The notes beneath the pieces were generated by a model. The model searched no databases, was not told where the DNA came from, and worked only from the letters and a program-made list of their open reading frames with translations. Made by a program: the position numbers and the translations under genes. From contig JAJZBD010000002.1 of assembly GCA_021799085.1 (NCBI GenBank), forward strand, positions 37,355-101,354: a DNA stretch of 64,000 bases, in the 5' to 3' direction. Positions 1 to 64,000 of this stretch are shown here, one piece after another. The first letter of the stretch is position 1. Every line of letters begins with the position of its first letter. Source of the stretch: Nanobdellota archaeon. GTDB taxonomy: Archaea > Nanobdellota > Nanobdellia > Parvarchaeales > Parvarchaeaceae.

Positions 1-7
1 AAATCTT

Positions 8-298
8 ATGCGTGTGGAACTATCTGACCCCATATCTAATCACAAAGGTAAAAGAATTTGCAGAGTTTGTGGTAAATCATTCAAAACTTGGCGTAAGCTT
101 GATGCTCATTTTTATTGGCATCAAATAGGGGGAAAAAATAGTATAGGCTATTGGCGAGAAGGAAACTATATTGTATCTTTGGTTCTCAAGGAGAGTAAAA
201 ATGATCCTACCCTTGAAGAAATAAAGAAGGGCATAGAGAGAGATTTTAATGATAGACTTTCAAACCTTGTGAATGAAATTAATTCATTCTTAAGTTAA
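8..298 (+). CDS. Small C2H2-type zinc-finger protein (element-borne)
   Basis: Translation contains CRVCGKSFKTWRKLDAHFYWH, which fits C-x2-C-x12-H-x3-H, the classical C2H2 finger spacing. Proteins of this kind are typical of archaeal virus/plasmid elements. The ORF may be N-terminally truncated by the window edge. Confidence 0.45.
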   Translation: MRVELSDPISNHKGKRICRVCGKSFKTWRKLDAHFYWHQIGGKNSIGYWREGNYIVSLVLKESKNDPTLEEIKKGIERDFNDRLSNLVNEINSFLS

Positions 299-355
299 AG
301 GTATCATTCTGCTTCTGTATGGGCTTTATAAGTTTTTGAAATAAATTCATTACTG

Positions 356-778
356 ATGGAATCTAATGGACTTGTTAAATGGATTGAAAAGATTAAGAAT
401 TCAAATTTCAGTGAAGAAAATAAAGAAGCATTGATAGAATACATCAAATATTACCTTCACGATAGAAAATACTATCCAAAATTTGATATTTTCATTTACG
501 CTTTGATAACTTTGAATTATGAAGACAATTTATACATAAATCTTAAAGATTTAAAGTATAGAGAGTTGATTGATATCTTTGACTTCATTTATAGAACACG
601 CTGGCTTTATTCAAAATCAAGCTTTCAAGTGATAGAATATTTCATACTGGATTTACTTGAATTCTTGAACAAGAAATACAAGTGGGAACTAGAGCCAAGA
701 CGGGAATACCACGAATTTGTGGAATATAGAAAAAATCAACTGAAATCTCAGATGGAGACTGAATATGGAACAAACTAA
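356..778 (+). CDS. Hypothetical protein (element-borne)
   Basis: 140-aa ORF with no recognisable motif; same strand and close to neighbouring element ORFs. Confidence 0.35.
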   Translation: MESNGLVKWIEKIKNSNFSEENKEALIEYIKYYLHDRKYYPKFDIFIYALITLNYEDNLYINLKDLKYRELIDIFDFIYRTRWLYSKSSFQVIEYFILDLLEFLNKKYKWELEPRREYHEFVEYRKNQLKSQMETEYGTN

Positions 779-973
779 TCAGCAAAAAGAATACACTGGC
801 CCATACCGGCATATTCAAGAGTTAATAGACTTTTTGAAGGCCAATGGCATTGACTTCAGTCATGGAGAGGATGATGAAAACAAAAGTGTATGATATAACT
901 GAAAGAAGGATAAGACTTGCTATACAGAAGCATGTTAAAGAACTTAACAGACTCATCTTAATGCTAAAAATTT

Positions 974-1666
974 ATGAGAAGCAAAGAAAATAGTGGGAAT
1001 TGGCTGAAAAGGAATTTACCGGATTCAGCGGACAAGAGTTTTGCTGAGAACTACGACAACAGAACATCTCTAGCTGAGACCTGGGACCCTGAAGATGTCA
1101 TTGAGCATTTGAAGAAAGTTAAATCGATTAGATCCCGTGTTATCCTATCTCTCCAATACATTTTTGGCTCTAGAATTTCTGAAATCTGCAAAATGCGTAA
1201 GAAGGATTTGACTTTTGATATTGATGGCTCACTTGTGGCCCACATTAGAACAGAAAAGCGACATGACGGCCATGTCAAAGTTTTGGCCATGAATTCCAGA
1301 AATTCGCCGGAATTAATACCACTTTTAAAGGATATTACAGAGTATCTCACCTTATTCAAAGATTTGGGCAATGAAGCTTATCTTTTCGGCGATCCGGGAT
1401 TCTTCACTATCACAAAGAAAGGGAAGATGTATCTTGACAATAGGCTACGCATGAGAGTTTATATCTCAGCAATCAAAGAAGCTGGCCTGAATCCTCATTT
1501 GCTTAGGCATGCCAGGCTGTCATGGCTGGCCCATACAAAGAAGAAGGCGTTAGAGAATGTTGATAGATTGCTTCTTGTCAAATCCGTTGCAGATTTCACC
1601 AGGTTTGATTCGGCTGAAAGCTATGTGAGAAATATGAACCTGAAGCAGATTAAAGAAGCGTTATAA
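974..1666 (+). CDS. Tyrosine recombinase catalytic domain, probably N-truncated remnant of a second integrase
   Basis: Contains GSRISEI (Arg box I), HLLRHARLSW (H-x-x-R box II) and a C-terminal AESYVRN candidate nucleophile Tyr. It is only 230 aa and lacks an N-terminal core-binding domain. Confidence 0.6.
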   Translation: MRSKENSGNWLKRNLPDSADKSFAENYDNRTSLAETWDPEDVIEHLKKVKSIRSRVILSLQYIFGSRISEICKMRKKDLTFDIDGSLVAHIRTEKRHDGHVKVLAMNSRNSPELIPLLKDITEYLTLFKDLGNEAYLFGDPGFFTITKKGKMYLDNRLRMRVYISAIKEAGLNPHLLRHARLSWLAHTKKKALENVDRLLLVKSVADFTRFDSAESYVRNMNLKQIKEAL

Positions 1667-1701
1667 AAAGAGATTAATAGAAATCAATGCGATGCTGAAG
1701 T

Positions 1702-2205
1702 CTATTTGAGTTTTATATGGAACAAGTCCTTGAGAATGCTTCTTTTTGTAAGCGGCCTTGGGTTTTTAGGTAATTCTATTTCGTGATTTTTTAGCTTTTG
1801 AAAATAATCTTGTGTCATTTTTTTTACAACACTGTTGATTACAATCTGCTTTTCTGGGCTAAACTCTTCCTTTGGACCTAATGCCCATCCACGTGGGTAT
1901 TTATTTTCTTTAAATTCGATATTTTTTTTAGGTTTTCCTTTGAATCCTCGGAAATTACTCCAGCCATACATCTTCTTTAAATAAGTCTGTTTTATTGGTA
2001 TTGAAACAGATTTACATTCATGGCAAACATATCCAATAAACGTATGGTCAGGAGTTTCATCGAGCCGTGCCAATATATTACTGAAAGGTCTAGCAAAAAA
2101 ATAGACTACATCTTGATCAGTATCCTTTTTACATATTTGACAAGGCATTTTCTCAGTGCTAAGTATCTGGCCCTTTCGATGTATAAGTATCTTTTCGACC
2201 GGCAT
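1702..2205 (-). CDS. Zinc-ribbon protein, paralog of 2471-2782
   Basis: N-terminus HRKGQILSTEKMPCQICKKDTDQDVVYFFA aligns with the 2471 ORF (YRKGQVLGTEKRQCNVCNKLTNQQVVYFFA). A second CxxC (CHECK vs CSECK) and KYGWSNF-GFKG-PK-IEF are shared. This ORF has a 60-aa C-terminal extension. Confidence 0.5.
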   Translation of the reverse strand: MPVEKILIHRKGQILSTEKMPCQICKKDTDQDVVYFFARPFSNILARLDETPDHTFIGYVCHECKSVSIPIKQTYLKKMYGWSNFRGFKGKPKKNIEFKENKYPRGWALGPKEEFSPEKQIVINSVVKKMTQDYFQKLKNHEIELPKNPRPLTKRSILKDLFHIKLK

Positions 2206-2470
2206 AATAAAACTATAAGTTTTTAGTAAATAAAAAGTCTTAAATTCCGAATAATCAAAGACTAAACCTCTCTAACTGCTCTTCTATAAGCTTCTAGATA
2301 TACCTGGCTTAAACTTTTGAAAGAAATGCCGTAAGAGGTAGCCCAAAGAGACCAAACTAGCCATTGGAATAACATCTAGATACAAATTATGCAGTTTATT
2401 AGTTAATCAGATTTTATAAAAACTTAAAAATCAGTAAAGTCTTAGATAAAATAGCGATTTAAAATATTTT

Positions 2471-2782
2471 ATGGCAAAAGAAAAGATAAAATACCGAAAA
2501 GGCCAGGTTCTAGGAACAGAGAAAAGGCAGTGTAATGTATGCAATAAATTGACCAATCAGCAGGTTGTATATTTCTTTGCCAAAAGGTCTGGCTGGATAT
2601 GGGGCGGCGTAATTGGGATGGCCCTTACCGGTAATGCACACGTTGCATATATCTGCTCTGAATGTAAGACAGCTATTCCGGCCGAAAATCAAAATGCACT
2701 TAAAGAAAAGTATGGATGGAGCAACTTTTCTGGGTTTAAAGGCATTCCCAAACAGGATATAGAGTTTATAATAAGAAAATAA
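2471..2782 (+). CDS. Zinc-ribbon protein, paralog of 1702-2205
   Basis: Two CxxC pairs (CNVCNK ... CSECK), divergent from its paralog and immediately upstream of the integrase. The antisense ORF 2510-2788 is treated as a shadow. Confidence 0.5.
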   Translation: MAKEKIKYRKGQVLGTEKRQCNVCNKLTNQQVVYFFAKRSGWIWGGVIGMALTGNAHVAYICSECKTAIPAENQNALKEKYGWSNFSGFKGIPKQDIEFIIRK

Positions 2783-2814
2783 TTGCAACTTTCATAGTAT
2801 AGGCTTAAGAAGTT

Positions 2815-3999
2815 TCATTTTTTTATTGATTTCAACTGCTCTAATAGATTAGGATTGCTCTTCAAAAGAGACATTAGTGTATTGGCCATGTTATCTATCT
2901 CTTTCAGTTTCTCAGGGCTGCTATTCATCTCAGCTTCTATCAGTTCTTTCTCATCAAGAGGAGCATTGCACTTTTGACAGATCGTTGAAAAATAAGGATT
3001 TGGTTCTTTACATCGAGGGCATATCTTTACTGAATTATGGTCTTCCTTCTCACTGGTTTTAATCCCATACACTTTTTGTAATAAAGCATCTTCAACATCC
3101 CTTTGTGAAAGATGGATATAAACCTCAGCCATCTTACTTGAACCTGACCATCCAGCCAACTGCTTTAGAGTCTGCTCCGGCAATGTCTTGGCAAGCTCTG
3201 TCATTCTTGTATGCCTGAAAAGATGGGCATGTATCCTCTTGTTTATGCCGGCCCTCTTGCAGACTACACCGAGCTGTCTTCTAAAGTTATGGTATGCAAA
3301 AGGAAATATGTTACCATACTTTTTAATATAAAAGAGATTCGATTCGGGCTTGTCCTTGTTTGGATGAACCAAAAGGAACTGGCGTAAGTCCCCGGCATAC
3401 CATACAATTGGTATAACTCTCTGGCCTGTTTTACCATGAACATAAAGCTTGGCCCCATAGCTATTAAACTCTATATTCTGAATTTTAAGGTCTAAGATTT
3501 CAGAGACCCTAGCCCCTGTCTCATATAGCAGTTTTACGATTAGCTTGATCTGTGGGCTTGTTGTAGCCTCTAATATCCGTTGATACTCATCGGAAGTAAT
3601 TAGAAATTCAGGCATCAGGGAATTCTTGGGCTTTATAGGTTTGATGTCCTCTAAGCTTATTGTTGTCTTATATGTTTTACTAAGCCATCGAAGAAAGTTT
3701 TTGAAGACCTTTACATTAGAGTTCTTTGTCCAATCTTTCCATTTAGTATTGCTATTGATGGCTATGACTATTCCCTGGGCCTTCTTGTCATCGATAGTCT
3801 TTACACTATACTTCATGCTCTTGAAGATAGGTTTTAGGGCCATGTCTACCCTGTTCAGCCGGCTATATGACAAGCCCTGCCCCTGCTTGAATTTCAAGAA
3901 CTCCAAAAGAACTTTTCTATTGGCGTCAAGTATCTCAGGGCTTGTCGCAATATCTTCGATTTCATTCTCGAAGAATTTTCTCACTAACTTGTCTTCCAT
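2815..3999 (-). CDS. int: Tyrosine integrase (phage-integrase family) with C-terminal CxxC...CxxC zinc ribbon
   Basis: Contains TGARVSE (box I Arg), HAHLFRHTR (H-x-x-R), MAEVYIHL (Tyr) and a C-terminal ICPRCKEPNPYFSTICQKCN. It is adjacent to a tRNA. Confidence 0.8.
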   Translation of the reverse strand: MEDKLVRKFFENEIEDIATSPEILDANRKVLLEFLKFKQGQGLSYSRLNRVDMALKPIFKSMKYSVKTIDDKKAQGIVIAINSNTKWKDWTKNSNVKVFKNFLRWLSKTYKTTISLEDIKPIKPKNSLMPEFLITSDEYQRILEATTSPQIKLIVKLLYETGARVSEILDLKIQNIEFNSYGAKLYVHGKTGQRVIPIVWYAGDLRQFLLVHPNKDKPESNLFYIKKYGNIFPFAYHNFRRQLGVVCKRAGINKRIHAHLFRHTRMTELAKTLPEQTLKQLAGWSGSSKMAEVYIHLSQRDVEDALLQKVYGIKTSEKEDHNSVKICPRCKEPNPYFSTICQKCNAPLDEKELIEAEMNSSPEKLKEIDNMANTLMSLLKSNPNLLEQLKSIKK

Positions 4000-4059
4000 G
4001 TTTACACCTCAAATTTATCTTTATTTAAAGACGACAAGAAACCTTAACTAACTAAGAGT

Positions 4060-4133
4060 TGCCCCTGCTGGAATTTGAATCCAGATATCAGGCTCCGCAG
4101 GCCTGCGTTCTATCCAAGTTAGACTACAGGAGC
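4060..4133 (-). tRNA. tRNA-Arg (anticodon GCG)
   Basis: The reverse complement folds as a cloverleaf. The acceptor stem is GCUCCUG/CAGGGGC with one G-U pair. The anticodon stem is CAGGC/GCCUG with loop CUGCGGA, giving anticodon GCG. The T-arm is CUGGA-UUCAAAU-UCCAG, the discriminator is A, and there is no encoded CCA. Confidence 0.7.
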
Positions 4134-4161
4134 ATTTATTCCATATTCTATCTTTTCAACC

Positions 4162-4175
4162 TTTATATATAAATT
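4162..4175. promoter_or_regulatory. Palindromic TATA-like element TTTATATATAAATT, candidate bidirectional promoter for tRNA-Arg (minus) and ORF 4193 (plus)
   Basis: The AT palindrome sits about 30 bp from the tRNA 5' end (4133) and about 25 bp from ATG 4193. This matches archaeal TATA spacing for (near-)leaderless transcripts. Confidence 0.25.
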
Positions 4176-4192
4176 ACAGTCAAATCTAATAG

Positions 4193-4900
4193 ATGAAAAC
4201 AATTGGTTTGGATTCATTGCTGGAGTCTTCAATTAATGAGCTAAGCGAGGATTTCCCTGAATTGAAAAGGATTGGCGCTTTTGACCTCAAAAATTATTAC
4301 TTTGATAATCTGCCAACAAATATCTTTGGTTCATATAACCCAGAAAAAGGTAAAATATGTATAAATTCTTCGATTGAAGGCAGAACAGAAGAATACAAAA
4401 AAGAGCTTTTTGATACGATTGTGCATGAAGAAGCACACTTTATTGAAGGAAAGCTTAAAAAAGATGCTTTTTTGGGGCATATGACTCAGCATTCAATTTA
4501 CTGGTTTGGCATATACAAAAAATTGGGCGGGAATTTGAACGGTTTTTACGTCGAGAATGGAGATGGAAGAGACATGCTCATAGACTTCTCAATTTTGAAT
4601 TACCACCTGAACATGCTTTATATGTTAGAAAACAGCTATGACAGCAAAATAAAAGCCCTGGCAGCAGATCTTAAGAAGCCGCTGCTAGAATTGATTTCAA
4701 ATGCCACTGTAATGGATTTTTCGGGCTTTGATGGCTACAAGGACAGGCTTATCAATGAAATTTACTCCTTAGACAATGAAAATCCAATATTAATTTTTGA
4801 GCAAGGCAGTGGTTTTAGTGCTATACGAAAAGGAAAGAAAGAAAAAATAGAGATAAATTATGATTTCAATGAGTTGAAAAGTTGGATAAAATATATATGA
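4193..4900 (+). CDS. Hypothetical protein with HExxH motif (putative zinc metallopeptidase-like)
   Basis: Contains TIVHEEAHFIEG (HExxH). No other recognisable family signature. Confidence 0.4.
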   Translation: MKTIGLDSLLESSINELSEDFPELKRIGAFDLKNYYFDNLPTNIFGSYNPEKGKICINSSIEGRTEEYKKELFDTIVHEEAHFIEGKLKKDAFLGHMTQHSIYWFGIYKKLGGNLNGFYVENGDGRDMLIDFSILNYHLNMLYMLENSYDSKIKALAADLKKPLLELISNATVMDFSGFDGYKDRLINEIYSLDNENPILIFEQGSGFSAIRKGKKEKIEINYDFNELKSWIKYI

Positions 4901-5788
4901 CTATATACCAAGCTCATTTCTTACACGATTTATGTTCTCTATTCTTTTTTCCAAGGATGGGTGAGTTGAAAATAAATTTGTAAGGGAATGCGTTGAAAAG
5001 TTATTTACTATAAATAAAGAGGAATAAGCTCCAGGCTGTGGGCTGTTTCTTAGGTTTCTATTTAAAATTGGTTTTCTTGTACTAATATTGCTTATCTTTT
5101 TCAATGAAGAAATTAAAGCATCTGGTTTTCTTAGCAGCCTAACGCTTCCTTCATCTGCATACGCTTCCCTGTCCCTTGATATACCAAGCTGCACAAACAT
5201 AGCACCAATCGGTATAAGAATCGCCGCTATGAGAAGAATTATACCACTGCCATTATTCCTCTCATCCATACCACCAAAAAACTCAGAAAAAAGGATCATA
5301 TTTCCAATGTAAGAGATAAGAGTAGCAATTGTAGCCGCTATACTGGATATTAAAATGTCCTTATGCGTTATGTGGCTTATTTCATGGCCTATCACCGCGT
5401 CTAGTTCATCGTCATTAAGCATTTTCAATATTCCAGAGGTTGCCACCACAACTGAATGATTTTCATCTTTTCCTGTGGCAAATGCATTTGGTGTATCTGT
5501 AGGCATTATTCCCACTCTGGGCATTGGAATGTTGGCTTGCTGTGAAACCTTTTCAACAATGTCGTAGAATCTTGGGTTTTCGGATCTTTCTATTATTTTA
5601 CTTCTTGTCATCTTTATCGCTATGGAATCGCTTTTGAAGTATGAAAAAATGTTCATTGCCAATGCTATAACAAAGAAGATCGAAATCCATAAAAACACAT
5701 TTCCAAGAAAGTATCCTACAAGTGCCCCGAATCCTACAAGTATAAGCGATAATACAGAGAATAATAACGATATCTTAGCGATTCCCAT
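4901..5788 (-). CDS. htpX: HtpX-like M48 membrane zinc protease
   Basis: N-terminal TM helices, the motif IGHEISHITHKD (HExxH) and overall HtpX-like architecture. Confidence 0.8.
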   Translation of the reverse strand: MGIAKISLLFSVLSLILVGFGALVGYFLGNVFLWISIFFVIALAMNIFSYFKSDSIAIKMTRSKIIERSENPRFYDIVEKVSQQANIPMPRVGIMPTDTPNAFATGKDENHSVVVATSGILKMLNDDELDAVIGHEISHITHKDILISSIAATIATLISYIGNMILFSEFFGGMDERNNGSGIILLIAAILIPIGAMFVQLGISRDREAYADEGSVRLLRKPDALISSLKKISNISTRKPILNRNLRNSPQPGAYSSLFIVNNFSTHSLTNLFSTHPSLEKRIENINRVRNELGI

Positions 5789-5824
5789 ATTATTTCAACA
5801 AATTCAGTATTTAATTAATATTGT

Positions 5825-6316
5825 TTAGCCTATGTATTGTTCTTTGTTGCCCTGCTTTTCCTTCTTTTTGAAGTATTCAAATGCACCGCTTACTATGCTG
5901 TTCAGCCTTTCTTTAAGCTTATCCATCTTGTCCAAAGTCTCTTCATGTATTTTTATCAAATCTTCTGTGCTGTACCCCTTCAGGTTTGTAAGTATTTTTA
6001 AAAGGTAAAGAACGTTTTCCGTGCATTCATCCGAAAGCTTTGATATCTCCTGCTGCTTGTTTTCTTCCTTTATGTATTTGTTTATTATTATGTTTTCTTC
6101 TGAAGAGGGATTAGAATAGACTGCAAATATTATGTCATTCATCGCTCTTAAATCAAGAAAGTCTCCGTCCACCAGCCAGTTCATGAATACCTTTTCGTTT
6201 GGGAACATGTCGTATTTATGTATTGGGCTTAGGGTCTGCAAATAATACCTGTCCTTGTTTAGTCCTTTATCTTTCAGTTTTTCAAAGTAATAATCTGCGT
6301 CTTTTTCCTCATTCAT
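5825..6316 (-). CDS. Hypothetical protein
   Basis: 163-aa ORF divergent from the grpE region; no motif recognised. Confidence 0.35.
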   Translation of the reverse strand: MNEEKDADYYFEKLKDKGLNKDRYYLQTLSPIHKYDMFPNEKVFMNWLVDGDFLDLRAMNDIIFAVYSNPSSEENIIINKYIKEENKQQEISKLSDECTENVLYLLKILTNLKGYSTEDLIKIHEETLDKMDKLKERLNSIVSGAFEYFKKKEKQGNKEQYIG

Positions 6317-6401
6317 TCTTTTTTAGAGCGATTTTTATAAATATATAGTTTTTTGTCCAGATAGTGGAAACTTTTAAATACTAATACCCTTATAGAATGC
6401 T

Positions 6402-6842
6402 ATGATAATAAATTACTTGATAACAAAGGTAGACGCCAAAAGAGAGGACAACATACCCCCCGAAACGCAGATGGGCATATCAAACAATATAACCGTTCTA
6501 GACGTTGAAAAAGACGAGAAGTTCAAGGTTCTTAAATTCCAGTTCAGATTCGATGCAAAGTTCACTGCCAACAGTTCTGATGAACTGGGCCACATTGTAA
6601 TAGAAGGTTTCATAGTTCACACTTCCGAAGATATCGATAAAATATACAATAAATGGCAGGATGAAAAGGTGCTTGATGATTCTATAACTGAAGAGGTACT
6701 GCAGACCAGCCTTAACATAAGCATAATAGAGGCCATGTCTCTTTCAAAGATGCTGCAGCTTCCATCGATTTTGCCTTTGCCTAAAGTATCAACGGAAAAG
6801 AAAGATGAGAAGAAGGAAAAGGATAAAAAGAGTAAAAATTAA
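6402..6842 (+). CDS. Hypothetical protein with lysine/acidic-rich C-terminal tail
   Basis: 146-aa ORF ending KKDEKKEKDKKSKN; no family recognised. Confidence 0.35.
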   Translation: MIINYLITKVDAKREDNIPPETQMGISNNITVLDVEKDEKFKVLKFQFRFDAKFTANSSDELGHIVIEGFIVHTSEDIDKIYNKWQDEKVLDDSITEEVLQTSLNISIIEAMSLSKMLQLPSILPLPKVSTEKKDEKKEKDKKSKN

Positions 6843-6879
6843 TAAAAATAGATAGATTACTATATATTAATTTGATTTT

Positions 6880-7332
6880 ATGGAAGAAAATACAAATGAT
6901 GCACAAGAGGTAAATGTCGAAAAGCAGGAAGAGCAAAATGAAGAGGACTATAAATCTAAGTATCTATATCTACTTGCAGAGGTTGACAATTACAAGAAAT
7001 CAAAGGAAAAGGAGTTAGTTGAATACATAAAGTATTCAAATGAACGGCTTATAATGGATTTACTGAAAGTACTTGATGACTTTGACAGCGTATTGAAGCA
7101 GGACAAAGACGAGAAGGTAAAGGCGCTTTACAAGGCATTTCTTTCTGTTTTGTCGCATTACGGCTTAGAGGAGATGGAAGTCGTGGGCAAGGACTTTTCA
7201 TCAGATATAGCAGAGGCAGTAGCTACAGAAGAAAGCAATGAAGAAAAAGGGAAGATAATTGAGGAGGTGCAGAAAGGTTATAAACTTAACGGAAAAATAA
7301 TAAGGTATCCGAAAGTTAAAATCAGTATATGA
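6880..7332 (+). CDS. grpE: GrpE nucleotide exchange factor
   Basis: Contains [15 protein letters not shown] and the LKVLDDFD GrpE signature. Lies immediately upstream of and overlapping dnaK (ATGA overlap at 7329). Confidence 0.85.
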
Positions 7333-9179
7333 CAGAAAAAGAAAAGATAATAGGAATAGATTTGGGAACTTCAAATTCGCAGGCAGCGGTTGTAACGGCC
7401 GGCAAGCCTACAATAATACCAAGTGCAGAGGGTGCAACTATAGCTGGAAAGATGTTTCCTTCGGTTGTTGCATTCACAAAAGACAATCAAATTTTAGTGG
7501 GCGAACCTGCAAGAAGGCAGGCCGTTTCAAATCCACAGAATACAATATTCGCAGCAAAGAGGAAGATGGGGAGCGATTACAAATACAACATAAACGGCAA
7601 GGAATACACTCCACAGCAAATATCGGCATTCATATTGCAGAAAATAAAAAGGGATGCAGAGGCTTTTCTTGGAACAGAGGTCAAAAAGGCGGTAATAACG
7701 GTTCCTGCGTATTTCAACGATAATCAAAGGCAGGCAACAAAGGATGCGGGAAGCATAGCTGGTTTAGACGTCGTAAGAATAATAAACGAACCTACTGCAG
7801 CCGCCATGGCCTACGGCCTGGATAAGTCCGCGGATATCAAGGTTTTAGTGTATGATCTTGGAGGCGGAACGCTTGATGTAACTTTGATGGAGATATCTTC
7901 GGGCACATTTGAGGTTTTGGCTACCTCCGGTGACGTAGAACTCGGTGGAGTTGACATGGACAATGCCCTTATAGATTACATAGTAAAAGATTTCAAAACA
8001 AAAGAGAATTTTGATATAAGCAAAGACAAGGTGGCAATGCAAAGGATAAGGGATGCGGCAGAGAAGGCAAAGATAGAGCTTTCTACGGTTCTTGAAACGG
8101 AGATAAACCTCCCTTACATAACGGTTGTCAACAATTCCCCAAAGAATCTTGACCTTAAGATATCCAGAGCTACATTAGAAAACCTAGTAAGGCCCATAAT
8201 AGAGAGATCGAGACAGCCTATAGAAAACGTTCTAAAGGATGCAGGCCTTGAAAAGGACAAAATCTCAAAGATAATACTTGTTGGAGGTCCTACAAGGATG
8301 CCTATAGTTCAGAAATTCCTGACAGAAATTTTCGGAGAAAAACTTGAAAGAGGGGTAGACCCTATGGAAGCAGTGGCATTAGGAGCCGCAATACAGGGAG
8401 CAGTCTTGGCAGGAGAGATCAAGGACATAGTTCTTTTAGACGTAACGCCTTTAACTCTTAGCATAGAAACGTTGGGAGGAGTTTCAACGCCTATAATTGA
8501 AAGAAACAGCACAATACCTATAAAGGTAAGCAAGGTTTTCTCAACGGCTGATGATTATCAGACAAGTGTTACTATAAACGTTCTTCAGGGAGAAAGGCCG
8601 CTTGCAAAGGATAACATAAGCCTTGGCAGCTTTAACCTTGAAGGCATACCTCCTGCACCCAGAGGGGTACCGCAGATAGAGGTAACTTTCGACATAGATG
8701 CTAATGGTATATTGAGCGTTTCTGCAAAGGACAAAGCTACTGGAAAGACCCAAAAGATAACAATATCTGCACCGCACAAGCTTTCAAAGGAAGAAATAGA
8801 TAAGATGATGCAGGCCGCAAAAGAAAACGAGGAAAACGACAAGAAAATAAAGGAATTGATAGAAGCTAAGAACAATGTTTCTGCCCTGTCTTATTCCCTT
8901 GAAAAGACACTTAATGACTTTAAAGATAAAATTACTGAAGAAGAAAAGAATGAAGCCGATGAAATAATAAAAAAGATAAAGGAAGACACGGCAAAAGAAG
9001 ACGTTACTATAGAACAAATAAATGAGGATAGAGATAAATTGACAGCGGTTATAAATAAACTAAGTTCGAAGATTTACAGCCAGCAAAATCAGAACCAACA
9101 GACTGATCAGCAGAATACGCAGGAAAATGGTGAAAACAACGATAATCCGCAGAACGGAGAAGAAAACAACGGAAGTTAA
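7329..9179 (+). CDS. dnaK: Hsp70 chaperone DnaK
   Basis: [19 protein letters not shown] and [11 protein letters not shown] Hsp70 signatures. 616 aa with a Q/N-rich C-terminal tail. Confidence 0.95.
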
Positions 9180-9210
9180 AGATTATTAGCCGTCTTTTCT
9201 TTAGAATAAT

Positions 9211-10227
9211 ATGGATGACCCTTATCGTGTTTTAGGTGTGAGTCCTAATGCATCTGAAGAAGAGATCAAAAAGGCCTTTAAGACCTTAGCTAAGAAATAC
9301 CATCCTGATTTAAATCCGGGTGATAAAAAGGCTGAGGAGAAGTTCAAGGAGATAAATGAGGCATATAGAATATTGATGAACAAGGGCGGCGCTTCATCAC
9401 AGCAGGAAAGCAGCGAGCAGGGCTTTAATTTCAACGACTTTAGTGACATATTCAATTTTCATGGTTTTGAAGACATATTCAGGAATTTCGGCTTTTCATC
9501 AAAGGGAGAGGATCTAAGGTACGATTTGGACATAACATTGGAGGATGTATTTAATCCTGCAGTAAAAACCTTTAAGTTAAAGCACAGAGTAGTATGTCCT
9601 GTTTGTTCAGGTTCAGGTGCGAAAGAAAAAGAAACTTGTCCGAAATGCCACGGCAGCGGAAAAATACGTAGGAACATACACCAGTTTGGATCAAATGTAG
9701 TATTTACCACTACCTGTGATAAATGTGGCGGAACGGGCTTTATAGTAAAAAAGAAGTGCGATAACTGCAATGGAACCGGGTTCGTAGTAAAAGAGGAAAC
9801 GCTTTCCGTTCCAATAAGAAGAGGGGTAAAGGAAGGTGATTACACAATAATAAAGGGCAAGGGTGAGCCTTCCGTTGATGGCGAAAACGGTGACCTCTAT
9901 GTATTTTTCCATATAAGAAAAAGTGATACTTACAGCATATCTGGAAATGATATTAAGACTAGATTATACCTGGATTTGAGGGATCTTCTTAACGGAATAG
10001 AGCTTGATTTGCCAACCCCTTGGGGAAGTGAAAGGATAACTATAAGCGCAGGAGAAACCGGCCCTATAATACTAAAGGGAAAAGGGCTTTATGGTCAAAA
10101 CGGGCAAAGGGGTAATCTTATAATAGACATTGCTGTAGATCTTCCAAAAAAAATCGGAACAAAGGAATTGAATGAAATAGAAAGGGCTTTGGGAGAGAGA
10201 AAAGAGCCGCATATCTCAGCAGATTAA
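9211..10227 (+). CDS. dnaJ: DnaJ co-chaperone (J domain + 4x CxxCxGxG zinc finger)
   Basis: J-domain with HPD (KKYHPDLNP) and four CxxCxGxG repeats ([32 protein letters not shown]). Confidence 0.9.
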
Positions 10228-11364
10228 ATGGAAACGCTTAAAATAGCATTTTATACAGATAGTTACCTTCCCTCTAGGGATGGAGTTGTAACTTCAATAA
10301 TAAATACAAGAAAAGAACTGGAAAGGAGAGGCCATGAGGTTTACATTTTTGCTTCAGGTGGAAAAGAAACAACTAAACTTGCAAAAAAAGACAAAAGGTT
10401 ATATGTCATAAAAGGGATGCAGTTCAAAAGGTATCCGCAGTATACAATGGGTTTGATAAACCGTGAAAGCACACGTGTAATGGAGATAATGCCAGATATA
10501 ATACATGCTCACACCCCCTTTACAGCGGGTTTGTTTGCATATAGGGCAAGTATCCAGCTTAATTCCAAGTTTGTAGGTACATTCCACACAATGGTGTTTT
10601 CTGACGAAGCAATATCCGCTTATTTTAGTAACAATAAAGCAGCAATAAAACTAAGCAGATTTGTTGTTATGCGGTACCTAAAGTGGTTCTACTCAAAGAC
10701 TGACGGTATAATTGCACCTACAATGTATGTAAAAAGGATACTTGAAAACAATGGTTTAAAGAATATACAGATTATACCAACAGGAGTAGACTTTGGCTCG
10801 ATGAAAAGAGAAAATAGAGAAAAGACAAGAAAGCAGCTGGGGTTAAAAAGCAAAGACAAGGTAATACTCTATTTCGGAAGGGTAAGCAGGGAAAAGAATA
10901 TAGACATACTTATAAAAGCAGCAAAGCCGCTGTCTGTAAATGGTTTCAAGATAATAATAGCAGGATCCGGACCTTACATTAAGGAGCTTATTTCATTAAG
11001 CAAAAGAATAGGTAACAATAACATTATATTTACTGGGTTCGTAAAAGAAAAAGACATTTCTCTTTACTACGCCGCTGCAGACATTCTTTGTAACCCTTCT
11101 ACTTTTGAAACTCAAGGAATTGTGGATTTGTATGCATCTTTTTATGGGCTGCCAATTCTTCTACCGGAAAAAGGTGCACAGGAGGAACTGCTTAATTATG
11201 CAAAATGCGGCGAAAGATTCAATCCGCACAGTATAAAAGATCTTGTAGAAAAAGCCAATTTTATATATGAGCATCCAAATAGATACAAATTTGATGGAGT
11301 AGTAAAGGAATTTGACATAAAGAAAACAGTGGATAAACTTATAGCTCTTTACAATAAAATTTAA
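10228..11364 (+). CDS. GT4-family glycosyltransferase (group 1)
   Basis: N-terminal KIAFYTDSYLPSRDGV and a C-terminal GT4-like region (FVGRVSREKNID ... EGFGL-like ETQGIV). The start abuts the dnaJ stop. Confidence 0.75.
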   Translation: METLKIAFYTDSYLPSRDGVVTSIINTRKELERRGHEVYIFASGGKETTKLAKKDKRLYVIKGMQFKRYPQYTMGLINRESTRVMEIMPDIIHAHTPFTAGLFAYRASIQLNSKFVGTFHTMVFSDEAISAYFSNNKAAIKLSRFVVMRYLKWFYSKTDGIIAPTMYVKRILENNGLKNIQIIPTGVDFGSMKRENREKTRKQLGLKSKDKVILYFGRVSREKNIDILIKAAKPLSVNGFKIIIAGSGPYIKELISLSKRIGNNNIIFTGFVKEKDISLYYAAADILCNPSTFETQGIVDLYASFYGLPILLPEKGAQEELLNYAKCGERFNPHSIKDLVEKANFIYEHPNRYKFDGVVKEFDIKKTVDKLIALYNKI

Positions 11365-11398
11365 ATGCTTAAATCTATTTAATACTAAAAATACTCCT

Positions 11399-12841
11399 AT
11401 GGTTATGAACAATTCAGTAAGGAAGTCGGTAATATTTACTATTTTACTACTGTCCGTAATGTTTTTAGTGGGAAATGCCCATGCTTTGAAGGTAAGCCCG
11501 AATTCTATAACTGTTCAAAGCAACGCGGTTTCATACTTTAACTTTACTTTTTATAATAACCAGAATACCACGCAAAATATATCTTTAAATCTAGGGAGGG
11601 CCTCTATAATATATTCAGGTTATTTTTACAGCATAGGTGCATTTCCGGATAGTTTTGAACTTTTACCTGGGCAGGCAAAGACCGTACTTTTTTCTTTTGA
11701 ATCAAAGGATGTTTTCTTTTCTTATCCTATAACAATGCAGATTCCTTATAGCGACAATTCAGCGTCCAATTACTTTAATCTAAGCGTTGCAATAATACCA
11801 ATAACAAAAACCTCGATATATCTTTATTCAATAAACTCCTCAAAATCTTTCTACCCATACAATAATGTCTACTTCCAAGTAAATGTGATGAATTCATTAG
11901 GACAGACTGGTTTGATTTTGCCGTTTGTCTATAATCTGTCAAGTAATGGAAAGCTGATTTATTCTTCGTCAAAAAACGAAGTTATAGGAAACTTGGGTTT
12001 GAATTCATTTAACTTCACAATTCCCATAAGCACATTGAGTTATCTTCTCCCGCCAGGGAAATACAACATATCGGTTTATACAAATTACAATAAAAATTCA
12101 TCTGCGTTGTACTTCCCAATAAACATCCTTACGTACTATAAGCCTGTGATCAGCAAAACATCCAGTTTTAACATTTTTGGAGGCAGCGCTTCAATAACCG
12201 TTAAGAACGAAGGAAACGTGCCTGTAAATAGGAGCGCAATTGCTTTGAGCATAAACAGCTTTAATTCACTGTTTTTAATCTCTAAATCCTCATCCAATGG
12301 TTCTGCCGTGATTTCAAGTGGCTTAATCCAACCTTCAATAAGTTCTCTTATGCCAGGTCAGAGCATAACACTGCAGTATTCCGTCTCTTACTATCCAATA
12401 TACCTTATAATTCTGATAATCGCGTTGGCGTTTGTAATATTCCTTTACTTCAACAGAAAGGTAATATTCAAAAAGGAAGTGATAGAACACAAGGCAGTAG
12501 AAGGTTTCATAGACATAAAAATAGCTTTAAGGCTTAAGAACATCTCTAGAAAGAAAATATACGGAATAGAATTAGAGGATGAAATTCCTCCAAATTCGTT
12601 GAAGGTAGCAAAAGCCGGTCAAAAAGAAGGAAAAATAACAAAGCATGGCAGCAAGATGCTCATTTCCTGGAAGGAAGAAGAACTTAATCCAAACGATGAA
12701 ATTATAGTTATGTATGAAGTAAAAAGCAAGATAGGCATAGTAGGTAACTTCGAATTGGAGAAAGCAAGCGTGAAGTTCGATTTCAATGGAAGAAGCTACA
12801 GAAAGAGCTCTAATTCATTAGTTCTGCACATAAAAACCTAA
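11399..12841 (+). CDS. Type-I membrane surface protein, sequon-rich (putative N-glycoprotein)
   Basis: N-terminal signal peptide ending ...GNAHA, many N-x-S/T sequons, one TM helix (YYPIYLIILIIALAFVIFLYF) and a basic cytoplasmic tail of about 125 aa. Confidence 0.55.
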   Translation: MVMNNSVRKSVIFTILLLSVMFLVGNAHALKVSPNSITVQSNAVSYFNFTFYNNQNTTQNISLNLGRASIIYSGYFYSIGAFPDSFELLPGQAKTVLFSFESKDVFFSYPITMQIPYSDNSASNYFNLSVAIIPITKTSIYLYSINSSKSFYPYNNVYFQVNVMNSLGQTGLILPFVYNLSSNGKLIYSSSKNEVIGNLGLNSFNFTIPISTLSYLLPPGKYNISVYTNYNKNSSALYFPINILTYYKPVISKTSSFNIFGGSASITVKNEGNVPVNRSAIALSINSFNSLFLISKSSSNGSAVISSGLIQPSISSLMPGQSITLQYSVSYYPIYLIILIIALAFVIFLYFNRKVIFKKEVIEHKAVEGFIDIKIALRLKNISRKKIYGIELEDEIPPNSLKVAKAGQKEGKITKHGSKMLISWKEEELNPNDEIIVMYEVKSKIGIVGNFELEKASVKFDFNGRSYRKSSNSLVLHIKT

Positions 12842-12872
12842 TTTTAAAACGAATCTTAAAAGCAAATAAAAC

Positions 12873-12880
12873 TTTAAATA
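12873..12880 (+). promoter_or_regulatory. TATA-box-like TTTAAATA upstream of tRNA-Asp
   Basis: AT-rich octamer centred about 32 bp upstream of the tRNA 5' end. Confidence 0.3.
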
Positions 12881-12908
12881 GTTGTAGCTGATTTTTTAAA
12901 GAATACAA

Positions 12909-12981
12909 GCCCCGATAGTCTAGTGGTCTAGGATAGTGCCCTGTCACGGCATTGACGCGGGTCCGAATCCCGCTCGGGGCG
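12909..12981 (+). tRNA. tRNA-Asp (anticodon GTC)
   Basis: Acceptor stem GCCCCGA/TCGGGGC, anticodon stem GTGCC/GGCAT with loop CTGTCAC (anticodon GTC), T-arm GCGGG-TCCGAAT-CCCGC, discriminator G, no encoded CCA. Confidence 0.8.
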
Positions 12982-13057
12982 CTTGTAGGAAAAAAGTTAG
13001 GTCATTTGCTTAATATTCATTAAAAAAGCTTATATTCTACTAAAGTAATTACAAAAA

Positions 13058-13909
13058 ATGAATAACTCAATCCAATCCAGAGATATTGGTCGGCTTTCTG
13101 AAATAGCGGTTTCTTTCAAGTATACACTTAAGTCTTATCTAAGAACTAAGAGGTTTCTCGCCCTTGCCATACTTGTTGCATTGATATCCATAGCTATATT
13201 TGCGGTAGAAGCTCACGTTGGTATAAGCGCTATAAATGCGGAGTACAGTAACGCTTCAAATTATCTTTACAGCTTCATGCAGAACATCACCTTTGTAGTT
13301 ATAATAGTGGCAGCTTTTTTCGGCGGTAATGCAATCTCTACCGATTTTGCGTCAAATTATAGTTATTACATACTTGTACAGCCTGCCAGAAGGAGCTCTA
13401 TTTTGGTGGGTAGGTACCTTGCGGCATTGTTAGCTTCCTTTTCAATAATCTTGATATACTACGTTTTCGCAGCCATAAGCTCATTTTATTTCTTTTCCAC
13501 TCTACCGGGAGTCTTTGCTTCTTCTGTTGGATTAGTAGCGCTTTTCGTGCTTTCTATTCTTTCTTTTGCATTTTTCCTAAGCTCATTGTTCAATAATCCT
13601 CAGACTAGCACCGTTGCAGTCGTAATTCTTTTAATAGTTGTTTTACCAATCGCTTCAAGTGTCCTTCAAAGCTTTTTGTCAGTAGAGCCCTGGTTCCTCG
13701 TGAATTATGGCGGGCAAGTGGTTTATTCTGTTTTTTCAACACATTTTGTCCATTTTTCACAGTTAAAGATCCCCACTAAAGGAGGGGAGTTTACAATAAC
13801 GCAATATGAACCTTATACCTTAGAAGGGATAGAGATAATGCTCGGTTATATCATAATATTCTTTATAGCTAGTGTATTCATGTACAAGTATAAAGAGGTG
13901 AAAGGATAA
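13058..13909 (+). CDS. ABC transporter permease-like integral membrane protein
   Basis: About 6 predicted TM segments. Its stop overlaps the start of the downstream ABC ATPase. Confidence 0.55.
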   Translation: MNNSIQSRDIGRLSEIAVSFKYTLKSYLRTKRFLALAILVALISIAIFAVEAHVGISAINAEYSNASNYLYSFMQNITFVVIIVAAFFGGNAISTDFASNYSYYILVQPARRSSILVGRYLAALLASFSIILIYYVFAAISSFYFFSTLPGVFASSVGLVALFVLSILSFAFFLSSLFNNPQTSTVAVVILLIVVLPIASSVLQSFLSVEPWFLVNYGGQVVYSVFSTHFVHFSQLKIPTKGGEFTITQYEPYTLEGIEIMLGYIIIFFIASVFMYKYKEVKG

Positions 13910-14616
13910 TGGATATAGAAGTAAAGAACCTTACAAAAAGATACGGAGATAAAACAGCTTTGGATGACATTTCATTTTCACACAAAGGCAAGGGCGTTAT
14001 CGGCTATTTAGGTCCAAACGGTGCGGGAAAGACAACAACATTTAAGATACTTGCAGGTCTGCTTAAACCAACCTCAGGTTCTGTCTTTGTAAATGGCTTT
14101 GATGTTAGTAAGGATCTAAAGAATGTGCTTTTGAGCATAGGCGCAGTCATAGAATCTCCTGAACCGGATAGAACACAGACAATAAAAGAAGCACTAACTA
14201 TGTCTGCAGAATTTAACGGCCTTTCGAAAGTTGATATTTATAAGCAGATAAACAAATACGGAAAGCTTCTTGAGCTTCCGCCATTGGACTCTAGAATAGG
14301 AAAGCTGTCAAAGGGCCAAAGGCAGCGGGTTTCATTAGTGGCGGCACTAATTTCAGAGCCGAGCATATTGCTGTTAGATGAGCCTACAAGTGGTTTGGAC
14401 CCGGCAGAAAGAATGAAATTCAAGAAGCTTATTTTATCCATGAAAAAAGACCGATTGATACTTATAAGCTCTCACGTAATACAGGAAATAAAAGAAGTAT
14501 GCGATGAGATAATATTCATAAACAACGGGAAAATAATGAAACAGGACACAGTCAAAAACCTGCAGAAAAAATATAAGGATCTAGAAAGAGCGTACATGAA
14601 AATAGTGGGAAGCTGA
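13909..14616 (+). CDS. ABC transporter ATP-binding protein
   Basis: Walker A GPNGAGKTT, ABC signature LSKGQRQRV and Walker B ILLLDEPTSGLD. Confidence 0.85.
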   Translation: MDIEVKNLTKRYGDKTALDDISFSHKGKGVIGYLGPNGAGKTTTFKILAGLLKPTSGSVFVNGFDVSKDLKNVLLSIGAVIESPEPDRTQTIKEALTMSAEFNGLSKVDIYKQINKYGKLLELPPLDSRIGKLSKGQRQRVSLVAALISEPSILLLDEPTSGLDPAERMKFKKLILSMKKDRLILISSHVIQEIKEVCDEIIFINNGKIMKQDTVKNLQKKYKDLERAYMKIVGS

Positions 14617-14678
14617 ATAACCTTTAGCATGCGTTTCCGTGCCCAAAGTTTTTAAACTTTAAATTCATAATATTCCAC

Positions 14679-15911
14679 ATGGCAGATAGAGTTAAAGGAG
14701 TAAGGGATTTTATGGGCAGGGAAGCATTCCTTAGGCAACAGGCCCTAGAAACCATTCGAAAGACGTATGAGCTTTTTGGATTTGAGCCTGTTGAAACGCC
14801 TTCATTTGAATACTTGTCGTTGTTTACAAACAAATCCGGTCCAGAAATAGAATCTCAGTTGTATTCTTTTGAGGATAAAAAGGGAGAAAAGCTTGCCTTA
14901 CGGCCGGAACACACCATTTCAAAGCTTAGAGTAGTCTCCGGAAATAAATCTCTTGTTTTTCCCCTTAGAGCATATAGCATAGGAAACGTCTGGAGATACG
15001 AAGACACAAAAAAAGGCAGGTGGAGAGAGTTTATCCAGGCAGATATAGACGTGTTCGGCTCTTCGAATATAATGTACGATTCCGAGGTTATAGCATGCAT
15101 AGACTTTACGCTTAAGAGGTTAGGCATAACTGGTTATAAAATAAACGTGAGTAACAGAAAAATCCTTACGTCCTTAATGGAAAACCTCCAGGTAGAAGCA
15201 GAAAAAATCGTGCAGGTTTTAAGGGAAATTGACAAGATGAATAAAATCGGTGTGGAGGAAGTTACAAAAAATGTAGGCGATTTGATTGGAATAGAAAAGG
15301 CCGAAAGGGTAAGGGATTATCTAAATGGCAAAGAGGTAACCGGCTTAGAAGGCATAAAAGAGGTAGATTATTTGATTGGAGATCTAAAGAAGAGTTATGG
15401 CGTAGAAGGCGTTTATTTTGATAGGTCTTTAGTAAGGGGCCAGGATTACTATGATGGCAGCATATTTGAATTTGAATTCACAGAAGGGCAGTTAAAGGGA
15501 GTAGTGCTTGCAGGCGGTGGAAGATATGATAGGATCAGCAGGAATTTTGATGCAGACTTTGCCATAGTTGGTGGATCCATAGGTTTTGACGTAATCATGG
15601 AGGTTTTAATGGCAAATTACAAAAATGAATTTTATAAAAGTTTCTGCGTTCTTAGTGTAGATGACATAGAAAAAGCAAGAAAAGTAGCAGCAGATTTAAG
15701 AAACGCAGGCATAACTACAGATATCCTTTTAGATAGCATCTCGCTTTCAAAAGGGCTGGATTACTGCAATTCCAAAAAAATCAAATATGCAGTGATAGTT
15801 GGAAAAAGGGATCTGCAAGAGAATCTTATAACTGTCAGGGATCTTGAAAGTAAAAGAGAAATGAAATTCAACGTAGATTCAATAGTTGACGAAGTAAAAA
15901 AGCTGTTTTAG
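14679..15911 (+). CDS. hisS: Histidyl-tRNA synthetase
   Basis: Class II aaRS motifs (RDFMGREAF, LRPEHT, GGRYD). 410 aa. Confidence 0.85.
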   Translation: MADRVKGVRDFMGREAFLRQQALETIRKTYELFGFEPVETPSFEYLSLFTNKSGPEIESQLYSFEDKKGEKLALRPEHTISKLRVVSGNKSLVFPLRAYSIGNVWRYEDTKKGRWREFIQADIDVFGSSNIMYDSEVIACIDFTLKRLGITGYKINVSNRKILTSLMENLQVEAEKIVQVLREIDKMNKIGVEEVTKNVGDLIGIEKAERVRDYLNGKEVTGLEGIKEVDYLIGDLKKSYGVEGVYFDRSLVRGQDYYDGSIFEFEFTEGQLKGVVLAGGGRYDRISRNFDADFAIVGGSIGFDVIMEVLMANYKNEFYKSFCVLSVDDIEKARKVAADLRNAGITTDILLDSISLSKGLDYCNSKKIKYAVIVGKRDLQENLITVRDLESKREMKFNVDSIVDEVKKLF

Positions 15912-16266
15912 CATAAATGATAAAGTTTAAATATGATAGAATTTAATATAACTAAATGCAAAACAGTGCTTTCGCTGAAGAGTTTTTGGTTGTTTCAGCA
16001 TACTTGTGGCACTGCAGTTTTTCTTCATATTCAATTAAGACAAACTGATTTGCCCAAATGATTTCTGACAAATTTTTCAGATTTTGTTTGGGCGGCGATT
16101 AAAATCTAATTTTTTATTTAATTTCCATATGGTTACTATTGAATAATTTAATAAGAATTGAAGGTGAACATGAATATTATGGCGGTGAAAAACAATGGAT
16201 TTATGCAAGTATTTAGCATAAAATTTGTAAATTTTATTAAAAATATAAGTGAAAATTTAGAATTTT

Positions 16267-18540
16267 TTGAAGAAAAAGTATATAAAGGATATGTATTCCT
16301 ATATATACTGGGGGTTGAGTGACATGGGAGAAAAAACGTCGTTTAAACAAAAAATGAGTTTAGATGAATTTCTAGAGTTCGGTAAAGAAAGGCCCGAACT
16401 ATTCTATAATGCAAATCAGAGGGCATTGGCCGCAATAGAATCCTATGGCAAAAAAGATGGTAAATGGCAGTTTCTTGTAAGGCAGCCAAATGATCAAAGA
16501 AACATAAAAACAAGATATGACTCTAGTGATTTCGCAGATGAATTTGTTTCTTTTCTCAAAAGGGCGGCAAGAAACAGCGACATGAAAAACAAGCTTACGG
16601 TAATAATTTCTCCGCCTGGTGCAGGTAAAAGCGAGTTTCTTAATACTTTAGCAGAGACTTTAAGGGTTTATTCAGAAGGAATAGGGGCACAGTATGTTTT
16701 GAAATTGGACCTGGATTCGCTTGAAAATAATCCGGCATTGAATGTATTGACAGAAGACGATAAACAACAGTTTTTGCAGGATGTTCGTTCCCAACTCGGT
16801 TCTAAAGGCAAAAGGAAATTGACACTGGGTGAAAACATACAGGATGAGATCTATTTACTGCAGAAAAGGCCAGGATCTTCTAAGAAGACAAAGATAGAAG
16901 AGCTTGTAGAAAGCCTAGACAAACCAGACAGAGAATACTGGACAGTGCCTACTATAAATAAAAGAGGGGCAGTGAGTTCTACTCTCAGCAAGATAAAAGG
17001 AACACTTACAGATTCTCTTAGTAAGTTTGTCTTAAAAGACAATAAACCCGATCATGAGAAGATACAGAACATCATAGAAAAACTTGTAAGCGTGGAACTT
17101 GCAAGTGACGATGATATTATACATATATCTGAGCCAGTTGTTGCGGCAGATGATCAGCACTTGGACTACAAAGGAATATTCGGTGGTAGAATGTTCTATA
17201 GGATATTGAATGAACTGGGAGGAGATAACTCAAACGTTTTGGCATACGATTTCGGTATTCTCGGCAGCCAGTCAGCTCCTTCACCAAGAGGGAATATAAT
17301 CTACATAAGTGAAGTTCTTAAGGGTTCTTCATCTTTCGCGAATTCGCTTCTGGACTTCGTGCAGGATACAAGAACAAAGGTTTCTCCATCGTTTAAGGAG
17401 TCATTTGACGCGATAATGATAGGAACTACAAACATGGACGACTATAAGAAGATAGCCGACAGCATAAAACCTTACCTTCTGCGTAGGTCAAATATAATTG
17501 TATTCAGGTCTATGACAAAGCTTTCTGATGCCGAAACGGCGTTGGACGACATATACAAGCATGCTGCAAAGGAACTGAATATACACTACCCGCCACACTT
17601 CTTGAGGATGCTGTCTAGGATATGGGTAGAAGCAAGCATCTCCCACTATGACAATATATCCTTGAAAGACAAAGCAGATATATACAACGGAGTTTTCCTG
17701 CCTGAAATAAAGGTGTCCCTTGAAGACATAATAAGGGAAGCAACGCAGAAGCCCATTTTGGAGCTGGAAGAGGGAGTGAAGCTTGGCATACCTTACGATG
17801 ACATGGTAAAATCGCCTTCAAAGCTCCTTTCCTATGCGAACTTCAGCAGAAAAATGGGGGTAGAGGCTGGTTATATACCCAAGGAAGAACTCAAGGAAAA
17901 GGTATGTCTTGGAACAATACTTGACAACCTAAACGGCACAAGGTACATAGAGGACTTTCTGAATACCATGGAAGATCTTTCTCCGGAAACAAAGGCAAGG
18001 GTGCAGCCAAGGGAAAAAGGAGAAGGCAGCACAATAGTGCAGGATGCATACGACGAGATAAAAAGAATGATGAAAAATGATGTATCAATGGTTGAGTACG
18101 GCTCTGAAAAAGTCCAGGATCTTGTAAATAAGTACGTTATAAACGTGTACTACATAAAGAAGACTGGCAGCGAAAACGACAAAAAAGTGAGGGTTCCAAT
18201 GTTTGGAACTGTGCAGCCAATCGACTATGATTTCGTTACAGACCTTGAAAAAAGGGCAAACCTTAGAAGCGATGTGATGCGCGACAGCATATACAGCATA
18301 ATAAACGATGCTTCGATAGCCAACAACAAGAAAAATATAGATGAGCTTGTAAAGATGCTTACACCCACGATAATCGAGAGGCATCCGCAGCTTACGGCCG
18401 GCATAGTTGACAAACTAAGCGCATCCGTTGCAGGAACTGCTACTGAATTAGATCAAGATAGGATAATAAGCAAATTGATCGACATTGGTTACTGTAATCA
18501 ATGTGCACGTGTTGCCTATAATCTCTTTATAACGAAGTAG
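16267..18540 (+). CDS. prkA: PrkA-family serine protein kinase (AAA+ N-domain)
   Basis: Walker A ISPPGAGKSE and overall PrkA/YeaG-like length and organisation. It is followed by the yeaH- and spoVR-like genes. The true start may be the internal MGEK. Confidence 0.75.
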   Translation: MKKKYIKDMYSYIYWGLSDMGEKTSFKQKMSLDEFLEFGKERPELFYNANQRALAAIESYGKKDGKWQFLVRQPNDQRNIKTRYDSSDFADEFVSFLKRAARNSDMKNKLTVIISPPGAGKSEFLNTLAETLRVYSEGIGAQYVLKLDLDSLENNPALNVLTEDDKQQFLQDVRSQLGSKGKRKLTLGENIQDEIYLLQKRPGSSKKTKIEELVESLDKPDREYWTVPTINKRGAVSSTLSKIKGTLTDSLSKFVLKDNKPDHEKIQNIIEKLVSVELASDDDIIHISEPVVAADDQHLDYKGIFGGRMFYRILNELGGDNSNVLAYDFGILGSQSAPSPRGNIIYISEVLKGSSSFANSLLDFVQDTRTKVSPSFKESFDAIMIGTTNMDDYKKIADSIKPYLLRRSNIIVFRSMTKLSDAETALDDIYKHAAKELNIHYPPHFLRMLSRIWVEASISHYDNISLKDKADIYNGVFLPEIKVSLEDIIREATQKPILELEEGVKLGIPYDDMVKSPSKLLSYANFSRKMGVEAGYIPKEELKEKVCLGTILDNLNGTRYIEDFLNTMEDLSPETKARVQPREKGEGSTIVQDAYDEIKRMMKNDVSMVEYGSEKVQDLVNKYVINVYYIKKTGSENDKKVRVPMFGTVQPIDYDFVTDLEKRANLRSDVMRDSIYSIINDASIANNKKNIDELVKMLTPTIIERHPQLTAGIVDKLSASVAGTATELDQDRIISKLIDIGYCNQCARVAYNLFITK

Positions 18541-18549
18541 GTCTGATTT

Positions 18550-20373
18550 ATGGGTAGCGTCGGCCTTGAACGCCTTGTGGGAAGTGGGGAAGAAAGCACT
18601 GTAGACCGTGTCAGGAAAAGCATAATCACCGAGAATGCATTTGACAGTATCTACGGAATAAAGGACGTGAAGGAAAACTTTATGAACGCCCTGGAACAGG
18701 CTTCTTTCATTTCAAGGCAAGGATACACGCCAATATTATTGTTGATAGGCCCGAGCGGTAGCGGTAAAACTGAAATAATAAACAGCGTTGTAAGGGCATA
18801 CAAAAAGTATTCAATGTCCAATGAGATGTTCACATTGAATATAAACGGTGCAAAATGTCCTTACAATGAGAATCCCTATAACCTTTACAGGTCCATTCTG
18901 CCAATAGATCTGGAAGAGAGTGGTTTAAGCAATGTAAATAACCATAAAAGACCGGAGGTATGCTACAAGTGCGAGCATAACTTGGAAAGCGTAATAGAAA
19001 ACGGAAAAATAAGCGCTGAAAAAATAAAATTGGATAGGGTATATCCACAGTCTTCAATAGTTGAATTTGGCGATAGTTTTCTTCTTCCATCTTTTTTAGG
19101 GGTAATAATGAATTCAAACAGGTCTATATTGACGATAAGCGCGGATAAAAGCAGGCTGGAAAATATAAATCCAAAGGTATTTCAGCTTCTTAATAATATC
19201 TACGACAATAATTTCTCTGATCCGATGGGAAATAGGATACCGCTCGACAGTTTGATAATAATGCACAGCAACGAGACTTTTATGGAGCTGGATGAAGAAC
19301 AAAAAAGAGAGTCAAGGCCGCTACTTGAAAGAATAATACGTGTTAATGTAAGGCGCAATCTTTCATACTCCCAGGAAATAAAGCTTGCTGAGGAATCCAA
19401 GATACCCGTCAAGAATAAGGTACCGCATTTTCTGGAGTATCTTGCTAAATTGAATGTTTTGTCGAGAATTGACAGCGATATAATTAGTAACGCAGATGAC
19501 GATAAGCTGGACAATATACTAGAACTGCTTGATTATTATGATTCCTCAAATTTAAAGGAGTTTGAGAAGAAGATGACACAGTCAATGTCAAATTTTCTGA
19601 GCAAACTTCTACCAGATTACAACTCTTACATTTCCAGGAAGGACTTTGAAGAAAGCAAGTATCTAAAGGATGCAGCACATGGCATAATATACGATTCTAA
19701 TGACTATAAAAGCGGATGGACTTCTGGTATCTCTTCTAGATCAATAAGCAGCATACTTGATTTTAATTACACTTCAAATAAGCCAAGAGACTCTCTTTTG
19801 TTTTCGGATATAGCAAGTTATCTGGATAAAAACGAGGAAAAAATGGACAGCGATGTATACCATAAAATAAAAAGCTATATTGATTCAGTCATAACAAACG
19901 ACGTGCGTTTTGAAATAAACTATGCATTGCTTTCTTTCTATTTTGGGGAACACTTCAATGATTATGCAAGCACTATATCAGAGTATATAGACTCGATGAT
20001 TTCAGTAAAACAGTCACAGGAATTCAAGGATACAAACGGCTACCTCGCGGAAGCAGGAAGGTATCTTGATGTAGACGGGCTGAAAAACCAGATAAGTGCG
20101 TTTAAACTTAAAAAAGTACCTTTGGGGATAGTAAACTATACTACAAAATTCGAGGATCTCCTGCATTTTCTGACTTCAACAGGGAAAGACTTCATAAAAA
20201 CAGAAAATAAATTCAAGAACTTTATCGGAGAAGACGGGAAGGACATCGACAGAAACTCTGAATTGTATCCTTACATAAAGAATTTCCTGATTGCAAAGCG
20301 CGGCTATTTCGATGAAGCAGTTGAAGAAGCATTAAAGATATACAAGGAGGGGACGTTGTTTTATGACCAGTGA
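18550..20373 (+). CDS. Second PrkA-like AAA+ protein (paralogous partner)
   Basis: Walker A LLLIGPSGSGKTE; operon position between prkA and yeaH. Confidence 0.5.
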   Translation: MGSVGLERLVGSGEESTVDRVRKSIITENAFDSIYGIKDVKENFMNALEQASFISRQGYTPILLLIGPSGSGKTEIINSVVRAYKKYSMSNEMFTLNINGAKCPYNENPYNLYRSILPIDLEESGLSNVNNHKRPEVCYKCEHNLESVIENGKISAEKIKLDRVYPQSSIVEFGDSFLLPSFLGVIMNSNRSILTISADKSRLENINPKVFQLLNNIYDNNFSDPMGNRIPLDSLIIMHSNETFMELDEEQKRESRPLLERIIRVNVRRNLSYSQEIKLAEESKIPVKNKVPHFLEYLAKLNVLSRIDSDIISNADDDKLDNILELLDYYDSSNLKEFEKKMTQSMSNFLSKLLPDYNSYISRKDFEESKYLKDAAHGIIYDSNDYKSGWTSGISSRSISSILDFNYTSNKPRDSLLFSDIASYLDKNEEKMDSDVYHKIKSYIDSVITNDVRFEINYALLSFYFGEHFNDYASTISEYIDSMISVKQSQEFKDTNGYLAEAGRYLDVDGLKNQISAFKLKKVPLGIVNYTTKFEDLLHFLTSTGKDFIKTENKFKNFIGEDGKDIDRNSELYPYIKNFLIAKRGYFDEAVEEALKIYKEGTLFYDQ

Positions 20374-21442
20374 ATTGGGAGATGCAGAAGATAAATACAG
20401 AAGGAAAATTGATGAAGAGGATGACCTTATTCTTACTTCTACAGATATAATGGATATAAACGACGGTAAAACCGTTATAAAGAGCATACCTGTTAAGATA
20501 AACCCCATGATATCATACAATGGAATGGGCGGCAATGGCGAAGGAGAAGGAGATGACGATGGCGGGGATGATGACGGTGAAGGCAATGAAGGAAAGGGTG
20601 GCAATGGCGACAATGCAAAGGTAAAAGTGGGCGTAGACAAGAGAAGACTTAAGCAAATGATGGAAAATTGGGGACTTTCATTTTCCAAACCGGGAAAGAA
20701 GGATAAAAAGCTTTATAGGTTGCTTACTGCCGAGAACGGCGTGGATGAAAATCAGGAAAAAACTATAGAGGCTATGCTTGATAGGCAAATGGCGACAGGT
20801 TACTTCGAAAAGAACGGCTTCAAAGTAGATGTAAGGGATGAAGACATGCGCTATAACTTTATTGAAGAAAAGCTGGTTCCAAATCTATCAGCCACATTTA
20901 TCATAATGAGGGATGTAAGTGGATCCATGGATGCCTACGGAGAATTTTCTGCTACAATTGCGGGCTTGATAGAGTTTTGGCTTAGACAAAAGTATGAAAA
21001 CACCGTAAAAATAAGGTATTTGGCGCATACTGACGAAGCATTTGAATTTGATCCACGTAAAAAGGAGGATTTTTACAAGCTTGTGGCCAACGGTGGAACT
21101 TCATTCGAGCCTGCTTACAAATTGGTTATGGATATGATGGACGGCAGTGCTTATACTTCAATGTCCCCCTATAAAGAAAGAATAGACTATGAATCAGAGG
21201 ATGTTTTTCTTCTTCATATAACTGATGGAGAAAACGCGGATGACAACGGCAAACTCTATAATACTCTTAAAAAGCTGTTTCCAAGGCTGACAAAAGCATT
21301 TTACCTGCAAGTGGGAAGTAATTCGGATGGCTTTTATAAGATGATAAAGGCTGTTGATAAAGAAAAGGTGAATGAAGTAAAATCAGGCAATGACGTTTCT
21401 TATGGAAACGTGAAAAAAGTACTTGATGCCCTTTTAAACTGA
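20363..21442 (+). CDS. yeaH: YeaH/DUF444-like protein with vWA-like domain and Gly/Asp-rich insert
   Basis: FIIMRDVSGSMD (vWA MIDAS-like DxSxS), a low-complexity GNGEGEGDDDGGDDDGEGNEGKGGNGDN insert, and operon context. Confidence 0.7.
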   Translation: MTSELGDAEDKYRRKIDEEDDLILTSTDIMDINDGKTVIKSIPVKINPMISYNGMGGNGEGEGDDDGGDDDGEGNEGKGGNGDNAKVKVGVDKRRLKQMMENWGLSFSKPGKKDKKLYRLLTAENGVDENQEKTIEAMLDRQMATGYFEKNGFKVDVRDEDMRYNFIEEKLVPNLSATFIIMRDVSGSMDAYGEFSATIAGLIEFWLRQKYENTVKIRYLAHTDEAFEFDPRKKEDFYKLVANGGTSFEPAYKLVMDMMDGSAYTSMSPYKERIDYESEDVFLLHITDGENADDNGKLYNTLKKLFPRLTKAFYLQVGSNSDGFYKMIKAVDKEKVNEVKSGNDVSYGNVKKVLDALLN

Positions 21443-21443
21443 T

Positions 21444-23024
21444 ATGGCAAAGAAATCCCTTGAAAAATTGCTAGTAGATGGAAAAGAAATAAAGGTAATA
21501 GCCACACATGGCTCTATAATAGACGAAAAATACACAACGGAAGCAAGAAAGATAGCGTCATTCATGATAAACAGGCTGGGCCTTTCATTTGGTAATGTAG
21601 AATTTAAGATACTGGATAATGAGGAGTTCGCAGAGAAAGTGGCCCTATATGGAACCCCTCTACCTAGCTGGGAGGCTGGCCAGGAGAAGATAATACAAGA
21701 GAATAACATGAAGTACAGACAGGGAGTTTTATACGAAATGGTTGGGCACAAGTTCTATGACCCTATCGGAAAAGAGGAATATACTGCGGTTTACATAAAC
21801 CAAAATGACACTTATGATGAGGTATTAAGTGTAATGGCCCACGTGTATGGGCATCTGCACATAGAGTACAACAACAGACTTGCAAAGAGCATAAATTCCA
21901 ATGCTAATAAGCATGCTTATTATAGGGACAGATACAGAGAAATGGAAAGCAGGCTTGACATAAAGACCGTTGAAAAAATGTATGATTACTCGCAGACACT
22001 AAGCGGTCTTATTGATATGTTTCCAGATTTTCATAAGAGCAAGAAAAATGATTATTACAGCAAGGAAGAAACATATCCGGAGGAAGATATCTACGATGTT
22101 TACAAATTTACGCTTGAAAATGTAAGATTTAATCCTTGGGAAAAGGAAATGCTTGAAATTGTCTATGATATAAATCAGCTTATGAAAGGCGCAAGGATAA
22201 AAATAATGCATGAGGGCTTTGCAACTTTTGTTGAGGACAAATATGCAGAGGAGGTGGCCAAATATGATATAGGTACCGCATTTAAGATGAGGAAAGGGAT
22301 ACTTCAAGTAGCTGATGTTTTATCACCAGCACAGCTACCTTATTACCTTGGCTTTAGGCTGTTTAAGGACATAGAAAAGAGGTGGGACGAAGGAAGGCAC
22401 GGCCTGCTTTATGATCTGCTTTCTGAAGAGGAGAAAAGGTCCTATATGAAAAAGGAAAATAAAGGTTTGTCAGAGATATTGGAAATAGTAAAATCCTACA
22501 CAGATTGGGAATTTATATTTTCATATGCAGATCTCAATTTCTTCAAATCTTTAGTTAAGGAAATAGAAGAAAAGACAAATATGATGATAGATAACCTTTA
22601 CGGTGGAAAATATCCCGAGTACATAATAGACATGATAAAGGCGGCAAACAGCGCAAAACTTGACCCGAACATACTGCGTTTTCAGCTTCTTTTGGAAACG
22701 GAAAACTACGGTCCGATGGTGTATGTCCCAAAAGGAAGTTTTAAGGGAGATAAACTTACTTTAAGGCAGGACCTTAGCTTTCTTAAAAGGTACATTGGAA
22801 AATTGCCAGATGAAGAAATAGAAAGCTTTGAAGAACAGGCCTCGCAGATGTTTAGTCTTGATAATAAATATACTGCGGCTTCTTTACGCAGGCTTTCAAA
22901 AATGTGGAAAATACCTGTAGAGCTCCACACTATGGATGTAGAAGGCAATCCTTTGGTAATAGAAAGCGATGGTTCTAAGATATCCAAGTCTAGCGAGGGA
23001 GACGGGCCTAAATTCGAGGAATAA
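21444..23024 (+). CDS. spoVR: SpoVR/YcgB-family protein
   Basis: 526-aa protein in the canonical position after the prkA and yeaH homologs. The call rests on context; no motif check was possible. Confidence 0.65.
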   Translation: MAKKSLEKLLVDGKEIKVIATHGSIIDEKYTTEARKIASFMINRLGLSFGNVEFKILDNEEFAEKVALYGTPLPSWEAGQEKIIQENNMKYRQGVLYEMVGHKFYDPIGKEEYTAVYINQNDTYDEVLSVMAHVYGHLHIEYNNRLAKSINSNANKHAYYRDRYREMESRLDIKTVEKMYDYSQTLSGLIDMFPDFHKSKKNDYYSKEETYPEEDIYDVYKFTLENVRFNPWEKEMLEIVYDINQLMKGARIKIMHEGFATFVEDKYAEEVAKYDIGTAFKMRKGILQVADVLSPAQLPYYLGFRLFKDIEKRWDEGRHGLLYDLLSEEEKRSYMKKENKGLSEILEIVKSYTDWEFIFSYADLNFFKSLVKEIEEKTNMMIDNLYGGKYPEYIIDMIKAANSAKLDPNILRFQLLLETENYGPMVYVPKGSFKGDKLTLRQDLSFLKRYIGKLPDEEIESFEEQASQMFSLDNKYTAASLRRLSKMWKIPVELHTMDVEGNPLVIESDGSKISKSSEGDGPKFEE

Positions 23025-23197
23025 GTTATAAGCCTTTCTAAAGAGCATGCAAAAGATTATAGGCAGAATCCAAGCATTGTGAAATATATTAATAAGTAAA
23101 GTATCCATTAGTAGTATGCTATATTTTCAATGCTTATGCTTTACATATACGCATTTGAATTGAATGCAGAAAATAAGGAATTTATAAAGTACTTAAA

Positions 23198-23944
23198 ATG
23201 GACAACAAAGAATTCATAGAAAAAGCAAGGAAAAAAATAAAGGATGGGCTGTCAGTTGACGATCTTATAAGAAAGCTTATAGCGTTCTCCGATTCACTTG
23301 AAAAAGGCGAAAACACCATATTTGAGCAGTTAAATGACCTTTACTTTCTTTATTATCCAGAAGCTGCAGATAAGCTTAAGGAAAGGGACAGGTTTATAAA
23401 TATTCTGAGGGAATCCTGCGATAGAAAGAGCATATCCCAAAAGATGAATATTCCTGCGGAAAGTATGGGTTTTGATTTGGACGACGAAGAAATTCAGCTT
23501 TTGTCGCTTTCAATAAATGAGTTAAGCAACATCTCAGATCTCAGGAAGGTAGTTAACGACCGGCTAAATTCTGTAATCATGAAAAATTATCCAAATCTAA
23601 ATGCGGTTTTAGGGTCAGAGATAGCTGCAAGGATTATATATTTAGCAGGCAGTTCATATTCGCTTATGCTTATGCCTTCCTCTAAGATACAAGTGTTGGG
23701 GGCTGAAAAAGCAATGTTTGCAGCAAGAAAAAAGAAAGCTACCCCAAAATATGGCGTTATATATAATCACGAACTTATGCTTTCACTACCTGACAAATTA
23801 AAGGGGAGGATGGCAAAAGTAATTGCAGCTTATACTTCTCTTGCCGTAAAAACCGATGTGATTTCAAAAGAAGACAAGAGTGGCAAGATTATGGAAAAGA
23901 TGCTTAAGGACATAAATAAAGTAAGGAAAGGAAATGGAACTTAA
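23198..23944 (+). CDS. nop5: Nop5/Nop56-family C/D box sRNP protein (short form)
   Basis: Nop-domain signature LGSEIAARIIYLAGSSYSLMLMPSSKIQVLGAEKAMF. Overlaps the fibrillarin gene downstream. Confidence 0.75.
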   Translation: MDNKEFIEKARKKIKDGLSVDDLIRKLIAFSDSLEKGENTIFEQLNDLYFLYYPEAADKLKERDRFINILRESCDRKSISQKMNIPAESMGFDLDDEEIQLLSLSINELSNISDLRKVVNDRLNSVIMKNYPNLNAVLGSEIAARIIYLAGSSYSLMLMPSSKIQVLGAEKAMFAARKKKATPKYGVIYNHELMLSLPDKLKGRMAKVIAAYTSLAVKTDVISKEDKSGKIMEKMLKDINKVRKGNGT

Positions 23945-24605
23945 ACGGGTTATAGACAGAGTTTATTGGCTTTTGGATAGGAGACGCACGCTTGTAACTT
24001 TAAGTGCTTACGGTGGGGATTCGGTTTATGGTGAAAAAATCTTCAATTTTAACGGTAAAGTGTACAGGGAATGGGTTCCGTACAGAAGCAAGTTTGCGGC
24101 TGCATTTTATAAGGGTTTAAACGGAATTGATATAAAGGATAGTTATAAAGTGCTTTATCTGGGTGCTTCATCTGGAACTACAGTTTCCCACGTTTCTGAT
24201 ATAATTGGTGTTAATGGGCAGGTATATGCAGTGGAAATAGCAGAAGAAATGGCAGTGAATCTTATATTGCTTGCAGAAGAGAGAAAAAACATATTTCCGA
24301 TTGTTGATGATGCAAGGAAACCCGAAAATTATTCAGGCAGCGTACCAAAATGTGATTTGCTTTATCAGGATGTTGCACAGAGAGATCAGACGGATATTTT
24401 TATCAAAAATGCGGATCTTTTCTTAAAAAGCGGAAAAATAGGGGTTTTTGCGGTAAAAACAAGGAGTATAGATGTTTCCGTGGATCCAAGAGAAGTTGTA
24501 AAGAATGAAGTAAAGAAATTAAGGGCAAAGTTCGATGTTATACGAGAGATAAACCTTTATCCCTACCAAAAGGATCATTCTCTGCTGATATTGCGCAAAA
24601 AATGA
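23934..24605 (+). CDS. flpA: Fibrillarin-like rRNA/tRNA 2'-O-methyltransferase
   Basis: VLYLGASSGTTVSHVSDI SAM-binding motif. 223 aa, in a nop5-flpA operon. Confidence 0.9.
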   Translation: MELKRVIDRVYWLLDRRRTLVTLSAYGGDSVYGEKIFNFNGKVYREWVPYRSKFAAAFYKGLNGIDIKDSYKVLYLGASSGTTVSHVSDIIGVNGQVYAVEIAEEMAVNLILLAEERKNIFPIVDDARKPENYSGSVPKCDLLYQDVAQRDQTDIFIKNADLFLKSGKIGVFAVKTRSIDVSVDPREVVKNEVKKLRAKFDVIREINLYPYQKDHSLLILRKK

Positions 24606-24676
24606 GTGTGCTTTCGATTGTATACTGTTAAAACACCTGGTGAAAGATATAAATGGATAAAGGTTAAAATAATAAT

Positions 24677-25453
24677 ATGGATAGTAAAGACAGCCTTATA
24701 GACAAAATAGAAGAAGTAAAGAAGAAAATAGCAGAGTTTGAAAATAATCTTAACATAAGTTCTATAGACATAGACCGGGTAACAGTCGATAAAAACAGTG
24801 AATTGATAAACCAGATAGAAAATTATAAGAAGAGGATAAACAGCATAGAAAACGATGTTGTAAAGAGCCAAACGGCATATCCTGTAGAGCAGGAGCCTCT
24901 TCTAACCAGTAAGAAAGCAGAAACCATTAATCCTATCCAACCTGAAACAAAGAAGAAGGATTCATATGATGATATAAAGAAAACTATAAGCAAGGTTGAA
25001 ATGGAAAAACAGGAAGTTGAAAGCATAAATGACCTACTTGAGAAGCTTAAGAAAAATGCAATGGAACAGAAAAAAGTCGATGCGGTGCCCGAAACTAAAA
25101 ATGTTCAAAATAAAACCGAAGAAAAACCTAAAATTGCAGATTCAGTTAGCACTAAAAAAATGTCTGATTACACAAGCGATTCTTCTATTAAAAGCAGCGC
25201 TGCAAGCGAATTGAAGAATTACAGCAAACCTAATAAAGTAGATTCAAACACTGTAAATATAACGGAGAATGATCTTCATTCAATTTCAGAGTTGATATCC
25301 AAGCTGGATGAGCTGTTGAAATCAAATAAAGACTTGGCAGACAAGCTTAATGAGCTGCTTAAGGAGCAGAGAGCCGATGACAGTAAAATAAGCAGAAATG
25401 ATGAACTTATAAAGAAATTGGCAATACTTGGATCAAATGGTAATCTAAGCTAA
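24677..25453 (+). CDS. Coiled-coil hypothetical protein
   Basis: Heptad-like K/E-rich composition; no catalytic motif. Confidence 0.4.
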   Translation: MDSKDSLIDKIEEVKKKIAEFENNLNISSIDIDRVTVDKNSELINQIENYKKRINSIENDVVKSQTAYPVEQEPLLTSKKAETINPIQPETKKKDSYDDIKKTISKVEMEKQEVESINDLLEKLKKNAMEQKKVDAVPETKNVQNKTEEKPKIADSVSTKKMSDYTSDSSIKSSAASELKNYSKPNKVDSNTVNITENDLHSISELISKLDELLKSNKDLADKLNELLKEQRADDSKISRNDELIKKLAILGSNGNLS

Positions 25454-25495
25454 ATTTAAATATTTCATTCTCTTTATTCATCTAGGGCGGTAAGA

Positions 25496-26746
25496 ATGAG
25501 TAAACTTGTTTTCATAATAGTTGATGGGATGGCCGACCTGCCTATTAAAGAACTAAAAAATAAGACTCCTTTAGATTACGCCATAAAGACTAATCTTTAC
25601 AAGTTTTTAAGGCATTCCGAATTCGCTTATCCTACAGTGCTGGGCAAGTTTGCACCCCAAAGTGATTCCGGCGTTATGGCCGATCTGGGATATGACCCTC
25701 TTAAATATTCCACAGGAAGAGGCTGGTTCGAGTGTCTTGGACTTAACATGCAGCCAAAGGATGGAGAATTGAGCATAAGGGTTAATTTCGGCTCTGCAGT
25801 AAACGGCAAGCTAAATGCTGTCAGAACTTACATGTCAAAGCAGGAACTACAAGAACTATCAGAGGAGATAAACAGAAAGGTGAAGGTAAGTGCAGATTTT
25901 GAATTCAAGGCAGGGGAGGATTACAGAGCAGGGCTTGTTTTCCGTTCCGGTAAAAAAGCTTTCTCTTCTTTTGTCTCAAACAATGAGCCGGGTTACACCG
26001 CCAAATTCTTTGGAAATGGGGTAAAGCTAAGCTTTGCAACGGGAATAAATGACAAAAGGATACGAAAGATAAAGGCCATAAGAAAAGAAGCAGAGTACAC
26101 TGCTTCGCTGCTTAATGACTTTATATCAAAGGCATCTACTGTAATAAAAAACTCAAAGGTTTACAAGGAAAGGAAGAAAAAAGGCTTAGATCTGCCGAAT
26201 TACCTTTTTTTAAGGGATGCTGCAAGCAGGGACCCAAAGCTCTATGACATAAACGAAAAATACGGAAAGAGATGGGCTGCCGTTGTAGGGATGCCACTTG
26301 AAAAAGGAATAGCTACCGCGGCAGGCATGACTCTTGTTGAAACAGCTGAAGAAAAGGATATAAAGAAGGATTTTTATGATAAAGCCGAGAAAACCGTAAA
26401 GGCACTCTCAAAGTTCGATGCAGTTTATCTTCACATCAAGCAGACAGATGCAGTTTCACACCTTGGTAAATTTAGGGATAAATACGCTATAATAGAGAAC
26501 ATTGACAAAATAATAATATCAAGACTTGCAGGCGCTTTGGACCTTGAAAAAGACACGTTGGTTTTGACATGCGATCACGCAACTTCAAGCATGCTTAAAA
26601 GGCACATAAGCTCAAACATACCGGTTCTTATATCTAACAAGAAGTTTGGATTCAGCAGCAATTTCAGTGAGGCCAACTGTTTAAAGAACCATATAAAGGA
26701 AATAAAAAAAGCTGTGGATATCATGCCGTTTGTCATGTCAATTTAA
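25496..26746 (+). CDS. apgM: 2,3-bisphosphoglycerate-independent phosphoglycerate mutase, archaeal type
   Basis: IIVDGMADLP N-terminus, about 410 aa, archaeal ApgM family. Confidence 0.8.
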   Translation: MSKLVFIIVDGMADLPIKELKNKTPLDYAIKTNLYKFLRHSEFAYPTVLGKFAPQSDSGVMADLGYDPLKYSTGRGWFECLGLNMQPKDGELSIRVNFGSAVNGKLNAVRTYMSKQELQELSEEINRKVKVSADFEFKAGEDYRAGLVFRSGKKAFSSFVSNNEPGYTAKFFGNGVKLSFATGINDKRIRKIKAIRKEAEYTASLLNDFISKASTVIKNSKVYKERKKKGLDLPNYLFLRDAASRDPKLYDINEKYGKRWAAVVGMPLEKGIATAAGMTLVETAEEKDIKKDFYDKAEKTVKALSKFDAVYLHIKQTDAVSHLGKFRDKYAIIENIDKIIISRLAGALDLEKDTLVLTCDHATSSMLKRHISSNIPVLISNKKFGFSSNFSEANCLKNHIKEIKKAVDIMPFVMSI

Positions 26747-26798
26747 CATTTATTTCAATCTAAATTATTCTTAAATACGCGGAATTTTTAGATAGATT

Positions 26799-28505
26799 AT
26801 GGGGTCAAACAGGGATTTGGCTGAAAAATTGAATGACATTGCTGATATTCTTGATATCGAAGGTGTTAACTGGGAGCCTAGAGCTTATAGGACAGCAGCT
26901 TTAACTATTTCTGGTTTATCCGAAGACATAAGCAAGGTGTACAAAGAAGGGAGGCTTCTGGAATTGGAGGGTGTTGGTAAATCCATAGCAAATTCAATAA
27001 AGGAATACGTAGAAACAGGGAAAATAAGCAAGTACGAAGAATTAAAAAAGAAATATCCGATAGACTTTGACAGCTTTAGGAAGATAAGGGGGATGGGCCC
27101 AAAAAGAGCTTACACTCTTTATAAGAAGCTCGGTATAAAAACAGTAGCCGACCTTAAAAAAGCATTAGATGAGGAAAAGATACAAAAGCTAGAGGGATTC
27201 GGCAAGAAAAGCGAGGAAGAGCTTAAAAAGAACCTTGAGTCATTTATGAATGTTAAAAACGATAGGCTTCTTCTTGGATATGTAATAGAATATGCAAATT
27301 CATTGTTAGAAAAATTAAGGAAAAGCGGCCTTTTTGAACGAGTGGAAATAGCCGGTTCAATGCGCAGGATGAGGGAAACAATAGGAGATATAGATATACT
27401 TGCAATCTCTGAAAAACCAGAATTGGGGATGGATTTCTTTTCAAAGATGGATGAAGTGAACGGCATTGTAGTTAAGGGCCCTACAAAAACCACTGTGGAA
27501 TTAGGCATAGGTACTACCTGCGACATAAGAGTTCTCCCGAAGGAATCATTCGGCGCCGCAATGCAGTATTTTACAGGCAATAAGGATCACAATGTCAAAT
27601 TAAGGAAGATAGCCATATCAAAAGGTTGGAAACTTAATGAATACGGCCTGTTTAAAGGAAAAGACCCAATAGCTGGTAAAAGTGAAGAAGAGATATACAA
27701 TAAGCTGGGAATGGATTTTATACCGCCAGAATTAAGGGAAAACACTGGGGAAATAGAAGCAGCCCAACAGCATAGGCTTCCCAAAATTGTGAACTACACG
27801 GAAGTTATCGGGGATTTGCATGCTCATACCAAGGACAGCGATGGAATGAATTCACTGGAGGAGATGGCTTCAGCTGCTGAAAAAAGAGGGTTAAAGTACA
27901 TCGCTTTTACAAACCACAGCAAGAGCCTGCCGGTTGCTCATGGCTTAGATGAGAAACGTTTTGCTGAACTAAACAAAAAAATAGATTCATTCAATGAAAA
28001 AAGCAACATAAAGGTATTGAAAGGAGTAGAACTTGAAATATTAAAAGACGGTTCATTGGATTTAAAAAACGATTCTTTAAATGAACTTGATTTTGTCATA
28101 GGGGCAATGCACCAGAATCTTAACATGAGCAGCAAAGAACTGACAAATAGGCTGATAAAGGCAATAAACAGCGGGATGATAAATACTGTTGCGCATCCGA
28201 CTGATAGAGTAATTGGACAAAGAGAAGGATTAAAGCTTGACTTTGACAAAGTAATGGAAGCCTGTGAAAAAAATGATGTTTTACTAGAGATAGACGGTTA
28301 CCCAGAAAGGTCAGATTTACCGTTTGATTTGGTAAAAAAAGCAAAAGATTACTCAATAAAGTTCTCTTTAGGAAGCGATTCCCATAGAACGGAGCACTTG
28401 CGGTTTTTAGACCTTGCTACAGCCATAGCCAGGAGGGGTTGGCTTGAGAAAAAGGATGTTATAAATACATTAGAATATAAAGAGGTATTAAAGCTTAGGA
28501 GATAA
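26799..28505 (+). CDS. polX: Family X DNA polymerase with C-terminal PHP domain
   Basis: N-terminal Pol-beta-like HhH region (GVGKSIANSIKEY, GMGPKRAYTLY), a catalytic DIDIL aspartates region and PHP motifs (GDLHAHTKDSDG ... HPTDR). Confidence 0.85.
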   Translation: MGSNRDLAEKLNDIADILDIEGVNWEPRAYRTAALTISGLSEDISKVYKEGRLLELEGVGKSIANSIKEYVETGKISKYEELKKKYPIDFDSFRKIRGMGPKRAYTLYKKLGIKTVADLKKALDEEKIQKLEGFGKKSEEELKKNLESFMNVKNDRLLLGYVIEYANSLLEKLRKSGLFERVEIAGSMRRMRETIGDIDILAISEKPELGMDFFSKMDEVNGIVVKGPTKTTVELGIGTTCDIRVLPKESFGAAMQYFTGNKDHNVKLRKIAISKGWKLNEYGLFKGKDPIAGKSEEEIYNKLGMDFIPPELRENTGEIEAAQQHRLPKIVNYTEVIGDLHAHTKDSDGMNSLEEMASAAEKRGLKYIAFTNHSKSLPVAHGLDEKRFAELNKKIDSFNEKSNIKVLKGVELEILKDGSLDLKNDSLNELDFVIGAMHQNLNMSSKELTNRLIKAINSGMINTVAHPTDRVIGQREGLKLDFDKVMEACEKNDVLLEIDGYPERSDLPFDLVKKAKDYSIKFSLGSDSHRTEHLRFLDLATAIARRGWLEKKDVINTLEYKEVLKLRR

Positions 28506-28536
28506 TTAATAAATCCTAAGAAATGCTTTATTAAAT

Positions 28537-29232
28537 ATGGTTGAAAGGATCAAAAGCGGTGTAAGTGGATTCGATGCAATAGTGAATGGCGGATTCGTGA
28601 AAAACAGCATAGTAGCAATATATGGTTCGCCCGGTGCCGGGAAAAGTATATTCTGCACGGAATTTCTTAGAGAAGGGCTGAAAAACAATGAAAAGGTTTT
28701 TTATATAAGCATGGAGCAGGACATAGATTCCTTTCTAGAACAATGTGATTCGTTTGGATTCAAGGAATTCAAGGAAAACCTAAATGCGAATTTTGTCTTT
28801 TCAAGGATGAGCGGGCACGATTTCAAGAATTTTCTTTCAATAGAGCTGCCGAAGATACTTGAAACAAGGAAGGAAAAGCATGCTAGGATAGTAATAGACC
28901 CCCTTACTCCATTTCTTTGGGAAGTAAAAGATCCAACTTTACAGAGAAATATTCTTACCGACACGTTTAAAATGCTAAGGGAGTTTGGTACAGCTTTGGT
29001 TACAATAGAGAGATACGGTGACATAAATAGGATGGAATTATCAGAGGACATAGCAATACCTATATACCTTTCAGACATGGTAATCCTTCTTTCAATGATA
29101 TACAACCAGAATTTCTATCAGAAGGCAATTTCCATAGTTAAGATGAGATTTTCTTCGCATAGCACAGGAATGCATCCTTTTGACATAGGAAACAATGGTA
29201 TAAACATCTTTCAGGACCAGCCCGTATTTTAA
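28537..29232 (+). CDS. KaiC/RadA-like single-domain ATPase
   Basis: Walker A GSPGAGKSIF, about 230 aa, RecA-superfamily KaiC-like. Confidence 0.7.
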   Translation: MVERIKSGVSGFDAIVNGGFVKNSIVAIYGSPGAGKSIFCTEFLREGLKNNEKVFYISMEQDIDSFLEQCDSFGFKEFKENLNANFVFSRMSGHDFKNFLSIELPKILETRKEKHARIVIDPLTPFLWEVKDPTLQRNILTDTFKMLREFGTALVTIERYGDINRMELSEDIAIPIYLSDMVILLSMIYNQNFYQKAISIVKMRFSSHSTGMHPFDIGNNGINIFQDQPVF

Positions 29233-29987
29233 TCAATCTCTACAAAAACAGGAGCATGGTCAGAACCTTCTTGCTTTTCAAGTATACCTGCTGCTTTTAC
29301 CCTTTTTTGAAGTTCCTTCGATACAAAGAAATAATCTATCCTCCAACCTATATTGTTTTCCCTTGCGCTTTTGTAAAGGTAAGTCCACCAAGAGTAATTT
29401 CCACTTTTATTGTTGAATAGCCTGAAAGTATCTATGTATCCTTTCTCTATAAGTTCATCTACGAATTTCCTTTCCTTCAGAGTGAAACCTGCGCTTCCTT
29501 CGTTTTGTTTCGGCCTCGCTATGTCTAATTCAGTGTGTGCAACGTTGAAATCTCCCCCTATAACTATCGGTTTTTTCTTTCTCAGGTTTTCCATGAATCT
29601 AAGTATGCTTTTGTTGAATTCTATCTTGTAAGAAAGCCTGCTTAAATCCCTCCTTGAATTCGGGAAATAGCTGTTTATAACAAAGTAGTCCTTGAGTTCA
29701 AGGGTTAATGTCCTCCCTTCGTCATCATACTTTTCATCCCCAATGCCATAGATAACATTAATTGGCTTTTCCTTGCATAGTGCGATAACTCCACTATATC
29801 CTTTTTTTACCTTTGAAGGCATTATATATGAAGAGTAGCCGTCCATTTTTATTAATCCGTTTATCTCTTCGATTTTTGTTTCCTGCAATAAAATAACATC
29901 ATATTCACTAGAGTTTATTACCTTCTGGATTTCATTTTTTCTTGCCACGCTTCTTAGCCCGTTTACATTCCAGGAGAACATTTTCAT
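29229..29987 (-). CDS. xth: Exodeoxyribonuclease III family AP endonuclease
   Basis: MKMFSWNVNGLRS, DVILLQETK and the C-terminal SDHAPV motifs of Xth/APE1. Confidence 0.85.
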   Translation of the reverse strand: MKMFSWNVNGLRSVARKNEIQKVINSSEYDVILLQETKIEEINGLIKMDGYSSYIMPSKVKKGYSGVIALCKEKPINVIYGIGDEKYDDEGRTLTLELKDYFVINSYFPNSRRDLSRLSYKIEFNKSILRFMENLRKKKPIVIGGDFNVAHTELDIARPKQNEGSAGFTLKERKFVDELIEKGYIDTFRLFNNKSGNYSWWTYLYKSARENNIGWRIDYFFVSKELQKRVKAAGILEKQEGSDHAPVFVEID

Positions 29988-30050
29988 AGTCTTTTATATT
30001 ATACACTATATTTATATTGGTATTTCTATAGCTATAATATAAAGAATATT

Positions 30051-33000
30051 ATGAAATCTACTACACCAGCTCATAAGAAGGGATACAAAGTGCACTTCAC
30101 AACGTTTTTGGTTGTGATGACTATACTGTTTATAATATTGTTCTTTTTGAGCACACTTAATGGGTTTTTAGGCTTCAACATTGCAAAATTGCTTGGGTTA
30201 AAGCCAATAACAATAACCGCTCCTAAAAACATAAGTGTTACCCCCCCACCTACAAACATTACAAATAGTACTAAAACTATTCCAGTACCGAAATACACAA
30301 TTTTTTATGAGTCTGGGCTACCATTAGATACTCTTTGGTCTGTTTCATTGCCTTCTGGCACATTGTATTCAAATATAAATTATCTAAATTACTCCTCTTT
30401 TCTCAAAAGTTTTTCATTTAGCGTTAATCAAGTCTTCTTAAACGGCTGTATTTTCTCCCCCTCCCCCGGGTCTGGAAATGTTATTGCTGGAAATTCCGTT
30501 TATATTTCTTTTTCATCGGTATGTAATACTACTTTTGTGAGATATGGTTTACCTAACAAAGTAAATTGGACAGTTCTTTATGGCAATGTTTCTAAGGATG
30601 TGGACACAAATTCAACATCTTTTATTTCTTCCAACGGCAATTTTCCTTTTTCAATCTCAGATTCACACTACGCTGGTTGTCCTTATTACCCATATCCGCA
30701 GTCTGGATACCTTAATGCCGGTTCATCAAAATACATAATTTTTTTTACAACCTGCATTTCTAAATCAAATGCAGTCACATTTTTAGAGAGCGGTTTGCCC
30801 CAGGGGTATAACTGGACCGTAAAGTATGATAATACAACAAATAGCTCAAATTCTACTCGGATAGTTTTTACTCCTACAAATTCAGCCTCTTTGATTCCAC
30901 TATTTAACGTCTCAGTAATTGATAAGAATAACTGCATATTTACTCCAAATCCGAAAAATGGAAATGCTACGGGAGGCCAAACTGTTTTAATAACTTTTAC
31001 TTCATTGTGTAATACTTCGGTAAGTGAAAAGGGTCTGCCAGTGGGTACAAAATGGAATGTGACATTTGACAATAAAACCGTTTACTCGGTTTCTTATTCC
31101 TTAAGAATAAGTACCAACTATACGTTGAGCAATCTAAGCTTAAGGCCTGTAATATTAGGAAATTGCACGTTTAATCCAATTGCAAATTCTAGTAATCCGA
31201 TAGTTGCGGGTTCTTCTGTTCTTATAGAGTTCTCTGCAAGCTGCATAACTTCCTTTTTGGAGAAGAATCTTCCTGTGGGGTTGAACTGGACTGTAAAGTA
31301 TAACAATAAAACATTGCAGTCCACGTCAAGTGTAATAAGATTCAATACTACCAATGTGTTCTCGGGTTTCTCCATTCCAAATGCAACCGAAGGCGGGTGT
31401 GTATATTCCCCTACGCCATCACGCGGGAATTTAACGGCGGGATCCTCCATTACCATATCTTTCTCTCAGACATGTCATACTGTTTTTGTTTCAAAAGGGT
31501 TACCAGCAGGAGTATCCTGGTCAGTTGATTACGACAATCAGACAAGGGACGGTGCATTTAACTCTTCGATAGAATTCCCTTACTATAAAGGAAAAACATT
31601 CTATTATAACGTGTCAATAATAAAAGTTGGAAACTGTGTATTTACTCCCTATCCCAAAAATGGAACTATACTTGCGGGAGAACTTCAACTTATAGCATTT
31701 TCTGGGGAATGCACCACAACTTTTAGTGAAACAGGACTTCCGAATAATACGGAGTGGAATGCCACTTTTGATAATAAAACAAAATTATCAATATCAACCG
31801 GAATCTTTTTCTATACAGTAAATGGTTCTTATCCTTTTTCAATTCCTTCTCAACCGATAAGTAGGGGATGTTATTATGTCCCTTCTCCATCTTCCGGTAG
31901 TATAACGGCCGGTTCGAATGAAACCATAGGATTTACGGATGATTGTACAACGGATTTTATAGACCCTGGTTTGCCGTCTGGGGCAAATTGGACCGTTACA
32001 TTTGCAGGGTTAACAAAGCATTCTATAAATCAAAATGTGTCATTTCTTCTCCCCAGAGGTAAGTACTATTACCAAGTGCCACAGACAAGTTATAATGGCT
32101 GCAACTATGCACCCAATCAAAGTTCCGGATCTACAAGCGTTGGAGAGGATGTACATGTAACATTCAATCTTACAACCTGTGACACGGTTTTTTCAGAAGT
32201 TGGTTTACCAAAAGGAACTTCGTGGCAGGCAATATTTAATGGCACTGCCTCGGATTCTCAGACAAATTCAATCTCTTTTAGCAGCTTTCCAGGAAACTAC
32301 TCATTTTCAGTTGAAAAGATAACCCTAGGAACATGCGTATTTTCACCAAATGAATCTAGTGGATTTATAAATGCAGGTTCTTCCCCGGTCATAGGCTTCA
32401 GCAGTTTATGCTATACAGATTTTTATGAAAAGGATTTACCAGCAAACAGTCTGTGGAGTGTTAATTACAACGGTAAGCCTAACTCTTCAATAGGCGACTT
32501 AATTGCTATAAAGACTAGTTATGGTACTTTTCCTTATTCAATAAGTAATGTTAGCGCAGGTGGCTCATGTTACTTTATACCCCAACCAGTTGCTGGAAAT
32601 GACACAGCTGGGACAGAGGTCACTGTAAATTATATTGAGAAATGTCTGTCAAACTTTCACGAAACTGGTTTATACAGCAATGTACACTGGTCTGTAACTT
32701 ATGATGGGGATACCGTTTCAACTTACGGAGATAACCTGTCCATACTGAATTTACCCGGAAATTATTCATATGATGTACCAACTGCCTTTGGAAGGGGCTG
32801 CACTTTTACATCTCTTAACTCCAGCGGTAATCTTGTATCGGGCAAAAATGCTAGCGTTTATTTCTCCCCAAGTTCATGCATTTCTAATATTACTGAAACT
32901 GGCCTGCCGAAAAATGTAAATTGGGGCGTTTCTATAGATAATGTAACTAATTACTCTACAGAAAAATCAATTTTAGTTACAACAAATCCTGGGAATTACT

Positions 33001-36000
33001 CTGTGTATATTCATTCTGTAAAGATAAATGGTTGTGTTTTCTCCGCAAGTTATAATAATCTAATGATGGCAGGTTCTACCATTATAGTTCATTTTAGTGC
33101 CGCATGTCAAACCATTTTTACTGAAACAGGTTTACCCAATGGTACAGAATGGAAAGTTAATGATTCTTTTCCTTCTTATTTTGATTATAATTTACCAATA
33201 CCTGGAGAGGTATACTCTTATACATTGTACTCTTCAACAACAAATAGGATAATAGTTAATTCTTCAAACTCATCAGCTAATCCGTATAAAGTAGAAAGCA
33301 TTCCTATAAATAAGTTTTGTGCATATGATCCGCAACCGTCATCGGGATCAATAACTCCTGGCGACAATCTCTCTATACTGTTTAAGAATGATTGCATAAC
33401 TAGCTTCAAGGAAATGGGTCTTCCAAGTGGGACTACCTGGTATGTATCCTTCAATAATATAAATGCTTCCTCCAATTCCAGTCAAATTTCATTTTTAACA
33501 AATGCGGGAGCATACAACTTTAAAGTATTCACAGCAGAAAATCACGGTTGTTTCTACACTTCAAATGTAACCCAAGGTACACTTAATTCCTCATCTGTTT
33601 TGAACATAAAATTTACAGGTAAGTTCTGTCTTACTATTTTTAACGAGACTGGCTTACCAAGTAATACAAAATGGAATGTAACTTTTAACAGTACATTAAA
33701 AGCATCCAATACATCAAAAATAACATTTAATGGTTCTTTCTCAAATACCTCCTATAATTATTATATACAGCCAAAAAGCATTTCAGCCCAGGGCTGTTAT
33801 ATAAATTTGACTTCACCAAGCGGAACTGTTAAAGTGGGCTCATATGTGAATGTTACATATCTAAACCGTTGCAAAACCACTTTTAATGAGACGGGCCTAC
33901 CGAATAGCACAAAGTGGAGCGTGGTTTTTGACGGGATATCAGGAAGTTCTTCAAATATTTCAGTAGTCATATACGCTCTGCCTGGAAATCATTCATATGA
34001 ACCTTCAATTATAAACATAGGGGGAGGGTGTTTTTATTATCCAAAACCAAATTCTTCATACTTAATATCTGGAGAATCTGCCACTATCTCATACACGAAA
34101 GAATGTTTGTCCACATTTTCTCAAAACGGTTTGCCTTCTGGTGCTTCATGGTCCGTTGAGTATGATAATTTTGTCAACTCTTCTAGGTTATCAGATATAA
34201 ATTTTGTTACCGCACCCGGCAATTTCTCGTTTTCTTTGAATACAGTTGATTATGCCTATTGCTCCTTTTTGCCTTCTCCGGCTTCTGGTTATCTTGTCGC
34301 AGGCGGAAATGTAAGTATATCCTTTATTGAAAATACCTGTAATACTACCTTCATAGAAACCGGCTTACCTTTTAATACGCAGTGGAAACTTACGTTTGAT
34401 GGAATAACAGAGACTCCTTCTAACAATAATGTTACAATAACTACACCCGCAGGAATTTTTACAGCTAAGTTCTATCCAATAAATTTGTCTAACTGTATAT
34501 TTTCTCCGCAGCCGCTGTCTAGCAGCACTGCGGCTGGAGGCCATTTTACCGTTCATTTTGCAGCATCTTGTACTACTACTTTTAATGAGACGGGCCTGCC
34601 GAATAATACTTACTGGTTTGTTACATATAACGGTACTACAGTTTCATCAAATAGCACTATTATAAGAGTAACTTCAATAAATGGCACTTATGCGTATAGC
34701 TTGCCGTTTATAGGCAATTCCAGTTGCTCATACCGGCCGAATCCCTCCTCTGGAAATGCAATAGCTGGTTCAAAAATAGGCATAGATTACAGCGGAGGGT
34801 GCACAACAGTATTCTATGAAAATGGGCTGCCTCCCGGCAGTGAATGGAATTTAACATATGATAATAAGAGCATAAACTCTACAAGTACCAGTATCCAGTT
34901 TGTAACCCCCCCAGGCAGTTTTAAGTACACTGTCGAAAACTTAACTTTAAATAACTGCTTATATGTTGCAAAGAATGGCTCTTCAGAACTTGCTGCAGGG
35001 TCCACATTTTATCTGGTATTTAATCAGACAAGGTGCTACACTACATTTACGGAAAGCAATCTTCCTTCAAATACAAAATGGACATTAACTTATGATGATG
35101 TAAATTATAGCTCGAATAAAACTTCATTAGCGCTGTCAACTATTCCAGGTACTTTCAATTTTACTGGGTATAGTGTAACAGAAGATGGGTGTATATTTAC
35201 TCCAAATCCAAGTAGCGGTCATATTGCTGCAGGCTCTTCTTTACTTCTTTCTTTTTCCTCTTCCTGTGTAACTTCCTTTAATGAAACCGGCCTTTCTAAG
35301 GGGATAACTTGGAGTGTTGAGTTTGACGGCATAACCAATTACTCTTCTAATACTTCTCTGTACATAGACTCAATTTATGGTAATTTCTCATTTTCAGTCC
35401 CTAGGATACAAGTATCAGCGAATTGTTACCTTACTCCTGATCCAAGCAAAGGTTACCTAATTGCAGGCTCAAGCACCGTTATTAACTTTTCCAATTATTG
35501 TTATTCCGAGTTTATAGAAACGGGATTACCTTCGGGCATTAGTTGGTCCGTAAAATACAATAATTTAACTAATTCATCTTCTTTATCAGATATAAGTTTC
35601 AATGTTGTCAGTGGGAATTATTCATTTTCCATACCATCGGTTGATTATCATAATTGTTATTTCGTTTCCAATGAATCAAGTGGATATGCAAAGGCAGGGG
35701 TTTATACCTATTTAAAGTTTACAGAAAATTATTGCATTTCTAATTTCACAGAATCCGGCTTGCCGAGTAATACAAAATGGAATGTAACATTTTCAAATAA
35801 GTCTAATGCATCTACTAAACGGTACATTTCTTTAAACACCACTAAAGGTCTGTACAATTTTACAGTGCATCCGGTAAATATAGGAGGTTGTAAATACATC
35901 TCTACTCCCGCAATCGGAAGTGTGGCCGCAGGTTCAGAGATAAATGTAAGTTTTTCGGTTTCATTTTGCATAACTACTTTTGATGAAACCGGCTTACCAT

Positions 36001-39000
36001 TAAGAGATAATTGGTCAGTTACATATGATAGTATAAGAAATTCTTCCGTTTCTAGCAATATAACCTTCAATATTTCTACTTTGTCTTCTTTTGCGTTTTC
36101 TGTAGAGGCAGAAAACCAATCTCAGTGTGATTTTAGTCCTGTTCCATCCTCAGGTAGCGTTACTTCCGGCTCTACAGAAGTGATAAATTTCAATAGCGTC
36201 TGTCATACCTACTTTAAAGAGAATGGGCTACCTTCAAGTTATACTTGGATAGTGAATTTAAACGGGAAAAATGATTCTTCTAAATCAAATATTATAGAAT
36301 TTACAACTTCCTATAATGATAATTACACCTTCAATATTTATCCATCCGTAGATTATAACTCGGGGTTCTTGTCAAATATTTCCAAAGGTTACATTGCTAC
36401 TGGGTCAAATATTACAGTTGCATTTTCAAATGATACAGCTGCTTATAAGAAACCGGTAATAATGCCTGTGTCCTTTTATAATAATCAGACAGAATCCACT
36501 CCTCAACCCTCTCAACAGATGCTTATTTTCAATTCCTCAAAATATTCTAAATATGAAAACTCCAAATTAACAAATATAATGTTTGCATATCAGAATGGAA
36601 CAGCTATTCCTTCTTGGTTAGAATCCGGCAATTCAAATACGTCAAATGACACTGTATACTGGCTAAAAATTAAAAGCATCCCAGCGGAAAGTGGTATAAC
36701 TATCAACATGGTATTCAATCAAACCTTCCTTTCTTATTCTAATAATTTTTACACCGGTACAGCAGGAGAGGCTCCACAGCTTTCCTCAACATACGGTGAG
36801 TACAACAATATAGCCAATGTGATGAATTCAGGTTTATTGTACCAGTTTTACCAGTTAAATGGAGGAGGTATACAGTCACAGGCAAGTGTTTACCAAGCAC
36901 AGTTAACACCAAATTCGGTTTTCTCCTATGGTAGTTTGACAGCGACAGCAGGATCAACATTGTATTTATCTGCATTAACAGGCAGTTCTCAGGATGTTGA
37001 TGGAACAACAGAGCCAAACGTGATAATTAATTATCAGTACAGTTATTCCGGAGGGAGTGCATTTCCAAATCCGCCTATAACCAATCCGCAGTATGTAATA
37101 ATGAAGGCAATAGGCTTTGCAGTAGTCAACTCCCCAACAACAATATATGGATTAAGTGATGATGGCATGGGAATTGGTTATTCTAATTCCGGCGGGGCAT
37201 TAATTCCTTGGCTTGGAGGGTCTTCTACTTCAAACAATCCAAATAACGTAATCAATTCTTGGGTATCGGAATCTGCTACTCAACATAGCGGCACTATAAC
37301 TACAGACGGCAGTTACAGGCTAGAAATAGACTATACAAATCAAGGAGGACCAGGGGAGGATGCGGTCTGGTCAAATAATTCAATAGATTACTATTCTCCC
37401 TCACAGCCTCCAAATGGTGTAATGCCATACAGTATTTCAAATGCAACATTTATAACTACCTATTTCAAGGAAACGGGATTACCTTTAGATTATAATTGGA
37501 ATGTAAACTATGATACTATATCTAAATCTTCATCAATGTCCGAGATAAACTTTACTACTGAAAGAGGAAATTACTCTTATTCCGTGCCAGTTCTTCGTAA
37601 TTCTTCTTCAAGTTTGGATTGTACTACAGCTTATACTCCAAAGCCTAGCTCTGGCTATTTAATAGCAGGAGAGAATATTACTATTTCATATTCTAACAGC
37701 ACTTATTGTATAACTAAGTTCTATGAAAACGGTTTGCCTGCAAATTCAATATTTTATGTAAATTACGATGGGATAAACAAAAGTATTTCTTTATTTGGGG
37801 ATGGACTTTTGTTATCTATCCAGAATACCCAGTCTGTTCCTACTCCAGCGCCATTCCAGCAGATGGTAAACTTTTCGTATTCAGGCTACAAGCAGTACAT
37901 AAATCTAAGCAGCGGTCACCAGTTCCAGAACGTAGAGTTCATAAACACTACAACTGGAAAGGTAATAGACAGTTGGCTTGAAAGCTACACTTCCAGCTAT
38001 GCCATCTTCTGGATAAAGTTGCCAAATGGAATACCTGCAGACACTACTATAAAGGATGTAGCTATGCTGTTTGTGAATAATGACACTAATTTATTTAACA
38101 CTAATACCACTGGCGAGGCTCCTCAGCTTTCTCCAACGTATGCAGAATACGACAATGGTGCAAACGTATTTATAAAATACTGGAATTTTAAGGGGAGTTC
38201 GGCGCCAGCAGGATTTGCTACATCTGTAGATAATGGTGGCAGTGTTTCTTACAATAATGGGTTATACTTAACTCTTCCTAACAATAACAATGGTGCAACT
38301 GCAGCAAGTGTTTATGTTCAAACAGATCTAAGTAATCCTTTCTTCGCCTTTACTGGTACTGGAGCGGGAGCTTATGCATATAGAACTAATATAGGAATAT
38401 CTGAAAGCAGCAGTAACTCAATAGAAGGTACTTGTGCGATAATGTATTATCCTTCATATTCATATATACCTGGGGGAGAATGCATATCTAATGGTTTATA
38501 CTCAATAACCAGTTCAGGTTATTCACAAATTAATAGTTTGTCTTATTCTTCTGGTCCATTAATAGGTGTTGGTTTCAATTCAAATACGGTACTTCTAGTT
38601 AATAATGGATTTAATTTGTATACTGATAGTTCAATCCCTTTTAGTTCTACTAATTATGTGTGGTTAGGAACCTCCGCATATTATTCAAAAACGTCAGGTT
38701 CGAATGTTCTTAATTATTTAGCATTATCAGCTTATCCTCCAAACGGGATTATGCCAAGTGTAACGTCTGTTCTTAAGACATCTGGGATTAATACTTCTAA
38801 TGGCATATTCTTAGCTAAGCCCTCCTCCAATGTTGACTGTTCAAATAGTGATATTAATCTTACGGCAGGCAGTACATACACTTTCACAAATTGGAATTGT
38901 ACTACTGAATTCAATGCAACGAATATTAATCAAAATGTTACGTTCTCTTTAGATTATAATGGTTTGAATAAGTCCGGCACTACTGGAAAACCCATAAATA

Positions 39001-42000
39001 TAAATTTCCTATCCTCGGGTAATGGCAATTATCTTTATAACGCAAAGATAAGCAATCAATGCAGTGCAAGCGGTTATGCATATGTGGGGGAGAGTTCAAA
39101 CATAAGTAATTGGAACTGCTCTTATCTATTTTATGAGAAAAATTTACCTACAGGAACGAAGTGGTATGTCAGTTTTAACGGGTTTAACGAAAGTTCTACT
39201 AATAATAAGATAGCGTTCTTTGATTCTCCAGGTAATTATTCTTATAAAATAAATGAAATACCTATAAAAGCAAACAACGGTTTGTCCTGTGTAAATACCT
39301 TTTATCCCTCCCCTTCTTCAGGGTATATATCTACTTTGAAAAATAATATAACTATAACCTTTTCAAACAATACGCAATGTACTACTTCCTTTTTACAATT
39401 TGGATTACCTAATAATAATTGGAAAGTATTTTATAATAATAATGGATATAACTACACTTCAAAGTATTCTCTGATAAATATAAGCATTGACAACGCTCAA
39501 TCTACCTCAACTCCAGCGCCATTCCAGCAGATGGTAAACTTTTCGTATTCAGGCTACAAGCAGTACATAAATCTAAGCAGCGGTCACCAGTTCCAGAACG
39601 TAGAGTTCATAAACACTACAACTGGAAAGGTAATAGACAGTTGGCTTGAAAGCTACACTTCCAGCTATGCCATCTTCTGGATAAAGTTGCCAAATGGAAT
39701 ACCTGCAGACACTACTATAAAGGATGTAGCTATGCTGTTTGTGAATAATGACACTAATTTATTTAACACTAATACCACTGGCGAGGCTCCTCAGCTTTCT
39801 CCAACTTATGCGGAGTATGATGATGGTGCAAATGTGTTTAATTATTATGAGAACTTCGCAGGTTCAGGATTGCCAGCGGGCTGGCAGGAGCTTACCTCCT
39901 CTGGAGATACATACACTTGGGACAATGGAATCACTTTTACAAATAATGGCCATAGTGATTATGTTTCGATAGGAACAACGTCTGCTGTCGCTTCTGCAGG
40001 TATTTTAGAATTAGGGGTGGCAAGTGGCTCCAATGCTAGGCCGACAATAGAATTAGCAACTACAGATATCCAAATAGAGGGTGGTCAACCAATATATGAA
40101 TACAAAGAGGGTTATGGTCAATCCTATGGTATGTATTCAGGCGATATGCAACTAGAAACATTGACTACTTCATCTACGTCTACAGACAATGCTAAGACAG
40201 CTTATAATGCTCCACTAATTGAAGGAATTAGCTGGACAACAACAGGTTCAGAACTCCTGGAGATAATACCAAACTATGTTTATAATGACGCGGAGATAGC
40301 ATCCGAAGCAAGTACTTCTGTGTCATTGTCCACCCCTTTATATGTTATGTTGGGCCAAGCTGCGTCTGGTTCTAGTTCAGATACTGGGGGCTTCACAGCA
40401 AATTGGCTTCGCGTTCGTGCCTATCCTCCAAACGGAGTAATGCCAACCGTAAAAATAAATAAGTCAACAGTAACTGACTTGAATTTTAATTTTCTAACCT
40501 CCCCAGGAAGCTTTACAGCGAATGCCAATACTTCTTTAGATTGCAGACCAGAAGAGGATACAGTAAAAGCAGGGACGACTTACTTCTTTTCAAATTGGAA
40601 TTGTACTACTACATTTAATGAAAGCGCATTGCCAAAAGGTAATACTTGGTGGGTTGATTACGATGGAGTAAACGATAGTAATAAAACTGGAAATGTTATA
40701 AGAGTAAACTTTAACTCTTCCAATTTTGGAATTTATACTTATTCCGTAGGTTCAAATATAAGTTGTTATTCTAAAGGCGTTGGAGATTTAGGGACATATA
40801 ATAATATCTCAAATTGGTTATGTAATAAGCGATTTACAGAGGAAGGGCTTCCAAGTGGAACTAACTGGAGTGTTGACTATGATAATAAGTTAAGCTATTC
40901 GACTTCCGGTGTAATATCTTTTTCCAATAATTTTGGAAATTACAGTTATAACATAAGCAATTTAACTTTATCTAATGGAATTTATGTGCCAAATTCCTCT
41001 TCAGGGCATACAATCTCATTTGGTAACTTAATTATAAATTTCTCAAAACACGGCCTAGTTACTCCTCAAAGTATTTACAAATACGCAGTGTTGAATATCA
41101 CCAACTCTCAAACTTCTGCTACTAAGCAGCCATTCCAACAGATGATTAATTTAACGATAAACTCATTAAACAGCAAATACATAAACCAGACTGGCAAATA
41201 TTCCTTCCAAAACGTTGAGTTCTTTAACACTACAACTGGCAAGGTAATAGATTCATGGCTTGAGAACTACACTTCAAAGTACGCCATATTCTGGATCAAA
41301 TTACCAAACGGCATACCTGCAAATACCACTATACAAGACGTGGCAATAGGCTTTGCATCAAATGATACAAATCTGTTCAATATCAATAGTACTGGCGAAG
41401 CACCTCAGCTATCCGATACTTATGCAGAATACGATGATGGTGTTAATATATTTAATTTTTACGATAATTTTGCGGGAACTAGTTTAAATACTACAAAGTG
41501 GAGTAGCTTTGGTAGTTCAGGAACAAGTGGTTCTACCTCAGACATTATAGTGAGTAATAAATTAACTTTAACAGGCGGCGGAACAGGGGGGCTTTCTCAT
41601 CAAACTTGGATTAAAACCTCTTTAAGTTCTGGAAGTTTTGATGGGTCTGTAGTTGCAGATGTTTATGAAAATAGCCCCTCAACTGATACAACGTTTAGAT
41701 GGGGATTTACAAATTCAAATCCAACTTACTTTGGAGGTTCATCTACACAATCTTTTGGCGAACAGATATATGATAATGGAAATTGGTATGCAAATACAGA
41801 TGCTGGCTCATCAGGAACGCAAAATGAAATAGGTTCTTGGAGTTCTTTAGCAAACACTTCCGTTATATGGAGTATAGCTGCTACGGACACGCAAATTTTA
41901 TTTTATAATCCAAATACCTATTCAACATTAGGAAGTTCAGGACAAACCATAACAACTACTATTCCAGCATATTCCTCATCAATTGGTTTATCTTTAACTA

Positions 42001-47491: not shown

Positions 47492-48697
47492 CTACTCCAA
47501 GCTTACGCATGGAGCTTCTCGCTTCAACGAACTGACTTGCTTCAGTTTATGAAGTAGAGGTCTATTCTCCACTAGCATACTGGCAGGTTCCCTACCAAAT
47601 AACGCTTTTATGATTATATTTCTTGCTGCGTTTATATCTCTGTCTATTTCTATTTTACAATATGGACATTTGAATATCTTTACCGATAAATCCAAATGCT
47701 CTATGTTTTTCTCCTCGCAGACACTACAAGTTTGTGTAGTGTCTTTTGGATTTACTTTTACTAAAATCCTGCCAGCACTTTCAGCCTTGTAGGATAAATA
47801 TGAAATAAACAAGCTCCAGGCAGCATCATATATACTTTTAGATAGATGGTGATTTCTGGCCATACCTTGGATATTTAGGTTTTCAACTGCGATAAAACCA
47901 TAGTTTTTCACGTATTCTGTGGATAATTTGTGTGCAAAATCCTTCCTTTGGTTCTGTAGGTGCTCATAAGCTTTGTTTAGTCTTAGCTTTATTTTGTTCC
48001 TTCTGTTGGATCCTTTCTTTTTCCTTGCCAATTGCCTTTGAATCAAAGCTATCTTATCTGCCGTCTTCTGCAGAAATCTAGGATTTTCCACAAACCTGTA
48101 ATTGCTGTCAGCAAGGAAATGCGTTACTCCCACGTCTATACCAACTGCTTTTTCAGAGGTATTTGGCTTAACTTTTATCTGATTCTTTTCTTGATGCGGA
48201 TTTTCAACTTGGATGCAGGCATACCACTTGCCTGCCCTCTTGCTTATTATTATTCCCTTGACATTGCCTTTTATTTCCCTGTGAAACTCCGCTTCTACTT
48301 TTCCTACTTTTGAAAGGATTATTTTCTTGTTTCCTATGATAAAACCGCTTTGATTGTAGAATATTGATTTGAAATGGTCATAACTTTTGAACCTTAGCTT
48401 TCCTATTTTGTAGCCTTTCCTCTTTCTTCCTGCTAATGTATGGATGTTGTTCCATAATTGCTGATTTACCATCTGCAATGTCTTTGAGTAGACGTTTTTC
48501 AATTCAGGCTTGTCTTCTTTCAGCTTTACTAAAAGCTTTTGGGTGTCATATCTCTTTAGCTTTTTCCCTTCGTCTTTTGCCTTGTTCAGTTCCTCTAATA
48601 ATTTGTTGTAAGTCCATTGGCATAATTCCAATTGTATATTCAGTTCCGTTTCTACGACTTTGCTTGGATACAACCTAAATTTTTTATAACTCCTCAT
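47492..48697 (-). CDS. tnpB: TnpB (IS605 OrfB family RNA-guided nuclease ancestor of Cas12)
   Basis: 401 aa with an N-terminal helical domain, a central RuvC-like region and a C-terminal zinc finger (CSVCEEKN ... CPYCKIEIDRDINAARNI). Confidence 0.85.
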   Translation of the reverse strand: MRSYKKFRLYPSKVVETELNIQLELCQWTYNKLLEELNKAKDEGKKLKRYDTQKLLVKLKEDKPELKNVYSKTLQMVNQQLWNNIHTLAGRKRKGYKIGKLRFKSYDHFKSIFYNQSGFIIGNKKIILSKVGKVEAEFHREIKGNVKGIIISKRAGKWYACIQVENPHQEKNQIKVKPNTSEKAVGIDVGVTHFLADSNYRFVENPRFLQKTADKIALIQRQLARKKKGSNRRNKIKLRLNKAYEHLQNQRKDFAHKLSTEYVKNYGFIAVENLNIQGMARNHHLSKSIYDAAWSLFISYLSYKAESAGRILVKVNPKDTTQTCSVCEEKNIEHLDLSVKIFKCPYCKIEIDRDINAARNIIIKALFGREPASMLVENRPLLHKLKQVSSLKREAPCVSLE

Positions 48698-48762
48698 ATT
48701 TTATCTACTCTTTTTATGTTTTATACTTTTACCGTCTTTCATCCCCTATCTCACAAAAGGGG
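47492..48762 (-). mobile_element. IS605/IS1341-type element carrying solo tnpB (no tnpA)
   Basis: The TnpB ORF plus a candidate left-end subterminal hairpin CCCCT-N10-AGGGG at 48743-48762, upstream of the tnpB start. No tnpA was found nearby. Confidence 0.55.
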
Positions 48763-48825
48763 AATTCTCGGCGGACTTGTTAAAAAAAGAAATGCTTTTA
48801 TAAGATTAGTCTTCTTTTAAAGAGC

Positions 48826-49344
48826 ATGTTTAGGAAAAATACAAATAACGTGTTTAAAGGGCTTGATAAAGTAAGAAAGAATCTGGATTTAATTTTAGAT
48901 AATTTGAAAAATGAAGATCCAGAAAATATTTTGAAATTTCCATATAATGATCTATCGGATTACTTCAAGAATATAAAAATTGATCTTGTGAGAAAAAGAA
49001 AGGAAAGTTCAATGTTTCCAGGGAAATCAGGCGATTATATAATAAAGAGTGGAAGCACTTATGACTATGACAGCAGTTTTATGAATGACAGCATTCCTTT
49101 GTTTTATATGTCAGGGATATACAGAACAAGAAGTAATGAAAATGAAGAAAGAGAGTACTTCGGCATAAAATTGAATGGAAAGATTGTGCCTACTGCGTAT
49201 ATAAAACATTTGTATTCAGGTAATTACAAAGTATACTTGAATTATGACATTATTAAGGATCTAGATAACGAATCATTTAAAAAAATTATAGCAGCGACTA
49301 GCATTAGGTTATCTGATTACAGAAGTGTTTCTCATTTCAGTTAA
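48826..49344 (+). CDS. Hypothetical protein (island ORF 1)
   Basis: 172 aa, no motif; first of five same-strand, tightly spaced ORFs. Confidence 0.4.
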   Translation: MFRKNTNNVFKGLDKVRKNLDLILDNLKNEDPENILKFPYNDLSDYFKNIKIDLVRKRKESSMFPGKSGDYIIKSGSTYDYDSSFMNDSIPLFYMSGIYRTRSNENEEREYFGIKLNGKIVPTAYIKHLYSGNYKVYLNYDIIKDLDNESFKKIIAATSIRLSDYRSVSHFS

Positions 49345-49418
49345 ATGTTAATGACAGTTAATTATTTATAATATAACTTGTATATAGTTTACAATTAAAA
49401 AGTGATTAAAATAACCAT

Positions 49419-50327
49419 ATGACTAAGAAATACTCAGATATTGAAAAATTACTGAAATCATTGCCGTATAAAAACGATGCAGACGGCAACCCTACTTTAA
49501 AAAAGGAATTTGTAAGGAACTCAAATTACTTCAGTGATTTTGGCTTAGTAGTGAATGAAAGATACATAGCAGATACCTTTCCAAACGTAAAAAGCAGAGA
49601 ATACCTGCAGTTTAATAATCTATATAACACTGGCTTTTTTGACGATTATTTTGCAAGACAGTACAAATTGTTAAATGACCTTTATGCAGCAAAACCAGAA
49701 AACTTTTCAAAACCAGTTGCATTGATTGTAGATGATTCAGCCAAAAGAGTAGGTTACATAACTATGCCTTTTGAGGGTAATGAAAAAAGAAACTACATAC
49801 CAAAGGCGGTTTCTTTGCAAGACTATCTAAGCAATTACGGAAGCTGGGATGAAAAATTGATAGCTGAGAAAATAAGTAGAGTAACTTCTCTTCAGGATCT
49901 GATCCCAAGGGATGAACTTAATAATTTTATACTTAAGAAGGGTATTAAACGGCTTTCATATGGTGAAAGGTACCTTAAGGAATACGCTGCAAGAATAGAC
50001 GTTTACAAGGATAGAATGGAAGAACTTAAGGAAATAAAGAAGCAGATAAATGATACTGTAAAATACATAAATCAGAATGGCTTATCACACAATAATCTCT
50101 ACCTTGAAAATATAATCATTTACTGGGATGAGGATAAGAAAGCAAAGGTGGGGTTTTTAAATCCAATCAATAAACAGGACGTTAAATCACATTTCTTTGC
50201 ATCCGATGAGCACAGGGTCAAATCGATAAATCGTAGCATAAAATGGGCAGAATTTAAACAGAACATACTAATTAACAAGTATACTGAAAAATACAAATCG
50301 CTTTATCCCGGATTCAGGATAAGATAA
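49419..50327 (+). CDS. Hypothetical protein with degenerate protein-kinase-like catalytic loop (island ORF 2)
   Basis: GLSHNNLYLENIII resembles the HxDLxxxNIL catalytic loop with Asp replaced by Asn. A following VGFLNP sits where the DFG/IDFE motif would be. Confidence 0.4.
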   Translation: MTKKYSDIEKLLKSLPYKNDADGNPTLKKEFVRNSNYFSDFGLVVNERYIADTFPNVKSREYLQFNNLYNTGFFDDYFARQYKLLNDLYAAKPENFSKPVALIVDDSAKRVGYITMPFEGNEKRNYIPKAVSLQDYLSNYGSWDEKLIAEKISRVTSLQDLIPRDELNNFILKKGIKRLSYGERYLKEYAARIDVYKDRMEELKEIKKQINDTVKYINQNGLSHNNLYLENIIIYWDEDKKAKVGFLNPINKQDVKSHFFASDEHRVKSINRSIKWAEFKQNILINKYTEKYKSLYPGFRIR

Positions 50328-50333
50328 CCATAT

Positions 50334-51059
50334 ATGAAGGTTTTATTCCCTAAAAGAGAACCCAAGTGTATTGAAACCTATGAAGGTATAAATGAAGGTT
50401 CTAATCTGTATAAATTGCTGCTTGATACAGGACCAATAATAACAGAAGCATTACTCAACTTTTATGCAAAAAGAGGAGATAAAAGCTTATACAAAAATGT
50501 AATAAACAAGAAAAATCTCCCCTATTTTTCCAGCTATGTAAACCATTTCAATTCTCTTGAAAAGAAATTGATCGTTACTGTAAGCGACAGCTATAGAGAA
50601 CTTCAGGAAATGAAGGGCTATGAGCTGGAAGCAGTATACAGTGTATTGGATTCCAGTAATGATATCTGCGCAAGCAATGTGTGGGGAGAAAAGTATGCTA
50701 GTATCATAAAAACAAGGAACAAAATATTGAAAGATGAAGTAGATCTTTCAAGCAGATTGCCAAAGCTTGATTACACTCATTCTGTAAATATAAATTATGC
50801 GCATCTTTTTTCGTATGATTTCAAAAAGGACATGGATCCCAGGAAGGCAAAGGCCTTGCTTTACAAGAAGACTTTAAAAATTGGACAGGACCCAAAGGTG
50901 TACACTGATTTTAATCTTTTCTCTTTAAAGGACAAAGCAAGCATTGCAATAGCATTTTACGGCAGGGCCATAGAGTTTACTGACTTCATGGATATGTTCA
51001 ATTCGATTAATTATTCCGTTAATAAAGGAGAGGGCAGTAACGTAAAACCTATATTATAA
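50334..51059 (+). CDS. Hypothetical protein (island ORF 3)
   Basis: 241 aa, lies 6 bp after ORF 2; no motif. Confidence 0.4.
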   Translation: MKVLFPKREPKCIETYEGINEGSNLYKLLLDTGPIITEALLNFYAKRGDKSLYKNVINKKNLPYFSSYVNHFNSLEKKLIVTVSDSYRELQEMKGYELEAVYSVLDSSNDICASNVWGEKYASIIKTRNKILKDEVDLSSRLPKLDYTHSVNINYAHLFSYDFKKDMDPRKAKALLYKKTLKIGQDPKVYTDFNLFSLKDKASIAIAFYGRAIEFTDFMDMFNSINYSVNKGEGSNVKPIL

Positions 51060-51108
51060 AGAAAATAAAGAAAAAGTATTAATAACATTGTTTATCTAAT
51101 AGAACGCT

Positions 51109-51504
51109 ATGCAAAACAAAAAGACAGATATAGAGCAGGGAATTAACAGCAAATATAGGCATGCTTTAGAGGAGCTTTGTAATATTTCTACTGAGGAAAT
51201 ATCAAAGAAGGTATTCGGCATACAATATTCTAAGATTTTAGATGAGCTTTCGTATATTATTGAAAACGGTTATAAAAGCGTATTGGATTATTCTTATATT
51301 TTAAACACTGAAGAAATGAAGGACGTTACCAAAGATTATATGCGCTCTATTTTCGAAAAAGGCCTTAAAAAAGTCGAATACAGCAATTTTAATATAGATT
51401 TCAACGATAAAAGACAAGTTAAAACCGGAATATACGGTTATACCGTAGCTCATGTGTACAAAATTCTTTTTAAGCAGAACAATGGTAAAAAATCAAGAGA
51501 ATGA
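51109..51504 (+). CDS. Hypothetical protein (island ORF 4; may be the 5' part of a frameshifted gene)
   Basis: 131 aa. It ends just after an A6 run and the downstream ORF continues in the +1 frame. Confidence 0.35.
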   Translation: MQNKKTDIEQGINSKYRHALEELCNISTEEISKKVFGIQYSKILDELSYIIENGYKSVLDYSYILNTEEMKDVTKDYMRSIFEKGLKKVEYSNFNIDFNDKRQVKTGIYGYTVAHVYKILFKQNNGKKSRE

Positions 51505-51778
51505 ACGATTGGAAGAGCTGCTCTTTGATTGCAGTTTAACGTTGTTTGGAAAGCCGAATTTGGATGTTTTTTCAAGGGCTAACGATCTCAAAAGTCATTT
51601 AGAGACAGATTCATTGGTTTACTCTTCAAGCTATGAGGTTTTTAATCCAGAAACTGTTGCGATTGACCTTCATTTTTACACCATATCAAACAAATACGAA
51701 TTAAAAAACAAGCTTATCAACCTTTCAAATCAGTATTCTTTTGGCTTATCTTATAAGATACACGAACTTAAGCAGTAA
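51452..51778 (+). CDS. Hypothetical protein (island ORF 5; may be the 3' part of a frameshifted gene)
   Basis: 108-aa ORF overlapping ORF 4 by 53 nt in the +1 frame. Confidence 0.3.
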   Translation: MCTKFFLSRTMVKNQENERLEELLFDCSLTLFGKPNLDVFSRANDLKSHLETDSLVYSSSYEVFNPETVAIDLHFYTISNKYELKNKLINLSNQYSFGLSYKIHELKQ

Positions 51779-51790
51779 AACACAAAGAGA

Positions 51791-52411
51791 TTACTGCTTT
51801 TTGTAAACATCCTGGAATTTTACAAATCTTTCATTCAGTTTTTTCCAGTCCAAATTATTGAAGAATGGCTCTAGGTATTTTGCTTTGTCTGGCCCATAAT
51901 CAACATAAAATGCGTGTTCATAAACATCTAAAGCTATTATGGGTATTGAACCCCACACTGCTCCGTCGTTATGTACGTCTGCTAAAAATGTTCTAAGTTT
52001 ATTGTCAGTAGGGTCTATTGCAAGTATAGCCCACCCTCTGGCTGCCTTCGCAGTCGCCATCATATCGAGCTTAAAATTTTCAAAGCTTCCGAAGTCCTCA
52101 TTTATCTTTTTTATAAGTGGCATATCCTCCGAATACTTGCCGTCTCCTCCGAACATTTCGAAATAAAGTTCATGAAGCAGCTGTCCGCTTGCATTGAATG
52201 TTTCTTCTTTCTTTAACGATCTAAACTCGCTGTAATTTGCATTTGCGGCGGCTTTATCAACTGTTTTAAGCTTGTTGTGTACTTCATTTCTTTTCTTTAC
52301 ATAGCCTGCGTAGTGCACATCATGGTGGAAACTTATTTGTTTCTCAGAAAACCCTTCTAAAGATTTATAATTTAGTTTTTGTACTTCATACTGATCATCG
52401 TAGTTTGCCAT
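51791..52411 (-). CDS. sod: Fe/Mn superoxide dismutase
   Basis: HHDVHYAGYV and the DVYEHAFYVDYGP/WEHAYY-type C-terminal signature. Confidence 0.9.
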   Translation of the reverse strand: MANYDDQYEVQKLNYKSLEGFSEKQISFHHDVHYAGYVKKRNEVHNKLKTVDKAAANANYSEFRSLKKEETFNASGQLLHELYFEMFGGDGKYSEDMPLIKKINEDFGSFENFKLDMMATAKAARGWAILAIDPTDNKLRTFLADVHNDGAVWGSIPIIALDVYEHAFYVDYGPDKAKYLEPFFNNLDWKKLNERFVKFQDVYKKQ

Positions 52412-52526
52412 AAAATCACCGATAATTATAACACAGTTATAGTATATAAAATTTTTTATGTTGTAATAGAAAAGTATTTAAATATAAAATCTATCTTTAA
52501 TAGATATCGCAAAACGATATTAAGAG

Positions 52527-53054
52527 GTGAAAAATATGAAAAATAAAGAAGATGACTTTAATGAAATAAACTTCGGATTCAATATAGACCCGAATATGGT
52601 ACATAAACTTGCACACTCAATGCATGGGATAACTCGTGGATTTGGAATAAAGTACTGGATACTTATGTTAGTCTCAAAGGAAAAAATGACTGGTGCACAG
52701 ATGATAGACAAGATATACGAAATGAGCTTCGGTTTCTGGAGGCCTTCTCCGGGAAGTATATACTCTATATTAAAATATCTGTCAGAAAGCGGTTTTGTGA
52801 AAGTAGAACAGAATGACAACAAAAAATACTACTCGATTACTGATAAAGGGAAGGAGTATCTAGACAGTTCCTGGTTCCCATGGAGATCTGCTTCTTCATT
52901 TATGAACAAGGACGAGGGAACGAGCATAGATGAGACCATAGAGACTTTAGATAATCTATCTGAGTTTATATCAGAAAAGGAAAAGCTTCTCAGCAAGGAA
53001 AACAAGAAAACATTAAAAAAGATAGATGATAGGCTGCATAGTTTGCTGAAGTAA
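52527..53054 (+). CDS. PadR-family transcriptional regulator
   Basis: Winged helix region GAQMIDKIYEMSFGFWRPSPGSIYSILKYLSESGFV and a coiled-coil C-terminus. Confidence 0.7.
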   Translation: MKNMKNKEDDFNEINFGFNIDPNMVHKLAHSMHGITRGFGIKYWILMLVSKEKMTGAQMIDKIYEMSFGFWRPSPGSIYSILKYLSESGFVKVEQNDNKKYYSITDKGKEYLDSSWFPWRSASSFMNKDEGTSIDETIETLDNLSEFISEKEKLLSKENKKTLKKIDDRLHSLLK

Positions 53055-53060
53055 ACTAAA

Positions 53061-53840
53061 ATGGAATACTCCATAGTTGCGGATAAATTGACAAAGAAAT
53101 TCGGGGATTTTACCGCAGATAATGCAATAAGCTTGAAGGTAAAAGATGGTGAAATATTCGGTATTTTAGGCCCAAATGGAGCAGGAAAAACCACTTTGAT
53201 AAGCATGCTTACCACTTTGATAAAGCCGACAAGCGGACATGCATATGTACTTGGACATGACGTAATGAAAGACGCATTGGAAGTTAGGAAGTCTATAGGA
53301 GTCATAACAGAAAAAGTAACTATGTATCCGCCGCTTACTGCAGAGGAGAACTTAATGTTTTTTGGAAGATTATACGGAATAAACAAGAAGGATCTTGAAC
53401 AGAGGATAAACAAGGGTTTAGAAGAGTTCCAGCTGTCTAAATTCAGAAAAAGACCCGTAGGCACCTTTTCTTTGGGTATGAAAAGGAGATTGGATTTAGT
53501 TAGAGTGCTGTTAAATGAACCCAAGGTATTCTTTTTGGATGAACCTACGGTTGGTTTAGATCCAATAACAGTTTCGTTCATAAAGAAAAAAATAAGGGAC
53601 ATAAACAAGAAAGGAAGCACAATAATACTTACAACACATATAATGCAGGATGCTGACGAGCTTTCCGACAGGGTTGCATTGATAGATCACGGAAATTTAA
53701 TGGTCTGTGATACTCCTAGAAATTTAAAGAAAAAATTGGGCAAAAATGCAACCTTAGAGGATGTTTTCATACACTACGCAGGTGCTGAATTGAGAGATGA
53801 GACTGAAAAGATGAGCCTAGCTCCAAGGAGAGGCATGTGA
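53061..53840 (+). CDS. ABC transporter ATP-binding protein
   Basis: Walker A GPNGAGKTT, signature FSLGMKRRL and Walker B VFFLDEPTVGLD. Confidence 0.85.
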   Translation: MEYSIVADKLTKKFGDFTADNAISLKVKDGEIFGILGPNGAGKTTLISMLTTLIKPTSGHAYVLGHDVMKDALEVRKSIGVITEKVTMYPPLTAEENLMFFGRLYGINKKDLEQRINKGLEEFQLSKFRKRPVGTFSLGMKRRLDLVRVLLNEPKVFFLDEPTVGLDPITVSFIKKKIRDINKKGSTIILTTHIMQDADELSDRVALIDHGNLMVCDTPRNLKKKLGKNATLEDVFIHYAGAELRDETEKMSLAPRRGM

Positions 53841-55039
53841 TGGTATTCAAAGCCTTAAATGATGCATTTATTGTAGCTAAAAGAGATCTGATAGAGCTTT
53901 ACAGGACACCTTTTAGACTTATAATGATGTTTGTCTTTCCAGTACTTATAATAATGTTGTTTGGTTTTATGTTTCCTTCGACATCTAGCTTTAATGGCGT
54001 TCACATAGGCATAGTAAACAACGACAGCGGGTTTACTTTGAATGGACAGACAATTTACTTAAGTAATTCCTTCATATCCCTTGTAAAATACAATTCCAGC
54101 ATTACCTTTAGCAATTATTCTTCGTTGGCTTCTGCAGAATCCGCTTTAAGGGCCGGAACTATTGATTCAATATTGTACTTCCCAAAGAATTTCACAAGCG
54201 TAAGTCTCTCTGATCAGCCTACTCAATTAAAGCTGGTAACAAACCCAACTTCTCCTACGCTAGAGGAATACATAAATGCTAAGGTATCAGTAGCGTCAAC
54301 CGTTCTTTCTGCAGAAATCATCAATGGTACAGTTTCTAAATTGAATTCAGAGCTTGTTGCTCTACCAAAGATAAACCCACAGTTTGTAATTTCCCCAGTA
54401 GTTGTAAGCTCTGTTCCAATACTTTCCGGGAATTACTTTGATTTTATCGGCCCTGGCTTAATAATGCTGCTAAGCATGATGGCAGGTTTAACTGCTTTAG
54501 GTTCAGCATTAAGCAGGGAAAAGGAAGATGGAACTATAACGGCTGTAATGCTTTCTCCGATAAGAACCGGTTCCTTCCTTACTGGAAAGATGCTTTCACA
54601 GTTGGTAAGAAGCCTAATACAGTCTGCTGTGGTTGTTATTCTTGTAATTCTTCTTTTCCATATGAGTTTTAATGGTAATATCCTACTTACTGCAGCCATA
54701 TTGATTCTAGGGATATTCGGTTTTCTAGGTTTAGGGCTTTTAGTAACCGCATTGACAAAAGACCAGGAAACCTCTCAGCTTTTGCTAAATCTAGTTTTCT
54801 TTCCAATGCTGTTTTTGAGCGGAGTTCTTTATCCACTGCAGGAATTACCAGCAGTTGTAGCAGACATAGCGAGGTTCCTGCCGTTGACTTATGGAGTTCA
54901 GGCTTTCAGGCAGGTAGTTGTCTTCAATGCTTCGATTGGTTCAGTTTGGTCATCAATGCTTATACTGTTTTTATTTGGCGCGGTCTCACTTGCAATTGCG
55001 GTTCCAGTCTTTCTTATAAAGAAGAGCAGTGGTAATTAG
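53837..55039 (+). CDS. ABC-2 type permease with large extracytoplasmic loop
   Basis: N-terminal TM helix, a loop of about 150 aa, a C-terminal 5-TM bundle, and an overlapping start with the ATPase. Confidence 0.7.
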   Translation: MMVFKALNDAFIVAKRDLIELYRTPFRLIMMFVFPVLIIMLFGFMFPSTSSFNGVHIGIVNNDSGFTLNGQTIYLSNSFISLVKYNSSITFSNYSSLASAESALRAGTIDSILYFPKNFTSVSLSDQPTQLKLVTNPTSPTLEEYINAKVSVASTVLSAEIINGTVSKLNSELVALPKINPQFVISPVVVSSVPILSGNYFDFIGPGLIMLLSMMAGLTALGSALSREKEDGTITAVMLSPIRTGSFLTGKMLSQLVRSLIQSAVVVILVILLFHMSFNGNILLTAAILILGIFGFLGLGLLVTALTKDQETSQLLLNLVFFPMLFLSGVLYPLQELPAVVADIARFLPLTYGVQAFRQVVVFNASIGSVWSSMLILFLFGAVSLAIAVPVFLIKKSSGN

Positions 55040-55076
55040 GATAATTATAAAAGTATGGGTTGAGGTATTAAAATAG

Positions 55077-55877
55077 ATGGACAATGACTTAAAGGAGCTT
55101 ATAAAAAGCAAGGAGCTTTTCCTTTTGGACGGAGACGGAACCTTATACCTTTGGGATAAACCATTTTTATCTTCTTCTGCTTTTTTGAGAAAGTTAATTC
55201 AGCTTAAAAAGAAATTCATAATTCTAAGCAACAATGATTCAGAGAGCAAGAAGAAAAGGTTAATGTTTCTGGATAAGATGTTCAAAATCAAACTAAAGGA
55301 GGAGCAGCTTCTCCTTCCAAACGATTTAGTAGAAGATTTTTTAATTAAAAAGAATATCAAAAGGTTTGATGGCGTAATCTCAAATGATTTCTTAAGGGAA
55401 CTTGTGTCAAAGGGATTTGTATTTGATAAAGAAAAACCCGAAATAGTAATAGTTGGATTTGATGTAAATTTAAACTATGAAAAATTGATGAGGAATATAG
55501 ATCACATAAATAAGGGAGTCAAGTTTCTACTTACGCATAATGACCCTTTGTGTCCTTACAAGGGAGGAAAGGAGATACCCGACGCTGGCTTGATAATAAA
55601 CCTTATAACACGGGCCGTGAAAAGGGAACCAGATTACATGTTTGGGAAGCCATTTAAGTCTACCGTAGATTACATTACCCAAAAATATAAAATTAAAAGA
55701 GATAAAATGCTGATAGTGGGAGATAGAATAAATACAGACATAAAAATGGCCAATGAAAGTGGGATAGACTCCATTTGGATAATTAATGATCAGGCTGCAA
55801 AAAAAGAAGGGCAGTACAGACCAAATGAAAAAGTGCATTCAATTGATGCTCTTTACAATCAAATAAAGAATCTGTGA
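55077..55877 (+). CDS. HAD-superfamily (IIA-like) hydrolase
   Basis: LFLLDGDGTLY motif I and a C-terminal GDRINTDI motif IV. Confidence 0.7.
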   Translation: MDNDLKELIKSKELFLLDGDGTLYLWDKPFLSSSAFLRKLIQLKKKFIILSNNDSESKKKRLMFLDKMFKIKLKEEQLLLPNDLVEDFLIKKNIKRFDGVISNDFLRELVSKGFVFDKEKPEIVIVGFDVNLNYEKLMRNIDHINKGVKFLLTHNDPLCPYKGGKEIPDAGLIINLITRAVKREPDYMFGKPFKSTVDYITQKYKIKRDKMLIVGDRINTDIKMANESGIDSIWIINDQAAKKEGQYRPNEKVHSIDALYNQIKNL

Positions 55878-55975
55878 ATTTTTTATTTCTTTTTATTTAA
55901 ATTGTTTCTTTGCTAGGCACCATTCTTATTTATGCACATAATGCAGTTTATTAATCTCCAAACCCTGTTATTACT

Positions 55976-56377
55976 ATGATAAACGCTGAAATAAAAGAAT
56001 ATTCTCCAGGAAAGTGCAATATAGGGCCCAAGGAAATCCGGAAAAGGTACCTGGCAGGGTTTTTAGGATTCATTGTTGCTGCAATACTTTTTGTCTTTCT
56101 TTCATTTTTTAGGGTAGGTTACTTACTCTTTATAATATTGATATTCCCCCTGTTTTTGGGGTTTATAGGTTTTTATCAGGGATACAAAAAGTTTTGTGTT
56201 GCAAATGCCATCGCAGGCATTTATGTATTTTCTGATACTAAAAAAGGCTCAATAAAGGACAAGAAATCACACAGAATTGACTTAAAGAAAGCGCTCACCT
56301 TAATAACATACTCATTTATATCTGCCGCAATGCTTACAATGGTTATAACCTTAATTGTGTATTACCTGGTGATTTGA
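55976..56377 (+). CDS. Small membrane protein, module C first gene
   Basis: 133 aa with 3 TM helices and a 4-bp overlap with the next ORF. N-terminal YSPGKCNIGPKEIRKRY. Confidence 0.4.
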   Translation: MINAEIKEYSPGKCNIGPKEIRKRYLAGFLGFIVAAILFVFLSFFRVGYLLFIILIFPLFLGFIGFYQGYKKFCVANAIAGIYVFSDTKKGSIKDKKSHRIDLKKALTLITYSFISAAMLTMVITLIVYYLVI

Positions 56378-56742
56378 TGTTATATATTAAAACAACGGAA
56401 GAAATAATTTTTGGGTTACTTAGCATACTTGGGGTTTTTGCAGTTTACTACAGTCTAATAATATCGAGAGCGTTGATAAAACATAAAAAAGACAGAGCAC
56501 CTCTGCTAAGCTATCTTCTAAACCCGGAGAGGATAAGAACTCCCTATTTTGTATTTGCTGGTTTATTTGCATTCCTTACTGGTTTAATGGCTTTTTTGGA
56601 CTTCATTGATGGCGGGTTTAATCCAACAACAGCTTTGCAGTATTCTACATTCTTTTTTGGGTTTATTTTTGCAATAGTTACTGCGGTATTTATTATACTG
56701 GACATGCATTTTTGGTACACGAGGTTTAAAAGATTCATATGA
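56374..56742 (+). CDS. Small integral membrane protein, family member C2 (paralog of 45593 and 46815 ORFs)
   Basis: IKHKKDRAPLLSYLLNP, a C-terminal WYTRFKRFI and the same topology as A1 and B1. Confidence 0.5.
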   Translation: MMLYIKTTEEIIFGLLSILGVFAVYYSLIISRALIKHKKDRAPLLSYLLNPERIRTPYFVFAGLFAFLTGLMAFLDFIDGGFNPTTALQYSTFFFGFIFAIVTAVFIILDMHFWYTRFKRFI

Positions 56743-57134
56743 TAGAGAATGGAATTCTTGGCATAGTCGGAATTTTAACTGGTACAGTGATACTGATATC
56801 AACTTTAGGTTTTATTTATTTTATGCGTTCTGCATATAGGTATGGTTCCAGAGATGAAGCGAACAAATTTTTTGGTAGTTATATGTTCAATAACCCCAAA
56901 AGATACATAATAGCATTTTTGTTTTTAGTGTTAGCGGGCATGTCCTTGTCAATAGGGTTCATATTTGCATTTATAGCTAGCTTTTTTATGAGTCCATTGG
57001 TCATATGGGAACTTCTTAGCTCCGTTTCCCTTATTGCGCTTGCGGGTTTTTTCGTAACATTTACAAGCATAGATCATCCAAAATCTTTTCTAAACTATAT
57101 AGCATTTCTAAAGGCAAAAAATAAAAAGAAGTAG
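56739..57134 (+). CDS. Small integral membrane protein, partner C3
   Basis: 131-aa hydrophobic protein with a 4-bp overlap with C2. Confidence 0.45.
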   Translation: MIENGILGIVGILTGTVILISTLGFIYFMRSAYRYGSRDEANKFFGSYMFNNPKRYIIAFLFLVLAGMSLSIGFIFAFIASFFMSPLVIWELLSSVSLIALAGFFVTFTSIDHPKSFLNYIAFLKAKNKKK

Positions 57135-57192
57135 TTTTTTGTTTTTAATTACAGTTAGATAGCGTTAAATTCTTTAAAGTAGTAGAATTTAA

Positions 57193-57924
57193 ATGGAACT
57201 GCCATTAGTTTATGGACACAGGGGAGCAGCAATAGAAGCTCCTGAGAATACATTGCCTTCGTTTAAAATTGCTAAAAAACTGGGAGTTTACGGTGTAGAG
57301 ATGGATCTGCACACAAGCAAAGACGGAGAATTAATCGTAATGCATGACGAAACTTTAGATAGAACAACCAATGGTAAAGGCTTGATTCATTCGCACACTC
57401 TTGAAGAGATTAAAAAGCTTGATGCAGGCTTCAAGTTCGGTAAGAAATGGAAAGGAACAAGAGTTTCTACATTAAGGGAAGTTTTTGAAGGATTGGGAAG
57501 AATAAACTATTATCTGGAAATAAAACAAAGTTCAAAGGTTTATCCGGGGATAGAAGAAAAGATGTTGGATTTAATAGACGAGTTTAATCTGAAGAAAAAC
57601 GTTCAAATAATATCGTTTGACTTCGATTCTTTGGAAATCGTAAGAAAATTGGACAAAACAATTAGAACCGGTTTACTTTACACAGGTAAATCCTCTTGGT
57701 TTATAGATATAGCTAAAAATCTTAAAATAAATTTTTTGCAGCCGGCATTTAACTTAATTTATCAAGATGACATAGAAATTGCAAGGAAAAATGGCTTTGA
57801 AGTTGCTGCTTGGACAGTAGATACCGTTGAGGACATAAAAAGGGCAATAGATTTAAAAGTAGACAGCATAACTTCAAACGATCCAAGACTTGTACTGCGT
57901 ACACTTAAAAAGTATGCAAAATGA
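57193..57924 (+). CDS. glpQ: Glycerophosphodiester phosphodiesterase
   Basis: HRGAAIEAPENTL and EMDLHTSKDGELIVMHD GDPD signatures. Confidence 0.85.
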   Translation: MELPLVYGHRGAAIEAPENTLPSFKIAKKLGVYGVEMDLHTSKDGELIVMHDETLDRTTNGKGLIHSHTLEEIKKLDAGFKFGKKWKGTRVSTLREVFEGLGRINYYLEIKQSSKVYPGIEEKMLDLIDEFNLKKNVQIISFDFDSLEIVRKLDKTIRTGLLYTGKSSWFIDIAKNLKINFLQPAFNLIYQDDIEIARKNGFEVAAWTVDTVEDIKRAIDLKVDSITSNDPRLVLRTLKKYAK

Positions 57925-59413
57925 TAAATATGTCGCAGCAGTAGATCAAGGAACGACTGGCACGAAATGTTTAATATTTGACATAAACGGAAAGGTTATC
58001 AGCAAAGCATATAAAAGACACAGGCAAATCCTGCCAAAGGAAGGCTGGGTAGAGCATGATCCTTTGGAAATACTAAGCAATGTCAAATTTGTTTTAAGCT
58101 CTGCCATTAATTCAGCAAAGCTAGAAGCTAAAGATATCACTGCAGTAGGAATAAGCAATCAAAGGGAAACTACAGTACTGTGGGATAAGAAAACTGGAAT
58201 GCCGTTAAGCAATGCAATAGTGTGGCAGGATTTGCGTACTCAAGACATAATAAAAAAGATTAAGGATAATCGCAATGAAAAAGAAATAGAGCAAAAAACT
58301 GGTCTAAAAATGAGCGCTTATTTCTCTGCTTCCAAGATAAAGTGGTTAATTGATAACTCTGATAAAATAAAGAGACTATTAGCAGAAAAGCGCGTATTAG
58401 CAGGCAATATCGACAGCTGGCTTATATGGAAATTAACTAGTGAAAAAAGGCATTTAACAGACTATACAAATGCATCAAGAACGTTGTTGATGAATTTAAG
58501 AACAAAGGAATGGGATTCGGATATGCTGGAAATTTTCAGGATACCTGAAGACATACTGCCAGAAATAAAACCTTCCATAAATAACGAAGGATTTGGAACC
58601 ATTAATTATAGTAATTTTAAGGGCGTTAGAATAACAGGGGTGCTAGGAGACCAGCAGGCAGCTCTGCTTGGGGAAAGAGCGATTTCCGATTCTGATATAA
58701 AGGTTACGTATGGAACAGGCAGCTTCATACTTCAAAACACTGGCAGAAAAATAAAGAGGCAAAAAGGACTTTTGACAACCTGCGCTTACGGTGCCAGCAA
58801 AAATGACTGCAATTACGCATTGGAAGGCTCAGTACCAATATCAGGAGAAATATTTGATTGGCTGGAAGAATTAGGTGTAATGAAATCCTTCTCAGAGATT
58901 AAAGATGCAATAGCTTCTGGTCTGGATATAAATCTTTTCTTAGTGCCTGCATTCAGCGGGTTGTTCTCCCCGTACTGGGATGAATCTGCAAGAGGCATAA
59001 TCATAGGGCTGACAAGGAAATCCAACAGGCTTGATTTCATAAAAGCCGCAGCATACTCAATATGCCTGCAGGTTGTTGATATAATAAAAAGAATGGAAAA
59101 CTTAAATGATAAAATAAATGTCGATGGCGGGGTTGCAAGCAATGATTACATAATGCAGTTGCAGGCGAATCTGCTTGAAAAACGGATATATAGGTCGGAT
59201 TTAGTGGAAGAAAGCGCATTTGGCGCAGCGCTATCGGCAGGAATATCCTCTGGCATATGGAACTTCAACAGCATAAAAAATTTAAATAGGTCTGGCAGGT
59301 ATTTTTATCCAAAAGTGGACAGTAAAATCTATAATTTGATATATAGTAAATGGGTTGATGCAGTGAAAAGATCAAGGAATTGGAACAAAAGCTTTAAATA
59401 TAACAAAAATTAG
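57914..59413 (+). CDS. glpK: Glycerol kinase
   Basis: Start chosen at MQNDKYVAAVDQGTTGTKC (FGGY N-terminus). WQDLRT and GTGSF motifs present. The track ORF begins 24 nt earlier, in frame. Confidence 0.9.
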   Translation: MQNDKYVAAVDQGTTGTKCLIFDINGKVISKAYKRHRQILPKEGWVEHDPLEILSNVKFVLSSAINSAKLEAKDITAVGISNQRETTVLWDKKTGMPLSNAIVWQDLRTQDIIKKIKDNRNEKEIEQKTGLKMSAYFSASKIKWLIDNSDKIKRLLAEKRVLAGNIDSWLIWKLTSEKRHLTDYTNASRTLLMNLRTKEWDSDMLEIFRIPEDILPEIKPSINNEGFGTINYSNFKGVRITGVLGDQQAALLGERAISDSDIKVTYGTGSFILQNTGRKIKRQKGLLTTCAYGASKNDCNYALEGSVPISGEIFDWLEELGVMKSFSEIKDAIASGLDINLFLVPAFSGLFSPYWDESARGIIIGLTRKSNRLDFIKAAAYSICLQVVDIIKRMENLNDKINVDGGVASNDYIMQLQANLLEKRIYRSDLVEESAFGAALSAGISSGIWNFNSIKNLNRSGRYFYPKVDSKIYNLIYSKWVDAVKRSRNWNKSFKYNKN

Positions 59414-59421
59414 ATTTTAAT

Positions 59422-60843
59422 ATGCAAAGTAACGCTGAAAACGTTCATGTACCGAGACGTTCTGTAATAACTACTCTTTCAGCGATGGGTTATTTTCTTG
59501 ACGGTTATGATCTTAGCGTAATATCAGTTTTCACATTGGTCTTAGTAACCTATAAAATCTTTCAGTATTCTGCACTTACAGAGTCACTAGTTTCAGGCGC
59601 AGCTTTGCTTGGAGCGTTTGTAGGGGCAGTTCTCTTTGGTCATTACGCAGATAGAATCGGTAGGAGATATCTTTATATTTTAGACCTTATCTTCTTTGCG
59701 GTTTTTGCAATATTATCAGCATTATCAACAAATATAACAGAAATGATAATCTTCAGGTTTTTCGTTGGCTGGGGAGTAGGAGCAGACTATGCATTAAGCC
59801 CAGTTTACACTACAGAGATGTACCCTAACAAGAAAAGAGGAGCAGGTTACGGTTGGGTATGGACATTCTGGAGCATAGGAGCAGCCGTTTCATTCATTTT
59901 AGGCTACGTATTCTTCTTACATGATCCATTAACAAGCTGGAGATGGGTTTTAGGTTTAGGTTCAATACCTGCTATCATAACTGTAATACTTAGGACAAGA
60001 ATGCCTGAATCAGCAAGATGGAAGTTAATAGATGAAGGAAAGGCAAATGATAAGAACGTAAAGACTGTAGCTCAAAAGATTGGAATGACACCGCAGGATA
60101 TTAAAGCCATACTGTCTGAAAGACAGAAAGAAGCAAACATTGCGGCAGGTTCATTTGCAGCACTATTCAAAGGGGAATACGGTAAAAGAACTGCAGTTGT
60201 CTGGACTCAGTGGATAATATACGATTTAGCTGGCTATGGGATAGGTTTGTATTCACCATTAATACTGAAAGGGCTGGGGGTAGCCGGTTCAACATCTCTT
60301 TTGTATTCATTTATATTTTACATGCCGATAGGCTTCTTGGGAGCGTTCGGTGCAGTGATGCTTAATGACAAGATCGGAAGAAGGCCATTGCAGGCATTGG
60401 GCTTTGCAGGAATGGCCGTAGCCATGCTTTTATTCTTCATAGCTGCGACAGCAGCGGCTTCAATTGCCATAACTATAGGTATAATAGCATTCATATTCGA
60501 TTACGGACTTGGTAATTTAGGACCAGGAAATACAATGGGTTTGTATGCAATAGAGCTTTTGCCTACAAAATTAAGGTCTTCATCAATGGGTAGCGCTACC
60601 GGAATAACTAGAATTGCATCATTCGCATCGGCTTTTCTGTTTCCTTACTTGACGCTTACAATAGGTAAATCAGGGTTCTTCTTTATACTACTAGCATTGA
60701 TGTTATTTGTATTCTTCTTCACAGTATTCTTCACACCAGAGACAAAGGGCTTGACATTGGAAGAGATAGCAATAGCCTCCTACAAGCACGTGCATGGGGT
60801 TCCAAAATTAGTTATGCCTAACAAGGGCAAGTCTAAAAAGTGA
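59422..60843 (+). CDS. MFS transporter (sugar/phosphate-porter-like; likely glycerol-3-P or glycerophosphodiester uptake by context)
   Basis: 12 TM helices and a GHYADRIGRR MFS motif between TM2 and TM3. Immediately downstream of glpQ-glpK. Confidence 0.8.
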   Translation: MQSNAENVHVPRRSVITTLSAMGYFLDGYDLSVISVFTLVLVTYKIFQYSALTESLVSGAALLGAFVGAVLFGHYADRIGRRYLYILDLIFFAVFAILSALSTNITEMIIFRFFVGWGVGADYALSPVYTTEMYPNKKRGAGYGWVWTFWSIGAAVSFILGYVFFLHDPLTSWRWVLGLGSIPAIITVILRTRMPESARWKLIDEGKANDKNVKTVAQKIGMTPQDIKAILSERQKEANIAAGSFAALFKGEYGKRTAVVWTQWIIYDLAGYGIGLYSPLILKGLGVAGSTSLLYSFIFYMPIGFLGAFGAVMLNDKIGRRPLQALGFAGMAVAMLLFFIAATAAASIAITIGIIAFIFDYGLGNLGPGNTMGLYAIELLPTKLRSSSMGSATGITRIASFASAFLFPYLTLTIGKSGFFFILLALMLFVFFFTVFFTPETKGLTLEEIAIASYKHVHGVPKLVMPNKGKSKK

Positions 60844-60905
60844 TTTTTTATTTGATTTTAAAATTGAAAAGGCAGTGTTTTAATTTTTAAAGCTTAATGA
60901 CTCCT

Positions 60906-61556
60906 TTATATTATTAGATTTAGCCTTATCCATTCAAGTATTTTTTTCTTGTAAATTTTTTCTCTTTCCTTGTCTACTTCATTAGCTATTTTCTTTTCTG
61001 CTCCTTTTGTAAGATTTACCAGTTTTTCGTTACTGGAGCTTTTGTTCATTACTTCTATTATCGCACCGGCTATGTCCGTATACTCATCCATCTTATCTTT
61101 CCAATAATCCGGTAATTTATACGTAAGAATGGAATGCAGCATGTAAGAAAGCGTGGGTATGTGCATTTTGCCTACCTCTACGGATTTTTTCCATTTTGTG
61201 AATATTGAGTTAGGGGGAGGAAGGAGAAGCAGAAATTCAAAGTAACTTTGCAATGTATCAACCATCTTGCTGTCAAGCACCTCATACTGAAATCCATTAT
61301 TTGTCATTATAAGCATCCTTGGCTTCCTTTCCTCTAAATCTTTTATGTTTTTGGTTATATGTGTAAATGTGTCCTTTAACTTGTCATAATGATTATTTTC
61401 AGGATAAAAAAGCCGCTTTCTGTCTAGATAAAGAATCTTTATTCCCTGTGCGATATTTGCTCTTAAAAGAATGTCATCATCCACTTTTGGTTTTTCTTTT
61501 CTTTTAAATATCATTATTATAATACAAAAAGCGGATTTATTAATCCTTCTGTTCAA
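60906..61556 (-). CDS. Hypothetical protein
   Basis: 216 aa, no motif. Confidence 0.35.
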   Translation of the reverse strand: MNRRINKSAFCIIIMIFKRKEKPKVDDDILLRANIAQGIKILYLDRKRLFYPENNHYDKLKDTFTHITKNIKDLEERKPRMLIMTNNGFQYEVLDSKMVDTLQSYFEFLLLLPPPNSIFTKWKKSVEVGKMHIPTLSYMLHSILTYKLPDYWKDKMDEYTDIAGAIIEVMNKSSSNEKLVNLTKGAEKKIANEVDKEREKIYKKKILEWIRLNLII

Positions 61557-61593
61557 ACATTACTTGTTAGTCTACTGTTAGAATATAAAATGC

Positions 61594-62898
61594 TTAATCT
61601 TCCTTAAAATAATTGCGTTTGAATCTATTTTTTTTGAATCCAGAATAATGCCTATCATTATTAGTTCTGAATTCCTTCCTATATGGTTTGTTTCTGCTGA
61701 AATCTCTATTTGGGTTAAAATTACTTCTTCGTAATGCGCTTTCAACCTCGTGCCTAGAATCTCCTTTGTAAAGTTCATTTATCTTTTCTCTATAGGTAGA
61801 AAGATTAAATTCTATGTAAGAAAGTTTTATCTTAGCGTAGTTTTCTATCTCATAAACTAAGTATTTTTCTGAAGGAGTGAATATTGTAAATGCCCTTCCA
61901 CTTTTTCCCATCCTTGCGCTTCTACCTACTCTGTGAACATATGCTTTTGGATCGGTCTCGGCGTCAAAATTTATTATGTCGGAAACATTATCTATGTCTA
62001 GCCCTCTTGCAGCCACATTTGTCGCTATTAGCATGTTTGTATTCTCTTTAAACATATTCAGAGAATGTTCCCTTCTGTTTTGGCTTAAACCCCCATGCAT
62101 CAAAACCGCCTTTATGTCCATGCTCTGCATCATAGAATGGATCCTTTCCGCATTTCGCTGAGTCTTACAGAATATTATCGCTTTTTCCGGTTTTTTCTCA
62201 TCTAGATATGCAAGCAATGTTGCAAATTTGTCGCTGCCATTTGCAATGGAATAGAAATGCTGTATTGTGCTTACTGTTACTTCTCCCGCGTCTATATTGA
62301 CATTTATTGGATTGTTAGTGTAGTTTAGGGTTATGTGTTTTATCTCCTCGGGGATAGTGGCAGAAAAGAACATGGTCTGTCTTTTCTTGGGTAATTTTGA
62401 TAGTATGTATTTAATGTCGTCTATGAATCCCATATCAAGCATGATGTCTACCTCATCCAAAACAAGGAATCTTATTGAGTTGGTAATCAGCTCGCCCCTT
62501 TTCATTAGGTCTATTATTCTACCAGGAGTTCCTATTATTATGTTTGCTCCGTTTCTTATCTCCCTTATCTGGTAATTTATCGAAGCCCCGCCATAAATTG
62601 TAACTGCCTTTAGCTGAAGGTGCTTTCCAATATCCCTTACAACATCTGTTACTTGAAGTGCAAGCTCTCTAGTGGGCGTTATTATCATCGCAGCCTCTTT
62701 TTCGCTCTTTTCAAGGCTATTTAATATGGGTATAACAAAAGCAGCGGTTTTTCCACTCCCAGTTTTGGATTTTACAACTACATCTTTGCCTTCCAGTTCC
62801 AGAGGAATGGCCTGTTTTTGCACTTCAGTGGGTTCTTCAAACTTCATTTCATGCAATGCAGTTAATATCTCTTTTTTTAAATTCATCGAATCAAACAT
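61594..62898 (-). CDS. DEAD-box ATP-dependent RNA helicase
   Basis: Q-motif, Walker A SKTGSGKT, DEVD, SAT, ARGLD and HRVGRSAR motifs. Basic C-terminal tail. Confidence 0.9.
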   Translation of the reverse strand: MFDSMNLKKEILTALHEMKFEEPTEVQKQAIPLELEGKDVVVKSKTGSGKTAAFVIPILNSLEKSEKEAAMIITPTRELALQVTDVVRDIGKHLQLKAVTIYGGASINYQIREIRNGANIIIGTPGRIIDLMKRGELITNSIRFLVLDEVDIMLDMGFIDDIKYILSKLPKKRQTMFFSATIPEEIKHITLNYTNNPINVNIDAGEVTVSTIQHFYSIANGSDKFATLLAYLDEKKPEKAIIFCKTQRNAERIHSMMQSMDIKAVLMHGGLSQNRREHSLNMFKENTNMLIATNVAARGLDIDNVSDIINFDAETDPKAYVHRVGRSARMGKSGRAFTIFTPSEKYLVYEIENYAKIKLSYIEFNLSTYREKINELYKGDSRHEVESALRRSNFNPNRDFSRNKPYRKEFRTNNDRHYSGFKKNRFKRNYFKED

Positions 62899-62941
62899 AT
62901 CTATTTACAGTTTTATATTGATCTTTTGGTATAAATACACT

Positions 62942-63697
62942 ATGTATAGGAAAAATAGCGAAGAAATTATAAAAGAATGGTGGGATTCTGCTTCTGAGTA
63001 TTACCAAAAAGAAATTTCCGCAGATAAGATGACAACTGTTCAATACGGCCCTTTTGGTTCCAGTGAAGAAAAATTAAAGTTAATTGGAAAGATAAGGGGC
63101 AAACATGTTCTAGAGCTTGGGTGCGGCGGCGGGCAGGTATCAATAGCTCTGGCAAAGAAAGGGGCGGTATGCACAGGGATAGACATATCAAATAAACAGC
63201 TAGGATTTGCAAGAGAGAACGCAAAAAAAGAGGGGGTAAAAGTTGAATTTCTCGAGCTTCCTTTTTCTCGCATAAATGAGTTAAAACCCAGGAAATTTGA
63301 TGTTGTAATATCTGCAATGGCTTTGCAGTACTGTAAAGATCTTGGTTATCTGCTGAAAAGCGTTAGAGATTTACTGGCAAAGGATGGCATTTTCGTTTTT
63401 AGTATAGAGCATCCGTTTTATTTGCTTATTGATCCAAAAGATATGAAAATAAAGGAAAGCTACTTTGATTCCGGTCTGAAAATTAAAAAGGAGATATGGC
63501 CGGATAAGAGCATTCATTACTTTGCCCATTACGACAGAAAAGTGAGTGATATTGTGAATCTTATACTAGACTCTGGTTTAAAGCTTGAAAGAGTAATTGA
63601 GCCTTTTGACAAAGGAGATAAAATATGGGGCGTGGGTTACAGAAGGGCATTAGTAAATAAGATTGCACCTACCCTAATATTCAAATGCAGTAAATGA
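62942..63697 (+). CDS. Class I SAM-dependent methyltransferase
   Basis: VLELGCGGGQVSIALAKKG motif I. Start moved to the internal MYRKNSEE, because the upstream part of track ORF 62672 overlaps the helicase gene on the other strand. Confidence 0.7.
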   Translation: MYRKNSEEIIKEWWDSASEYYQKEISADKMTTVQYGPFGSSEEKLKLIGKIRGKHVLELGCGGGQVSIALAKKGAVCTGIDISNKQLGFARENAKKEGVKVEFLELPFSRINELKPRKFDVVISAMALQYCKDLGYLLKSVRDLLAKDGIFVFSIEHPFYLLIDPKDMKIKESYFDSGLKIKKEIWPDKSIHYFAHYDRKVSDIVNLILDSGLKLERVIEPFDKGDKIWGVGYRRALVNKIAPTLIFKCSK

Positions 63698-63729
63698 GCC
63701 AGCAATTAAAATTAAATACTGTAATTATC

Positions 63730-64000
63730 TATAAAAAGGATGATAAAAATACTTAGCAAGCAATACTCTGATGAGAAGAGCCTTGCTGCCTTGAATCCGA
63801 TCGTGAGAAAATGGTTTATCTCCAAGTTTAAAGAGTTGACCCCGCCGCAGAAGTTTTCTTTTAAGGTAATAAGCGATAGAAAAAATGTGCTTATAACTGC
63901 GCCTACCGGAAGTGGCAAAACACTATCTGCGTTTATACCAATAATAAACAACTTGGTAAATCTTTCATTTGATAATAAGCTAAATGATGAAATAAAGTGC
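63730..64000 (+). CDS. Lhr-like DEAD/DEAH helicase, N-terminal fragment (runs off window)
   Basis: PPQKFSFKVISDRKNVLITAPTGSGKTLSAF contains Walker A. The ORF is open to the window end. Confidence 0.55.

What the first reader, a model, noticed from the sequence alone, without database searches (positions are those of the whole stretch)
37843..39805. 295-bp perfect direct repeats 1668 bp apart inside the giant gene (concerted evolution / assembly hazard)
Segments 37843-38137 and 39511-39805 are 100% identical at the DNA level. A third copy (42699-42790 plus a second block about 42821-42866) is a mosaic of perfect and diverged stretches, and a fourth (about 41110-41340) is only about 75% identical. 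The mosaic identity pattern is what gene conversion between intragenic repeats produces. It implies ongoing homogenisation or recent duplication. It also means the true copy number could be collapsed or expanded in a short-read assembly, making this a phase-variable, length-variable surface protein candidate.
Basis: seen in the sequence. Interest (0 to 1): 0.55.

Follow-up and report, generated by a model that had tools for sequence, protein, structure and literature searches.

The report
Gene-conversion tract in giant archaeal adhesin
Two 296-base stretches inside a 4,512-residue surface-protein gene of a tiny symbiotic (DPANN/Parvarchaeota) archaeon are identical because one copy recently overwrote the other, and comparison with relatives shows the gene keeps this "constant" domain uniform while swapping the neighbouring sugar-binding-like domains.

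Summary
Positions 37842-38137 and 39510-39805 are a perfect 296-nt direct repeat, 1668 nt (556 codons) apart and in frame. It is the only long repeat in the 64-kb window.

The repeat encodes the DUF2341 domain of modules 1 and 2, out of five DUF2341 + lectin-like modules at the C-terminus of an intact 4,512-aa ORF (30051-43589) from a Parvarchaeota-type DPANN archaeon.

The cause is intragenic gene conversion, not recent duplication:
- The lectin-like domains just downstream of the two copies are only about 29% identical in protein.
- A collinear ortholog (L003, about 91% nt identity) has the same five modules and its own 152-nt perfect M1=M2 stretch with the same left edge.
- All 11 window-versus-L003 differences in those 152 nt are shared by both paralogs within each lineage.
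- In L003 the second half of M2 is a different sequence type.

The assembly hazard is real: contigs from two other assemblies stop inside this domain, one ending in a 127-nt repeat. Copy-number collapse is not supported, because spacing is identical in L003. Phase variation is not supported either.

Unexpectedly, the lectin-like cassettes of modules 3 and 4 are wholly replaced between the two close lineages, with breakpoints at conserved motifs.

The parts
30051..43589 (+). Giant ORF (4,512 aa). It has an N-terminal hydrophobic anchor, a stalk of beta-sandwich repeats, and five C-terminal DUF2341 + lectin-like modules.
   Evidence: ORF list and translation. Pfam DUF2341 scores 74.4 bits for the whole protein. 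dN/dS against ortholog L003 is 0.06-0.16. There are 212 N-x-S/T sequons.
30288..36431 (+). Stalk of about 24-27 repeats of ~78 aa each, with consensus C-x-T-x-F-x-E-x-G-L-P-x4-W ... C-x-F-x-P-x-P-S-S-G. These repeats are NOT homogenised at the DNA level.
   Evidence: Repeat family D2 is only 61-80% identical over 49 nt. Alignment A3. AF2 model with pLDDT 96.7, all-beta. No significant PDB fold match and no Pfam or NCBIfam hit.
36495..36821 (+). Module 0 DUF2341 domain, a diverged copy about 52% nt identical to the others.
37842..38137 (+). Perfect repeat, copy 1 (DUF2341 of module 1). Inferred donor of the conversion.
   Evidence: Exact match. It is 91% identical throughout to its ortholog in L003, so it is the undisturbed copy.
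38169..38765 (+). Variable lectin-like cassette L1. It ends at the conserved ...AYPPNG(V/I)MP motif (nt 38730).
   Evidence: 28% aa identity to L2 and 95% to the L003 ortholog. The AF2 model of the module matches L-type lectins.
39510..39805 (+). Perfect repeat, copy 2 (DUF2341 of module 2). Inferred recipient: its second half differs in type from its ortholog in L003.
   Evidence: 39653-39802 is only 73% identical to L003 M2 but about 90% identical to L003 M1.
39837..40454 (+). Variable lectin-like cassette L2.
   Evidence: 91% aa identity to the L003 ortholog and 74% to a Micrarchaeota protein in L047.
41118..41450 (+). Module 3 DUF2341, the least homogenised of copies 1-4 (65-69% nt identity to every other copy, including its ortholog).
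41451..42080 (+). Variable cassette L3. It is replaced relative to L003, with breakpoints at about 41460-41490 and about 42040.
   Evidence: Nucleotide identity to L003 is 38% here against 85-92% in the flanks. Only the last 21 aa align. It is 77% aa identical to a JGI metagenome protein, P0126/L082.
42690..43019 (+). Module 4 DUF2341, a mosaic. Blocks 42699-42790, 42816-42865 and 42870-42889 are perfect against M1/M2. The second half is of another type, shared with L003 M2 and M4.
43020..43586 (+). Variable cassette L4. It is replaced relative to L003, with breakpoints at about 43070 and about 43540.
   Evidence: 43% nt and 31% aa identity to L003 at this position.

Best explanation
The two identical 296-nt segments are a recent non-reciprocal recombination (gene-conversion) tract. 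The DUF2341-coding block of module 1 overwrote the homologous block of module 2 in the same gene.

The tract fills almost the whole stretch over which the two modules are alignable. That stretch runs from the start of ...PAPFQQM... to within the GEAPQLSPTY motif.

Shown:
- The tract exists and has sharp edges.
- The flanks are ancient.
- The same pair of modules is homogenised independently in a sister lineage.
- Other copies (M4 here; M2/M4 and M3 in L003) carry shorter mosaic tracts, so conversion is recurrent.

Inferred:
- Direction was M1 to M2.
- The event is young. There are 0 differences in 296 nt, giving a 95% upper bound of about 1% divergence, against 9% between the lineages.
- The gene encodes a membrane-anchored, heavily N-glycosylated fibre whose distal end displays five lectin-like binding modules, probably for attachment to a host cell.
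- The homogenised DUF2341 block on the 5' side and the AYPPNG(V/I)MP-coding motif on the 3' side bracket the variable cassettes. They are the places where cassette replacement occurs.
For: Tract and flanks:
- Perfect 296-nt identity with abrupt edges.
- The downstream domains of the two modules are 28-29% identical in protein and about 40% in nucleotides.
- A run of 119 of 136 polymorphic sites is concordant, permutation p <= 1e-4.

Ortholog comparison:
- L003 is collinear, at about 91% nt identity. It has five modules at the same residues.
- L003 has its own 152-nt perfect M1=M2 repeat starting at the homologous position.
- In those 152 nt, 11 of 11 between-lineage differences are shared by both paralogs within each lineage.
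- Outgroup states suggest derived, paralog-shared changes in both lineages.
- The second half of window M2 is the M1 type, whereas L003 M2 carries the M4 type.
- An independent assembly of the L003 lineage (L001, 99.86% identical) agrees over the M1 copy, the only copy it covers.

Realness of the gene:
- The ORF is under purifying selection (dN/dS 0.06-0.16), and dS between lineages is 0.33, so identical synonymous sites cannot be due to protein-level constraint.

Fold and context:
- DUF2341 by Pfam.
- L-type-lectin-like fold hits.
- Published context: DUF2341 in predicted archaeal pilus adhesins (PMC4858521) and LamG-like expansions in ARMAN archaea (PMC5498576).
Against: - The assembly method and read data of the window are unknown. 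A de Bruijn assembler could have merged two nearly identical copies into exactly identical ones, so true identity might be about 98-100% rather than 100%.
- The direction of transfer rests on parsimony with a single sister lineage.
- Polarisation with the ~73%-identical outgroup is noisy, because that lineage is itself homogenised.
- The adhesin/lectin function is inferred from a medium-confidence model (mean pLDDT 67.7; the lectin-like part is mostly below 70) with TM-scores of only 0.35-0.57. No sugar-binding residues were checked.
Confidence: 0.85

Rival explanations
1. Recent tandem duplication of a module, meaning the two copies have not yet had time to diverge.
For: The spacing is in frame and regular (1668 nt), and the modules share one architecture.
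Against: Identity ends abruptly after 296 nt. The remaining 1372 nt of the unit are at background identity, and the lectin-like domains are 28% identical in protein. Both modules are present, with orthologous flanks at 91-95% aa identity, in L003.
Confidence: 0.02
2. Assembly artefact. The assembler threaded one consensus unitig through two similar but non-identical copies, or collapsed or expanded the number of 1668-nt units.
For: The repeat (296 nt) exceeds common k-mer sizes. Two other assemblies break in this domain (L002 at 101 nt into the repeat; L004 ends in a 127-nt exact repeat). The source of the window is unknown.
Against: Module number and spacing are the same as in L003, a different lineage assembled independently. 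L003 itself has a 152-nt perfect M1=M2 stretch carrying lineage-specific substitutions, so near-identity of these two copies is biological. L002 matches the first ~100 nt of copy 1 apart from one mismatch at its chimeric junction. At most, a few real differences could have been smoothed away.
Confidence: 0.08
3. Nucleotide-level constraint. The 296 nt would carry a functional RNA or DNA element that keeps both copies identical without recombination.
For: GC of the tract is 42% against 36.5% for the gene.
Against: The same segment differs by 9% between lineages (15 synonymous and 10 non-synonymous codon changes), and the paralogs change together. There is no Rfam match in the gene.
Confidence: 0.02
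4. Diversity-generating retroelement: the repeats would be a template/variable repeat pair.
For: Such retroelements are, from my own knowledge, known in DPANN archaea and target lectin-like folds.
Against: Mismatches between copies are not adenine-specific in any pair. The identical part is the conserved domain, not the variable one. None of the 11 proteins scanned against Pfam here is a reverse transcriptase, but most ORFs in the window were not scanned.
Confidence: 0.01

Closest known systems
Concerted evolution of intragenic repeats in large bacterial surface adhesins (for example near-identical DNA repeats in Rib/alpha-C, Aap/SasG and the Marinomonas ice-binding adhesin). This comparison is from my own knowledge.
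   Same: Non-reciprocal recombination keeps repeated domain-coding segments of one surface-protein gene identical at synonymous sites. Such repeats also break short-read assemblies.
   Different: Here the ~27 stalk repeats are not homogenised (61-80% identity over short motifs). Only one domain type, DUF2341, is homogenised. Its copies are 1.6 kb apart rather than tandem, and no copy-number change is seen between close lineages.
Segmental gene-conversion systems for surface variation (Neisseria pilE/pilS, Borrelia vlsE, Mycoplasma MgPa repeats). This comparison is from my own knowledge.
   Same: Mosaic tracts with sharp edges, a constant-plus-variable architecture, and conserved sequence blocks acting as recombination anchors.
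   Different: There are no silent cassettes in the window. All copies are expressed, in-frame parts of one ORF. The tract found here homogenises the constant part instead of diversifying the variable part. No promoter or switch element was found.
Polymorphic toxin / Rhs / CdiA architecture, in which a conserved motif demarcates a swappable C-terminal cassette. This comparison is from my own knowledge.
   Same: Variable cassettes are replaced exactly between conserved motifs (...GANVF after GEAPQLS on the left, AYPPNG(V/I)MP on the right). The same cassette type also sits at different positions in different lineages.
   Different: The cassettes are lectin-like beta-sandwiches, not toxins. There are several cassettes per protein and no immunity gene.
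DUF2341 (MJ1470-type) proteins of archaeal type IV pilus loci, and LamG-like proteins expanded in ARMAN/DPANN archaea (PMC4858521; PMC5498576).
   Same: The same DUF2341 domain followed by a jelly-roll, lectin-like domain. Stand-alone homologs of about 450 aa (for example ARMAN-5 BJBARM5_0529, P0082) consist of one such module.
   Different: The stand-alone proteins begin with a pilin-like ...QSALEYMMTYGWAIL... N-terminus. The giant protein does not. It carries five modules on a long repeat stalk.

Membership tests
DUF2341 (Pfam PF10102) domain proteins | Match to the Pfam model above its gathering score (23.4 bits) | tested here: met
   The whole protein scores 74.4 bits. Scanned separately, modules 0, 2, 3 and 4 score 24.2, 24.8, 28.2 and 40.3 bits. 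Module 1 alone scores 21.4 bits, just below the cut-off.
Concanavalin-A-like / LamG / L-type lectin fold | Jelly-roll beta-sandwich similar to solved lectin structures | tested here: inconclusive
   The AF2 model of module 1 has mean pLDDT 67.7, with the lectin-like part mostly below 70. Foldseek top hits are VIP36, ERGIC-53 and legume lectins with probability 1.0, but TM-scores are 0.35-0.57. Some homologs carry precomputed PF13385. Pfam does not call it in the window protein.
Intragenic gene conversion / concerted evolution | An identity tract significantly longer than flanking divergence predicts, with sharp boundaries | tested here: met
   296-nt perfect tract with flanks at background identity. 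Permutation p <= 1e-4.
Intragenic gene conversion / concerted evolution | Paralogs within a genome share substitutions that distinguish them from their orthologs in a sister genome | tested here: met
   11 of 11 differences in the first 152 nt follow the pattern W1=W2 and T1=T2, with W differing from T. Identity matrix.
Intragenic gene conversion / concerted evolution | Different parts of one copy have different nearest relatives (mosaicism) | tested here: met
   In L003, M2 matches M1 in its first half and M4 in its second half. Window M4 matches M1/M2 in its first ~190 nt and the other type thereafter.
Phase-variable (contingency) surface gene | A slippage-prone simple-sequence repeat in the promoter or 5' coding region, or an invertible element | tested here: not met
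   No di- to heptanucleotide repeats. The longest homopolymers are C7, T8 and G6. No inverted repeats of at least 35 nt in the window.
Length-variable repeat protein | Module copy number differs between related genomes | tested here: inconclusive
   The window and L003 (~91% identity) both have five modules at the same positions. The ~73%-identical lineage (L004 + L081) has six, but its gene is split over two contigs.
Diversity-generating retroelement target | Template and variable repeats differing at adenines, plus a reverse transcriptase nearby | tested here: not met
   Mismatch spectra are not adenine-biased. None of the 11 proteins scanned (the giant protein and ten neighbouring ORFs) is a reverse transcriptase, though the window was not fully scanned.
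Archaeal type IV pilin-like proteins (class III signal peptide) | An N-terminal ...(K/R)(G/A/S)Q-x-x-x-E... motif followed by a hydrophobic helix. The motif is recalled from my own knowledge. | tested here: not met
   The giant protein starts MKSTTPAHKKGYKVHFTTFLVVMTILFIILFF..., without the motif. Stand-alone homologs and the Micrarchaeum A_DKE multi-module ORF do show ...QSALEYMMTYGWAIL.... This was checked by eye only.

The most novel reading that the evidence does not exclude
The gene may be a built-in cassette-exchange platform.

The proposal: recombination keeps the DUF2341 block and the AYPPNG motif uniform, and they serve as homology anchors. These anchors let whole lectin-like specificity domains be swapped between module positions, between genes, and possibly between distant DPANN lineages. 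That would give an obligate episymbiont a fast way to change which host surface it binds.

Observations that fit this reading:
- Three different cassettes occupy position 3 in three related lineages that have orthologous linkers.
- One cassette type sits at position 4 in one lineage and at position 3 in another.
- Cassettes are 73-77% identical to proteins of Nanobdella and Micrarchaeota, while the adjoining DUF2341 is only about 40% identical.
Probability: 0.3. Interest if true: 0.75.

Novelty: new variant of a known kind. Interest (0 to 1): 0.5.

Why it matters
How DPANN archaea recognise and attach to their hosts is largely unknown. This locus offers a concrete candidate: a very long, glycosylated fibre tipped with five different lectin-like modules.

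Its evolution separates cleanly into two parts. A recombination-homogenised framework domain stays uniform, and the binding cassettes are replaced wholesale between lineages only about 9% apart. That pattern is testable with closed genomes and with binding assays.

There is also a practical point. Perfect repeats in DUF2341 domains fragment this gene family in short-read MAGs, so such proteins are probably under-counted and mis-annotated as "partial".

Tried and rejected
- A homolog search with the whole 4,512-aa protein timed out.
- The JGI metagenome scan found no relative closer than 53% aa identity, so no extra strains could be added.
- The window's own protein is not among the homolog hits. 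Only fragments of close relatives were found: L001, L002 and L003.
- A PDB sequence search with the module profile gave nothing meaningful.
- NCBIfam gave no hits for the stalk, the modules or a stand-alone homolog.
- The fold search for the 78-aa stalk repeat gave no hit below E = 0.03.
- Literature searches for a described gene-conversion or cassette system in Parvarchaeota or Microcaldus found nothing relevant. The Parvarchaeales genomics paper does not discuss surface proteins.
- Considered and rejected: recent duplication, a diversity-generating retroelement, a nucleotide-level functional element, and phase variation by simple-sequence repeats. Reasons are given under rivals and membership tests.
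- The stretch 45070-47492 that lacks long ORFs simply holds six ORFs of 101-149 aa.
Full report
OBSERVATION

Exact matching shows a perfect 296-nt direct repeat, 37842-38137 = 39510-39805. It is one base longer than reported. The start-to-start spacing is 1668 nt, and both copies begin on the first base of a codon of ORF 30051-43589. Ungapped identity in 30-nt bins is 30/30 across the tract. It drops to 26, 21 and 13 on the right and to background at once on the left. It is the only long high-identity repeat in the 64-kb window, and no inverted repeats of at least 35 nt exist.

The other copies of the domain compare with copy 1 as follows:
- Copy at 42.7 kb: a mosaic. Perfect blocks of 92 nt (42699-42790), 50 nt (42816-42865) and 20 nt (42870-42889) are interrupted by a 25-nt patch with 9 mismatches. 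A region of 55-65% identity follows.
- Copy at 41.1 kb: 75.6% identical over 41205-42442's first 238 nt (41205-41442), about 52% over its first 60 nt, and 69% overall.
- Copy at 36495-36821: a fifth, more diverged copy of about 52% identity that was not in the finding.

WHAT THE GENE IS

The ORF encodes 4,512 aa. Its composition is 14% Ser, 11% Asn and 10% Thr, with 212 N-x-S/T sequons.

The parts, from N- to C-terminus:
- A hydrophobic N-terminal segment.
- About 24-27 repeats of ~78 aa, each with two conserved cysteines and a GLPxxxxW motif. An AlphaFold model of one repeat is a confident all-beta sandwich (pLDDT 96.7). It has no significant match in the PDB and no Pfam or NCBIfam family.
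- A C-terminal third made of five modules. Each is a DUF2341 domain (Pfam PF10102), then a ~200-aa variable domain, then a conserved ...AYPPNG(V/I)MP motif.

A model of module 1 is confident for DUF2341 (pLDDT about 90) and weak for the variable part (mean 67.7). Its best PDB fold matches are L-type lectins (VIP36, ERGIC-53, legume lectins), with TM-scores of 0.35-0.57.

Homologs come from Candidatus Parvarchaeota, Micrarchaeota, Marsarchaeota and Thermoplasmatales metagenome genomes. Many are ~450-aa single-module proteins with a pilin-like N-terminus...QSALEYMMTYGWAIL.... The complete genome of Micrarchaeum sp. A_DKE has a multi-module ORF of at least 3,900 aa.

Published context:
- DUF2341 proteins are predicted adhesins of archaeal type IV pili (PMC4858521).
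- DUF2341 occurs in giant proteins of Patescibacteria (PMC11809585).
- LamG-like proteins are expanded, and sit on genomic islands, in an ARMAN archaeon (PMC5498576).

My inference is a membrane-anchored, glycosylated fibre with a distal array of five lectin-like binding modules.

WHY THE REPEAT IS IDENTICAL

The variable domains directly downstream of the two identical DUF2341 segments are only 28-29% identical in protein and about 40% in nucleotides. A recent duplication of the 1668-nt unit is therefore excluded.

The decisive evidence is an ortholog. L003 is contig JAKAAG010000004.1, from a MAG labelled Nanoarchaeota archaeon TL2-4.bin18. It is collinear with window 27803-41481 at 90.7% identity with four gap openings. 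It resumes downstream of the gene at 92%. Its ORF (4,540 aa) has five modules at the same residue positions. dS between the two lineages is 0.33 and dN/dS is 0.06-0.16. The gene is therefore real and constrained, and synonymous sites are free to diverge.

In L003 the M1 and M2 DUF2341 segments are only 83% identical overall. Their first 152 nt are nonetheless perfect, starting at the position homologous to 37842/39510. Within those 152 nt the window and L003 differ at 11 sites. At all 11 sites both paralogs of a lineage share the same base. With the ~73%-identical lineage as a rough outgroup, derived paralog-shared states appear in both lineages.

In the second half, window M2 carries the same sequence type as M1 of both lineages. 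L003 M2 carries the type found in M4 of both lineages. The simplest history is recurrent M1/M2 conversion in both lineages, plus a very recent M1-to-M2 tract in the window lineage that covers the whole homologous block.

Permutation tests on polymorphic sites give p <= 1e-4 for window M1-M2, window M1/M2-M4 and L003 M1-M2. Zero differences in 296 nt bounds the divergence of the two copies below about 1% (95%). The same segment differs by 9.1% between lineages.

ASSEMBLY QUESTIONS

The hazard is real:
- L002 is a MEGAHIT contig (ENA ERZ27237460) that is 99.95% identical to window 33789-37942. It stops about 100 nt into copy 1. It then continues as the reverse complement of 37450-37555, which looks like an artefactual tail.
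- In MAG FK_Sedi_A_Bin.204 the orthologous gene is split over two contigs. Contig JAMCSQ010000028 ends inside the M1 DUF2341. Its last 127 nt are identical to the M3 DUF2341 on contig JAMCSQ010000044, which then continues into the syntenic dCTP deaminase and endonuclease III genes. A break of exactly 127 nt is what I would expect from SPAdes at its usual largest k-mer, which is my own knowledge.
- Several other contigs end inside DUF2341, and another begins with a 127-nt repeat.

Against collapse or expansion in the window itself: spacing and module number equal those of L003. A second assembly of the L003 lineage (L001, 99.86% identical) agrees with L003 across the M1 copy, which is the only copy L001 spans.

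I cannot exclude that an assembler smoothed a few true differences between the two copies.

CLAIMS NOT SUPPORTED

Phase variation has no support. There are no simple-sequence repeats, only C7, T8 and G6 runs, and no invertible element.

Length variation is absent between the two close lineages. It appears only in the more distant one, which has six modules.

A diversity-generating retroelement is excluded by the non-adenine-biased mismatch spectra.

BEYOND THE FINDING

Between the window and L003, the variable cassettes of modules 0-2 are 91-98% identical. Those of modules 3 and 4 are replaced: 38% and 43% nt identity, and at most 33% aa identity. The breakpoints lie just after the ...GANVF end of DUF2341 (about 41460-41490 and about 43070) and at the AYPPNG motif (about 42040 and about 43540).

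The third lineage has yet another cassette at position 3. That cassette is the type found at position 4 in L003 (72% aa identity). The third lineage also has unrelated cassettes at positions 0 and 2, even though its linkers are orthologous.

Cassette types recur in distant DPANN lineages:
- L003 cassette 3 is 77% aa identical to a protein of Nanobdella aerobiophila MJ1.
- L003 cassette 4 is 73% identical to a Micrarchaeaceae protein.
- Window cassette 2 is 74% identical to a Micrarchaeota protein.
- Window cassette 3 is 77% identical to a JGI metagenome protein.

The adjoining DUF2341 in these proteins is only about 40% identical. Within a genome the picture is reversed: DUF2341 copies are 65-100% identical and cassettes are 25-33% identical.

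So the "constant" domain evolves in concert within genomes. The "variable" domains are long-lived types that are moved or exchanged. Whether that involves lateral transfer is unresolved.

Synonymous divergence roughly doubles from about 39650 onward (dS 0.54-0.75 against 0.33). This suggests the 3' part of the gene has a separate recombination history.

VERDICT

The gene-conversion reading is well supported, and the assembly-hazard warning is justified. The copy-number and phase-variation inferences are not supported.

The phenomenon itself is a known kind, namely concerted evolution of repeats in a surface-protein gene. The setting is a new variant: a DPANN lectin-array fibre with a homogenised framework domain and wholesale cassette replacement at conserved motifs. 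It is moderately interesting as a candidate host-recognition determinant.

Noticed in passing
window 41451-42080 and 43020-43586 (compare L003 13646-14269 and 15209-15868): The lectin-like cassettes of modules 3 and 4 are completely replaced between the window and its ~91%-identical ortholog. Breakpoints lie at the end of DUF2341 and at the AYPPNG motif. A third lineage (L081) has a third cassette at position 3, and that cassette is the type found at position 4 in L003.
   Followed up: yes
L075 10403-11026 (Nanobdella aerobiophila MJ1), L027 10355-11008, L047 10355-10972, L082 101-780: Individual cassette types are 73-77% aa identical to proteins of distant DPANN lineages, while the adjoining DUF2341 is only about 40% identical. 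This could reflect lateral exchange of cassettes or strong type-specific constraint.
   Followed up: partly
window 39650-43589: Synonymous divergence from the L003 ortholog is about twice that of the 5' 9.5 kb of the same gene (dS 0.54-0.75 against 0.33). This suggests a separate recombination history for the 3' part.
   Followed up: partly
window 47487-48783: A 1,297-bp element carrying only a TnpB / IS605-OrfB-type gene (ORF 47492-48697, minus strand) is absent from the ortholog. L003 goes from position 19767 to 19770 across the site, so this is a recent insertion.
   Followed up: partly
window 30288-36431: The ~78-aa two-cysteine stalk repeat folds confidently (pLDDT 96.7) as a beta-sandwich, yet it has no Pfam or NCBIfam family and no PDB fold match below E = 0.03. 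It may be an undescribed domain family. Unlike DUF2341, its ~27 copies are not homogenised.
   Followed up: partly
window 26799-29987 and 43605-45070: The giant gene lies between DNA-repair or nucleotide-metabolism genes: PolX-type polymerase, KaiC/RadA-like ATPase, ExoIII-like nuclease, dCTP deaminase and endonuclease III. The downstream pair is syntenic in the ~73%-identical lineage (L081).
   Followed up: no
L002 4145-4250: The MEGAHIT contig that stops inside the repeat continues as the reverse complement of window 37450-37555. This is probably an assembly foldback rather than a real inversion.
   Followed up: partly
L004 10124-10250 = L081 1122-1248; L083 1-127 = 1006-1132: Contigs of other MAGs end or begin with repeats of exactly 127 nt inside DUF2341 domains. 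This fits de Bruijn graph breaks at k = 127. Genes of this family are probably fragmented systematically in short-read MAGs.
   Followed up: partly
L064 572-12349 (Candidatus Micrarchaeum sp. A_DKE, complete genome): An ORF of at least 3,900 aa with seven or more DUF2341 modules and a pilin-like N-terminus (...VVEFVLTYGWAILLIA). Giant multi-module DUF2341 proteins therefore also exist in a closed Micrarchaeota genome.
   Followed up: no
window 4058-4134 (-) and 12909-12982 (+): tRNA-Arg(GCG) and tRNA-Asp(GTC) are the only Rfam or ARAGORN hits in the window.
   Followed up: no

Follow-up and report, generated by a model that had tools for sequence, protein, structure and literature searches.

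RESULTS AND DISCUSSION

A five-gene cluster beside a TnpB element

In a genome of Candidatus Parvarchaeum, one of the tiny, acidophilic Parvarchaeota, five tightly packed genes of uncharacterized families lie between a TnpB insertion sequence (IS) and sod. The question raised by this locus is whether the genes form a horizontally acquired island, as the first-pass annotation had proposed, or are a resident part of the chromosome, and what their products might do. The reading that we consider probable is that of a vertically inherited Parvarchaeota cluster around a predicted pseudokinase, with the IS as a recent neighbor and with ORF4 and ORF5 as two overlapping genes. Coordinates throughout are counted within the window, the 64-kb stretch of DNA that was analyzed. 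The genes are as follows:

48826-49344, + strand: ORF1, 172 aa
49419-50327, + strand: ORF2, 302 aa
50334-51059, + strand: ORF3, 241 aa
51109-51504, + strand: ORF4, 131 aa
51452-51778, + strand: ORF5, first-listed reading, 108 aa
51482-51778, + strand: ORF5 from its conserved start, 98 aa, acidic
51791-52411, − strand: sod, Fe/Mn SOD

All five plus-strand ORFs were present with the sizes and spacers first ascribed to them (74, 6, 49, and −53 bp from ORF1 to ORF5 with the first-listed starts). The cluster had also been described as more AT-rich than its flanks, and the low GC content is real: 31.9%, compared with 36.4 ± 1.7% in windows of the same size, which ranks it in the bottom 0.3% across the 64 kb. 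The GC3 of the five genes (0.29 to 0.37, versus 0.29 to 0.42 in the flanks) is ordinary and carries no foreign signature; the GC deficit therefore comes from amino acid composition and spacers. Hydrophobic or transmembrane segments were found in none of the five proteins, all of which are therefore predicted to be soluble and cytoplasmic. The five families are mutually unrelated (hhalign all-against-all, every pair below 4%).

The TnpB element is a recent insertion

The element next to ORF1 has the following features:

47487-48779, − strand: TnpB-only IS200/IS605-type insertion sequence, 1293 bp, junctions aligned with the uninterrupted site of locus L007
47492-48697, − strand: tnpB, 401 aa (Pfam OrfB_IS605, 2e-25; Cas12f1-like_TNB, 4e-22; HTH_OrfB_IS605, 5e-6)

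The gene upstream of ORF1 thus encodes an IS605-family TnpB, as had been noted. Membership of the element in the IS200/IS605 family is indicated by the OrfB_IS605 and zinc-ribbon domains, by the absence of an obvious target duplication at the junctions when compared with the empty L007 site, and by structured ends, which are small, statistically weak hairpins (z of −1.3 and −2.3). Like TnpB-only (IS1341-like) elements of this family, it combines a full-length TnpB with small terminal hairpins and has no TnpA, and it is therefore non-autonomous. An Rfam search of positions 46500 to 52600 returned no RNA family, guide RNAs (omega/reRNA) included, apart from one chance-level snoRNA match.

The IS is present in one copy within the window, and tblastn searches with TnpB did not find it in the related loci of any relative. 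L007 contains an empty site to which both IS junctions can be aligned, so the IS arrived later than the genes. Because it is absent from relatives and the L007 site is empty, it represents a recent single insertion, and ORF1 to ORF5 are not its cargo, contrary to one of the origins first suggested for them. In this the cluster differs from genes carried by such an element: the IS merely adjoins it, with a junction 16 to 17 bp upstream of the conserved TATA-like box of ORF1, and contains none of the five ORFs.

The cluster is vertically inherited at a fixed chromosomal position

About a dozen locus types were recovered, two of which were reached through sod alone. Most loci were retrieved via ORF2 itself and three independently via sod (an ARMAN-5-like locus, an ARMAN-4-like locus, and a metagenome contig). 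The location of the cluster does not differ among the Parvarchaeum genomes recovered, every one of which has small membrane-protein genes on one side of it and sod on the other. In 9 species-level genomes, m115/m106 and sod enclose ORF1 to ORF5, and the same placement was seen in the ARMAN-5-like and ARMAN-4-like loci found by sod alone and in the metagenome contig. A distant metagenome-assembled genome (L016) has the ORF1-ORF2 pair plus an ORF5-like gene adjoining sod (E value, 4e-4). The position is stable across at least two genera. Among approximately 77 unrelated loci from the sod-based metagenome scan, which served as negative controls, none carried ORF1 to ORF5. Other archaeal genomes thus do carry the homologs together as a cassette, a point that the first-pass annotation had proposed to check; the further expectation for an island, that close relatives would lack it at the collinear site, failed, since only the IS is missing from them.

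Against L007, dS was 0.16 to 0.47 for the five genes and 0.17 to 1.44 for the flanks. The dN/dS ratios of the five genes (0.08 to 0.21) mark them as real genes, and their dN was 2 to 10 times that of housekeeping flanks. ORF2 is the sole cluster gene found in every locus; ORF3, ORF4, and ORF5 have each been lost in some species, and ORF1 is dispensable in one.

Could the cluster nevertheless be an accessory system (defense, toxin-antitoxin, or IS-delivered cargo) that arrived horizontally with or beside the TnpB element? Its GC content is the lowest in the window, its tightly packed proteins belong to no known family and adjoin an IS, its gene content differs among species while dN is elevated, and its surroundings are plastic. 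However, all relatives have the cluster in the identical position, with dS like that of the flanks and ordinary GC3; the TnpB gene resides in its own 1293-bp element, which has an empty counterpart in L007 and is found nowhere else; and the five proteins have no PADLOC or PHROGs match. An integrase, tRNA, or att-like boundary was not found at the cluster, and there is no tRNA within 35 kb. The variation in gene content is explained by in situ loss, because L010 retains a remnant of ORF1, and ORF2 is devoid of residues that a HipA-type toxin would need. Synteny thus largely refutes the island reading, to which we give very little credence. The cluster is chromosomal, vertically inherited, fast evolving, and Parvarchaeota specific, and it is neither an island nor TnpB cargo.

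An older origin, in which a virus or plasmid entered the chromosome of the Parvarchaeota ancestor and its remnant was domesticated, would fit lineage-restricted, AT-rich, fast-evolving ORFan families with cytoplasmic products in a variable region. We consider it improbable: the cluster contains no mobile-element hallmark genes and has no PHROGs match, searches of 2.9 million viral contigs found no relatives of ORF2 or ORF3, and the genes are under purifying selection at a position held across at least two genera. Moreover, hypothetical genes particular to one lineage are common in DPANN genomes in general.

A 22-nt direct repeat (47452-47473 and 51682-51703) was considered as an att-like boundary and rejected; the right-hand copy falls within ORF5, and the peptide motifs encoded by the two copies are conserved.

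ORF4 and ORF5 are two overlapping genes

ORF4 and ORF5 had been taken for one gene split by a frameshift in an A6 homopolymer. In the window, removal of one A from this run (51488-51493) would indeed fuse the two frames, whether the run is read as the site of a pseudogene-forming frameshift or of programmed +1 slippage. The A6 run, however, is confined to the window and the relative closest to it; GGTACAAAAT or GGCACAAAAC is found elsewhere, and most species have ACAAAA in place of the A run. The ORF5 ATG at 51482 is invariant in 8 aligned sequences. Conservation does not extend to the 108-aa reading that begins at 51452, and the upstream ATG is missing in L009, L010, and L012. Initiation at 51482 gives a 23-nt overlap of the start of ORF5 with the end of ORF4, an overlap that seven further species-level loci retain even where protein identity falls to 35 to 47%. 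The length of ORF4 (121 to 131 aa) and the position of its stop codon are likewise conserved. Each gene also occurs without the other: ORF4, in inverted orientation, in L014/L021 and ORF5 in L004/L010, where it stands alone 4 to 7 nt downstream of ORF2. Purifying selection acts on both genes (dN/dS of 0.08 to 0.21 for ORF4). No fused ORF4-ORF5 ortholog, such as the intact single ORF from which a frameshifted pseudogene would derive, was found among the relatives; those that carry both have them as two ORFs overlapping in the same way. ORF4 and ORF5 are therefore two separate genes, and the single-gene interpretation is scarcely credible.

ORF2 is a predicted pseudokinase

None of the five proteins had been credited with a recognizable housekeeping signature, and none matched Pfam, NCBIfam, PADLOC, or PHROGs at threshold. 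In PADLOC-DB, no family was recovered for any of the five at an E value of ≤1, which agrees with the initial failure to place them in a known defense family. Member-by-member Pfam scans of each family gave consistent sub-threshold matches, to the kinase clan, in ORF2 alone, with Kdo, PK_Tyr_Ser-Thr, Pkinase, and DUF6382 appearing in up to 7 of 13 orthologs. Profile searches of PDB sequences found nothing for ORF1, ORF3, ORF4, or ORF5 and weak kinase catalytic-loop matches for ORF2. A literature search found no paper on these proteins.

The motifs of ORF2 were read from the sequence and aligned to the HGD...N and IDP motifs of three small kinase-like proteins (P0046, P0048, and P0049):

50088-50180, + strand: degenerate catalytic core of ORF2

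The catalytic loop, H224-N-N226-L-Y-L-E-N231, is equivalent to HRDxxxxN with the Asp changed to Asn, as the first-pass annotation had recognized. The second core motif, G-F-L-N248-P-I-N251-K-Q-D254, is equivalent to DFG/IDP, again with Asp changed to Asn. Across 13 ORF2 orthologs, H224, N226, N231, N251, and D254 show no variation and N248 hardly any, and N226 is also conserved in the distant P0044. The position of the αC Glu aligns to the invariant Q81, and this Glu has thus probably been replaced by Gln. A candidate β3 segment, V44-V-N-E-R48, includes an invariant Arg (R48) and falls in the N-lobe, where the model is unreliable.

When the ORF2 family was aligned with 5 small atypical kinase-like sequences, hhalign gave 97.9% (E value, 3.7e-13) over 102 columns in two collinear blocks, corresponding to αC-β4-β5 and to the αE-catalytic loop-DFG region. 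A library-wide hmmsearch with the ORF2 profile (E values of 2e-12 to 8e-4) found, beyond orthologs, solely small kinase-like proteins, whose Pfam kinase-clan matches are mostly sub-threshold, and a single 2846-aa protein that clearly has four Pkinase domains. Pfam Pkinase matches are carried by the comparators of ORF2, one of them at 1e-57. Among PDB chains, the best profile matches, which were not significant, were to a GCN2 chain with the aligned loop HRN and to JAK2 chains, which we take to be the JH2 pseudokinase domain. Structure prediction, one of the checks first proposed, gave a divided result: an AF2 model (pLDDT, 63.5) had a confident C-lobe and an N-lobe below 50, and kinases made up most of the top Foldseek lists, but the matches were not significant (E value of ≥0.017, TM of about 0.2). 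Given significant profile similarity to kinase-like domains over both lobes, ORF2 is, as judged by sequence, a member of the protein kinase-like superfamily.

Pseudokinases are defined by the loss of any of the β3 Lys, HRD Asp, and DFG Asp (PMC12599244), and two of these three catalytic residues are replaced in ORF2. Neither the HRD Asp (N226) nor the DFG/IDx Asp (N248) of an active kinase is present. Because both positions are Asn in nearly all orthologs, ORF2 is a predicted pseudokinase, whose most likely role would be that of a scaffold or switch that binds nucleotide or protein without phosphorylating. Alternatively, ORF2 could be an active atypical nucleotide-dependent transferase (a kinase, AMPylase, or similar enzyme) with migrated residues, for example, the invariant D254, N231, R48/E47, and D75. 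Such activity would account for the fact that polar residues are very strongly conserved both near the degenerate core and within an N-terminal motif (FNNLYNTGFFD.YF.RQY) and for the lowest dN/dS of the five genes (0.08 to 0.09), and there are precedents in SelO and SidJ, "pseudokinases" that are without canonical residues yet still catalyze other chemistry (PMC12599244). We nevertheless judge it unlikely, as two and probably three canonical acidic residues have become amides in nearly every ortholog and an alternative catalytic constellation could not be modeled with the poorly predicted N-lobe.

The predicted pseudokinase resembles other prokaryotic pseudokinases, such as ActPs2 (HRD Asp to Asn) and EssB/YukC (reviewed in PMC12599244), in several respects. 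It aligns with kinase-like proteins over αC-β5 and the αE-catalytic loop-DFG region, keeps the loop His and Asn while having Asn at the HRD and DFG Asp positions, and is a predicted cytoplasmic protein encoded beside unannotated genes. It differs in scoring below every Pfam kinase threshold, in having an insert of approximately 70 residues between the hinge and αE (largely helical in the AF2 model), and in being confined to Parvarchaeota. Its nearest detectable relatives outside the family are small atypical kinases near Kdo/WaaP, RIO, and Bud32 (P0046, P0048, and P0049), whose own Pfam matches are mostly sub-threshold. These share the αC-β4-β5 block (KP[VI]xL[IV]xD...GY) and the catalytic-loop block with ORF2 but keep the Asp (HGD and IDP), whereas ORF2 has HNN and [LI]NP. 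As in defense islands and toxin-antitoxin systems (HipA/HipBST), small same-strand genes that include a kinase-like one are tightly packed, vary in content, and evolve quickly; unlike such systems, the cluster has no PADLOC match, is not mobile, and is not patchily distributed, and ORF2 is without the catalytic residues that a kinase toxin needs. A KEOPS-like Bud32/Cgi121/Pcc1 set, considered on the basis of the gene sizes, was judged unlikely: ORF2 has no catalytic residues and a large insert, and its partners match nothing.

Next to the seven bacterial pseudokinase families already described, this would be an undescribed archaeal one, in which amides have replaced the acidic residues of the HRD and DFG motifs and probably the αC Glu.

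Candidate partners of ORF2 and proposed transcriptional organization

ORF1 is a soluble, basic protein of a family confined to Parvarchaeota (dN/dS, 0.11 to 0.15). Its orthologs lie directly upstream of ORF2 in at least 8 locus types, the distant L016 included, and in L004/L010 it is reduced to a 38-aa remnant. ORF1 is an ancient neighbor of ORF2, and gene order would make it the most likely partner. ORF3, also soluble, starts 6 nt past ORF2 and belongs to a family specific to the genus Parvarchaeum (dN/dS, 0.13 to 0.15). It was found in the window, L007, L008, L009, L011, L012, L013, L015, and L023 and is missing in L010, L014/L021, L019, and L016; its AF2 model, from a 10-sequence alignment, was unusable (pLDDT, 40). 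From gene order as well, the overlap of ORF4 with ORF5 suggests that the two are translated in a coupled fashion and made in equal amounts as parts of a complex, and ORF3, ORF4, and ORF5 may serve as dispensable accessories.

A more ambitious proposal, which we put forward as a long shot, is that these genes encode a Parvarchaeota-confined multiprotein module built on the pseudokinase, with an ORF1-ORF2 core and an exchangeable ORF3 and ORF4-ORF5 pair, and that it constitutes a new DPANN sensing or immunity system. If so, the system would consist wholly of families without known relatives, and an arms race with viruses or with the host archaeon could explain why it evolves rapidly and turns its genes over.

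With the island reading wrong, the cluster has no importance as an island, and its remaining value is modest. It shows cleanly how ORFan genes with an IS beside them can be mistaken for a mobile island. Besides ORF2, it contributes four further families (ORF1, ORF3, ORF4, and ORF5) that are under purifying selection and have no detectable relatives elsewhere. In an organism whose genome is about 1 Mb, the genes that persist probably serve a purpose. A complex of these proteins, if one is formed, could shed light on the little-understood cell biology of ARMAN-type archaea or on their dependence on a host.

Three promoter-like boxes precede genes of the cluster:

48796-48803, + strand: TATA-like box TTTTATAA, ~26 nt upstream of the ORF1 ATG; putative promoter, leaderless mRNA
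49362-49371, + strand: TTATTTATA(A/T) box, ~50 nt upstream of ORF2; putative second promoter
51076-51085, + strand: GTATTAATAA box, ~28 nt upstream of the ORF4 ATG; putative third promoter, leaderless mRNA

The motif upstream of ORF1, GCTTTTATA..ATTA...TTCTTT.AAA..GCATG, shows almost no variation among 6 species. In the box upstream of ORF2, the T-A-T-T-T-A-T-A columns are invariant in 6 species, with the spacer otherwise variable, and upstream of ORF4, the TATT.ATA columns are invariant in 7 species. From these boxes, we infer three transcription units, which would comprise ORF1, ORF2-ORF3, and ORF4-ORF5.

The chromosomal stretch between the small membrane-protein genes and sod is rearrangement prone; around the cluster, a giant gene, the genes of an ABC transporter pair, and the gene for a 470-aa surface protein are present in some loci and missing from others.

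Conservation of the ORF1-ORF5 block

Five plus-strand ORFs with spacers of 74, 6, 49, and −53 bp lie between a TnpB insertion sequence (IS) and sod, as the first-pass annotation had described.

Genes of the block and its immediate neighbors (coordinates, strand, description)
47492-48697, minus: tnpB, left of ORF1, 401 aa (Pfam OrfB_IS605, 2e-25; Cas12f1-like TNB, 4e-22)
48826-49344, plus: ORF1, 172 aa
49419-50327, plus: ORF2, 302 aa
50334-51059, plus: ORF3, 241 aa
51109-51504, plus: ORF4, 131 aa
51452-51778, plus: ORF5, extent first proposed, 108 aa
ATG at 51482, plus: ORF5 from its conserved start, 98 aa, matching the NCBI annotation
51791-52411, minus: sod (Fe/Mn superoxide dismutase), right of ORF5, then a PadR regulator and an ABC transporter

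The reported lack of a recognizable family was borne out, with all five proteins below every threshold in Pfam, NCBIfam, PADLOC, and PHROGs. ORF1, ORF3, ORF4, and ORF5 gave no significant or consistent Pfam match, singly or member by member, nothing in a PDB profile search, and zero matches in NCBIfam, PADLOC, and PHROGs. The five families are mutually unrelated, and those of ORF1 and ORF3 are both confined to Parvarchaeota. No hydrophobic segment was found in any of the five (maximum 19-residue hydropathy ≤0.91, versus 2.4 to 2.5 in neighboring membrane proteins). Four of the proteins are basic (pI 8.8 to 9.3), and ORF5 is acidic (pI 5.3). The AF2 model of ORF3 had a pLDDT of 40.

Exact look-ups placed all proteins in Candidatus Parvarchaeota/Parvarchaeum MAGs (ARMAN-4/-5 lineage, DPANN archaea), and a homolog search restricted ORF2 homologs to the same group (57 to 95% identity). 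Related loci were gathered in four ways (ORF2 homologs, a one-genome-per-species scan, ARMAN-5/ARMAN-4-identical sod proteins, and a sod metagenome scan), and all window genes were mapped onto every locus retrieved. The block proved to be colocalized in other Parvarchaeum loci, at an identical position in every one retrieved, within the order HhH glycosylase-AhpC-m121-m101-AdoMetDC-m115-m106-[ORF1..ORF5]-sod-PadR-ABC transporter-HAD (m, small membrane-protein genes).

Gene content of the block in related loci (L numbers, retrieved loci)
ORF1-2-3-4-5, full set: window, L007 (same species as L001-L003), L009, L011, L012, L013, L015
ORF2-5: L008 (locus begins inside the block)
ORF1-2-3-5: L023
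ORF1, inserted 470-aa protein, ORF2-4-5: L019 (ARMAN-5-like)
38-aa ORF1 remnant, ORF2, ORF5: L004/L010
ORF1, ORF2, inverted ORF4: L014/L021 (ARMAN-4-like)

In L016, a far more distant MAG (sod 80% identical, ORF2 26% identical), an ORF1 homolog (E 4.5e-10) lies directly upstream of the ORF2 homolog (E 3e-38), and an ORF5-like gene (E 4e-4) adjoins sod. None of the five families occurred in the ∼77 unrelated sod loci of the metagenome scan. This gene content demonstrates that ORF2 is universal, that ORF1-ORF2 is an ancient core, and that ORF3 to ORF5 have been lost repeatedly. The inserted gene of L019 (9422-10834, minus) encodes a protein rich in Asn, Ser, and Thr that has a hydrophobic anchor at its N terminus; its location between the ORF1 and ORF2 orthologs shows that this spacer tolerates insertions.

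Composition and evolutionary rates

The described AT-richness was confirmed: the block has 31.9% GC, versus 36.4 ± 1.7% for same-size stretches of the window (0.3 percentile), and no stretch of that length there is more AT-rich. Codon composition gave no sign of foreign origin, because GC3 in the five ORFs (0.29 to 0.37) falls inside the range of neighboring housekeeping genes (0.29 to 0.42); the low GC thus stems from Lys/Asn/Tyr/Ile-rich proteins and AT-rich spacers. Against three relatives, dN/dS was 0.08 to 0.21, so these are real genes under purifying selection. Values of dS versus L007 (0.16 to 0.47) were judged the same as those of the flanks (0.17 to 1.44), indicating that the block diverged along with the chromosome. 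Its dN exceeds the sod, AdoMetDC, and AhpC values 2- to 10-fold. Rather than recent imports, ORF1 to ORF5 are lineage-specific genes that evolve fast.

The insertion sequence and the question of an acquired island

Both IS junctions could be aligned with L007, which has an uninterrupted site (...GATTAATTTTGGT/TTAAAAAGAAAGG...), which delimits the element as follows.

47487-48779: TnpB IS, 1,293 bp

The IS is the sole copy within the window, and its TnpB had no tblastn match in any related locus. It sits between the m106 stop and ORF1, 16 to 17 bp upstream of the TATA-like box of ORF1. Given its absence in relatives and the empty site in L007, the IS is a late, strain-specific insertion, recent and unrelated to ORF1 to ORF5, which are not its cargo. 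An IS605-family TnpB does adjoin the ORFs, but the link with the mobile element drawn from that adjacency fails. The element has small hairpins near both ends, lacks TnpA, and matched no Rfam RNA family. The 3′ end of tnpB is ≤5 nt from the IS end (47487-47580, minus), the expected place of the TnpB guide (omega/reRNA) scaffold; folding at this end is modestly more stable than in shuffled sequences (z −2.3), and no Rfam family was matched here either.

Neither a tRNA nor an integrase nor a boundary repeat was found on either side of the block. A 22-nt direct repeat (47452-47473 and 51682-51703, 20/22 identical), shows a match reached in 0 of 40 Markov-1 simulations. Its left copy is located at the m106 3′ end and its right copy within ORF5, each encoding a conserved peptide motif, IS(K/N)KYEL (KYKL in m106 of other species). 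The repeat was rejected as an att site because the right copy is inside ORF5 and both copies code for conserved motifs; it is probably coincidence or convergence.

An acquired, defense, or IS-cargo island, proposed from the TnpB neighbor and the AT-rich composition, is thus very improbable, given the same chromosomal place in all Parvarchaeum loci, flank-like dS, and the lack of boundary features. A mobile-element remnant domesticated anciently would fit unrecognized families restricted to one lineage, and we consider it improbable; no relatives of ORF2 or ORF3 were found on viral contigs. ORF1 to ORF5 are instead a chromosomal, vertically inherited, Parvarchaeota-specific cluster of real genes.

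ORF4 and ORF5: two genes that overlap

ORF4 and ORF5 had been read as one gene split by a frameshift at an A6 run. That run is limited to the window and L007; other species have GGTACAAAAT, GGCACAAAAC, and similar sequences. The upstream ATG at 51452 is absent in L009, L010, and L012, whereas the ATG at 51482 is invariant in the nucleotide alignment. The ORF4 stop falls 20 nt past the latter, giving a 23-nt overlap of the same length in L007, L009, L012, L013, and the ARMAN-5-like L019, with proteins down to 35 to 47% identical. Each gene also occurs without the other: ORF5 alone, 4 to 7 nt after ORF2, in L004/L010, and ORF4 alone, inverted, in L014/L021. With overlap and ATG conserved in the absence of A6, a frameshifted or recoded gene is scarcely credible, and ORF4 and ORF5 are two distinct overlapping genes. 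That the overlap is conserved suggests coupled translation of the two. The sole disrupted ORF4 observed, in L015 (2887-3205), is split over two frames, either by a true frameshift or by an assembly error.

Putative promoters

Within spacers that otherwise vary, three short AT-rich motifs remain unchanged in 6 to 7 species.

48796-48803: TATA-like box TTTTATAA, centered 26 nt before the ORF1 ATG
49362-49371: AT-rich box TTATTTATA, ∼50 nt before ORF2
51076-51085: AT-rich box GTATTAATAA, ∼28 nt before the ORF4 ATG

Archaeal promoters carry a TATA box ∼26 nt upstream of the start site, and leaderless mRNAs are frequent. On this basis, the boxes point to three transcription units (ORF1, ORF2-ORF3, and ORF4-ORF5), and the block would not form a single operon but a cluster.

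ORF2 is a predicted pseudokinase

The kinase-type catalytic loop with Asp replaced by Asn, noted in the first-pass annotation, held up: N226 is invariant in 13 ORF2 orthologs. Single-sequence Pfam searches gave subthreshold Kdo/WaaP, Pkinase, and DUF6382 matches around residues 186 to 259, and as many as 7 of the 13 orthologs likewise matched these kinase-clan families. When 1.84 billion representatives were searched exhaustively with the profile, 10 proteins were recovered: Parvarchaeota orthologs or fragments, a distant relative (P0044), one protein of 2,846 aa in which four Pkinase domains are clear (Pfam 1e-57), and a further four that are small and kinase-like and match the kinase clan weakly. 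The ORF2 family aligned with these kinase-like sequences, profile against profile, at 97.9% probability (E 3.7e-13) over two collinear blocks. Block 1 (residues 80 to 126) corresponds to αC-β4-β5 (RQYKLL...KPVALIVDD..VGY..F.G), and block 2 (residues 204 to 254) corresponds to αE, the catalytic loop, and the DFG-equivalent strand; the insert of ∼70 residues between them is largely helical in the AF2 model. The HGD...N of the kinase-like relatives aligns to H224-N-N226...N231, their IDP to [LI]-N248-P, and their αC Glu to Q81. H224, N226, N231, N251, and D254 are invariant in the 13 orthologs, and N248 is nearly so; P0044 has HNN and VNP, as in ORF2.

The universal gene of the cluster thus appears kinase-like but without two catalytic Asp residues. 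With Asn at the HRD Asp and DFG Asp positions, ORF2 is predicted to be a pseudokinase, defined by loss of any of the β3 Lys, HRD Asp, and DFG Asp (PMC12599244). ORF2 shares the HRD Asp-to-Asn replacement with the bacterial ActPs2 pseudokinase family (PMC12599244). The AF2 model (pLDDT 63.5) is good in the C-lobe and below 50 in the N-lobe, with a kinase-compatible order of strands and helices; protein kinases dominate the Foldseek lists against PDB and BFVD, with nonsignificant scores. Membership in the kinase-like fold is supported by the sequence profiles. An active atypical enzyme, to which the invariant loop residues might belong, is unlikely with both Asp positions occupied by Asn.

As a predicted pseudokinase, ORF2 would serve as a binding, scaffold, or switch protein that does not transfer phosphate. 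ORF1 would be its likeliest partner, since the gene pair is kept across genera. Production of ORF4 and ORF5 may be coupled, with mutual binding probable, and the dispensable ORF3 to ORF5 may modulate or extend the ORF1-ORF2 core. The initial description was mostly accurate, except in its two most interesting elements, the mobile-element link and the frameshifted gene. What remains is an ordinary, uncharacterized, lineage-specific cluster, of a kind in which DPANN genomes abound; the single concrete gain is a predicted new pseudokinase family limited to Parvarchaeota, with a conserved gene partner.

Variable features of the surrounding stretch

A giant ORF (30051-43589, plus, 4,512 aa) has internal repeats and three DUF2341 matches near its C terminus (Pfam 1e-20). 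The closest relative has a 4,540-aa ortholog, L011 and L013 have only parts, and ARMAN-4-like loci have a relative of just 440 to 485 aa. L004, L009, and L010 lack the giant ORF and have DCD directly 3′ of the Exo_endo_phos gene. A possible function, offered as a guess, is that of a variable surface or adhesion protein in this episymbiont.

Small hydrophobic proteins (101 to 133 aa) occur in tandem pairs at 45593-46260, 46815-47479, and 55976-57134. m121 and m115 are paralogs, and another m121-like copy lies 3′ of the HAD gene. m115 had a weak, below-threshold T4SS_pilin match (E 0.005), and the m115/m106 pair is absent from ARMAN-4-like loci.

A second ABC transporter pair (322-aa ATPase and 255-aa permease) lies between PadR and the 259-aa ATPase in L001/L007, L008, and L014 (L001 11630-13362 compared). 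Its absence in the window, at the PadR/ABC259 junction (53054-53061), together with remnants in L004 (70-aa ORF) and L011 (50-aa match), suggests that this plastic stretch has undergone deletion repeatedly.
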